In this document: positions 1-32,000 of the stretch, one piece after another | How the letters are laid out: every line of letters begins with the position of its first letter | Position numbering within the stretch: the stretch's first letter is position 1 | NCBI RefSeq assembly: GCF_000478275.1 | Contig: NZ_ASJB01000031.1 | Span: 85,850 to 117,849 of the forward strand | Direction of reading: 5' to 3' | Length of the DNA: 32,000 nucleotides | Origin: Amycolatopsis orientalis DSM 40040 = KCTC 9412 | Lineage (GTDB): Bacteria > Actinomycetota > Actinomycetes > Mycobacteriales > Pseudonocardiaceae | The notes under the pieces: generated by a model | Told to the model about the DNA's origin: nothing | What the model saw: only the letters and a program-made list of their open reading frames with translations | Database searches by the model: none | Program-made: the position numbers and the translations under genes

Positions 1-203
1 GGATTCTGCTTTTGCTTCTCGGTCAGGGGGAGCCGTGGGAACAGCACTACGTGGCGCAAGCGGCGATCAAGGTTCTACCGGCTCTCCTCGGGCTCGGCGA
101 CCGGAACGCTCGCCGGCTGCGGACTCGTCTTATCGATCTCGGCTATCACGGTGCTGAGAACATCCCGCTGCCACCAGCCAACGGCGATGAGCCCATCGAG
201 TAG
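1..203 (+). CDS. 3' end of a CDS entering from upstream of the window (hypothetical protein, C-terminal fragment)
   Basis: The frame is open from the window edge to TAG at 201-203. No recognisable domain in ...LGLGDRNARRLRTRLIDLGYHGAENIPLPPANGDEPIE. Confidence 0.3.
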   Translation, partial: ILLLLLGQGEPWEQHYVAQAAIKVLPALLGLGDRNARRLRTRLIDLGYHGAENIPLPPANGDEPIE

Positions 204-366
204 CTCTCCTGGAACTCGGAACCGTGCAAACGAGGTATGCCTTTGGCAGGGGTGCTGACGGGAGCAGATTCCCCGCGTCCACTACGCGAACGAAACCGAC
301 GAAGCCGAGCGCCTGCGAGCAGCCGCCCACCTACCGATTTCCGCTCTGAACCCTTAGGAAAGCGCC

Positions 367-1113
367 GTGAACCCTGAGCTCGCCCCAGTCGTCGACGTCG
401 ATGACTCCAGCACGTGGCCAGACCAGCTCGCACATCGAGTGTACGAGCTGGCCGAGCAACGGCAGGGCCTGATCGATGACCCCGCCGAGTTCGGCTGTTC
501 CGACCTCGACCTCTGGGAACGCGACGCGGAAGTCCGCCGGCTACTCGACGGCTACCTCTTGCGCGGCTACCACGCGACCCGGTTGCTGGCACACGAAACC
601 GACAACATCCGCGCTCACGGACTGCGCCTGTTTGACGCCAAACTTGGTACTGCCCGGCTAGACACCGCTGTAGAACACGGTTACCTCACAACGGATGAAC
701 ACGCGACCCTGATCCAAGGGATGGCCCTCACCAGTAATCGTGTCGGACAGATCTGCCTGTTTCTGTCCAAGACCACCCTCACCGAGGACGCAGAAGGTTT
801 GAACCTCCTTCTCGCCGCCTGGGGCGGTGAAGCCATCTACATGCCTCACGTCCACACCGACAACCCGATAAACACGAAACTGCGATCGATCGGCATCCCC
901 AGCATCGTGGTGGCCCTACTCGATCTCCGCGCCTCACCGACGACGACCGCGTTTCCCGGTGTGGCGAACGTGTTCATTGGCGCATCCCTCGGTCTGTCCA
1001 GCCTCACAGTCGATGTCTTCTACCGGGCACCGATTGCACCCGCACACATCGAACGGATCATTCATCCCGGCGACGTCGAATACCCCCAACATCAAGGTCT
1101 TCCTCAGGCGTAG
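367..1113 (+). CDS. hypothetical protein (248 aa), no confidently recognised domain
   Basis: Uninterrupted 248-codon ORF with a GTG start. Composition is protein-like, not the Arg/Pro/Gly shadow-frame type. Same strand as the downstream STAND pair. Confidence 0.55.
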   Translation: MNPELAPVVDVDDSSTWPDQLAHRVYELAEQRQGLIDDPAEFGCSDLDLWERDAEVRRLLDGYLLRGYHATRLLAHETDNIRAHGLRLFDAKLGTARLDTAVEHGYLTTDEHATLIQGMALTSNRVGQICLFLSKTTLTEDAEGLNLLLAAWGGEAIYMPHVHTDNPINTKLRSIGIPSIVVALLDLRASPTTTAFPGVANVFIGASLGLSSLTVDVFYRAPIAPAHIERIIHPGDVEYPQHQGLPQA

Positions 1114-1587
1114 AGATCTACCCGCTCCGCTCCCACGTCGTACGACGGCTCAGACCCGCGGTGCCGGGCATCGTGTAGCGGCGGTCTATTGCCATCGCAG
1201 CCCCTACCGAGCTACCCGAGCCGGCCTGTAAGGCGGCGCCGCCGGCTCGTCTCGGGTGCGGATGCTGCCGCGCCGCATAGAGGGGGACGGTGGCGTCTAG
1301 GCCGCCTGCGGCTGCGTGTGGGGTTCCAAAAGTCGTTCACCGGCGCTGACCAGTGAATTTACGCGGCCCGTTCGCATTCGTTGATCAGGCCTCCGAGCGG
1401 CCACTGTCGCTTGATCCGCTGAGAGTTGAGGTATGCCACGGGGTGAGTCGGCCGGGTGGGAGAAGCTCGCGGGAGCGCTGCGGTCGTCGACCGTTGATAA
1501 CACAACGTAGTTCTCCGATTGCGTGGCGCCAGAGTGCATGCTTCGTAGACACTGACTGAGTAGCGGTGCAGGCCCAGCCTTGTCTAC

Positions 1588-2004
1588 TTGGGGGTGTTCG
1601 CGGTGTCGATGGAGGCTGTAGATCTGGTTGTGACGGCGCTGACCGCAGGCGCGGCAGCCGGAATGAAAGACACCGCGACGTCGATGGTGAAGGATGCGTA
1701 CCGTGGCTTGGTCACCGCCGTCCGCGACCGCCTGAGCCGAGACGGCGAAGAACCCGCCTTTGTTTCGATGGTCGAGGCACACGCAGCGGACCCCGATGAC
1801 TGGCGTGAAGATCTGGCAGCGGCCCTGCGCGCCGTCGATGTCGCTGACGACGCGGTTCTACTGGCCGCGGCGCGCGACTTGCTGGCCTTGATGGAGGTAC
1901 CCGGGACCGATACCTCGAAGTACACAGTGAGCATCCGTGACTCCCAGGGAGTCCAAGTTGGTGACGGCAACACCCTGCACATCGGCCACCCGAGCGGCCA
2001 GTAG
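1588..2004 (+). CDS. small helical protein with hydrophobic N-terminal helix and C-terminal KYTVSIRDSQGVQVGDGNTLHI motif (Bell-domain/amyloid-signalling-type partner of the adjacent NLR)
   Basis: 138-codon ORF with a TTG start at 1588 and alternative starts at GTG 1594 and ATG 1609. It ends 5 nt before the NB-ARC gene start. The N-terminus AVDLVVTALTAGAAAG is hydrophobic. The C-terminal 22 aa are echoed at the N-terminus of the next protein. Confidence 0.6.
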   Translation: MGVFAVSMEAVDLVVTALTAGAAAGMKDTATSMVKDAYRGLVTAVRDRLSRDGEEPAFVSMVEAHAADPDDWREDLAAALRAVDVADDAVLLAAARDLLALMEVPGTDTSKYTVSIRDSQGVQVGDGNTLHIGHPSGQ

Positions 2005-2009
2005 CCCGC

Positions 2010-4229
2010 ATGGCGCCTGACGACTCCGCCGGAGCGCGGCACGAGCCGCCCCGTGCAGCCGACACGGCGCGGTACGCCGCGACTATCGAGGGCGGGACCG
2101 GCGTACAGATCGGCGACGGCAACGTTCAGCACCTTCACCTGCCGCTACCGGAACCTCTCGCGTGGCCGATCCGGGTCGGCGTCGTACCACTGGCGGCGAA
2201 CTGTTTCCAACCGCGAGCCCTATGCGAGCACCGGACAGGCACTGACCGTGCTGCCGTATCAAGGGCCGCGGTATCGCCGATACGTGTCCTGTCCGGGTTG
2301 GGCGGCGTTGGCAAGACCCAACTCGCCGCGGATCACGCGGAATCACAGTGGGCCGCCGGCGCGATCGACCTTCTGGTCTGGGCCACCGCAACCTCCCGAG
2401 AATCGGTGCTGACCGGCTACGCAGACGCGGCAGCTCGCATCATCAGCCCAGTCGCCACGGTTCCGGCACGTATGGCCGAGCAACTGCTCACCTGGCTGGC
2501 ACAGACCACGCGCCGGTGGCTGATAGTCCTCGATGATTTGCAGGATCCTGGCGATCTGACGCGGCTGTGGCCACCAACTATCGCCACCGGCCAAGTCCTG
2601 GTGACGACGCGTCGACGGGACGTCGCTCTCGCCCGCGCGGACCGCACGATCACCGATGTCAACGTCTTCACGTCCGGTGAGGCAGATGCCTATCTTCACG
2701 ACGTCCTCGCTGATCGGCCTTACCTACTCGAGGGAGCCGACGAACTCGCGCGCAACCTCGGGTACCTGCCCCTAGCACTGGCGCAAGTGGCCGCCTACCT
2801 CCTCGACCGGGATCTCACCTGCAGCGAGTACTGCACCCGACTGGCCGACCAGCGCACCAAGCTCCCGGACCTGCTTCCCGGCCCTGGTGAACTCCTGCCC
2901 GACGATCACCGCAACACCCTCGCCGCTACCTGGTCACTGTCCCTTCGCCTGGCCGACCGGATGGAACCAGCGGGCGTCTCGCGGCCTCTGCTGGTCATGG
3001 CATCGCTTCTGGACCCCAATGGCATACCTACGGTTCTGTTCACTACTCCCGCCGTCCTGCGACACCTCGAAAAGGTCCTCGACAAGAAAGTCACAGCAGA
3101 ACAGGCCCGCGACGCCCTCTACATCGCCCACCGCCTCAACCTGGCAACCATCGGACGAGAGACACCGAATCGCATGATCCGAATGCACGCTCTCGTACAA
3201 CGGGCAATCGGGGAAACCACCAGCGAATCCGACCGCGAGAACGCGGCGAGAGTCTGCGCCGACGCCCTGCTGTTCGTCTGGCCACCAGTCGAACGCGACA
3301 CGGCATTCGCGCAAACCTTGCGCTCCAACACCGACGCACTGCTGGTCAACGCCGAAGCACACCTCTGGGCCCCTCGCGGTCACGAGGTTCTCTTCCGAGC
3401 AGGCGAGAGCCTTGGTGGCTCAGAACTGCTTGCCGCAGCCATCACTTACCACGAGAATCTCTGCGCCAGCGCTATGCACTACCTCGGCCCCGACCACCCG
3501 CAGACTCTCACCGCCCGCTATGCCCTGGCCGAGTGGCGTGGAGAAACAGGCGATAGCCACGCAGCGGTGTCCGCTCTTACCGGGCTGCTACCTGACCTGA
3601 TCCGAATTCTGGGGCCCGATCACGAGGACACACTGGGAGCCCGGCACAGCCTCTTACACTGGAAGGGCCAATTCGAGCCCGCAGCGAGAACTGCCGCAGC
3701 TGACGGGCTTCTGCCCGACCTCCTGCGTGTCTTCGGGCCACAGGACGATCGCGTCCTCAGGCTTCGCCTCGATCTCGCCCGCTGGCTACGCAGATCCGGC
3801 GACCTGGTTGCTGCCGTCGAAGCGCTCCATTCCGTGCTCGCCGACCAGCAGGCGGCCTTGGGCGCCGATCACCCGAGCATCACCAAAACCCGCTTCAACA
3901 TCGCCATGTGCCGGGGCGAAGCAGGCCATCCACTTGATGCTGTGGCGATGCTGGAGGAGTTGCTGGCCGACGAGTTTCGGGTCTTCGGTGCCAGCCGGCC
4001 TCACTGGCAGCTGTCAATTCGTGCCGAGGTTGCCTACTGGCAACACGAGGCGGGTGACACCGTCGCCGCGGTGGCGGTTCTCGAAGAACTCCTGGTCGAC
4101 CAGGTCCGCCTCGGCGGTCCCGACCACCCGAGAACGTCCTACACCCGTAGGAAACTCGAAGCGTGGCGACAACCGCTGTCGATGCATCCCGATCCCGAAA
4201 TACCTGGCCGCAGTCGAGAAGGCACCTAG
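2010..4229 (+). CDS. STAND NTPase, NB-ARC domain with C-terminal TPR repeats (bacterial NLR-like)
   Basis: - Walker A: GLGGVGKTQLA.
- Walker B: RWLIVLDDL.
- VLVTTRRRDV strand.
- GYLPLALAQVAAYL (GLPLAL-type NB-ARC motif).
- Repeated TPR-like units: GPDHPQTLTARYALAEWRGETGD, GPDHEDTLGARHSLLHWKG, GADHPSITKTRFNIAMCRGEAG and GPDHPRTSYTRRKLEAW.
- No effector domain N-terminal to the NTPase, only the RYAATIEGGTGVQIGDGNVQHL motif. Confidence 0.9.
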   Translation: MAPDDSAGARHEPPRAADTARYAATIEGGTGVQIGDGNVQHLHLPLPEPLAWPIRVGVVPLAANCFQPRALCEHRTGTDRAAVSRAAVSPIRVLSGLGGVGKTQLAADHAESQWAAGAIDLLVWATATSRESVLTGYADAAARIISPVATVPARMAEQLLTWLAQTTRRWLIVLDDLQDPGDLTRLWPPTIATGQVLVTTRRRDVALARADRTITDVNVFTSGEADAYLHDVLADRPYLLEGADELARNLGYLPLALAQVAAYLLDRDLTCSEYCTRLADQRTKLPDLLPGPGELLPDDHRNTLAATWSLSLRLADRMEPAGVSRPLLVMASLLDPNGIPTVLFTTPAVLRHLEKVLDKKVTAEQARDALYIAHRLNLATIGRETPNRMIRMHALVQRAIGETTSESDRENAARVCADALLFVWPPVERDTAFAQTLRSNTDALLVNAEAHLWAPRGHEVLFRAGESLGGSELLAAAITYHENLCASAMHYLGPDHPQTLTARYALAEWRGETGDSHAAVSALTGLLPDLIRILGPDHEDTLGARHSLLHWKGQFEPAARTAAADGLLPDLLRVFGPQDDRVLRLRLDLARWLRRSGDLVAAVEALHSVLADQQAALGADHPSITKTRFNIAMCRGEAGHPLDAVAMLEELLADEFRVFGASRPHWQLSIRAEVAYWQHEAGDTVAAVAVLEELLVDQVRLGGPDHPRTSYTRRKLEAWRQPLSMHPDPEIPGRSREGT

Positions 4230-4428
4230 ACCCCGCAGACTGTGAAGGCTGTGCGGTGTCGGCCCGTCGGAGGTAGCCGACCTTGGTCGCCCAAGCAAGT
4301 TCGGAGCCATGAACCCGCGAGAGTTAGGAGAGAGCTGCGGTTTCGGCGTGGCCTTGACTGTTTCTGCCGCCGAACCGGAGCGGGAAGACGATCAACGGTT
4401 GGACTGTTCACCTAAGGAGAGCTGAGCG

Positions 4429-5172
4429 ATGGGGTCTACTGCGCTGTCGATGATCGACATGCAGAACTCGTACGTCGCGGAGGATGGCGTCCGGGACGCG
4501 TTGGGCTGGCCGCCGATCTGGCGGTTGGAGGAGACGGTCACGGCCTGCGCGGATCTGCTGGCAGCTGCACGGGCCCAGGAATTGCAGGTCATCTACTCCC
4601 GGTCGACCGGCGGTGCTGCCGGGACACTCGGAGAGAGTCCCCGCATGGCTCGGTTGCTGGCTCACCGCGGGCACCTCATTCCTGAAGTGGGAGCGGCCGG
4701 CCAGGAGTGGAACCGGCAGATCATGGACGCGGTCGCGCCTGAGCAAGGTGACGTCATACTGGACAAGACCCGGGCCAGCTTCTTTGACTACACCGAACTT
4801 GATCCGCTGCTTCACAACCTCGGCGTCCAACGACTCGTCGTCGCTGGCTTGCAGACGAACGTGTGCGTCGAAGCCACCGCCCGAGCCGCGCTGGCCCGCA
4901 ACTTCGAGGTCGCCGTGCCCGGCGACGCGGTGTCAACAGACGGCCCCGCCTTGCACGAGGGCGCGCTCAACTCCCTACGCGTCCTCTATACAGAGGTCGC
5001 CCCATGGCGCGAGATCCTCACACCCGACGCGCCCTGGGACCGTGCCTTCACCACGCCGAACTACGGCCGCGATCCGGCTTACTGGACCGAGACCACCGCA
5101 ACCGCGCGTCAGAGACACGGTGAACAGAATCGCTCCAACCGGCCAGTCATCCACAGGTCGGTCCGCGGCTGA
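4429..5172 (+). CDS. isochorismatase-family cysteine hydrolase
   Basis: - MIDMQNSY near the N-terminus.
- LVVAGLQTNVCVEATARAA catalytic-Cys motif.
- AAGGAG Shine-Dalgarno sequence 8 nt upstream of the ATG. Confidence 0.85.
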   Translation: MGSTALSMIDMQNSYVAEDGVRDALGWPPIWRLEETVTACADLLAAARAQELQVIYSRSTGGAAGTLGESPRMARLLAHRGHLIPEVGAAGQEWNRQIMDAVAPEQGDVILDKTRASFFDYTELDPLLHNLGVQRLVVAGLQTNVCVEATARAALARNFEVAVPGDAVSTDGPALHEGALNSLRVLYTEVAPWREILTPDAPWDRAFTTPNYGRDPAYWTETTATARQRHGEQNRSNRPVIHRSVRG

Positions 5173-6229
5173 TCCGATCGCTAAAGGCTGCGGCACGACG
5201 GCCCAGCGACGATGAACCAGTCACCAGCGCTGGATCGGGCAGACCGGTCACCTCGCCCTGTGGTAACGCTCCTTCACGGGATCGTGACGCCATCATGGAG
5301 CCCCGCACGGCGCGCCAATCACCGGCGACCAGGTGGGGGCCGTGCCGGACAGGGCGCGGCCAGGCTCCGGTGCGCGCGGCCGCCCACGAGCGCGGTGTTT
5401 CCTGCTCGACGGTACGGTAGGGCAGCCGAGCAGGAAGACTGACGCACTTCTCGCAATCCGCAGACTTTCATAGGCCAGCAACTCCTGGACCCAAGCTGAC
5501 TGGACAAGCGTGTCCCAGTACTTGCAGGGATCACCAAGGCCACCCCAAGCCCCCTGTGGTACGAGTTGACAACTACTTTCCTGGTTGGCGCAACGTTGAT
5601 CATCGTATGCCTACTGTCGACGACCTCACCGTGGCGATTGGACGCCACAGGATGAGGCCACCTAGACCAGCATCAAGCTCTGCTGCAAGCCCATGCTTAC
5701 CAGTCAATGACCTGCGCAGAGGCTCCTCCGAGCCCGGCTGTGAGGACTACAAACCCACTGCCAACTCTTACCAGCAAGCTGTGGCGCCAAGGCCAGGCTT
5801 GTGCACCGCTCTGAGCTTGGCATTCAGCGACTCTTCCGCGCCCAACTTCAGTGACACGCGAGGGTAGCCAGCTGCCACATCGTGCAGCCTTGATGATGCG
5901 CCTCATCCAACAAGGAGACTACGTAGCGAACTGCTCCACACAGAGTTGGCTTCGACCTGAGGCGCATCGGCCACAAGACTTGTTGACCCTGATGCGATAA
6001 CCACGTCAGGTCGACGCTTAACAATTCACTGCCGGATTATTAAGCATTTGAATTGAATTAATAGATTCCTCGCAATTACCCACCCTGCATTGTCCGCCAC
6101 CATTAACTTACTCGGCGTGCCAACCTCTCTACCAGCGACGATGCGGCTACCGGGGGGTGGCTGATGGCCGAAAAATAAGCCTGGTACTCTTACCTCAGAG
6201 TTTCGGGCACGACAGCGTGCTGCGAAAAC

Positions 6230-6265
6230 AAGCCCCGGGCACCCGCCCGGGGCTTTCGTCGTTTT
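6230..6265 (+). terminator. rho-independent-terminator-like hairpin (possible attenuator) immediately upstream of the 6280 gene
   Basis: The arm aagccccggg (6230-6239) pairs with cccggggctt (6246-6255) around a 6-nt loop. It is followed by tcgtcgtttt and preceded by aaaac. It ends 15 nt before the GTG at 6280. Confidence 0.4.
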
Positions 6266-6279
6266 GAAGGGAGGGTGAA

Positions 6280-6894
6280 GTGGGACGGCGTCGCAATAAG
6301 CGAACCGCTGACGAGTCGCAAAACACTCGTGGTGAACCCGAGTCACCGTCGGTTGCTGTGCGTCCAGCTCAGGACGCACCCCCTCCCATCAGCCCAACTG
6401 TGTCGTCAGCTGCGCCTACAGAGGAGCGAGACGTGCCTGACTCGCATGGCCCCGATGCCGAGACTCAGCGGGGGCAACAACTGGCAAGTACTACCGGAGA
6501 CAGTCCCCGGTTCCCCAGCAGCTTGGGCGACTACGGTCCGCGTGCCGGGACAGCTCCCCAGAACTTCCTGGACCTGCTGGACCGCTGGTTCATCCGCGCC
6601 ACTCAGTCTCCGCAGGCGACTATGTTGCACCTATTGCTGGTTGTAGGCATCCTCGGCCTACCGATTCTCGGCCTCAGCTACTTACCGACGGTGGTTGCGA
6701 ACGTGAGTTCTGCCGTCAACATCCCGAAGTCCATCCTGTGGCTGGCAACCACGGGTACAGGAGCAGGCATCGTCGTGCCCTTGGCGAGGTGGGCGCTGCG
6801 GACCCACCGAAAGAAGCAGGCGTCTAGCGTGGCGCCAACTGACGATGCAGGTGTAGTCGACGAGTTACCTAGGACAGGTGAGACTCAACCCTGA
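6280..6894 (+). CDS. hypothetical membrane protein (basic/disordered N-terminus, two predicted TM helices)
   Basis: GGGAGG Shine-Dalgarno sequence upstream of the GTG. The N-terminus is MGRRRNKR. Hydrophobic segments are LLLVVGILGLPILGLSYL and ILWLATTGTGAGIVVPLA. Confidence 0.6.
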   Translation: MGRRRNKRTADESQNTRGEPESPSVAVRPAQDAPPPISPTVSSAAPTEERDVPDSHGPDAETQRGQQLASTTGDSPRFPSSLGDYGPRAGTAPQNFLDLLDRWFIRATQSPQATMLHLLLVVGILGLPILGLSYLPTVVANVSSAVNIPKSILWLATTGTGAGIVVPLARWALRTHRKKQASSVAPTDDAGVVDELPRTGETQP

Positions 6895-7126
6895 GCCCTG
6901 CCCATATGGCGAACGCAGTAGTGACCACCATTGCAGCCACTACAACTGCCAGCGCAGGCGCAGCAGACAAGCCCACCAGGCTCGCGACGAAAGCGCCACA
7001 AGCCAAGCCGGCTAGCGCTGCGCCCACGCTCAGAAAACTTGTGACGGCAATGAGCACCACAAGCTGAGTTGGACCTGACTTCACGGGAAGCATCCTCTCG
7101 AGAGTACGGGATGAAGCATCAAGCAA
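6869..7126 (-). CDS. small hydrophobic membrane protein (hypothetical)
   Basis: 85-codon ORF that is almost entirely Ala/Val/Leu TM-like sequence (LVVLIAVTSFLSVGAALAGLACGAFVASLVGL..AVVVAAMVVTTAFAIWAGL). Its 3' end overlaps the convergent 6280 gene by 26 nt. Confidence 0.4.
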   Translation of the reverse strand: MLDASSRTLERMLPVKSGPTQLVVLIAVTSFLSVGAALAGLACGAFVASLVGLSAAPALAVVVAAMVVTTAFAIWAGLRVESHLS

Positions 7127-7474
7127 GCCATCGAGCGTCCCCTCGGCATGATGAGCCCCACATCAACGTCCAGTCTTGACCTATGGTCGCAGTGCTGGGA
7201 TCACAGCTGCACCAGGGCGTGACAAGGGTGTCTCGAACTCCTCTCCTGGGCGACCCACGCCTTCTCGACACCCAGATCAAGTGGAGCGCCAGACTGCTGG
7301 AGCAAGCTAGCAGCCTGTGCGCTGCGCTTATTGAACCAACTCTCGCTGATCGGGAACTGGGTTCCGGGCACCCGACCGAGGTCGCTGGGCGCAACCTCGC
7401 CAGCACCTAATCTCAGCGGGCGGCTTGACTAGTCAAGCACCCTATACGCGACCATCCCACGGTCTCCACCCCGT

Positions 7475-7705
7475 TCACATGGGGACGAAGTCCGTGCCTG
7501 CAGCCACCCAGCCCAGCTGGTGTTCGCCGCCGAGGATGTCCTCGACCGCGTCGACGACCACGGTGACCTGCTCGCCGACCTCGGCGCCACAAGCGCGTAC
7601 TGCCTTAAGCCGGTCCCGGAACACAGACCGACGCCGACCCGAGAGCACCTCAGTCGTGCGAGACCGGTACACGCCGCTCAAGGTCTGACGTGACTGCTTG
7701 CTCAT
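7475..7705 (-). CDS. hypothetical small protein (76 aa)
   Basis: ATG-initiated ORF in which most codons end in G/C on hand inspection. No recognisable domain. Confidence 0.3.
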   Translation of the reverse strand: MSKQSRQTLSGVYRSRTTEVLSGRRRSVFRDRLKAVRACGAEVGEQVTVVVDAVEDILGGEHQLGWVAAGTDFVPM

Positions 7706-8022
7706 CGGACGACCCGCGGTTTACGAGTCGACGCGCTCGGTCAAGCGCTCCAGCACGCAGGGTGCAAGTTCAGCGGCGGTCGCCCGAATTCAGTAGCGCG
7801 GGTGACGCCGAAAAGCGGACACGCTGACAAGGGGAGCAGGCATGCACCGAGGGCCGCTCTCGGGCGGCGACGATGTCGTGGCGGTCAATCCTACCCCCCA
7901 ATGGGGTCACGGTCACGTCAGCGGCCGCGAGCTAGGCGTGCAAGCCGGTCGTAAGGCGAAGCCGGTCCAAAGCCGTCACTCAGTCTTCGTCAGCCCTAGA
8001 CTAGGCCGCTCGACATCGTAGC

Positions 8023-8060
8023 GAGTCCGTCTTCCACCACAACTGTGATGGAAGACGGAC
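8023..8060 (-). terminator. strong hairpin downstream of the WD40 fragment
   Basis: agtccgtcttccaccac (8023-8039), loop aact, then gtgatggaagacggact (8044-8060). The stem is 17 bp with one mismatch. There is no U-tract. Confidence 0.35.
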
Positions 8061-8096
8061 TTAACGGGGCGATCGCGTGCACGGGTTTGCCTGCAT

Positions 8097-8351
8097 CTAC
8101 CAACATGAGCTGCGCCTGGGTGATTGGGTCCCACAGGCGCACCTGTGATCCCCGCCGCCGGTAGTTAGCAGAGTACGGCCGTCGGGCAGCGGCACCGCAG
8201 CCACGGCATCCACTGGCCTGGTGTGGCCGGTGAGCGATTCACCGACCGGCTTACCGGTCACCGGATCCCGCAATCGCACTGTGGCATCCCCGCCAGTGGT
8301 AGCCAGCAAAGTACGACCATCAGACAACGACACCGCAGCCATCGCCAGCAC
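8097..8351 (-). pseudogene. WD40-repeat protein, 3' fragment only (truncated gene)
   Basis: Two WD40-like blades: DGRTLLATTGGDATVRLRDPVTGKPVGESLTGHTRPVDAVAAVPLPDGRTLLTTGGGD. There is no N-terminal part. The upstream side is occupied by the IS256 remnant. Confidence 0.6.
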
Positions 8352-8392
8352 TCCAGGGCCTGTCCCGTGATCGGTGTTTCCGGCGTTGTTGT

Positions 8393-8700
8393 TCAGTAGG
8401 TTTCGGCTCCCGACCAGCGGTCACCGAACGTGATGGCGAGCGCGTTGATCACTGGCTTCCAGCGCATCGTCCGTCGGGCGCGGCCTGTTCCGGTCAGGTC
8501 CAGGCTGCGGGTGACAAGGTATAGGCACTTCATCGCTGCCTGTTCGGTCGGGAAGTGCCCGCGTGCGCGGATCGCCCCCCGGTACCGGGCGCGTTGAGCG
8601 ATTCGATCGCGTTCGTGAAGCAGATCATCGTCCGGACCTCGGCGTCGTAGTCGAGGAGCGGCGTGAACTCGTCCCACGCAATGCGCCAGTGTCCGAAACA
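8393..8700 (-). mobile_element. IS256 (mutator) family transposase, 3' remnant with a frameshift
   Basis: The C-terminal signature RARGHFPTEQAAMKCLYLVTRSLDLTGTGRARRTMRWKPVINALAITFGDRWSGAETY lies in one frame. WRIAWDEFTPLLDYDAEVRTMICFTNAIESLNA (about 8590-8690) lies in another. Nothing transposase-like is seen upstream of about 8700. Confidence 0.8.
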
Positions 8701-9124
8701 GCCCAGCTGAGCACGATGTGGAGGTCGGCGCGTTCGATCATCAGGATGTCGCAGTCCAGAACGACGTCTCCGAGATCAGGTGGACGACGGTCTTTCGCGA
8801 GCGTCCGATCGGCAGGGTCTCGTAGCAAGTCCAGAGGCCAGCGAAGCTGGGATTCGCTTCGCGCAGACCACGGAGGAAACACCCGCCATGACCACGTACT
8901 AACCTTGCCTACTGTCGTAGCGACCGCGGCACAATCCCGGTGAAGTCCTTGTTGATCGGGACGTTTGTCACGTCGTCACCAGCCACCGCTGCTGGCTTGG
9001 CGAATCCCCGCACTGAGTACCGCAAGCGATGAGATGGTTCCCGCCACGAAAAGTCCTTCCCCGACACGGGAGGACCGGCCGCCCGTCGCCCCGCCCGACT
9101 ACGGGGCAACGAGCATTCGCTGGA

Positions 9125-10867
9125 TTACGCGAGCCCGATTTCCTTCACGAACCGACTCACTCCGGCGTTTATCCTACGATTGTACTTGGTCACGACGAAG
9201 CCCGAGAAGAAGATCCGGAGCTCCTTACGAGCCCGGGTGATCGAGACATAGAACCGGCGACGATCTTCAGCAAGGTCCTCCGATGTCTTCGACTGGTAGC
9301 TCGGCATCAGCTCCTCGTCCGCGCCGACGATGAGCACGACGTCGAACTCAAGCCCCTTGCTCGATGTCGTAGTGGTCACTTCCACCCGGTCGCGCGGCAG
9401 GGCACGCATCGCCAACTCGTCCAGGGACAGCAGTCGCATCACCGCCGCCATCCTTTTCACCTCGGGTGCGTCCGCAGCCAATATGACCTGGCGCAGCGCC
9501 TTGCCGAGCCCGACAGCGTCGAGGTCGTCCAGGAACGTGGTAGCCGGCTCGTCGCGTCGGTCAGCCCAACTGATCAGCCACGCGACCAGGTCGCGGTCGT
9601 GCTGATACGTCCACAACGAACCCAGCAGGTACCGCCAACGCTTCAGTAGATCCCCGAGCCGGTAGCCGCTCTTCTCCCGGCCCGCGGCAGCCCACGCTGC
9701 TGCGGCCTCGACGAACAGCGTCACCGAGGTCGCCCGGTACTCGTTCGAGTCGCGAAAGAACACTGGGATCCCGGCTTCGCGCAGTGCCGTGGTCACCTCC
9801 ACACAGATCTGCCGGGTCGGGCACAGAACCGCGATCTCGTGCAGATCCACCCCGGACGCGTGAGCCTTCCGCGCCGCGGAGATTACCCGCGCGTACTGAT
9901 CAGGCAAACCACCAAGGCAGTAGGAGCCCGACACTTCACCGCCTGGCCGGTCACCGACAATCGGCGGACGATCGCCTCTCATCCGGTTCGCGACCTTGAT
10001 GATCTCCGCACCACACCGGTAGTTGCGGGTGAGCTCGACGGTCCCGACGTCGTGCCGCGCGGCGAGTTCGTCGAGCAATTCGGGCCGCGTGCCGGTGAAC
10101 GCGAACAGTGCCTGGTCGGGGTCACCAACCGCGAACAGTTCCGAGTTCGTGTAGTGGTCGAAGCACAACGCCTTCACCACCCGGTCCAGGCCGGGCGCGA
10201 GGTCCTGGTATTCGTCGACGTAGAGGTGCGAAAACTGGGCGGCCAGGGTCTGTCGCACGACGTGGTGGTTCTCGATCAGGTCCACTGCGGTGGCGATGAG
10301 GCCGCTGAAGTCGTGCAGCCCACGCTCGGCCAGTTTCACCTCGTACAGCCGCGCCGCCTTAATCACGCCCTCGCCGGTCTTCGCCCAGTCCTCTTCGGAG
10401 GCCATTCGTTGCCGGAGCTTGCCGATCGTCGACGGCACCAGCCAGCTGTCGCCGAGAGGGAAGGCTTCGGCAATCGCCTCCCGCAGCAACTTGGCGCTCT
10501 CCTCGTTGCTTGCGATCGTGATCCTGGCGAGCTCCGGGCGGGCGACCACATGCGCAAACGGTTCCACGACCTTGCGCAGCAAGAAGCTGTGCACGGTGCC
10601 GATGACCAGATTGGGGCGTTCCTCGACACCGAGTTCGTCGACCCGCCGCCGAAGCTCGTCCGCGGCAGCGTTTGTCAGGGTGATACACGCGGCGCCCTGC
10701 GGTTTCCTGATCTTGTTCGCGAGATCGTAGGCCATCCGGGTGGTGAGCAGCTTCGTCTTCCCGCTGCCGGGCGGGGCGAGCACGACGCAGTGGCCCTCGG
10801 TCGTGAACGCCTCCCACTGACGGTCATTCTTCTTGAGGTCGTCGATCGACGTCGAGAGCTTGCTCAA
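9125..10867 (-). CDS. gajB: Gabija GajB, UvrD/Rep-like superfamily-1 helicase
   Basis: - Helicase motifs: APPGSGKT, ITLTNAAADELRRR, GTVHSFLL, YVDEYQDL, FAVGDPDQALFAFTG, LTRNYRC, SKGLEFDVVLIVG and YVSITRARKEL.
- The ORF is open to 11014, but that extension is Arg-rich and overlaps gajA.
- TTG at 10867-10865 overlaps the gajA TGA (sequence TTGA). It places the Walker A motif about 30 aa from the start. Confidence 0.85.
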   Translation of the reverse strand: MSKLSTSIDDLKKNDRQWEAFTTEGHCVVLAPPGSGKTKLLTTRMAYDLANKIRKPQGAACITLTNAAADELRRRVDELGVEERPNLVIGTVHSFLLRKVVEPFAHVVARPELARITIASNEESAKLLREAIAEAFPLGDSWLVPSTIGKLRQRMASEEDWAKTGEGVIKAARLYEVKLAERGLHDFSGLIATAVDLIENHHVVRQTLAAQFSHLYVDEYQDLAPGLDRVVKALCFDHYTNSELFAVGDPDQALFAFTGTRPELLDELAARHDVGTVELTRNYRCGAEIIKVANRMRGDRPPIVGDRPGGEVSGSYCLGGLPDQYARVISAARKAHASGVDLHEIAVLCPTRQICVEVTTALREAGIPVFFRDSNEYRATSVTLFVEAAAAWAAAGREKSGYRLGDLLKRWRYLLGSLWTYQHDRDLVAWLISWADRRDEPATTFLDDLDAVGLGKALRQVILAADAPEVKRMAAVMRLLSLDELAMRALPRDRVEVTTTTSSKGLEFDVVLIVGADEELMPSYQSKTSEDLAEDRRRFYVSITRARKELRIFFSGFVVTKYNRRINAGVSRFVKEIGLA

Positions 10868-12588
10868 CGAGACACCAGGTATCGGAGAGCGTCCTCGACG
10901 TGACGCGCCGGAGCGACGTCGTGCAGCGAGAGTCGCTGGGCGTACCTGCCCTTGCCACCCGCGTTCTTCAGCATCTTCATGAACTCGTCGTGACCAGGGT
11001 CTGCATTCCCCCACGACTTGATCTTGGCCACCGACTGGTCCTTGCAGAGCTCCTGCAACGCAGTGAACGACGGTTCCAGGTTCTCCGGCTTGGTGGTGAT
11101 GAGATCATGTTCGAAGGTGGTGTTACCGACGAAGATGCCGTGTTCACTCGGCGTGCCTGACAGCCCCAGAACATCCAGGAGGTCTGCGGCTCGCGTGGCG
11201 CCGGCCGAGGTGCCCTTGGCGTCGACGTCGCCATCGGTGATCACTGCCCATGGCAGTCCCAGCGCGGTGCAGAAGCGCACGTATGAGGAGAAGTGGGTGC
11301 CGTGGACCGCGCACACCGTGATTCCCTCCTTGTCTAGGTCGATTCCCATTGCATGCGCGAGCTTCGGCATCAGCACCTGCTCCGCGAAGCCCTCGACGAG
11401 CAGTACCTTGCGCGCGAAGACCAGCTCGGCGCGCGTCGCGTCGAGGTAGCGCGCGATGTCATCCCACTCGACCGTGGTCAGGTCTGCATCGCGTGCCTGC
11501 GAGGCCACTGTCGTGCCGTCTACGTTGCGCAGCACCACCAGGCAACGCGGGTCGGTGACGCTGGCGATGTGCGGAGATTGGGTCGTCACCAGGGCGGTGT
11601 GCGTGCCGTCGCGATCTGCCAGCAACCGCCGGAACACCAGCCGCTGTAAGTGCGGATGCAAGTGCGCCTCCGGTTCTTCGATGGCCATCACCACGTGTGC
11701 GATGTCCGGGTCGTTGATCATCCGGGCGTCCAGGCCCAGCTCCTGCAAGGCGAGGTAGAGCACGTTGAGCGTGCCGAGGCTGGCGCTGCTCAGCGGCCGG
11801 TTGGCGTCGCCGTCCACGAACAGCTTCATCGCGCGGATCAGCTTCGTCGGCTCATCAGGCGCCGCCGCGAGCCTCGTCTCGACGGCCTGAGCATCTCCTA
11901 CCATCTCGATCAAGCGGGCACCGATGCTGCCGCCGAGTTCCTTGATTACTTCCAGGTCGTTGAGCTTGTCGTTCGCCACCTTCATCGCGGCCTTCACGTC
12001 GTGTAGGCCATCACCGTCGGCCGCAGCGGCGGCTGCGGCCATGAGCAGTTCCCGTAGCGGCGAGCGCCGCCAGTTGCGAATGTCGGCCTCGACGTCACGC
12101 AGCGCGTGAAGGAAGACCAAGTGCAGGCTGGCCAGGTTGTCGACCCTGATCGGCTGCTCGACGTTCTCCCCGCCGAACACAGCGCCCTTGTAGCGCGGCC
12201 TACCTTCCTCGTAGCCCGTGTCGACAGGCGCGAATCGGTAGGTGAGCCGAGCCCGGTCCTCGGAGATGAGCGCGTTGGCGTGGGCGAGAGCGGCAATGAG
12301 CCCGTGATCGTCGAAGAAGTCCGCCACCTCGATCGACGCCTCGATCACATGCACCCCGGACATCGGATCCCAGTCGGACTCGCCGGAGGACAGCCCGTCC
12401 CAGAAGTCCTCGGCGCCCAGCTGGCGGTCCGCGTAGGACAGGCGGCCGTCGAGGATCAGGCGCAACGCGTGCACCAAGTTGCTCTTACCCGCCCGGTTCT
12501 CCCCCACGATCACCGTGCCGGGGCACAACTCCAACTCGATGTCAGCCAGATTCCGAAAGTTTTTTACCGCAAAACGGGCGATGCGCAT
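10864..12588 (-). CDS. gajA: Gabija GajA, OLD-family ATPase + TOPRIM nuclease
   Basis: - N-terminus MRIARFAVKNFRNL.
- Walker A: GENRAGKSNLVHAL.
- AIEEPEAHLHPHLQR (ABC/AAA_15-type).
- TOPRIM motifs: VLLVEGFAEQVLMP and AVITDGD.
- The ORF is also open from a TTG at 12606. Confidence 0.9.
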   Translation of the reverse strand: MRIARFAVKNFRNLADIELELCPGTVIVGENRAGKSNLVHALRLILDGRLSYADRQLGAEDFWDGLSSGESDWDPMSGVHVIEASIEVADFFDDHGLIAALAHANALISEDRARLTYRFAPVDTGYEEGRPRYKGAVFGGENVEQPIRVDNLASLHLVFLHALRDVEADIRNWRRSPLRELLMAAAAAAADGDGLHDVKAAMKVANDKLNDLEVIKELGGSIGARLIEMVGDAQAVETRLAAAPDEPTKLIRAMKLFVDGDANRPLSSASLGTLNVLYLALQELGLDARMINDPDIAHVVMAIEEPEAHLHPHLQRLVFRRLLADRDGTHTALVTTQSPHIASVTDPRCLVVLRNVDGTTVASQARDADLTTVEWDDIARYLDATRAELVFARKVLLVEGFAEQVLMPKLAHAMGIDLDKEGITVCAVHGTHFSSYVRFCTALGLPWAVITDGDVDAKGTSAGATRAADLLDVLGLSGTPSEHGIFVGNTTFEHDLITTKPENLEPSFTALQELCKDQSVAKIKSWGNADPGHDEFMKMLKNAGGKGRYAQRLSLHDVAPARHVEDALRYLVSR

Positions 12589-13287
12589 GACCTTTGGACG
12601 CTCCAACAGATCGAGGGTTGAGCACGAAAAGGTACCCGATCGGGTGATAGCGCCATCGGATCGACTGACAAGCTGTCAACAGAAATTGGATTGAACCTCT
12701 CCGACGACACTGCTGAACGACTGGAGATCAAATTTGTGGCCGCTGTCCGTATCGAAACCGAGGCCAATTAACACCGACCGCCTTGATCGACCTGCACGGT
12801 AACAGCTGGGTTAGGAACCCAACTCCATAGCCGGATGCGACAGTCCGCGCCTTTCCGTGCGCAGCACCCGCGTCAAGATGCGGGAACGCTCCGCCCCGAC
12901 ACACAAAGATTTGTGTAGTCCTTCGGCCGAGATCGGCCGCTGATGCAACTCTTGTTGATGGGCATACCTGCTTCGCACGCTCAACTAAGCCGCGGTCAAG
13001 TCCAGCCACGGTCACGCACGGCGACGCCTCCGACGAGATCGCCTGCGCGACGTTCGAGGATGCATCGGCAGCACGGTTCTGCCTACCCTCTTGGAGATCA
13101 GCGAGCGCGTGCAGCAGGCCCGGCCCAACCTGCCTGTTGCACCGACGTCCTTGTGCTTGATGCCAAGTGTGCTGAGGCAACGCCGAAGACTGCTGGCCAG
13201 CAGTTAGATCACTCCTTTGGACGTTCACGCAGTGACCGCTATCGGGGTTACGTTGGATAGCTCAGGTGGACGGATCGGGGAGGTCCG

Positions 13288-14139
13288 ATGACACAGCTAC
13301 CGATGTTCGGTCAGCCACCGGACACCCCGACCGCCAAACCGGTAGGTGATCAGGCGGTAACGCTACAGGTCCTGGTCACCGTGAAGGCGGCACCCAACCC
13401 TTCCGAGAAGTACGGCGAAACAGTCTGTGTAGCCGGACTAAGTCTCGACCCGAACCGTCAAGGCTGGATCCGCCTCTACCCGATCAACTTTCGCGAACTC
13501 GGCCCCGACGCGAGTTTCGCGAAGTACGACGTGGTGTCGGTCGAGGCGGTACCGGCCAGGCAGGACAGCAGGCAGGAGAGCTGGCGACCGCGCATGCCAA
13601 CCCTGAAGGTAGGGAAACACCTGACCAAATGGTCGCATCGCCGCCCGTGGCTCGATCCGGCGATCAGCAGCCAGACGACCATGTGTCGCCTCATCGGCGC
13701 CACCATGAACACGCAGTCGTTGGCCCTCATCCGCCCGAAAAGGATCACTGCGCTACGGATTGTTCAGCATCAGGGCTGGTCGAAGGCGCAGCAAGCCAAG
13801 ATCGACACCTACGTCGGCCAGCTCGATCTTTTCGGCAACGAAGACCGGACGCCGCTGCATGCGCCACGGTTCGCCGGCACCTACCACTACGAGTGCGAAG
13901 AGTCCGACTGCAACGGCCACAAGCAGGGATTCATCGACTGGGAGTTCGTCGCGTTCCAGCTCCTACGTCTCCGCGGCATGAACGACAATGAGGCCGCACA
14001 ACGGCTCGAGCAACGGTTTCTGCACGAAGTCTGCAGCCCTGATCGCGACATCGCCTTCTACGTCGGCAACGTCGCGGCGCATCCCCGGACATTCAGCGTC
14101 CTCGGCGTCTACTGGCCACCGCGATCAATTAAGGGGTAG
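13288..14139 (+). CDS. hypothetical protein (283 aa), Cys/His cluster near C-terminus (YHYECEESDCNGHKQG)
   Basis: GGGGAGG Shine-Dalgarno sequence 5 nt upstream of the ATG. The composition is protein-like. It diverges from gajA across a 680-bp gap and is convergent with the DUF488 gene, overlapping it by 15 nt. Confidence 0.7.
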   Translation: MTQLPMFGQPPDTPTAKPVGDQAVTLQVLVTVKAAPNPSEKYGETVCVAGLSLDPNRQGWIRLYPINFRELGPDASFAKYDVVSVEAVPARQDSRQESWRPRMPTLKVGKHLTKWSHRRPWLDPAISSQTTMCRLIGATMNTQSLALIRPKRITALRIVQHQGWSKAQQAKIDTYVGQLDLFGNEDRTPLHAPRFAGTYHYECEESDCNGHKQGFIDWEFVAFQLLRLRGMNDNEAAQRLEQRFLHEVCSPDRDIAFYVGNVAAHPRTFSVLGVYWPPRSIKG

Positions 14140-14583
14140 ACGGCCGGCGATCTCACCCAGCACGACATCACGGTGACACCGGCGCTGATCGGCCTCGAAG
14201 CACAGCACGGCAACACGCTCACCGGCCGCAAGGCGAGCCAGTTCGTCCAGGCTGGCTTGGGCCTCGGCGTTCTCCAGCAGCTCGACGTAACGATCCTTCG
14301 CCTGCTTGAGCTCGGTCTCGTCACCGGCGAAGCCGGCACGATTCGTCTTGACGTTCCCCAGCTCCCGTCGATGGTCGTACTCGATCCCAGCCTCGGCCAG
14401 CGCGGCACGTAACGCCGTTTTGCTGAACCCCCTCTTACGCGAGATCGGCGTCAACCGGACATCGACGAGACGCGTCACACCACGCCGCACAAGCCCGTCA
14501 ATGAACTCGGAGATCTCCTGCCCCTCGTACCCGACACCGATAGCGCCGGCACAAAGCCGGGTCGCGCTGCTGGTCATACTCAC
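14125..14583 (-). CDS. DUF488 family protein
   Basis: IGVGYEG..EFIDGLVRRGVTRLVDVRLTPISRKRGFSKTALRAALAEAGIEYDHRRELG and VAVLCFEADQRRCHR match the DUF488 pattern. Confidence 0.85.
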   Translation of the reverse strand: MSMTSSATRLCAGAIGVGYEGQEISEFIDGLVRRGVTRLVDVRLTPISRKRGFSKTALRAALAEAGIEYDHRRELGNVKTNRAGFAGDETELKQAKDRYVELLENAEAQASLDELARLAAGERVAVLCFEADQRRCHRDVVLGEIAGRLPLN

Positions 14584-14673
14584 ACCCTGTCATGGCACAT
14601 CCTGCGAGGGCGAGCCCACCCCACTCCCATTTCTGCATAGGCGCTAGGTCGAGCGTCCGCATCAGCAGTGGGG

Positions 14674-15430
14674 CTAGCGGCTTTCGTTTCCCTCATTCCT
14701 CTGGTCAAGCCACTCGACCCGAGCGGCATCGTCGCGATCGTTGCCAGGAACAGCGTGCTCGGACTCCCAACACGCACGGACCGTGCGCATCAGCAGGCGT
14801 GAGCGCTCCGCTCCCAGGCCGAAGAGCCGCATCAGGCCTTTCCGCCGAGATCGGACGTTGGTGCTCCTCACGATGACGACGGTCCACCTCGATGGCTTTC
14901 ACCACGAGGTCGTCGTCGATCTTGGACAAGCTTGACCGCTTCGTTGGCTGCGGGGATGAGTCGATCAGCCGAGTCCCGTCCGTCCGAGGGAGCTTCGGGA
15001 GTTGTCGACGCGGGTGCGCTCGGCGACGATGCTGATACATCAGGTTGCTCGACAGACGGCGCCGTGGGCGCGAGCTCTCGAAGTAATGCTGGGCCGACGT
15101 CGGCCCAGCGATCAGCAGGAGTGGGCCGACGGCGTCGAACAGCGCTCGGCCGATCTCGCCCGCGATGAGCGGTTCGGCCACGTTCAGGGCCAGCGTGACG
15201 ACGCTCGAGACCAGCAGTAGTCGATGTGCTGGTCGGATCACCTCAGCGGAGGCGCCACGCAGCGACAGCTGCCGGATCGCGATCAGCAGCGCCAGGACCT
15301 GCCGAACCCGAACAGGAACGTGAGACCAACGGATGACCGTGACCAGCTGCAGAACAGCGTCACGCTCATGCGGAAACCACCAGCCTTGGCAGACACGAAG
15401 TAACTCTTCGCAACCAGCAACCAAGATCAA
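14674..15430 (-). pseudogene. DUF2637-family membrane protein, decayed paralogue of 19856-20623
   Basis: - Homologous to the intact copy, e.g. ALLIAIRQLSLRGAS.EVIRPA.RLLLVSS.VTLALNVAEPLIAGEIGRALFDAVGPLLLI.
- A 75-bp deletion between 8-bp repeats removes TM segments.
- Frameshifts lie near the start and in the TM1 region.
- The C-terminal homology (LMRLFGLGAERSRLLMRTVRACWESEH) lies in a different frame, ORF 14674-14871. Confidence 0.7.
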
Positions 15431-15462
15431 CTGGCGATATTCAGGCGACCTGAACCGTACCG
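14745..15462. repeat. direct repeat copy A (DUF2637 gene plus about 40 bp of 5' leader)
   Basis: Aligns by eye with 19896-20683. For example, the identical 39-mer gaacagcgctcggccgatctcgcccgcgatgagcggttc occurs at 15137-15175 and 20276-20314. The shared leader is caagatcaac.ggcgatattcaggcgacc. Confidence 0.75.
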
Positions 15463-15706
15463 CAATCGTGCGTCCGAGCCAGCCGGCGAGCAGCGCAGTT
15501 CAGGGCAGTTGCTTGAGGAAGTCCTCCTCGGCGACAAGATGATCCTCCTAGGAGAGCATCCCGAACGCGAGATCGTTCTACTTTTGGTTTCGACACTTTG
15601 TTAATGAAGTACGAACTGTTTACTAAGCCAGCAACACTCCGTCGTGACAAGGTTGTCACCGATAAATTGGTCGAACTGAGACCACCAGGCACTTAGCCTC
15701 AGCACG

Positions 15707-17062
15707 ATGAGCGTGGAACCAGCATCGAAGCCTGAGGGCAATCAGGACACACCCCCTGCCGAGACCACGTGTCCGACGCCAACTGCGCACAAGCGGCTCG
15801 AGGAGGGACACCGTTGGTGGCATGGCTGCCTGGACAACTATGATGACCCACCGGCCTTCCGAGCAAACCTCAATGCGTGCCTTCAAGCACTGCGCAACGT
15901 GACTTGGGTTCTTCAAAAGGAGAAGCGACTAGTTCCCGAGTTTGATTCCTGGTATCCGCCCCAGCAAGACACGATGCGCGGAGACCCCCTGCTGAAGTGG
16001 CTGGTCAACTCTCGCAATCGCGTGGTTAAATCCGGGGATCTTGAACTGCTATCGACAGCGCAGATGCAATTAATTCTTCAGTACAAAGATGTCGCGGCGG
16101 CCGTGACGCAGTCTTTACCAAGCGCGACCAGTACCCAGCGCGTCAAGGCGCTACCGTTAGATGCGCGACCAGAGGAGTATCACAAGTTTCTTGCGAATAT
16201 CCCTACCAGCGTCCTCAACCAGTCAAGCATCTTCATCGAGAGAAGCTGGATTGACAAAGCACTACCAGATAAGGAGCTTCTAAACGCCTTAGCTCATTGC
16301 TATGGCACCCTGTCCGACCTGCTCGACAGTGCTCACGAGCAGGCCGGCATAGAAGGCCATTCCGTCATGGCTCACGGGGTCAAACACGACTCCACGCAGC
16401 TGTCCACACATGGTGGGCGCCTACCCTGCATGGTCACCACTCTCGACATGCGCACGGCGCACTACCGTTTCGGAGACGCGAAGTTGGTGCGCGGCGAGTA
16501 TCGAAAGCTCGAAATCCCAAAGACCATAGCCAAACGAACCGTGAAACGCTATGGGCTCGACCAATTCAAAACGGAGCTAAATCAAGACAAAAGCAGCTTA
16601 TTTGACTTCATGGAACCATTAATGAACCAAGCCTGCCGATTCTTGCAGAGCGACAAGGCTCACATTTTTGTCACATTCCTATTCAAGGGCCCCGAGCTGG
16701 TTCACATTCAATCGGCAGTTTTTAACGACCGAGCAAGTAAGCACGCTTACGCCCGCGAACTCGCCAATCAGGTCGCAGCAAATAGCATTGATGGCGTCAT
16801 CACACTCGGCGAAGTTTGGCAGTCAGGAGTAGTAATCGACGAAGAAGGGGCCGTGATACCACCAGGCGAGGTACCAGACAGACGTGAAGCCCTCGAGGTT
16901 TACGCCGAATCGAAGACCGGCGAAAACCGCTCGCTAACAACCTACTTTCACCGTCGCTTTGGGCGCATCATTTTTGATGAAACTATTTCATGCGAAGATC
17001 AGTCCACGGAAAACAATTTTATGAGCCCCGTTCGCGCGGTTTGGGCATCCGAGAAGACCTAA
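15707..17062 (+). CDS. hypothetical protein (451 aa), orphan, lower GC in sampled segments than neighbouring genes
   Basis: Long ATG-initiated ORF with a balanced amino-acid composition. Hand-counted GC is 22/60 at 16561-16620 and 28/60 at 16621-16680, against 42/60 at 25441-25500. No domain recognised. Confidence 0.7.
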   Translation: MSVEPASKPEGNQDTPPAETTCPTPTAHKRLEEGHRWWHGCLDNYDDPPAFRANLNACLQALRNVTWVLQKEKRLVPEFDSWYPPQQDTMRGDPLLKWLVNSRNRVVKSGDLELLSTAQMQLILQYKDVAAAVTQSLPSATSTQRVKALPLDARPEEYHKFLANIPTSVLNQSSIFIERSWIDKALPDKELLNALAHCYGTLSDLLDSAHEQAGIEGHSVMAHGVKHDSTQLSTHGGRLPCMVTTLDMRTAHYRFGDAKLVRGEYRKLEIPKTIAKRTVKRYGLDQFKTELNQDKSSLFDFMEPLMNQACRFLQSDKAHIFVTFLFKGPELVHIQSAVFNDRASKHAYARELANQVAANSIDGVITLGEVWQSGVVIDEEGAVIPPGEVPDRREALEVYAESKTGENRSLTTYFHRRFGRIIFDETISCEDQSTENNFMSPVRAVWASEKT

Positions 17063-17108
17063 ATAAGGCACTGAACCAAGCGCTACCCTGGTAGTAGGTC
17101 TGCTTCGT

Positions 17109-17125
17109 TGCTGGGAAACCCAGCA
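17109..17125. terminator. short hairpin between convergent genes
   Basis: tgctggg-aaa-cccagca in the 100-bp gap between the stop codons at 17062 and 17163. Confidence 0.3.
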
Positions 17126-17162
17126 GGCCACCAAACCGGACCACGTCATCGCTGCTAGTGTT

Positions 17163-19448
17163 CTACCTGTCGACGTCGTCGAAAGGATCGCGCCCGGTTC
17201 GCAAGTTTGACGGACGAGGCGATGTGGTGGGCGACGCTATACGCTCATGGCTGCGCGACCTGGCCGGTCCGCTCTCGGGATGGTCTTCAAGGAGACTTTC
17301 TTCAAGCGAGTGCGCATGAGCCTCCACACCGTCTAGAGCGTTCAGCGCAGTAGGATCGTCAGCGAATTCCTTACGGAGATCAGCAACGGCCTCGACCAAC
17401 GGATCAACGTAAGATTCAGGGGAACCCCAGTCGATGCCCGGGTAGTTGAAGGTATCCCATCCGTTGACCAGATCGTCCGCGCCGTCCTCCAGCAAGGCAG
17501 TGCGAACGACTTGGCGGATTGATAGGCGTTCCGACTCGGTTAGAATCTCTACAACGTTCCGCACACTGCACCACGCGGTATCCGGTCCTTCAATGGCGAG
17601 CTCGGTAACGTGCTCAACGAACGCCAACCGGGCCGCTTCGGGGAGCACGCCCTGAGAGTGCAGGACATTCAGGAGAAGCACGGCCGGGGTGAAGTTGCTC
17701 AGGTACATACCGGGGTGGGTCAAGGGCTCGGTGAGCTGCGGGCGATCGGCGAGGATAGCTCGGGCGAACTCTGCGGAGCAGCGACCGGACAGGAACGTGA
17801 GTACCTCCATGATCTTCTCCCGAGGGCACGCATCCAGCCTGCCGACCAGGTGTGAGTGAAGGCTCGGCGGGATGGCGACACCCGGTCGGTCAAGGTCGTC
17901 GATATTGACAGTGGCTTCGGTCAGGATTTGCTGCATCGGCGCACCTTGCAGCCAGATCACCAGCTTCTCTGGTTGCTGCGCCAGCAGTATGGCGTACGCG
18001 TCACCGACACTGGGGTGGCGGAACTCGTAGTGACCGCGTACTGCGTCGGTGTGCAGGAGCGTGCCGTTGAGGTTTCCGAGCGACGAGCGGACTTCGGCAG
18101 CCGTGGTACCGATATCGCCGATGAGCACCTCGTCACCGGACGTCGGCATCAGCGGGCATGACAGCCGCCCGCCATGCGCGAAGACGAGCGCGATGGCCGC
18201 TTCGTGCGAAGCGTCCAGCTTGTCGAGCAGATCCTGGAGATACTCCTTCGGATGGGCGATGAACAGCTTCAGGTCATCGGGTGAGGCGGGGTCGATTCCT
18301 TCGGTGAAGAACGGGTCTGCTAAGCGTCGCGCGGTTTCCGGAAGCAGGTCGACCTCGTCGCACAACGCGCGCAGGTGCGGTTTGGCCACCGTCCGGAACT
18401 CTGCGGGCTGTCGGCCGGCGCGGAGGTGGGCGTAGAGGATCTTCTCCTTTTCGAGGCGGGAGAACGTGGTTACGTCGATGGTCACGCGATCCTCGGCCAG
18501 AAACGGGAAGGCGGTCTCCTTCAGCAGTCGGCGGGCCGCTCGCCAGATGTAGTCCCGGCTCGTCAAGATCACCCTGCTTCGGTTCCGGACGATCGCCCGA
18601 ACGAGTGAGAGGGTCCGGTTCCACGGGTCCATCAGCGAGCGGTCGAGGTTCATCGCACCGAAGGCGTCGTCAGCCCACAGCAGCTGGGGCTCTTCAGGGT
18701 TCCAATGACGCATCTGCGCGGGATGGTCGATCTGTGCCACGCGCAGGCCCCATTGATCACTAGCTGCCGCCGCGATCGTTGCCGCAGTGACGGTCTTGCC
18801 CGCGCCGGGTTCGCCGAGCAGCAATACGAACCCGTGAGCGTCCAAGGCGTCGATCGCTGCGCGGTACCCGTCGGTGACGACGAACGTCGCGAGGTCGTCT
18901 TGCAGTGAGTCCAGGACCGCCCTGGTCTGGTCGTATATGCGATTGTCGAGGATCTGTCCTAGATCGCCCAGCCCGTAGACCCGGGGCACTAAAGCGCGAA
19001 GACGGGGGCTCTCGCGGATTGTCTGAGACAGCCATTCGGCGCCGAGGACGACCACGCGCCCGACGCCGCGATCGCGCAGCTGTTCCTTAACGTCCGCCGC
19101 CACTTTCCCGGTCACTTGGAAGTTGGTGAGCACAATGTAGCTGTCACACAGCCCGCGCTCGACCAGCCTCTCGACCTTGGACAACTCGTCGGCCAGATCG
19201 GAGAGCGCCAAGTGCGCGCCGGCCCTGCTCGTGTGCTTCATCTGGGCAACGACAGCCCCGTGGATTCCGCGCAGGTGTCCGGCTGGCACGGGCGTGGCCC
19301 GCCCGGCGAAGGCACCGTCTTGGCCGATGTCGTTGGTGTCGCTGTAGACCTCGAGCTCCTGCCCGAGAACTTCGCGCAGCACCACCTGCCCCATATCCTG
19401 AAAGGCGCGCCAGCCGAGCGTATGCAGCTGGAATCCGGTGATCGTCAA
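17163..19448 (-). CDS. Mrr-like (PD-(D/E)xK) restriction-endonuclease domain fused to a STAND-type P-loop NTPase with an alpha-helical C-terminal region (Avs-like candidate)
   Basis: - N-terminus: DIGQDGAF...VVAQMKH...YIVLTNFQVTG, the Mrr_cat pattern D-G-x-D-G / Q-x-K / T-N.
- Walker A: FVLLLGEPGAGKTVTA.
- Walker B: QLLWADDAFG.
- RVILTSRDYIW, a STAND 'TSR' strand.
- About 350 aa of helical C-terminus.
- TTG start with GGAGGA 9 nt upstream. Confidence 0.85.
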   Translation of the reverse strand: MTITGFQLHTLGWRAFQDMGQVVLREVLGQELEVYSDTNDIGQDGAFAGRATPVPAGHLRGIHGAVVAQMKHTSRAGAHLALSDLADELSKVERLVERGLCDSYIVLTNFQVTGKVAADVKEQLRDRGVGRVVVLGAEWLSQTIRESPRLRALVPRVYGLGDLGQILDNRIYDQTRAVLDSLQDDLATFVVTDGYRAAIDALDAHGFVLLLGEPGAGKTVTAATIAAAASDQWGLRVAQIDHPAQMRHWNPEEPQLLWADDAFGAMNLDRSLMDPWNRTLSLVRAIVRNRSRVILTSRDYIWRAARRLLKETAFPFLAEDRVTIDVTTFSRLEKEKILYAHLRAGRQPAEFRTVAKPHLRALCDEVDLLPETARRLADPFFTEGIDPASPDDLKLFIAHPKEYLQDLLDKLDASHEAAIALVFAHGGRLSCPLMPTSGDEVLIGDIGTTAAEVRSSLGNLNGTLLHTDAVRGHYEFRHPSVGDAYAILLAQQPEKLVIWLQGAPMQQILTEATVNIDDLDRPGVAIPPSLHSHLVGRLDACPREKIMEVLTFLSGRCSAEFARAILADRPQLTEPLTHPGMYLSNFTPAVLLLNVLHSQGVLPEAARLAFVEHVTELAIEGPDTAWCSVRNVVEILTESERLSIRQVVRTALLEDGADDLVNGWDTFNYPGIDWGSPESYVDPLVEAVADLRKEFADDPTALNALDGVEAHAHSLEESLLEDHPESGPARSRSHERIASPTTSPRPSNLRTGRDPFDDVDR

Positions 19449-19855
19449 GCCGCGCGCTCCTCCGATCCTAGGGCGAGGCCCACAAGCTTACGTGCCGTTA
19501 ACGGCACGCCTGGATGGTAGGTCCGCGACTCGCGTCACGTCCGATAAAGGCACGCTAGACTCTCAGGTAGGCGTTCAATCGAACGTAGCCAGTGAACCCA
19601 CTTGGCGGGCGTCCCCTCATACAGCAGGTCGGTTTTGGTGAGTGCTGGCGCTGCGTGGCCGACTTGCGCACCCAGTGCCGCATTCTGCAGATAGCTTATT
19701 AGCAGAACTCGGAAGGGGCAGAGGAGCAGCTCGGAGGGCGTGCTCCGTGGCCATCGTGGCGACGGCAGCCGCGGCATTGAGGAGTTGGTTCAGCCGGAAC
19801 GCTACTGCAAACGGACTAACCGAGGCGGGGACAGTTAAGACGTTACTGGTGGTGC

Positions 19856-20623
19856 TCAACAACCGGCTCGACCATCGTAGTCGCCGTGAACCAAGTGCTC
19901 AGCCTCCCACTTCGCCCGTACCGTACGCATCAGCAGTCGTGAGCGCTCGGCTCCCAAACCGAAGTGTCGCATCAGGGCTTCTGCTGAGATCGGGCGTTGA
20001 TGTTCCTCGCGATGACAGCGGTCCACCTCGATGGCTCGCTCAACGAGGTCGTCGTCGAGCTTCGACAAGCTTGACCGCTTCGTCGGCGGCGGAGACGAGT
20101 CGATCAGCTCAGGTCGCGTGTCCGCGGGGACTTCAGGAGCCACTGGTACGTATGGACGCGGCGACGCCGACGGAGCGGCCGTTTCCTCTTCGGGCGGAGT
20201 CGTAGAGGCGAGCTCCCGGAGTAGTGCTGGGCCGACGTCGGCCCAGCCGATCAGCAGGAGCGGGCCGACTGCATCGAACAGCGCTCGGCCGATCTCGCCC
20301 GCGATGAGCGGTTCAGCCACGTTCAATGCCAGCGTGACGAAGCTCGAGACCAGCAGCAGGCGCCGCGCCGGTCGGATCACCTCGACAGAGGCCCCACGCA
20401 GCGACAGCTGCCGGATCGCGATCAGCAGTGCCAGGACCGACAAGTCCACGGCGGGCGCAACCAGCGGCGCGACCCAACCAGGCACACCGAGCCGGAGGCC
20501 GAAGGCCAGGACGTTGCCGAACCCGAACAAGAACGTCAGCCCCACGATCACCCCGACCATGACAGTGACCAGCTGCAGGACAGCATCACGCTCGACCGGA
20601 AACCCAATAGCTTTGGCAGACAC
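19856..20623 (-). CDS. DUF2637-family membrane protein (intact copy)
   Basis: - TM-rich N-terminal half: VMVGVIVGLTFLFGFGNVLAFGL, WVAPLVAPAVDLSVLALLIAI and LLLVSSFVTLALNVAEP.
- C-terminal DDDLVERAIEVDRCHREEHQRPISAEALMRHFGLGAERSRLLMRTVR.
- Likely GTG start at 20623 with AGGAG 7 nt upstream. The ORF is open to a TTG at 20713. Confidence 0.8.
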   Translation of the reverse strand: MSAKAIGFPVERDAVLQLVTVMVGVIVGLTFLFGFGNVLAFGLRLGVPGWVAPLVAPAVDLSVLALLIAIRQLSLRGASVEVIRPARRLLLVSSFVTLALNVAEPLIAGEIGRALFDAVGPLLLIGWADVGPALLRELASTTPPEEETAAPSASPRPYVPVAPEVPADTRPELIDSSPPPTKRSSLSKLDDDLVERAIEVDRCHREEHQRPISAEALMRHFGLGAERSRLLMRTVRAKWEAEHLVHGDYDGRAGC

Positions 20624-20683
20624 GAAGTAACTCCTCGTAACCAGCGTTTTCAAGATCAACCGGCGATATTCAGGCGACCGAAA
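19896..20683. repeat. direct repeat copy B (intact DUF2637 gene plus leader)
   Basis: See copy A. Copy B retains the 75 bp between the gccaggac repeats at 20430-20437 and 20505-20512. Copy A lacks this segment, with its junction at 15291-15298. Confidence 0.75.
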
Positions 20684-20824
20684 CGCGCCGAAACGCGTTC
20701 GAAGCCGCCCCAACGAGGAGGAACGAGGGACCGCATACCTGCGGAAACAGATGAAACGCCTGGTCAGGCACTGATTCGATCTTCCCTGACACGGAAGTGC
20801 TCGCCGCCGACTGTCGTCGTGCTC

Positions 20825-21290
20825 AAATACTACTGAGTGTTACGTTAGCCAGAGGCGTGTGGATAGTGAGCAGCTCGCCCCTCGGACACGCATTAACCCT
20901 ACGGGGGGCGGATGGTCACATCGACCGTCCGCTCTTTTGCGTTATAGACCATCTCCAGGCCGATCTCGCCGTAGAGCTCCTGAAGTCTCCCTGGGCTTCC
21001 AGTTCGGCTCTGCCGATCGACGCACGTCCTGCTCCATCCGGGTCGAGGTTGGTCGCCCTGGTTCGAGTGGCAAGACGGCGAGATGTCACGGCGCCGGTGA
21101 GTTCACTCCAACGGCCCAAGGCCGGTGCCTGATGAGAAGGTTCGCCTGCTGATCGATCACCTGGGGCACGCTCTCCACCGCGCCAGCGATGACCGCCGGG
21201 TCGAGGCCGTCAGTCTGGCCGACCTCGGCACCACGCTCACCGAGGCGGGCCATCCCGTCATCGTCCGCTGACTCTGGCGAATCGCGTTCG
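20825..21290 (-). pseudogene. possible 3' remnant of a large serine recombinase gene (frameshifted)
   Basis: The minus-strand frame reads ...GSPGRLQELYGEIGLEMVYNAKERTVDVTIRPP* with its stop at 20899-20901. This resembles the conserved C-terminal tail of actinobacterial recombinase-family proteins (L..L[FY]...[GD]L.[VM].[WY]N......V). Upstream sequence is readable only by switching frames. No catalytic domain is present. Confidence 0.35.
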
Positions 21291-22135
21291 TCATGCTGAC
21301 CGAGTTCGGGGACCAGCGCCCAGAACCTCTACGTCGCGCCCACCCATCTCGATGCAGCCGAACCGCCGTCCGACGGCACCACCGAGCGACGCCACGGTGT
21401 CAGCCTGCGTCCAGCGACTTAAGTTCACCGAACGCTACCGCGGCGCGACCTGGCTACTCGCGGAAGTCCTCTCCGGTGTCGGCGCCTCCGACGGTGTGAT
21501 CATCCGGGCGGTGAAGCTGGACCTCGGCCCAACCCGAGCCGCCGCCGAAGCCGGACGGAAACGGTGACGCGGCCGTACAGCGCCCTGCTCCGCCGGACGA
21601 GGCGGCGGAGCTGGCCCAGTTGGTTGCGGCCAGCGCCGCCGGCGGATGCCGAGATCGTCGACGACGCGACCGCCGGGCCGCTCGCGTATCTGCTGGAACT
21701 GCCGGCCGACGTAATCGGCGAGGAGAGACCGGAGTCGTGGCCACCACCGACTTCGCCGCCCGGATCAGCTGGGGTCCGAAATCACTGGGGAAGCGTTGCG
21801 GCGCTTGGAGCTTCCCGCGCCACGGCCATCCGGATCGGCGGGAGCAAGCATCCGGTGTCGGCGCAGCAGGCTGCCGCGATCGTGGAGCACAGCGAGGGTG
21901 GTTAGCCCGGTTGGGCACCGTGGGTAGCGTGGCAACCATGGGGGCCGGCGATCTGGAGGTCGATACCCATCAAGACCGCGTCCGAGAGCAACCGAGCCGC
22001 GGGATTCGCTCTGGTCCGGGAAATCTCGGTACGTCGCCGGGCCGGTGTGCCTGGCATCATCCGAATCGACCGTACGACCACGACCAACGCCGTGTCGTTC
22101 GCGTCCTTCGACTGAGCCATGCCTACAGCACTGGA

Positions 22136-22165
22136 CCTGGGTCGGCACACGTGTGCCGACCCAGG
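22136..22165 (-). terminator. 30-bp perfect palindrome 26 nt downstream of arsC
   Basis: cctgggtcggcacac/gtgtgccgacccagg is a perfect inverted repeat centred between 22150 and 22151. It is GC-rich and has no U-tract. Confidence 0.45.
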
Positions 22166-22190
22166 CCGTTCGCAGAAATCCGACCTGAAA

Positions 22191-22595
22191 CTAGACGTGT
22201 ACGGGACTGTCCACAAGGGACGCGAGAAGTTCGCGAACCCGACGGTCCATATCGTCCCGCAACGGCCGGATCCCGGTGACCCCTTCGGTTTCCGGATCGG
22301 GGACGACCCACTCGACGTAGCGCGTCCCCTCGGCGATCGGGTAGGTCTTGCACCCCATGGTGATCACGATGTCCGCCGCCGCGACGTCGGCGTGGGTGAC
22401 CTGACTCGGCACCTCCGCCGAAATGTCGACGCCCCATTCCGCCAAGGCTCCCGCCACCAGTGGATTGATCCGTTCCGCCGGGTCGCAGCCCGCCGACCGC
22501 ACGGTCACCCTGCCGAATCCGTGATGCTTCAGCAGGGCGGCCGCCATCTGCGACCGGCTCGCGTTGTGCACGCACACGAACAGGATTTGCGTCAT
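22191..22595 (-). CDS. arsC: arsenate reductase, low-molecular-weight phosphatase (LMWP) family
   Basis: ILFVCVHNASRSQMAA carries the CX5R(S) P-loop. VITMGC and the 134-aa length are typical of ArsC/LMWP proteins. Confidence 0.85.
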   Translation of the reverse strand: MTQILFVCVHNASRSQMAAALLKHHGFGRVTVRSAGCDPAERINPLVAGALAEWGVDISAEVPSQVTHADVAAADIVITMGCKTYPIAEGTRYVEWVVPDPETEGVTGIRPLRDDMDRRVRELLASLVDSPVHV

Positions 22596-22791
22596 CGTGC
22601 CGTCCCTCTTGTCGGTGTTGTGTACTCATACCGAGGTTACCCGTGAAAACGTCATCCATCCCGGGTGAGGAACAGAGTGGCAATCGAGGAGAACCTCACC
22701 ATTCCGTCCCACGCGCATCCACGGAGATGAGCTTGCTTTATAGGCGCTGCCACACTTTTCCGGTGCCCGGGAAAACAGGTGGGGGTTATCG

Positions 22792-24426
22792 ATGACCGAG
22801 GTCCGGCTCAGCGGCGCCGTGATGGCGCATCCCAGACGCAGGGAAGCGGCGGAGGAACTCGCGCGCCTCGACCCCGCCGGCGCGCTGCGCGTGGTGCTCG
22901 ACCCCGAGCCGGACGGGCCGCCGACGGCGTTGCGGACGGCGAGACTGGCGTGGAGCAGTGTTCCCGGCGACGCCACGCACTTCCTCGTGCTGCAGGACGA
23001 CGTCGAGCTCGCGGCCGGTTTCTTCGAGCACGCGAGGAAAGCGGCCGAACAGCTGCCTGACGACGCCATCGCCTTCTACGCCAACTGGAACTCCCGCAAT
23101 GGCGCGGCGGTGCGGATGGCCGCGGCGGCCGGTGCCGCGTGGGCGACCGCGGTCAACGAATACGCGCCGTGCGTCGCCATCATGCTGCCCGCGGCGGCCG
23201 CGCGTGGTTACGCGGCCTATTCCGACGCGCACTCGGAAGGCTGGCCGTGCGACGTGCTCATGTTCCGGTACCTGAAGGCCATCGGGGTGCCGATCCGCAT
23301 CGCCGTGCCCAACACCGTCCAGCATTCCGGCCTGCCCAGTGTGGCGGGCAATGACGCCCACGGACTCCGGCGTTCTTCGTGTTTCTCCGCTGTCGCGCCG
23401 TCCTTCGCCGGCGGCGCGATCGCCGAGCCCGAGGTGATCCCCTTCCACAAGCATGTCACGTCGGAATGCGCCGTGCGGGCAGGCGGCTACTGGGAGTATC
23501 TCGGAACAGAACGGCTCCTGCGGCGATCGGGGATTTCGCCGCAGGAGTGCAGAACCGAATTCGAGCGCGGCGAAGACCTTTCCGAGGGGGCTTGGCAGAC
23601 CTGGCTGACCGCGTTCGCCATGGGACTGTCCTCTGTGGACTCGCTCGGTGGCGACGCGCTCGATCTCGCCCTCGCGAGCATCGGCCCGGGCGGTCTCTGC
23701 GATCAGCACACCGCGTCCGAGATCGAGGCGATCACGGCTTCACACCACGAAGTCGCGATCAACGCCTTCGCCGCGGGACGTGCCCGGGCGGCCCTCCCCC
23801 GCCGTCCAGCCGCCCGGAGTGGTCTCCAGGTCGCGATCACCGGCCCCGGCGGCACGCTCACCGACCATCTGGCCGGGCTGCTGTCCGAATTCGGCCACGA
23901 GATCGTCGACGGCGAAAACCCGTCCGCCTCGACACGGCTCGTCCACCTCGGCGACGAGAACGATCCCGGCGACGTCTTCTGCGCCATCGTCGACACCGGT
24001 GCCCGTGAACACGTCCTGCGGTTCGCGACCCCGATCGGTCCGCACACCCCGGAGGATTCCTTGGTGGCGCGGTGGATCCGGCTCGCGTGGACGCGTAAGG
24101 CACTGCCGGTCGATCCCGATCGCGTCCACCAGTTCACCGACGTGCGAGACCTGGCGAGCGCGATCGACGCGGTGCTGACCGGCGGGCCGGTCTCGCCGGT
24201 GTACGACATCGCGACGGCCACGCTCACCGGGAACGAACTGGCGAAGATCGTGTGCGCCGCGGTTCGCGCGGTGCCGACGGAACAGGTCACCGAACCGTCG
24301 GAGACTCCCCTGCTGAAACTCGGGCTCGCCGCCGCGGAACTCGGCTGGACCGCCACCATCCCGGCGGACGAAGCCGTCCGGACCTTCGGGAAATGGCTGG
24401 CCTACGACACGGACTGGGACCGATGA
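22792..24426 (+). CDS. two-domain hypothetical protein: N-terminal GT-A-like nucleotide-sugar transferase region, C-terminal Rossmann-like (epimerase/dehydratase-like) region
   Basis: THFLVLQDDVEL is an acidic DxD-like motif after a beta-strand. LQVAITGPGGTLTDHLAGLL is a glycine-rich Rossmann-type turn. This is the first gene of the operon, and its TGA overlaps the next ATG (ATGA at 24423-24426). Both domain calls are tentative. Confidence 0.55.
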   Translation: MTEVRLSGAVMAHPRRREAAEELARLDPAGALRVVLDPEPDGPPTALRTARLAWSSVPGDATHFLVLQDDVELAAGFFEHARKAAEQLPDDAIAFYANWNSRNGAAVRMAAAAGAAWATAVNEYAPCVAIMLPAAAARGYAAYSDAHSEGWPCDVLMFRYLKAIGVPIRIAVPNTVQHSGLPSVAGNDAHGLRRSSCFSAVAPSFAGGAIAEPEVIPFHKHVTSECAVRAGGYWEYLGTERLLRRSGISPQECRTEFERGEDLSEGAWQTWLTAFAMGLSSVDSLGGDALDLALASIGPGGLCDQHTASEIEAITASHHEVAINAFAAGRARAALPRRPAARSGLQVAITGPGGTLTDHLAGLLSEFGHEIVDGENPSASTRLVHLGDENDPGDVFCAIVDTGAREHVLRFATPIGPHTPEDSLVARWIRLAWTRKALPVDPDRVHQFTDVRDLASAIDAVLTGGPVSPVYDIATATLTGNELAKIVCAAVRAVPTEQVTEPSETPLLKLGLAAAELGWTATIPADEAVRTFGKWLAYDTDWDR

Positions 24427-25403
24427 GGATCCTCGTCGCCGGTCCGGTCCCGGCGGCCAGCGACTACGGGAACGGCGTCACCGCGCGCCGCTGGGCGAGT
24501 CTGCTCGGGGGCCTCGGCCACGAGGTCCGGGTGGTCCAGGATTACGACGGCGGCACCTACGACCTGCTCATCGCCCTGCACGCCCGCAAGAGCGAGGCCG
24601 CGATCCGGGCCTTCCGCGCCGCCTGCCCTGCCGCCCCGATCGTGATCGCGCTGACCGGCACCGATCTCTATCCGGACCTGGTCAGCGGCGGGGTCGACCT
24701 GACCCTGCTCGAAGCCGCGGCCCGCGTCGTCGTTCTGCAGCCGCAAGGGGTTCTGCAGGTGCCGGAGGCGTTGCGGAGCCGGACCAGGGTGATCACCCAG
24801 TCCATGCCGCCGATCTCCGGCGAGGCGCCCGCTGGGGACCGGTTCGAAATCGCGTTCCTCGCGCACGCCAGGCCGGTCAAGGATCCGCTGCTGCTGAGCG
24901 AGGCGGTGCGGCTGCTGCCGCCGTCGTCCCGGATCACCGTGACCCACGTCGGCGGTGTCCGCGAGGACGACATCGGCGACCGGCTGCGTGCCGAGTCCGC
25001 CGGGAACCCGCGCTATTCGTGGCTCGGCGCGTCGCCGCGCCCCGAAGCGCTCGCCGTCCTCGCCCGCAGCCGTCTGCTGGTGCTCACGTCCCGGCACGAG
25101 GGCGGGGCGAACGTCGTCACCGAGGCGCTCGCCGCCGGCGTCCCGATCGTCTCCACCCGCATCCCGGGTTCGGTCGGGCTGCTCGGCGAGGACTATGCGG
25201 GCTATTTCCCCGTCGGTGACGCGGCCGCGCTGGCCGCCGTGCTCGACGCCGCCGAGCACGACCGCGACGGGCTCTACACGCAGTTGCGGCGGCAATGCGC
25301 CGCCCGCCGCGCTTCGGCGGATCCGGAGCGCGAAACCGAAGCCTGGAAGCGACTGCTCGCCGAAGCGGTCCCCGAGAAGGCCGGATACGAAGGAGTTCGA
25401 TGA
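24423..25403 (+). CDS. GT-B fold glycosyltransferase (group-1/GT4-like); N-terminal pattern reminiscent of the TIGR04348/SenB-type family
   Basis: - MRILVAGPVP..GNGVTARRWASLLGGLGHEV...ALHARKS...ALTGTDLY.
- C-terminal SRHEGGANVVTEALAAGVPIVSTRIPG, the E-x7-E-like GT1 motif.
- The ORF is open from 24252, but ATG 24423 gives an ATGA overlap with the upstream stop. Confidence 0.75.
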   Translation: MRILVAGPVPAASDYGNGVTARRWASLLGGLGHEVRVVQDYDGGTYDLLIALHARKSEAAIRAFRAACPAAPIVIALTGTDLYPDLVSGGVDLTLLEAAARVVVLQPQGVLQVPEALRSRTRVITQSMPPISGEAPAGDRFEIAFLAHARPVKDPLLLSEAVRLLPPSSRITVTHVGGVREDDIGDRLRAESAGNPRYSWLGASPRPEALAVLARSRLLVLTSRHEGGANVVTEALAAGVPIVSTRIPGSVGLLGEDYAGYFPVGDAAALAAVLDAAEHDRDGLYTQLRRQCAARRASADPERETEAWKRLLAEAVPEKAGYEGVR

Positions 25404-26752
25404 AACTCAGGAAGAGCGTTCCGAAGGTCGGCGGCGGCGGGGTGCACCGGGAGTTCACCGCCGAGCAGACCTACGCGCGGATCGAACCGCATCTGCGGCG
25501 CGCCGGGGTCACCCGGGTCGCGGAGATCACCTGGCTCGACCGGGTCGGCATCCCGGTCTACAACGCCATCGCGCCCCGCTCCAACGACATCATCTCGGTG
25601 TACAACGGCAAGGGCCTGACGAACATGGACGCCAGGACGTCCGCGGCGATGGAGGCGATCGAGCGGTTCTCCGCCGCGCTTCCGGTGCGGCCGCAGGTCA
25701 TCGCGTCCTACGAGGAGCTGGTCGCCGAAGGCCGCACGGTGCTGGACCCTCGCGAGAACAACGCGGAGCTTTCCGCGCACTACCGCGACGATCTCCCGAT
25801 CTCGTGGGTCGAGGCGTACGACCTGATCAACGAAGAGTCCATCCTGATCCCGCAGGCCTCCGCCGTCTACGGGCTGAAGTTCCACGAACCTCCCTGCTAC
25901 AAGGTGCTTTCCACCAACGGGCTGGCGTCGGGCAACAGTCTCGAAGAGGCCATCTGCCACGCGCTCACCGAACTCATCGAACGCGATTCGATGACCAACG
26001 CCGAACTCGTGAGCAGCCAGCTCGCGCAGGTGCTGGAGAAGGGCATCTTCGTCGATCCGCAGCCCGAGCACATCACTTCCCACCTGCGGGAACTGCATCC
26101 GCACGTCGACCTGGACTCGCTGCCACCGCTGGCGAAATCCCTCGTGGACAAGTTCCACGACGCCGGGCTGAAGATGCGGATCGTGCACATCACCTCGGAT
26201 CTGGAGATCCCGAGTTTCCTCGCCGCCACCTCCGAAGACCTCGGCCCGACGACGTCGCAGGGCCACGGCGGGTTCGGCACGCATCCCGACGCGAACGTCG
26301 CGCTCATCCGCGCCATCACCGAATGCGCGCAGGGCCGCGCGGTGGACATCCAGGCGATGCGCGAGGACATCCGGCTCCCGACCGAGAACGTGTCCAAGTA
26401 CCAGAACCACGTCCAGCGGTCGGCGACCATCGACAAGGGCGCGTGGGCCTGGCAGCCGATGCGCAAACAGGTCGCGTTCGCCGACATCCCGTCGTGGACC
26501 ACCGACGACGTGATGACCGACATCAAGCTCATCCTGGACCGGATCCGCGCCGCCGGTATCGAACGCGCGCTCGCCGTCGACCTCTCCCCGCCGGGGATCC
26601 CGGTCAGCGTGGTCCGGGTGATCGTGCCGCGGCTCGAATCGTGGGCCGTCGACCACTGCAAGATCGGCCCGCGAGGGGCGACGGTCTGGAACAACGCGCT
26701 GGTCGAGTTGTCGGCCCGTAAGCGCGCCGCCGAACTTTCCAAGCCCGCCTAG
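25400..26752 (+). CDS. YcaO-domain protein (ATP-dependent backbone amide activation)
   Basis: GIPVYNAI, SVYNGKG, STNGLASGNSLEEAICHALTELIERD and GGFGTHPDANVALIRAITECAQ are YcaO hallmarks. ATG 25400 overlaps the upstream TGA (ATGA). Confidence 0.9.
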   Translation: MKLRKSVPKVGGGGVHREFTAEQTYARIEPHLRRAGVTRVAEITWLDRVGIPVYNAIAPRSNDIISVYNGKGLTNMDARTSAAMEAIERFSAALPVRPQVIASYEELVAEGRTVLDPRENNAELSAHYRDDLPISWVEAYDLINEESILIPQASAVYGLKFHEPPCYKVLSTNGLASGNSLEEAICHALTELIERDSMTNAELVSSQLAQVLEKGIFVDPQPEHITSHLRELHPHVDLDSLPPLAKSLVDKFHDAGLKMRIVHITSDLEIPSFLAATSEDLGPTTSQGHGGFGTHPDANVALIRAITECAQGRAVDIQAMREDIRLPTENVSKYQNHVQRSATIDKGAWAWQPMRKQVAFADIPSWTTDDVMTDIKLILDRIRAAGIERALAVDLSPPGIPVSVVRVIVPRLESWAVDHCKIGPRGATVWNNALVELSARKRAAELSKPA

Positions 26753-26762
26753 GAGATCTCTC

Positions 26763-27458
26763 ATGCGCGCAGTGGTTTTCATCGGCCCGAGCATCGACCG
26801 GGAAGCGGCGTCCGCCGAACTCGACGTCGAGTTCCTGCCGCCGGTCAAACGCGGCGACCTCGCCGAACTGCTGGCCCGGCCGGAGCCGCCGGAGGCCATC
26901 GGCATCGTGGACGGCCGGTTCCTGCAGAGCCTGTGCATCTCGCCGAAGGAGGTGCTCGAAGCGATGGACCGCGGCGTCACGATGTTCGGTTCGTCGAGTA
27001 TGGGTGCCTTGCGGGCGGCGGAATGCTCGCCGTTCGGCATGGTCGGCATCGGCAAGATCTACGAGGAGTACTTCTCCGGGCGGATCGACGCCGACGACGA
27101 GGTCGCCGTCACCTACGACGAAGAGAACCTGTCGGCGCTGTCCGAACCGATGGTCAACATGCGGTTCGCCATCGCCGCCGGGATCGAGCAGGGCGCCTTC
27201 GCCCCGGAAACGGGTGAGCGGTTCCTCGAGATCGCGAAGGAGCTGTACTTCCCGCAGCGCGTCAACCGGACCGTGCTCATGTTGCTGCGCAAGGAGATCG
27301 GCGAGGACGAGTACGTCAGGATCGCCGCATTCTTCGCCGGCGGGGCACCCGACACGAAACGCGAGGACGCGCTGCTCCTGCTCGCGGCGATGCGGGAGTT
27401 CCTCGACCCGGCAGGAAAACCGCAGATCAAATCCGTCGAACACCGAGGTGCGCTGTGA
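26763..27458 (+). CDS. TfuA-like protein (YcaO partner for thioamidation)
   Basis: VVFIGPS, PPVKRGDL, IGIVDGRF, SPKEVLEAMDRGVTMFGSSSMGALRAAE and GMVGIGKIY match the TfuA pattern. AGGAG Shine-Dalgarno sequence. It starts 10 nt after the YcaO stop. Confidence 0.9.
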   Translation: MRAVVFIGPSIDREAASAELDVEFLPPVKRGDLAELLARPEPPEAIGIVDGRFLQSLCISPKEVLEAMDRGVTMFGSSSMGALRAAECSPFGMVGIGKIYEEYFSGRIDADDEVAVTYDEENLSALSEPMVNMRFAIAAGIEQGAFAPETGERFLEIAKELYFPQRVNRTVLMLLRKEIGEDEYVRIAAFFAGGAPDTKREDALLLLAAMREFLDPAGKPQIKSVEHRGAL

Positions 27459-27607
27459 CCGACCCCATCGACCCGTCGCTCGCCCCGCTGGCCGGGTTCA
27501 CCCCCGAGCAGCTGGAGCGGTTCCTGGAGGCCGTGCGGACGTCGTCCGACGGCGTCCAGGGCACGCTGGAATCCCTGACCATGACGATCATGACCTCCAT
27601 CGAATGA
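27455..27607 (+). CDS. unannotated 50-aa ORF: candidate RiPP precursor peptide MTDPIDPSLAPLAGFTPEQLERFLEAVRTSSDGVQGTLESLTMTIMTSIE
   Basis: - GTG 27455 overlaps the TfuA TGA (GTGA).
- Its own TGA overlaps the MFS ATG (ATGA at 27604-27607).
- A GAGG sequence lies 5-9 nt upstream.
- 48 of 50 codons end in G/C.
- It is not in the supplied track because it is under 60 aa. Confidence 0.65.
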   Translation: MTDPIDPSLAPLAGFTPEQLERFLEAVRTSSDGVQGTLESLTMTIMTSIE

Positions 27608-28983
27608 CCGCCGCGCCGCTGACGGAGGAGGACGTCATCCCGGCGAAGGCGGGCATCTTCTCCAAGGAGTACCGGGCGAGCACCATCGGCTTCGCGTCGG
27701 TGATGTTCCTCGAAGGGTTCGCCGCGCTGGCGCTGGTCACCACCCTGCCGGTGGCGGTCGGCCAGCTCGACGGGCTCACCGTCTACGCGCTGGCGCTGGG
27801 CGGGTTCGTCACGATGAGCCTGTTCGGCAGCGTGCTGGCGGGCGAGATCGCCGACAAACGCGGTCCCCGGCCGCTGCTGGTGCTCGGGCTGGGCCTGTTC
27901 CTGGCCGGGCTGCTGCTCGCCGGGACCGCGACGACGGTGTGGCAGCTGATCGCCGGACGCTGCGTGCAGGGTTTCGCGAGCAGCGTCGTGGTCGTCGGCC
28001 TCAACGTCACCATCGCGCAGTCGTATCCGTCGAAGCTGCGGCCGAAGGCGCTCTCGCTGATGAGCACCTGCTGGATCGTGCCGTCGATGATCGGCCCGGC
28101 GATCGCCGGGACCGTCACCGAACTGCTGTCGTGGCGCTGGGTGTTCTTCGGCCTCGCCATCCTGGTCTCGGTCGCCGCGCTGATCCCGCTCGGTTTCCTG
28201 CGGCGGCTCAGCCCGGTGGCCGACGCGGAACGGTCGACCCCGCCGGGGCTCGTCCGGGCCGCGGCCATCGTCGCGGTGGCCGCCGGGATCCTGCACTTCG
28301 GCGCCTCGGGGCTGGATCCGGTGCACCTCCTGTTCGGGCTCGCCGGCGTGATCGCGCTGGTGATCAGCGTGCCCCGGCTGCTGCCTGCCGGGACACTGCG
28401 CGCGGTCAGGGGCATTCCCGCGGCGATCCTGTTGCGCGGGCTGGCCTCCGGTATCTATTTCGCGCTGGAGTCCTACATCCCGCTGATGCTGATCAACCAG
28501 CGGCAGATCTCGGTCACCGCCGCCGGGATCTCGTTCACCGGGGCCACGCTGCTGTGGGCGGGCGCGGCGTGGCTGCAGGGCCATCCCTGGTCCGAGGTGC
28601 CCCGGCACAGACTGGTGCTGCTCGGGTCCGCGGTGATCGCCGGGTCCAGCCTGATCGCGATCTTCGGCGTCCTGGGGTTCGCGCCGCCGATGACCGCCAG
28701 CGTCGCGCTGATCGTCGCCGGGTTCGGCATGGGGCTCGTGCTGCCGAGCCTCACCGTGCTCGCGTTCGACCACTGCCCGCCGGAGGACCAGGGCCGCTAC
28801 TCGGCCGCCATGCAGGTCTCCCAGGGGCTCGGCAGCGTCGTGATGATCGGCGCGGCGGGCGCGCTCTTCAACGTCGGTACCGCCGTCGGCTATTCCGGCG
28901 GCCTCGTCTACGGGGTGGTTTTCACCTTCGTGGCACTCATCGCGCTCCCGGCGTGCCTGTTGGCGCTGAGGACCCGCATCTAG
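27604..28983 (+). CDS. MFS transporter (about 12 TM, probable exporter)
   Basis: Multiple hydrophobic helices. LAGEIADKRGPRPLLVLG resembles the MFS loop 2-3 motif G-x-x-x-D-[RK]-x-G-R-[RK]. The in-frame ORF is open from 27004, but protein-like sequence begins at M 27604. Confidence 0.85.
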   Translation: MTAAPLTEEDVIPAKAGIFSKEYRASTIGFASVMFLEGFAALALVTTLPVAVGQLDGLTVYALALGGFVTMSLFGSVLAGEIADKRGPRPLLVLGLGLFLAGLLLAGTATTVWQLIAGRCVQGFASSVVVVGLNVTIAQSYPSKLRPKALSLMSTCWIVPSMIGPAIAGTVTELLSWRWVFFGLAILVSVAALIPLGFLRRLSPVADAERSTPPGLVRAAAIVAVAAGILHFGASGLDPVHLLFGLAGVIALVISVPRLLPAGTLRAVRGIPAAILLRGLASGIYFALESYIPLMLINQRQISVTAAGISFTGATLLWAGAAWLQGHPWSEVPRHRLVLLGSAVIAGSSLIAIFGVLGFAPPMTASVALIVAGFGMGLVLPSLTVLAFDHCPPEDQGRYSAAMQVSQGLGSVVMIGAAGALFNVGTAVGYSGGLVYGVVFTFVALIALPACLLALRTRI

Positions 28984-28992
28984 GAGGCACTC

Positions 28993-30252
28993 GTGCAGAA
29001 GGATCTCGCGGTCATCGGCCTGGGGTACGTGGGGCTGCCGTTGGCCAGGGAAGCCATCCGTGCCGGGCTCACCGTCACGGGGCTGGACCAGAACGAGCGC
29101 GTCGTCGCCGCGCTCAACACCGGACTGTCGCATGTGGACGACATCCCGGACGCCGACGTGGCGACGATGGTGGAGGAGGGATTCACCGCGACCACCGACG
29201 AAGGCGTGCTGGCCTCGGCCGACGTCATCGTCATCTGCGTGCCGACGCCGCTGGCGTCCGACGGCGGACCGGATCTCGGCGCGGTGAAGGCCGCGGCCGA
29301 GGCGGTCAGCCGTCACCTGAAGCCGGGAACGCTGGTGGTACTGGAATCGACCACCTATCCCGGGACCACCGAAGAGGTCGTCGCCCCGATACTGGAGTGG
29401 TCGGGGCTGCGCGCGGGGAAGGACTTCTGCCTGGCGTTCTCGCCGGAGCGGGTCGACCCCGGCAACGCCGTCTACGGCATCCGCAACACCCCGAAGGTCG
29501 TCGGCGGCCTGACGTCGTCGTGCGCCGCCGCGGTGGCGGGATTCTACGGCCGGTTCGTCGACGACGTCGTCCCCGCCAAGGGAACGCGCGAGGCCGAAAT
29601 GGCGAAGCTGCTGGAGAACACCTACCGGCACGTGAACATCGCGCTGGTGAACGAGATGGCGGTGTTCTGCCACGAACTCGGCATCGACCTGTGGGACGTC
29701 ATCTCGTGCGCCGCCACGAAACCCTTCGGTTTCCAGTCGTTCCGGCCGGGTCCGGGTGTCGGCGGGCACTGCATCCCGATCGACCCGAACTACCTGTCGT
29801 ACAAGGTGCGCACGCTCGGCTACCCGTTCCGGTTCGTCGAACTGGCGCAGGAGATCAACTCGCGCATGCCGCGTTACGTCGTCGAACGGGCGCAGGCCAT
29901 GCTCAACGAATCCGGCCGGGCGCTGCGCGGTGCTCGGGTGCTCCTGCTCGGCGTGACCTACAAACCCGACATCGCCGACCAGCGGGAGTCACCCGCGCAA
30001 CCGGTCGCGGCGCGGTTGCGGGCGCTGGGCGCCGACGTCGTCTACCACGATCCGCACGTCACGGACTGGCGCGTGCACGGCGACGCGATCCCGCGCGTGA
30101 CCGACCTGGCCGGGGAACTCGCGTCGGCGGATCTGACGATCCTGCTGCAGAAGCACACCGCCTACGACGTCGACGTCCTCGCCGCCGGCGTGCGCCTGCT
30201 GCTGGACACCAGGGGTGCCGTTCCCCACGACGCTCACGTCGTCGCCCTCTGA
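28993..30252 (+). CDS. nucleotide-sugar dehydrogenase (UDP-glucose/GDP-mannose dehydrogenase family)
   Basis: LAVIGLGYVGLPLA is the N-terminal NAD-binding GxGxxG motif. GPGVGGHCIPIDP carries the catalytic Cys. VTYKPDIADQRESPA is also present. The GTG start has AGGAGG 6 nt upstream. Confidence 0.9.
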   Translation: MQKDLAVIGLGYVGLPLAREAIRAGLTVTGLDQNERVVAALNTGLSHVDDIPDADVATMVEEGFTATTDEGVLASADVIVICVPTPLASDGGPDLGAVKAAAEAVSRHLKPGTLVVLESTTYPGTTEEVVAPILEWSGLRAGKDFCLAFSPERVDPGNAVYGIRNTPKVVGGLTSSCAAAVAGFYGRFVDDVVPAKGTREAEMAKLLENTYRHVNIALVNEMAVFCHELGIDLWDVISCAATKPFGFQSFRPGPGVGGHCIPIDPNYLSYKVRTLGYPFRFVELAQEINSRMPRYVVERAQAMLNESGRALRGARVLLLGVTYKPDIADQRESPAQPVAARLRALGADVVYHDPHVTDWRVHGDAIPRVTDLAGELASADLTILLQKHTAYDVDVLAAGVRLLLDTRGAVPHDAHVVAL

Positions 30253-30258
30253 CACCCT

Positions 30259-30311
30259 CGCGTTCAGTCCTCTGGATGCGGTTTACCCCCGCATTTAGAG
30301 GACTGAACGCG
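30259..30311. terminator. bidirectional terminator hairpin between convergent genes
   Basis: A 15-bp perfect stem pairs cgcgttcagtcctct (30259-30273) with agaggactgaacgcg (30297-30311). There is an inner atgcgg/ccgcat stem. It sits between the stops at 30252 and 30320. Confidence 0.7.
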
Positions 30312-30319
30312 TATCGGGT

Positions 30320-32000
30320 CTAGAGCACCAGCCGGACGCGGTAGGCCCTGAGCCAGTCGTTGAGCTGCAGGGTGGTCTCCAGCGCGGGCCGGGTCAGCCG
30401 TCCCGCGGGGAACTCGTCGTTCAGCAGCGGCGAGAGTGGTTCGTCCTTCGCGAGGATCAGCTTCCGCAGCCGGTCACGCAGGATCCGGTCGTAGGAATCG
30501 TCCTCAATGGACGGATACGGGGTCTTGGCACGGTCCAGCACCTCGGCGGGGAGCAGCTCCTTGCCGACCGCGCGCAACAGGCTCTTCTCCCGGCCGTCGA
30601 AGTTCTTCATCGACCACGGGACGTTGAAGGTGTACTCGACCAGCCGATGGTCGGTGAACGGCACCCGCACCTCCAGCCCGGCGGCCATGCTCATCCGGTC
30701 CTTGCGGTCGAACAGCACCTGCGCGTGCCGGGTCAGCCCGAGGTAGGTGACCTCGCGCATCCGGGCCTCCAGCGGATCCTCACCGGCCACAGTGGACAGT
30801 TCGGCGACGGCGGAGTCATGGCTGTCGCGTTCGTACTCACGCAGCCCGAGTTTCGTCATCAGGTCCGGCGCGAACAGCAGGTCGAGGCCTTCGTGGCGGC
30901 TTCGTCCCGAATGGACCCACGGGAAGGTGCCCGACCAGACCGCCTCGGGATTCCGGTACCAGCGGTAACCACCGAAGACCTCATCGCCGCATTCTCCGGA
31001 CAACGCCACCGTCGACCGCTCCCGGACCAGCCGGAACAGCTCGTGCAGCGACGCGTGTTCGTCACCCTTGGCGATCGGCAGGTCGTACGCGGTCAGCACG
31101 GCCGCTTTCACCGGCGGCGCGAGAAGATCCACGGTGGTGTGCAGGATCTCCTCGTACCGCGCGCCCACGTGGTCCGCGACCAGGCGCGCGTGCACATGGT
31201 CGAGGTTGTCGCCCGGCTGGTCGGTCACCTTGACCGAATAGGACCGGACGTCGGAGGTCCTGGCCGCGAGCGCGGTCAGCGTGCTGGAGTCGAGTCCGCC
31301 CGACAGCAGTGTGCACAGTGGCACGTCCGCGACCAGCTGGCGGGTGACGGTGTCCTCCAGCAGCTCCCGGACCCTGGCGACCGTGGTGGCGAGGTCGTCG
31401 GGATGCTCCCGGACCTCCAGCGACCAGTATTTCCGAAGGTCGAGCCCATCGCGGCGGACTCGCAGCGTATGCCCGGGCGGCAGCTCGCGCATCCCGCGGA
31501 AGACGGCGTGCCCGGGGTTCTTCGCCACCGAGAGCAGATCCCGCAGGCCGTCCGCGTCGAGGACGCGTTCGGCGAGCGGGTTGGCGAGGATCGCCTTCGG
31601 CTCCGAACCGAAGAGGACACCGTCGGCGGTCGGGTAGTAGAAGAGCGGCTTGACGCCCATGCGGTCGCGGACCAGCAGCAGCTCGTCGCCGTCCCAGATC
31701 GCGAACGCGTACATCCCGTTGAGCCGGTCGACGAACGCGTCGCCCCATTCGAGGTAGGCGCGCAGGACGACCTCGGTGTCACTGCGGGTGTCGAACCGAT
31801 GGCCGCGGGCGGTGAGCTCCGCGCGCAGCTCACGGAAGTTGTAGACCTCACCGCTGTAGGTGAGCACGGCCGTACCCGCCGTCATCGGCTGGCGGCCGCC
31901 GTCGAGGTCGATGATGGACAGCCGCCGGTGCCCCAGCGCCGCGTGCGGGGAGAGCCAGATCCCGCCGGCGTCGGGCCCCCGCTTCGCCATGGTGTCCGTC
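30320..32000 (-). CDS. asnB: asparagine synthase (glutamine-hydrolysing), N-terminus beyond the window edge
   Basis: RGPDAGGIW..LGHRRLSIIDL..GRQPM and YNFRELRAEL are Ntn amidotransferase motifs. LLSGGLDSS is the PP-loop. The frame is still open at position 32000. Confidence 0.85.
   Translation of the reverse strand, partial: TDTMAKRGPDAGGIWLSPHAALGHRRLSIIDLDGGRQPMTAGTAVLTYSGEVYNFRELRAELTARGHRFDTRSDTEVVLRAYLEWGDAFVDRLNGMYAFAIWDGDELLLVRDRMGVKPLFYYPTADGVLFGSEPKAILANPLAERVLDADGLRDLLSVAKNPGHAVFRGMRELPPGHTLRVRRDGLDLRKYWSLEVREHPDDLATTVARVRELLEDTVTRQLVADVPLCTLLSGGLDSSTLTALAARTSDVRSYSVKVTDQPGDNLDHVHARLVADHVGARYEEILHTTVDLLAPPVKAAVLTAYDLPIAKGDEHASLHELFRLVRERSTVALSGECGDEVFGGYRWYRNPEAVWSGTFPWVHSGRSRHEGLDLLFAPDLMTKLGLREYERDSHDSAVAELSTVAGEDPLEARMREVTYLGLTRHAQVLFDRKDRMSMAAGLEVRVPFTDHRLVEYTFNVPWSMKNFDGREKSLLRAVGKELLPAEVLDRAKTPYPSIEDDSYDRILRDRLRKLILAKDEPLSPLLNDEFPAGRLTRPALETTLQLNDWLRAYRVRLVL

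Follow-up and report, generated by a model that had tools for sequence, protein, structure and literature searches.

We analysed a window of 32,000 nucleotides from Amycolatopsis orientalis DSM 40040 in which seven genes, g1 to g7, lie together on the plus strand (Table 1). The set, spanning 22792-30252, is a predicted RiPP-type biosynthetic operon, known here from its genes, that is conserved among actinomycetes and appears to be sister to the thioamitide clusters. The successive junctions are ATGA, ATGA, a 10-nt gap, GTGA, ATGA and a 9-nt gap, and g7 is followed by a hairpin with a perfect 15-bp stem (23 pairs and -43 kcal/mol by RNAfold). Genes, junctions and stem are exactly as the first-pass annotation described them; the hairpin has no T-tract, and for this reason the terminator scan made no call there. 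It is likely a bidirectional terminator serving both g7 and the amidotransferase gene that converges on it. The reported lack of thioamitide tailoring enzymes was borne out as well: the seven proteins gave no match to a dehydratase, decarboxylase, methyltransferase, azoline dehydrogenase, E1-like protein or protease. ORFs scanned across the 3 kb upstream of g1 gave no Pfam matches.

Table 1. Genes and other features of the operon and its 3' neighbour (positions in the window)
Feature	Position	Strand	Description
g1	22792..24426	+	544 aa; N-terminal GT-A-fold glycosyltransferase domain and degenerate SDR-like domain (predicted)
g2	24423..25403	+	GT4/GT-B, SenB-family (TIGR04348)
g3	25400..26752	+	TfuA-associated YcaO; PF02624, E 1e-70
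g4	26763..27458	+	TfuA partner; PF07812, E 3e-40
g5	27455..27607	+	50-aa precursor peptide; leader, residues 1-36
Predicted core peptide TLESLTMTIMTSIE	27563..27604	+	g5 residues 37-50
g6	27604..28983	+	MFS_1 efflux-type transporter; PF07690, E 9e-43; accessory
g7	28993..30252	+	UDP-HexNAc-type nucleotide-sugar 6-dehydrogenase; TIGR03026, 430 bits; accessory
Hairpin	30259..30311	.	Between convergent g7 and amidotransferase gene
Amidotransferase gene	30320..32000	-	Asparagine-synthase-like, glutamine-dependent; 5' end beyond window end

The g3 protein, predicted to activate backbone amides in an ATP-dependent manner, shares 60% identity with the YcaO of the thiovarsolin producer Streptomyces varsoviensis, 50% with that of the thioviridamide producer S. 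olivoviridis, and 65-66% with YcaOs adjoining thioamitide-type precursors; its nearest relatives outside its own clade adjoin such precursors with a THC end. Its partner g4 scores 214 bits against NF033432, under the cut-off of 235. The g5 ORF, also called by an independent gene caller, carries the thioamitide-like leader motif SPEQLERFLE...VQG and matches NF033415 weakly (19.6 bits). We infer the leader/core boundary from thioamitide precursors, which gives a putative 14-residue core, TLESLTMTIMTSIE, with six Ser/Thr and no Cys. The leader varies, but in all four genera and in the metagenome contigs the core hardly changes (consensus T[LM][ED]SLT[MVT]T[IV]MTSIE), and comparison with other Amycolatopsis loci finds 4-6 synonymous and 0 non-synonymous changes in the core codons. 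On this codon evidence, the core is under purifying selection. The YcaO-TfuA peptide cluster proposed at the outset is genuine, and its precursor is conserved.

Eighteen clusters were compared: 16 genome loci (L002-L015, L041 and L042), from 12 Amycolatopsis species, one Streptomyces, two Actinacidiphila and one Actinoplanes, and two near-identical metagenome contigs (L084/L085). The genes for g2, YcaO, TfuA and g5 form a constant set present in all 18, and g2 is the sole tailoring gene of which this is true; g1 is present in 17, a methyltransferase standing in its place in L007. With that one exception, the order g1-g2-YcaO-TfuA-g5 is conserved across the 16 species genomes, from four genera, and the two metagenome contigs; the other genera keep the tight coupling along with the order, and synteny with them begins exactly at 22790. 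Partners of the g1 and g2 type were not found beside any YcaO of 66% identity or less. Some Amycolatopsis clusters are minimal, with five genes and neither the MFS nor the sugar-oxidation genes. A phosphatase-family gene is present in the non-Amycolatopsis clusters. The gene list and order of the first-pass annotation stand, while its seven-gene unit divides into the constant g2-g5, the nearly constant g1 and the accessory g6 and g7, and had omitted the amidotransferase gene. Its expectation that the sugar genes travel with YcaO-TfuA holds across genera for the two glycosyltransferases and needs revision for the dehydrogenase, which about half of the clusters lack and which co-varies with the amidotransferase.

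The RiPPER paper (Santos-Aberturas et al. 2019; PMC6511847) notes such clusters as unlike those of thioviridamide and uncharacterised, and describes four peptides from non-thioviridamide-like clusters that join the thioviridamide precursor network; the g5-family peptides, present in its dataset, are probably those four. Our g5 is identical to the peptide listed there as WP_037305773_2 of A. orientalis DSM 40040. The architecture had been put forward as undescribed; it is indeed uncharacterised, but the cluster family and the exact peptide were already listed in 2019. What is new here is the SenB identity of g2.

The g2 protein passes TIGR04348, the NCBI SenB equivalog model (342 bits; cut-off 300), matches the V. 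paradoxus SenB structures at E 3e-57, and shares 59-62% identity with SenBs adjoining SenA and SelD in true selenoneine clusters, a distance equal to that among the true SenBs themselves. The acceptor pocket and catalytic lysine of SenB have been defined by mutagenesis (PMC10891094), and all of these residues are kept in g2; conserved positions are N20, T23, H58, T83, T85, Q131, R155, V157, K158, E231 and E239. The narrow SenB pocket is shaped for small anions, selenophosphate for example (PMC10891094), and its full conservation in g2 argues against direct transfer to a peptide thioamide. The YcaO-linked copies form a single clade within the actinobacterial SenB radiation, with a clade-specific Asp-Tyr substitution at the equivalents of SenB 17-18, beside the G19-N20 loop. 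Neither SelD, SenA nor another seleno- or thiophosphate source was found within 10 kb of any cluster. Membership of this family predicts that g2 bonds C1 of a sugar to S or Se, and its closeness to SenB, the selenium-sugar synthase, makes sulfur or selenium, and not oxygen, the probable atom of attachment for the sugar. The GT-B had at first been taken for a generic peptide O-glycosyltransferase, an assignment that does not hold up; since g2 is a SenB-family enzyme with its selenophosphate pocket intact, glycosylation of the Ser/Thr tail by g2 itself is unlikely, and plain O-glycosylation is not the best-supported reading.

The second glycosyltransferase, g1, has no Pfam matches. Its AlphaFold models (pLDDT 88.9 and 89.8) place a GT-A fold in the N-terminal 250 aa and an SDR-like fold in the C-terminal part, in agreement with the GT-A-like/Rossmann fusion called earlier. 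Foldseek matched residues 1-250 to GnT-I, POMGnT1, COLGALT1, LH3 and Mimivirus R655 (TM-scores 0.45-0.53), and its best matches for the GT-A fold include the protein O-glycan enzymes POMGnT1, C1GalT1, COLGALT1 and Fringe; the C-terminal part matched UDP-xylose synthase, RmlB and GalE. Residues D69-D70 and H178 show no variation. The SDR-like domain is missing the YxxxK motif, with its catalytic segment deleted in Amycolatopsis, and the model suggests that it is degenerate and non-catalytic.

The accessory genes provide a putative sugar-oxidation and export module. Of the 18 clusters, 12 carry an orthologue of g6, whose best subfamily matches are drug-efflux transporters. Among solved structures, g7 comes closest to Cap5O, a UDP-ManNAc dehydrogenase, and to a GalNAcA dehydrogenase, rather than to UDP-glucose dehydrogenase. 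It never occurs without the amidotransferase, the two being both there or both missing; in L014, L015, L042 and L084 the amidotransferase gene lies on the same strand directly 3' of g7, and the gene at 30320 belongs with g7. Its product has GATase_7 and Asn_synthase matches and scores 456 bits against TIGR01536, in a match that begins at model position 27. Because g7 is always paired with this asparagine-synthase-like gene, the pair suggests a uronamide sugar. Uronamides of O-antigens and capsules are formed with a UDP-HexNAc 6-dehydrogenase and an asparagine-synthase-like amidotransferase, e.g., WbpO/WbpS in Pseudomonas and WbtH in Francisella. A HexNAc-type 6-dehydrogenase and a glutamine-dependent Asn-synthase homologue, with their activity predicted, are strictly paired here too; the setting is not a polysaccharide locus, as it is there, but either a peptide cluster or a small cassette with PhyH and MFS genes. 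In that cassette g1, the dehydrogenase, the MFS and the amidotransferase accompany a PhyH dioxygenase, with neither YcaO nor peptide (the MFS of the YcaO-free cassette in L081 shares 43% identity with g6), and their acceptor therefore need not be a peptide. The glycosyltransferases g1 and g2 are linked to the peptide operon; part of its sugar content, g1, g6, g7 and the amidotransferase, is a portable module that exists elsewhere without YcaO.

Comparison with characterised systems sets the cluster apart from each of them. The thioamitides (thioviridamide, thioalbamide, thiostreptamide S4; tva-type) share with it a YcaO-TfuA pair adjoining the precursor, a leader motif (SPEELQxFLEE...GVQG) and the YcaO identities given above. 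They differ in that the g5 core has no C-terminal His-Cys motif, their core is variable and ours invariant, and the operon has a SenB-type GT-B and a GT-A fusion instead of the phosphotransferase/lyase, decarboxylase and methyltransferase. In thioamitide-type loci a PhyH-type gene follows TfuA; this window and its cluster relatives gave no PhyH match. The thiovarsolin (var) locus of S. varsoviensis (L029), an actinomycete RiPP cluster from the RiPPER genome-mining study, also has a TfuA-associated YcaO, but no homologue of g1, g2, g5, g6 or g7, and its repetitive precursor peptide bears no relation to g5. The selenoneine (senABC) and ovoselenol (ovs) pathways share SenB, whereas g2 has no nearby SelD/SenC or SenA/OvsA-type iron enzyme and is partnered instead by YcaO, TfuA and a peptide. 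Glycosylated RiPPs include the glycocins (sublancin, thurandacin) and NAI-112, and to these can be added the RiPP-derived cofactor mycofactocin, which is itself glycosylated and whose C-terminal core is invariant, like that of g5. Glycocins S-glycosylate Cys, a residue absent from the g5 core, and to our knowledge none of these systems has a SenB-family enzyme or a YcaO-TfuA pair. As here, they join a ribosomal peptide to dedicated glycosyltransferases (in part from work cited in PMC8120280).

From the gene content, conservation and family memberships observed, we infer a series of chemical steps, and we give the pathway as a whole a probability of roughly 0.45. The thioamitide-like leader of g5 would be bound by YcaO and TfuA, which would convert at least one backbone amide of the invariant core to a thioamide with ATP and a sulfide donor. 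With UDP-HexNAc, g2 would form a SenB-like carbon-chalcogen (S or Se) glycosidic bond, so that sulfur or selenium, and not Ser/Thr oxygen, would tie the sugar to the pathway; the fusion protein g1 would put on a further sugar. In about half of the clusters, the 6-dehydrogenase and the glutamine amidotransferase would turn that sugar donor into a uronic acid and then a uronamide, and the MFS pump would export the product. Several points count against this pathway: the narrow, fully conserved SenB pocket does not suit a peptide thioamide as acceptor, antibiotic RiPPs usually show the opposite of the invariant core and variable leader seen here, the cluster encodes no protease, the 10 kb around each cluster hold no SelD or seleno-/thiophosphate source, and the YcaO-free, peptide-free cassette exists.

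In the first-pass annotation, ordinary glycosyltransferases would O-glycosylate the Ser/Thr-rich C-terminus of a thioamidated peptide, perhaps with a uronic acid made by g7, ahead of MFS export. A genuine YcaO-TfuA cluster with conserved glycosyltransferases is indeed what we find, and the six core Ser/Thr and the likeness of g1 to protein O-glycan enzymes suit such a product. The intact pocket and K158 of the SenB-family g2 speak against a Ser/Thr O-linkage made by g2, half of the clusters do without g7, and the g1 family also occurs in peptide-free cassettes, so that we regard this account as unlikely. More doubtful still is a role for the sugar as a mere carrier, as in selenoneine synthesis: g2 would make a 1-seleno- or 1-thio-sugar from seleno- or thiophosphate made elsewhere in the genome, YcaO would use it as the nucleophile on an activated amide, and the resulting Se/S-glycosyl imidate would give a selenoamide or thioamide. 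TfuA already gives a sulfide route, we know of no YcaO that uses an external thiol or selenol, SelD is absent near all clusters whereas true sen clusters carry it, and a mere leaving-group sugar needs neither uronamide tailoring nor a second glycosyltransferase. For this role speak the full conservation of the SenB pocket, the position of g2 as the tailoring gene most tightly tied to YcaO-TfuA, and the fact that in each of the two known SenB pathways the selenosugar passes its chalcogen to the enzyme that follows, together with the ability of SenB to take thiophosphate, 10-20 times less well than selenophosphate (PMC10702425).

The invariant peptide might instead be a reusable or sacrificial scaffold for YcaO/TfuA sulfur handling and not the product, an idea that we hold to be very improbable. 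A second YcaO turnover on the thioamide could, for example, release thiophosphate, and g2, g1, g7 and the amidotransferase would together build the exported product, a small metabolite of the thiosugar type. Such a scheme would give the SenB-type g2 a phospho-chalcogenide substrate without SelD, and it is consistent with the invariant core beside a variable leader, an MFS rather than ABC peptide-type exporter, the absence of a protease, the peptide-free g1-dehydrogenase-MFS-amidotransferase cassette, and the phosphatase-family gene of non-Amycolatopsis clusters. Its chemistry is, however, purely speculative; we know of no YcaO that releases thiophosphate, the g5 leader shows clear homology to those of true RiPP products, and the minimal five-gene Amycolatopsis clusters have no MFS or sugar-oxidation genes. 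Least credible, to the point of near dismissal, is a chance juxtaposition in which the YcaO-TfuA-precursor trio sits inside a cell-envelope or other sugar locus unrelated to the peptide, an outcome that the first-pass annotation had allowed for. The portable, YcaO-free cassette of g1, g6, g7 and amidotransferase and the dispensability of g6/g7 in many Amycolatopsis species are in its favor; against it, g2 (18/18) and g1 (17/18) stay linked across four genera in a fixed order with start/stop codon overlap with YcaO, the YcaO-linked SenB-type genes are a clade of their own, and no such genes adjoin YcaOs of 66% identity or less.

We favor a thioamidated peptide whose pathway would take up its sugar through g2. 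The significance of the operon lies in this SenB-type sugar enzyme within a thioamide-peptide operon, which points to a sulfur- or selenium-linked sugar.

Among thioamide RiPP clusters, this one is a variant that is conserved but uncharacterised. It consists of a GT-A/SDR-like fusion (g1), a SenB-family GT-B glycosyltransferase (g2), YcaO (g3), TfuA (g4), a 50-aa precursor peptide (g5), an MFS transporter (g6), and a nucleotide-sugar dehydrogenase (g7). ORF listing and translation bear out the seven plus-strand genes at the positions proposed by the first-pass annotation, along with their junctions: ATGA, ATGA, a 10-nt gap, GTGA, ATGA, and a 9-nt gap. The YcaO-domain gene and the stand-alone TfuA gene are adjacent, with 10 nt between them, and the start of g5 overlaps the tfuA stop codon; an independent gene caller, applied to the same DNA in the public assembly, also predicts the 50-aa ORF. 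At the terminator proposed at 30259-30311, the 15-bp stem is perfect, and the inverted repeat folds into a hairpin of 23 pairs (-43 kcal/mol), but a T-tract is absent and a consensus terminator scan misses it for this reason; the same scan of the operon interior returned nothing meaningful. Feature coordinates are collected in the table.

Coordinates of cluster, defence, and comparison features (window positions unless a locus is named; L-numbers denote compared loci)
Feature	Locus	Position	Strand	Assignment
g2	window	24423-25403	+	GT4-type GT-B (Pfam, NCBIfam)
g3	window	25400-26752	+	YcaO, PF02624, E 1e-70
g4	window	26763-27458	+	TfuA, PF07812, E 3e-40
g6	window	27604-28983	+	MFS (Pfam, NCBIfam)
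g7	window	28993-30252	+	nucleotide-sugar dehydrogenase (Pfam, NCBIfam)
Amidotransferase	window	30320-32000, runs off window end	- (convergent)	GATase + Asn_synthase domains
GajA	window	10864-12606	-	PADLOC model, E 3e-169
GajB	window	9125-11014	-	PADLOC model, E 7e-159
PF13350 gene	L013	13910-14614		
PF13350 gene	L015	16715-17467		
PF13350 gene	L084	14584 to contig end		
PhyH-g1-dehydrogenase-MFS	L081, Streptantibioticus cattleyicolor	8152-13866		dehydrogenase 72% to g7, MFS 43% to g6
g1-amidotransferase-MFS-dehydrogenase-PhyH	L082, Streptomyces venezuelae	9001-17055		
PhyH-g1-amidotransferase-MFS-dehydrogenase	L088, Actinokineospora globicatena	7213-14337		

In tblastx alignments to non-Amycolatopsis loci, shared sequence starts exactly at 22790 and continues to the window end. 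The ~3 kb 5' of the operon (19640-22790) hold only overlapping ORFs, without a Pfam or PADLOC match. These ORFs at 19.6-22.8 kb were rejected as cluster genes: they lack family matches, and nothing 5' of 22790 aligns to the clusters of other genera. The first 20 kb of the window resembles a defence island. On the minus strand, 9125-12606 encodes a complete Gabija anti-phage system (PADLOC models), and further genes at 2010-4229, 13288-14139, and 15707-19448 contribute an NB-ARC/TPR STAND protein, a PDC-M19B candidate, an nSTAND3 NTPase (PDC-S73), and a 451-aa ORF without matches; the last sits in a dip in GC content (0.53 at 16-17 kb vs ~0.64 elsewhere).

With a YcaO alignment as query, one scan across ~185,000 species genomes yielded 79 loci, against which the window proteins were run by tblastn. 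The nearest YcaO relatives, 94-97% identical, are all from Amycolatopsis. The order g1-g2-YcaO-TfuA-g5 is kept in 12 Amycolatopsis species, in Streptomyces sp. NPDC015346, Actinoplanes sp. NPDC049681, Actinacidiphila bryophytorum, and A. cocklensis, and in two near-identical metagenome contigs that retain the tight gene coupling. Within the 79-locus set, the partners are always present where YcaO is at least 72% identical, and tblastn found them at none of the loci where it is at most 66% identical; the latter group includes the Streptomyces varsoviensis thiovarsolin locus (60%) and several loci with classical THC-ending thioamitide precursors. Across the 18 clusters compared (16 genome loci and the two contigs), g2, YcaO, TfuA, and g5 are universal, g1 occurs in 17, and an orthologous MFS gene occurs in 12. 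The genes and layout of the seven-gene unit are real, but g6 and g7 are accessory, with g7 in only half of the clusters. The conservation of g1 and g2 in several genera led us to reject chance juxtaposition with a sugar locus for these two; for g6, g7, and the neighboring amidotransferase gene, we keep that explanation in part.

In Amycolatopsis sp. NPDC051071 (L007, 7573-8310), g1 is missing and a SAM-dependent methyltransferase lies in its place 5' of the SenB-type gene, a natural variant that could reveal the contribution of g1. Amycolatopsis species without g6, g7, and the amidotransferase carry a glyoxalase gene and an HTH-cupin regulator 3' of g5. Several Amycolatopsis species carry a minimal five-gene version whose small size would allow it to be expressed directly in a heterologous host.

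All 18 clusters carry the precursor g5, and codon comparisons show purifying selection on its core. The final 14 residues are near-invariant, T[LM][ED]SLT[MVT]T[IV]MTSIE, while the leader has diverged to ~50% identity; in comparisons among Amycolatopsis species, the final 17 codons show 4-6 synonymous and 0 non-synonymous differences. Homologues share the leader motif SPE(Q/E)L(E/Q)xFL(E/D) and the junction (V/I)(Q/L/V)(G/A)T, both of which resemble thioamitide precursors of neighboring YcaO clades; by analogy with thioamitides, we place the probable leader/core boundary after VQG. The resemblance has limits. On the thioviridamide-family precursor model NF033415, g5 reaches 19.6 bits, below the cut-off of 40, and whereas thioamitide precursors end in His-Cys, its core is Cys-free and closes with SIE. 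Thioamitide clusters also carry Tva-type tailoring enzymes; here, in agreement with the first-pass annotation, no Tva-type phosphotransferase/lyase, flavin decarboxylase, or methyltransferase was detected in the seven genes or the scanned flanking ORFs. Glycocins, in turn, need a Cys acceptor and a SunS-type GT2, whereas g5 contains no Cys anywhere and g1 has no Pfam GT2 match. A HMMER search of 1.8 billion representative proteins recovered only five small-peptide clusters of the g5 family, the query's own included. Two large proteins outside the window, P0362 (3506 aa) and P0366 (3810 aa), match the leader motif (residues 8-27) several times; they were rejected as relatives, since their Pfam matches are scattered fragments, and the hits are probably a repeat or low-complexity artefact.

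What sets this cluster apart is g2. It scores 342 bits on TIGR04348 ("selenoneine biosynthesis selenosugar synthase SenB"; cut-off 300), with its orthologues in the other clusters at 329-338 bits and true SenBs at 342-362 bits, and it matches the Variovorax paradoxus SenB crystal structures over its full length (E 3e-57). Its identity to homologues in Haloechinothrix aidingensis and Actinomadura alba is 59-62%; these two true SenBs, which lie inside textbook sen clusters with SenA (DinB_2 + FGE-sulfatase) and SelD, are only 61% identical to each other. Mutagenesis of SenB has assigned selenophosphate binding to N20, H58, R61, T83, T85, and R155, sugar contacts to N20, T23, Q131, and E231, a UDP contact to E239, and catalysis to K158 (PMC10891094). 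These residues are kept in g2 and its YcaO-linked orthologues with only two deviations, R61K and H235N; position 61 is Lys or Arg, both deviations are shared with true actinobacterial SenBs, and the EGGA(H/N)V motif is present. By this comparison, the SenB active site is intact in g2. In a neighbor-joining tree of 122 sequences, built without bootstrap, the YcaO-linked enzymes form one clade within the actinobacterial SenB radiation. Only five alignment columns set the clade apart; two of these are an Asp-Tyr at SenB positions 17-18 (g2 residues 14-15, window 24462-24467), directly before the G19-N20 substrate loop, where other SenBs have (Pro/Val)-(His/Asn).

To our knowledge, SenB is the sole enzyme family so far known to form selenium-sugar bonds, and it has been seen only together with SelD and iron-dependent C-Se synthases. 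SenB pathways associate with SelD/SenC and SenA/OvsA-type genes, but here no such association occurs within 10 kb: tblastn with SelD and SenA queries from two sen loci (L086, L087) found neither in the window nor within 10 kb on either side of any YcaO locus. We rejected a true sen cluster because neither SelD nor SenA lies nearby. Several of the g2-type genes are already annotated as SenB by NCBI's pipeline; the pathway that the label "selenoneine biosynthesis SenB" assigns to them is doubtful.

The accessory genes point to a modified sugar. The g7 protein scores 430 bits on TIGR03026 (cut-off 190), contains all three UDPG_MGDP_dh Pfam domains, and is nearest to UDP-ManNAc and GalNAcA dehydrogenases rather than to UDP-glucose dehydrogenase. 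It occurs exclusively where the asparagine-synthase-like amidotransferase is also found. The amidotransferase scores 456 bits on TIGR01536 (cut-off 267); its first ~26 codons, catalytic Cys included, lie beyond the window end, and the ATG listed at 31990 is not the true start, because the TIGR01536 match begins at model position 27. A lasso-type cyclase is unlikely, given the full glutaminase domain and a score of 184 bits on the lasso-cyclase model against a cut-off of 525. The strict pairing of g7 with a full-length glutamine amidotransferase suggests a route familiar from O-antigen pathways, in which a UDP-HexNAc is oxidised to the uronic acid and this is then amidated to a uronamide. In the metagenome contigs and in Actinacidiphila and Actinoplanes, g7 is followed on the same strand by the amidotransferase gene and then by a PF13350 gene, producing a nine-gene operon. 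This tyrosine-phosphatase-family gene ends the cluster in every non-Amycolatopsis version, and no copy was found at the Amycolatopsis loci; the protein it encodes might act on a phospho-intermediate. Since g2 retains the C-5' hydroxymethyl contacts N20 and T23 with or without g7, the oxidised sugar would be used by g1 and not by g2.

An AlphaFold model of g1 (pLDDT 88.9) supports the proposed fusion of a GT-A-like and a Rossmann domain. Residues 1-250 adopt a GT-A fold in the model, with Mimivirus R655, GnT-I, POMGnT1, COLGALT1, and LH3 as best matches (TM-scores 0.45-0.53), and an invariant Asp-Asp (69-70) and His178 would fit a metal-dependent GT-A enzyme. The C-terminal part of the model resembles UDP-xylose synthase, RmlB, and GalE. 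We rejected an active epimerase or dehydratase because Tyr-x-x-x-Lys is absent and the Amycolatopsis versions have lost the whole catalytic segment; we read the domain as a nucleotide-sugar-binding pseudo-enzyme domain. The ~195 g1 homologues in a protein search far exceed the YcaO clusters. Elsewhere, homologues sit in small operons without YcaO, TfuA, or a SenB-type gene, and further ones lie within other sugar-tailoring clusters. Three versions of one such conserved operon, with PhyH, are listed in the table; they contain no YcaO and no obvious peptide, and the Streptantibioticus cattleyicolor version is missing the Asn-synthase-like amidotransferase. The window cluster therefore looks like a fusion of a SenB-YcaO-TfuA-precursor cassette with a portable GT-A/dehydrogenase/amidotransferase/MFS sugar cassette.

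In our main reading, YcaO and TfuA would thioamidate the g5 core, g2 would make a sugar C1-S or C1-Se bond, g1 would attach a second sugar, sometimes a uronamide, and the MFS protein would export the product. A bolder reading, to which we give roughly a one-in-five chance, is that a YcaO-TfuA peptide pathway has taken in an enzyme derived from SenB, which would couple chalcogen-sugar chemistry to backbone amide activation. The first-pass annotation had proposed a thioamidated peptide glycosylated on its Ser/Thr-rich C-terminus. O-glycosylation of this kind could still be carried out by g1 but is at odds with g2, for which the SenB score, the residue comparison, and the neighbor-joining tree all argue against an ordinary GT4 peptide glycosyltransferase as the leading reading. 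The narrow anion pocket of g2, judged from its conserved residues, favours seleno- or thiophosphate over a peptide as direct nucleophile, which keeps two further models alive: one in which a chalcogen-sugar made by g2 is the donor for YcaO, and one that gives the peptide no role beyond that of a scaffold. As for the choice of chalcogen, SenB can also use thiophosphate, albeit 10-20 times more poorly than selenophosphate (PMC10702425).

Many YcaO-TfuA clusters have emerged from genome mining, and very few of their products are characterised. The g5 peptide is identical to WP_037305773_2 of Amycolatopsis orientalis DSM 40040, which appears in supplementary data alongside near-identical peptides of A. 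alba and A. regifaucium (Santos-Aberturas et al. 2019, PMC6511847). Where that study treats its thioviridamide precursor network, it places four peptides there whose clusters are "extremely different" from the thioviridamide ones, and the family is left uncharacterised (PMC6511847). The architecture, which the first-pass annotation called unlike described thioamide clusters, is uncharacterised, but the family itself had already been listed. A literature search found no later paper with the core sequence, with TfuA and A. orientalis, or with YcaO and SenB; a glycosyltransferase family 4 gene in PMC8120280 was discounted as a prior report, as it belongs to other clusters. The family has therefore been noticed before and not studied. 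None of the searchable papers describes the link to SenB, the accessory pair of uronamide genes, or the portable cassette around g1.

In four actinomycete genera, one clade of SenB enzymes is firmly tied to YcaO, TfuA, and an invariant peptide. The cluster offers a concrete, testable way into unexplored sulfur or selenium chemistry of ribosomal peptides, or else to a small thiol or selenol metabolite that would be new. If the bolder reading is true, the outcome may be the first ribosomal peptide in which a thioimidate or selenoimidate of the backbone bears a sugar through an S- or Se-glycosyl linkage, the first natural peptide containing a selenoamide, or a YcaO/peptide system that provides thiophosphate for a thiosugar metabolite. 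Any of the three would be a new enzymatic logic for the YcaO and SenB families alike.

What the first reader, a model, noticed from the sequence alone, without database searches (positions are those of the whole stretch)
27455..27607. Hidden 50-codon ORF filling the TfuA-MFS gap exactly: candidate thioamide-RiPP precursor
**Seen in sequence**
- The 146-nt gap between TfuA and the MFS gene holds one ORF. Its GTG start overlaps the TfuA stop (GTGA, 27455-27458), and its stop overlaps the MFS start (ATGA, 27604-27607).
- 48 of 50 codons end in G/C, which is the coding signature of this genome. A GAGG sequence precedes the start.
- The peptide is MTDPIDPSLAPLAGFTPEQLERFLEAVRTSSDGVQGTLESLTMTIMTSIE.
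- It is acidic (8 D/E against 2 R), has no Cys, and has a helical leader-like FTPEQLERFLEAV segment.
- Its C-terminus TLESLTMTIMTSIE is rich in Thr, Ser, Met and Ile.

**Established knowledge**
- YcaO paired with TfuA, and lacking an E1-like/Ocin-ThiF cyclodehydratase partner, installs backbone thioamides. Known cases are the thioamitides, thiovarsolins, thiopeptin and archaeal McrA.
- Precursors of such pathways are short ORFs that gene callers often miss.

**Inference**
- This peptide is the substrate. I do not recognise it as a thioviridamide-, thiovarsolin- or thiopeptide-type core.
Basis: partly seen in the sequence, partly recalled or inferred. Interest (0 to 1): 0.88.

Follow-up and report, generated by a model that had tools for sequence, protein, structure and literature searches.

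The report
Known thioamide-RiPP precursor, SenB-linked operon
The 50-codon gene is real and almost certainly encodes the precursor peptide of a YcaO-TfuA pathway, but this exact peptide was already published as a predicted precursor in 2019; the new point is that its operon always carries a genuine selenosugar-synthase (SenB) gene.

Summary
The ORF at 27455-27607 is as described. It is a real gene. In 13 Amycolatopsis orthologues the variable columns fall 10/2/26 by codon position, and the last 14 residues have pS 0.30 and pN 0.001. The same peptide follows tfuA in Actinacidiphila, Actinoplanes, Streptomyces and in metagenomes.

It is not hidden or new. RefSeq annotates it as WP_161780844.1. 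The identical sequence, from A. orientalis DSM 40040, is in the RiPPER paper (Santos-Aberturas 2019). There it sits in the thioviridamide-like Network 5 as an "uncharacterized family". Its leader is thioamitide-type (hhalign 96.9%). The predicted core is TLESLTMTIMTSIE, which lacks the His-Cys end, and the thioamitide tailoring genes are absent. No characterised product was found.

One thing is new as far as the searchable literature shows. The glycosyltransferase upstream of ycaO is, by sequence, a genuine SenB selenosugar synthase:
- It scores above the TIGR04348 cut-off.
- All 14 SenB functional positions carry the same residues as in SenA-linked SenBs.
- The YcaO-linked copies form one clade, sister to SenA-linked SenBs.

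SenB, YcaO, TfuA and the peptide are the invariant core of the locus. Best reading: a thioamidated RiPP precursor. A selenium- or thiosugar-dependent variant is not excluded.

The parts
22191..22595 (-). LMW phosphotyrosine-phosphatase / ArsC-family gene (CX5R motif), divergent from the operon. Its membership of the system is uncertain.
   Evidence: Pfam PF01451, E 2e-18. It is conserved at this position in all 12 Amycolatopsis loci. The non-Amycolatopsis loci instead carry a Y_phosphatase3 gene at the 3' end.
22792..24426 (+). 544-aa fusion protein. The N-terminal half is a GT-A glycosyltransferase domain (residues ~1-240, QDD motif). The C-terminal half is a truncated, probably degenerate NDP-sugar SDR (epimerase/dehydratase) domain.
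   Evidence: There is no Pfam hit. The AF2 model has pLDDT 88. The C-terminal half matches RmlB and UDP-xylose synthase folds. The N-terminal model (pLDDT 89.6) matches GT-A enzymes: mimivirus R655, POMGnT1, GnT-I and COLGALT1. The Amycolatopsis copies lack ~100 aa of the SDR domain. The gene is absent in L014. Its stop overlaps the next start as ATGA.
24423..25403 (+). SenB-type GT-B glycosyltransferase (selenosugar synthase family TIGR04348), RefSeq WP_037305771.1.
   Evidence: NCBIfam TIGR04348 scores 342 bits against a cut-off of 300. The full-length match to the V. paradoxus SenB structures has E 3e-57. All SenB pocket and catalytic residues are kept. The YcaO-linked copies form one clade, sister to SenA-linked SenBs. 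RefSeq names it SenB.
25400..26752 (+). YcaO (TfuA-associated type). The likely true start is ATG 25400, overlapping the SenB stop as ATGA.
   Evidence: Pfam PF02624, E 9e-71. The best NCBIfam match is the McrA-glycine thioamidation YcaO. It is 65% identical to the YcaO of a classical thioamitide cluster (L013).
26763..27458 (+). TfuA
   Evidence: Pfam PF07812, E 3e-40. NCBIfam NF033432, 214 bits. It is 61% identical to the thioamitide-cluster TfuA in L013.
27445..27448 (+). Shine-Dalgarno-like GAGG, 6 nt upstream of the GTG start and inside the TfuA codons for Arg-Gly.
   Evidence: The R-G codons are kept in all Amycolatopsis TfuA C-termini. L012 has GGAGAG before its GTG.
27455..27562 (+). 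Precursor peptide, predicted leader (residues 1-36), with the helix motif P17-EQLERFLEAV-27 at 27503-27535.
   Evidence: The leader aligns to thioamitide leaders up to the QG|S/T boundary. P17, L20, F23 and L24 are invariant or nearly so across the family.
27563..27607 (+). Predicted core TLESLTMTIMTSIE (residues 37-50) plus the stop codon. The stop overlaps the MFS start.
   Evidence: The core is nearly invariant in all family members: T[LM][ED]SLTxT[IV]MTSIE. In this stretch pS is 0.30 and pN is 0.001.
27604..28983 (+). MFS transporter, translationally coupled to the peptide gene and the probable exporter. It is an accessory part.
   Evidence: Pfam MFS_1, E 9e-43. It is present after the peptide in four genera but is missing in 6 of 12 Amycolatopsis loci.
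28993..30252 (+). NDP-sugar 6-dehydrogenase (UDP-Glc / UDP-ManNAc dehydrogenase family). Accessory part.
   Evidence: Pfam and NCBIfam TIGR03026, 430 bits. It co-occurs with the MFS and AsnB genes.
30320..31990 (-). AsnB-type glutamine amidotransferase. Accessory part. It is convergent here and on the same strand in other genera.
   Evidence: Pfam and NCBIfam. It is linked to the cluster in L012, L015, L019 and L028, and to the peptide-free cassette in L023 and L024.

Best explanation
**What it is.** The ORF is the precursor-peptide gene of a small, conserved and still uncharacterised actinobacterial RiPP family. The family branches off the thioamitide (thioviridamide-like) lineage.

**How it most likely works.**
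1. *Shown:* the gene sits in an operon with overlapping stop and start codons: GT-A/SDR fusion, ATGA, SenB-type GT, ATGA, YcaO, TfuA, GTGA, peptide, ATGA, MFS.
2. *Inferred from homology to thioamitide precursors:* residues 1-36 are a leader, and its PEQLERFLEAV helix docks the peptide on YcaO/TfuA. Residues 37-50 (TLESLTMTIMTSIE) are the core.
3. *Inferred from precedent for TfuA-partnered YcaOs (thioamitides, thiovarsolins, McrA):* YcaO uses ATP to phosphorylate backbone amide oxygens in the core. TfuA supplies the chalcogen nucleophile. The result is one or more thioamides, and this is the first, gatekeeping step.
4. *Inferred, weakly:* the product is then decorated or otherwise processed with the help of the SenB-type enzyme. 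Where present, the GT-A fusion protein and the NDP-sugar dehydrogenase / AsnB module also take part. A host protease removes the leader, and the MFS pump exports the product.
For: **It is coding.**
- The GC3 frame switches at the ORF borders.
- Variable columns fall 10/2/26 by codon position and pN/pS is 0.13. The core has pS 0.30 and pN 0.001.
- An SD sequence and start/stop coupling are present.
- RefSeq now calls the gene.

**It belongs with YcaO-TfuA.**
- It sits directly after tfuA in 12 of 12 Amycolatopsis loci, including the six where the MFS gene is replaced.
- The same holds in Actinacidiphila, Actinoplanes, Streptomyces and metagenomes.

**It looks like a precursor.**
- hhalign against thioamitide precursors gives 96.9% probability and E 1.3e-10, aligned through the QG|S/T leader-core junction.
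- There is a weak NF033415 "thioviridamide family RiPP" hit.
- RiPPER placed it in the thioviridamide-like Network 5.
- The thiovarsolin leader shares the motif.

**The enzymes are of the thioamide type.**
- YcaO and TfuA are 65% and 61% identical to those of a classical thioamitide cluster (L013).
- No cyclodehydratase partner or azoline dehydrogenase is present.
- In thioamitides, YcaO/TfuA thioamidation is the first step, and deleting the cluster's predicted leader protease did not stop production (PMC8153245).
Against: - There are no expression or product data of any kind. No paper in the searchable library reports a compound.
- The cluster encodes no protease and no thioamitide tailoring genes.
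- The core is nearly invariant across four genera. That is unusual for antibiotic RiPPs and would also fit a scaffold or cofactor peptide.
- A SenB enzyme indistinguishable from selenosugar synthases sits immediately upstream of ycaO in every family locus examined. This hints that the chemistry is not plain sulfide-based thioamidation.
- Half of the Amycolatopsis loci lack the MFS exporter.
Confidence: 0.75

Rival explanations
1. Chalcogen-sugar variant, which refines rather than replaces the best explanation. The peptide is still the YcaO-TfuA substrate. The SenB enzyme makes a 1-seleno-sugar (or 1-thio-sugar) from a UDP-sugar and selenophosphate. That sugar is either the chalcogen donor for the YcaO-activated amide, giving a selenoamide or thioamide, or it becomes attached to the peptide as an Se/S-glycosyl imidate or glycoside.
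For: - The GT scores above the curated SenB cut-off.
- All 14 functional positions carry the same residues in the YcaO-linked and the SenA-linked groups, including K61 and N235. These cover the selenophosphate pocket (N20, H58, R/K61, T83, T85, R155), the catalytic K158 and the sugar and UDP contacts. Only one alignment column separates the two groups.
- The 23 YcaO-linked copies form one clade, sister to SenA-linked SenBs at 55-64% identity.
- SenB, YcaO, TfuA and the peptide are the only genes present in every locus, and they are translationally coupled.
- Only 827 of 2353 TIGR04348 proteins lie in senABC clusters, so other uses of the family are expected.
Against: - No selD/senC gene was found in the window or in any of the flanks searched with a SelD query, up to 20 kb per locus. 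The gene tables of L015-L021 show none either.
- Thioamitide YcaO/TfuA pairs, 61-65% identical to these, work without SenB.
- No selenoamide natural product and no YcaO that uses a sugar-borne chalcogen is known (one search found nothing).
- Selenium involvement is inferred from homology alone.
Confidence: 0.25
2. Scaffold or small-molecule reading. The peptide is translated and modified, but it is not itself the exported product. Either a small fragment, such as a few modified C-terminal residues, is released as in the thiovarsolins or pearlin-type pathways. Or the peptide acts as a recycled carrier in making a sugar-derived small molecule that the MFS pump exports.
For: - The core is nearly invariant across genera while the leader drifts.
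- MFS pumps usually carry small molecules.
- The GT-A fusion, MFS, NDP-sugar dehydrogenase and AsnB genes form a self-standing cassette with a PhyH gene and no peptide in Streptantibioticus, Actinokineospora and Streptomyces. The peptide module looks like an insertion into that small-molecule sugar pathway.
- No leader protease is encoded.
Against: - The PEARL and pearlin hallmarks, a LanB-like aminoacyl-tRNA-dependent ligase and an MNIO enzyme, are absent.
- Six Amycolatopsis species keep SenB, YcaO, TfuA and the peptide without the MFS, dehydrogenase and AsnB module.
- There is no direct evidence.
Confidence: 0.12
3. The YcaO performs azoline or amidine chemistry on the Ser/Thr-rich core rather than thioamidation.
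For: The core has six Ser/Thr residues. Standalone YcaOs are known that make amidines or azolines (established knowledge; PMC8442711 is listed).
Against: - A TfuA gene is adjacent, and all characterised TfuA-partnered YcaOs thioamidate.
- The best NCBIfam match is the thioamidation YcaO.
- The closest relatives are thioamitide enzymes.
- No dehydrogenase or E1-like partner is present.
Confidence: 0.05
4. Chance ORF or antisense shadow in GC-rich DNA, not a gene.
For: Short ORFs with high GC3 are common here: 8 of 20 in 22-32 kb. A 780-aa spurious ORF on the minus strand covers the region.
Against: - The substitution pattern is 10/2/26 in the sense frame. It would be 2/10/26 in the antisense frame, which is not typical of coding sequence.
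- The protein is conserved at 50% identity across genera, with an invariant C-terminus and the same ATGA coupling.
- Its profile matches known precursors.
Confidence: 0.02

Closest known systems
Thioamitides (thioviridamide, thioalbamide, thioholgamides, thiostreptamide S4), with precursors TvaA/TsaA and YcaO-TfuA pairs TvaH/I and TsaH/I
   Same: - The C-terminal half of the leader is homologous (LAG-x-S/T-PEELQxFLE ... QG|S/T) and the junction position is the same.
- YcaO and TfuA are 61-65% identical.
- RiPPER put them in the same similarity network.
   Different: - The core has no His-Cys terminus, so no AviCys macrocycle or dimethyl-histidinium is possible.
- The N-terminal half of the thioamitide leader is missing (50 aa against 75-87 aa).
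- No phosphotransferase/lyase, LanD-like decarboxylase, methyltransferase, hydroxylase or C1A protease genes are present.
- The peptide gene lies after tfuA, not at the head of the cluster.
- The peptide scores 19.6 bits against the NF033415 cut-off of 40.
RiPPER Network 5 "non-thioviridamide-like" peptides (Santos-Aberturas et al. 2019, NAR 47:4624, Fig. 3 blue nodes)
   Same: This is the same thing. The identical 50-aa sequence from A. orientalis DSM 40040 = KCTC 9412 is listed there (TfuA WP_037305773, 3 bp from tfuA, Prodigal score 24.4). Three relatives from A. alba, A. regifaucium and A. orientalis are listed with it.
   Different: - The paper gives only the prediction.
- Its text names no genes beyond YcaO, TfuA and the precursor as shared.
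- It reports no product.
- Its text does not mention glycosyltransferases.
Thiovarsolins (VarA with YcaO-TfuA, Streptomyces varsoviensis)
   Same: Both are TfuA-YcaO RiPPs. The leaders share the NPEQLQGFLEE motif, and both clusters contain an MFS gene.
   Different: VarA has repeated APR cores and gives tripeptide-sized products. It has heme-oxygenase and amidinotransferase tailoring. There is no core similarity.
Selenoneine and ovoselenol pathways (SenC/SelD, SenB, and SenA or OvsA)
   Same: The GT here is a SenB by curated score, by catalytic residues and by phylogeny.
   Different: - The neighbours are YcaO, TfuA and a peptide gene instead of an EgtB-like NHISS enzyme and SelD.
- No selD is found in any flank searched.
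- The only known consumers of selenosugar are SenA and OvsA.
Archaeal McrA thioglycine installation (YcaO-TfuA)
   Same: The best NCBIfam models for both enzymes are the McrA-type ones.
   Different: Both scores are below the equivalog cut-offs. The substrate here is a dedicated 50-aa peptide, not a large enzyme subunit.

Membership tests
TfuA-associated YcaO (thioamidating) RiPP gene cluster | Adjacent ycaO and tfuA genes | tested here: met
   PF02624 E 9e-71 and PF07812 E 3e-40. The genes are 10 nt apart.
TfuA-associated YcaO (thioamidating) RiPP gene cluster | No E1-like/Ocin-ThiF partner and no azoline dehydrogenase | tested here: met
   Pfam and NCBIfam scans of every gene from 22191 to 31990 show none.
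TfuA-associated YcaO (thioamidating) RiPP gene cluster | Short co-directional precursor gene conserved with the enzyme pair | tested here: met
   It lies directly after tfuA in every family locus with enough sequence to judge, under purifying selection.
TfuA-associated YcaO (thioamidating) RiPP gene cluster | Backbone thioamide in the product | not testable with these tools
   This needs LC-MS/MS of the modified peptide.
Thioamitides (thioviridamide family) | Homologous leader peptide | tested here: met
   hhalign 96.9% probability, E 1.3e-10, over 42 columns. RiPPER Network 5.
Thioamitides (thioviridamide family) | Precursor reaches the curated NF033415 score | tested here: not met
   19.6 bits against a cut-off of 40.
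Thioamitides (thioviridamide family) | Core ending in His-Cys, needed for AviCys and modified His | tested here: not met
   The core is TLESLTMTIMTSIE. No family member has Cys or His in its core.
Thioamitides (thioviridamide family) | Tailoring set: phosphotransferase plus lyase, LanD-like decarboxylase, His methyltransferase and hydroxylase | tested here: not met
   None of these domains occurs in 22191-31990.
SenB selenosugar synthase (TIGR04348) | Score above the curated equivalog cut-off, full length | tested here: met
   342 bits against 300, covering residues 3-313 of the protein and 1-309 of the 310-position model. RefSeq names it SenB.
SenB selenosugar synthase (TIGR04348) | Selenophosphate pocket (N20, H58, R/K61, T83, T85, R155), catalytic K158 and the EGGAxV motif | tested here: met
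   All are conserved in the 23 YcaO-linked copies and are identical to those of 27 SenA-linked SenBs.
SenB selenosugar synthase (TIGR04348) | Co-localised senA (EgtB-like) and senC (selD) | tested here: not met
   Neither is found in the window or in the flanks of any YcaO-linked locus. Both are found next to the sister-clade SenBs.
SenB selenosugar synthase (TIGR04348) | Makes a 1-seleno-sugar from a UDP-sugar and selenophosphate | not testable with these tools
   This needs an enzyme assay.
Thiovarsolins | Repeated APR/GPR core units | tested here: not met
   The peptide has a single non-repetitive core. Only the leader motif is shared.

The most novel reading that the evidence does not exclude
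The operon encodes the first dedicated selenium-dependent (or 1-thiosugar-dependent) RiPP pathway. A genuine SenB makes a chalcogen-sugar. That sugar either feeds the YcaO/TfuA reaction, giving a backbone selenoamide, or is joined to the thioamidated core. This would be a third use of selenosugars, after selenoneine and ovoselenol, and the first in a peptide.
Probability: 0.22. Interest if true: 0.9.

Novelty: already known. Interest (0 to 1): 0.5.

Why it matters
As stated, the finding repeats a 2019 bioinformatic prediction, so the ORF itself adds nothing new.

The family still has no known product, and the locus has a feature that the searchable literature does not discuss. An enzyme indistinguishable from selenosugar synthase SenB is invariably and translationally coupled to YcaO, TfuA and this precursor.

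If SenB's product takes part, this would extend dedicated selenium metabolism from two histidine-derived small molecules to ribosomal peptides. It would also reveal a new chalcogen-delivery route for YcaO enzymes, whose physiological sulfur source in bacteria is still unclear. If SenB's product takes no part, the locus shows that the RefSeq name "selenoneine biosynthesis SenB" is applied too widely.

Either way, the minimal four-gene unit is small enough to express and test directly with and without selenite.

Tried and rejected
- **Pfam on the peptide:** no hit. The weak YbjN hit (PF10722) listed in the RiPPER table was not reproduced with current Pfam.
- **Full-text search for the core string TIMTSIE:** no paper.
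- **Supplements of the 2021 global TfuA survey (PMC8120280):** they do not hold the peptide.
- **Papers linking SenB or selenosugar with YcaO or TfuA:** none found. Papers on selenoamide RiPPs: none found.
- **selD/senA/senC:** none in the window or in any flank of a YcaO-linked locus.
- **Terminator and promoter scan after the peptide gene in a locus where it ends the operon (L002):** nothing found, which is uninformative in GC-rich DNA.
- **Exhaustive profile search of 1.84 billion representatives:** it added only one further member (P0145) plus unrelated repetitive proteins. The family is small. Thioamitide precursors are too short to reach library-wide significance.
- **GC3 as stand-alone evidence:** rejected, because antisense shadow ORFs reach the same values.
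- **An upstream start for the MFS gene inside the gap:** rejected.
- **A housekeeping role for AsnB:** considered and left open. Its linkage in four genera argues for a role in the accessory sugar module.
Full report
**1. The observation**

The window has an ORF at 27455-27607 on the + strand with a GTG start, 50 codons and a TGA stop. The GTG overlaps the TfuA stop as GTGA, and the stop overlaps the MFS start as ATGA. GAGG lies 6 nt upstream. Forty-eight of 50 codons end in G/C, and GC1/2/3 are 0.62/0.48/0.96. The peptide is MTDPIDPSLAPLAGFTPEQLERFLEAVRTSSDGVQGTLESLTMTIMTSIE. The gap is 145 nt, not 146.

An ORF of this size with this GC3 is not remarkable in itself. The 12 kb around it hold 79 ORFs of at least 40 aa. 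Eight of the 20 short ORFs in 22-32 kb have GC3 of at least 0.9, because antisense shadows of real genes share third positions. What is specific is that the high-GC3 phase jumps from the TfuA frame to this frame to the MFS frame exactly at its borders. The upstream extension of the MFS frame also reads as Arg-rich nonsense.

**2. It is a real, selected gene**

A TfuA-based scan of one genome per species gave 14 loci. All 12 Amycolatopsis loci carry the ORF directly after tfuA. That includes six in which the MFS gene is replaced by a glyoxalase-like gene.

- Across the window and the 12 orthologues, the variable alignment columns fall 10/2/26 by codon position. Pooled pN/pS is 0.13.
- The last 14 codons have pS 0.30 and pN 0.001.
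- In the antisense frame the same pattern would be 2/10/26, which does not look like coding sequence.

Actinacidiphila bryophytorum, in a different order, has MPTGTALNDLTVSDPEELQEFLEQVSAESGGGIVATMESLTTTIMTSIE after tfuA. It is preceded by GGAGAG and again ends in ATGA with the MFS start.

Protein searches found 14 clusters in Amycolatopsis, Actinacidiphila, Actinoplanes, Streptomyces and soil metagenomes. An exhaustive profile search of 1.84 billion representatives added only one more. The C-terminus T[LM][ED]SLTxT[IV]MTSIE is almost invariant. The PE[EQ]LxxFLE helix is conserved, and the rest drifts.

**3. It is neither hidden nor new**

- RefSeq annotates the peptide as WP_161780844.1, "hypothetical protein", in Amycolatopsis orientalis.
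- The identical sequence is in Supplementary Dataset 4 of the RiPPER paper (PMC6511847). It is listed for A. orientalis DSM 40040 = KCTC 9412, TfuA WP_037305773, 3 bp from tfuA, and marked there as not then annotated.
- In that dataset it is a member of Network 5, the thioviridamide-like network.
[quoted passage not shown] Their BGCs share only YcaO, TfuA and the precursor with thioviridamide-like BGCs. Fig. 3 calls them "a related but uncharacterized family".
- I found no later paper that characterises a product.

**4. Relation to known precursors**

A profile of the family aligns to a profile of six thioamitide precursors with 96.9% probability and E 1.3e-10. The alignment covers 42 columns, from the LAGxS/TPEELQxFLE helix through the QG|S/T junction. 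NCBIfam's thioviridamide-family model hits weakly, at 19.6 bits against a cut-off of 40. The thiovarsolin leader also carries NPEQLQGFLEE.

By homology, the leader is residues 1-36 and the core is T37-E50. The core has no Cys or His, so the thioamitide macrocycle and histidinium are impossible. No thioamitide tailoring domains occur between 22191 and 31990.

YcaO and TfuA are 65% and 61% identical to those of a classical thioamitide cluster found in the same scan (Microbispora, L013). That cluster's precursor ends ...IQGTFTGALVTPATHC. In thioamitides, YcaO/TfuA thioamidation is the first, gatekeeping step. The leader protease is not firmly assigned, and deleting the candidate was tolerated (PMC8153245). 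The lack of a protease gene here is therefore not a strong objection.

**5. The operon**

The order in the window is as follows:

| Position | Gene |
|---|---|
| 22191-22595 (-) | LMW-PTP/ArsC-like gene, divergent |
| 22792-24426 | 544-aa protein |
| 24423-25403 | GT4 (ATGA overlap with the previous gene) |
| 25400-26752 | YcaO (ATGA overlap; this is the likely true start) |
| 26763-27458 | TfuA |
| 27455-27607 | peptide (GTGA overlap) |
| 27604-28983 | MFS (ATGA overlap) |
| 28993-30252 | NDP-sugar dehydrogenase |
| 30320-31990 (-) | AsnB |

The 544-aa protein has no Pfam hit. AlphaFold models (pLDDT 88 and 89.6) show two domains:
- an N-terminal GT-A glycosyltransferase fold (mimivirus R655, POMGnT1, GnT-I, COLGALT1; E down to 2e-8);
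- a C-terminal extended-SDR NDP-sugar fold.

In Amycolatopsis the SDR domain lacks about 100 residues.

Most of the ~195 homologues of this fusion protein are not next to YcaO. In Streptantibioticus, Actinokineospora and Streptomyces olivaceoviridis the fusion protein sits in a cassette with PhyH, an MFS gene and an NDP-sugar dehydrogenase, plus AsnB in the last two, and no peptide gene. The fusion, MFS, dehydrogenase and AsnB genes therefore look like an independent sugar module, possibly making a uronamide. The peptide unit is combined with that module.

The module is dispensable:
- Six Amycolatopsis species lack the MFS, dehydrogenase and AsnB genes.
- One species (L014) also lacks the fusion protein.

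The genes present in every locus are the GT4, YcaO, TfuA and the peptide.

**6. The GT4 is a SenB**

- It scores 342 bits on TIGR04348, "selenoneine biosynthesis selenosugar synthase SenB", against a cut-off of 300. RefSeq names it so.
- It aligns full length to the Variovorax SenB crystal structures.
- The structure paper (PMC10891094) defines these residues: N20, T23 and E231 for the sugar; N20, H58, R61, T83, T85 and R155 for selenophosphate; K158 for Se-P cleavage; and the EGGAHV motif.
- All are kept in the copies from the window, Actinacidiphila, Actinoplanes, Streptomyces and a metagenome. The only changes are R61K in some copies and H235N in all.

A metagenome scan with these GTs returned 62 loci. 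Three are further YcaO-TfuA loci. About 28, at 55-64% identity, are bona fide sen loci. They have an EgtB-like SenA directly upstream and, in several, SelD nearby.

In a neighbour-joining tree the 23 YcaO-linked GTs are monophyletic and sister to those SenA-linked SenBs. The two groups are identical at all 14 functional positions, including K61 and N235. Only one alignment column separates them. By sequence, this enzyme cannot be told apart from a working selenosugar synthase.

- No selD or senA lies in the window or in any flank.
- Kayrouz et al. counted 2353 TIGR04348 proteins, of which only 827 are in senABC clusters.
- The only known selenosugar consumers are SenA and OvsA.
- No paper in the library mentions SenB together with YcaO or TfuA.

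**7. Mechanism**

*Shown:* the gene is real, it is conserved with YcaO and TfuA, it has a thioamitide-type leader, and it is translationally coupled to its neighbours.

*Inferred from precedent:* the leader helix recruits YcaO/TfuA. YcaO phosphorylates backbone amides in the core with ATP, and a chalcogen nucleophile converts them to thioamides.

*Inferred weakly:* glycosyl-type tailoring, removal of the leader by a host protease, and export by the MFS pump.

The invariant SenB raises a refinement that I rate at about one in four. A 1-seleno-sugar or 1-thio-sugar would be the chalcogen donor or a building block. A scaffold or small-fragment reading is also open, given the near-invariant core and the small-molecule character of the accessory module.

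**8. Verdict**

The product is unknown. The residual interest lies in the SenB-YcaO-TfuA-precursor unit, which can be tested directly with selenite feeding and a four-gene expression construct.

Noticed in passing
window 9125-12606 (-): A complete Gabija defence pair. GajA (AAA/OLD-TOPRIM, PADLOC PDLC00070, E 3e-169) lies at 10864-12606. GajB (UvrD helicase, PDLC00117, E 7e-159) lies at 9125-11014.
   Followed up: partly
window 1-21000: The 21 kb upstream of the cluster has lower G+C (0.53-0.65, against 0.68-0.72 in the cluster) and looks like a defence island. It holds an NB-ARC/TPR STAND protein (2010-4229), a PDC-M19B candidate (13288-14139), and an nSTAND3 / PDC-S73 NTPase (17163-19448). 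G+C dips to 0.527 at 16-17 kb.
   Followed up: partly
L022 7152-12866, L023 7213-14337, L024 7112-14515: A peptide-free cassette in Streptantibioticus, Actinokineospora and Streptomyces. It holds PhyH dioxygenase, the GT-A/SDR fusion protein, an MFS gene and an NDP-sugar dehydrogenase, plus AsnB in L023 and L024. It is a conserved sugar-related small-molecule module of unknown product that shares most of its genes with the finding's locus.
   Followed up: partly
L002, L003, L004, L009, L010, L014 (downstream of the peptide gene); L014 2957-3605: Gene content is patchy within Amycolatopsis. Six of 12 species lack the MFS, dehydrogenase and AsnB genes, and a glyoxalase-like gene follows the peptide instead. 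L014 also lacks the GT-A/SDR fusion, so its cluster is only SenB, YcaO, TfuA and the peptide.
   Followed up: yes
window 22191-22595 (-); L012 ~11381-12133; L015 14664-15416; L017 11758-12462; L019 14712-15428: A Cys-based phosphatase accompanies the cluster in both lineages, but the two are not homologous. Amycolatopsis has an LMW-PTP/ArsC-type gene upstream. The other genera have a Y_phosphatase3 gene downstream. This may be coincidence or functional replacement.
   Followed up: partly
window 24423-25403: RefSeq names this gene "selenoneine biosynthesis selenosugar synthase SenB", although its neighbours are YcaO, TfuA and a peptide gene and no senA or senC is nearby. The pathway part of the name is probably over-propagated, even if the enzyme activity is right.
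   Followed up: yes
L063-L087 (metagenome loci): A third TIGR04348 subgroup, 31-42% identical to the window's GT. It has E instead of V at SenB position 157 and L, I or H at position 235. In the two loci checked (L063, L069) an MFS gene lies directly upstream, and a SenA query gave no clear match in these loci (only 26% identity in four). Its function is unknown.
   Followed up: no
L026 ~3490-3800: In this metagenome contig the peptide reading frame runs on into the MFS gene (...GTLESLTVAALRQ...). The otherwise identical protein P0010 ends ...TLESLTVTVMTSIE. This is probably an assembly frameshift.
   Followed up: partly
protein cluster of P0001: The 90%-identity cluster of the 50-aa peptide contains a 399-aa JGI protein named 1-deoxy-D-xylulose-5-phosphate reductoisomerase (P0138). 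This is probably a clustering or gene-calling artefact.
   Followed up: no
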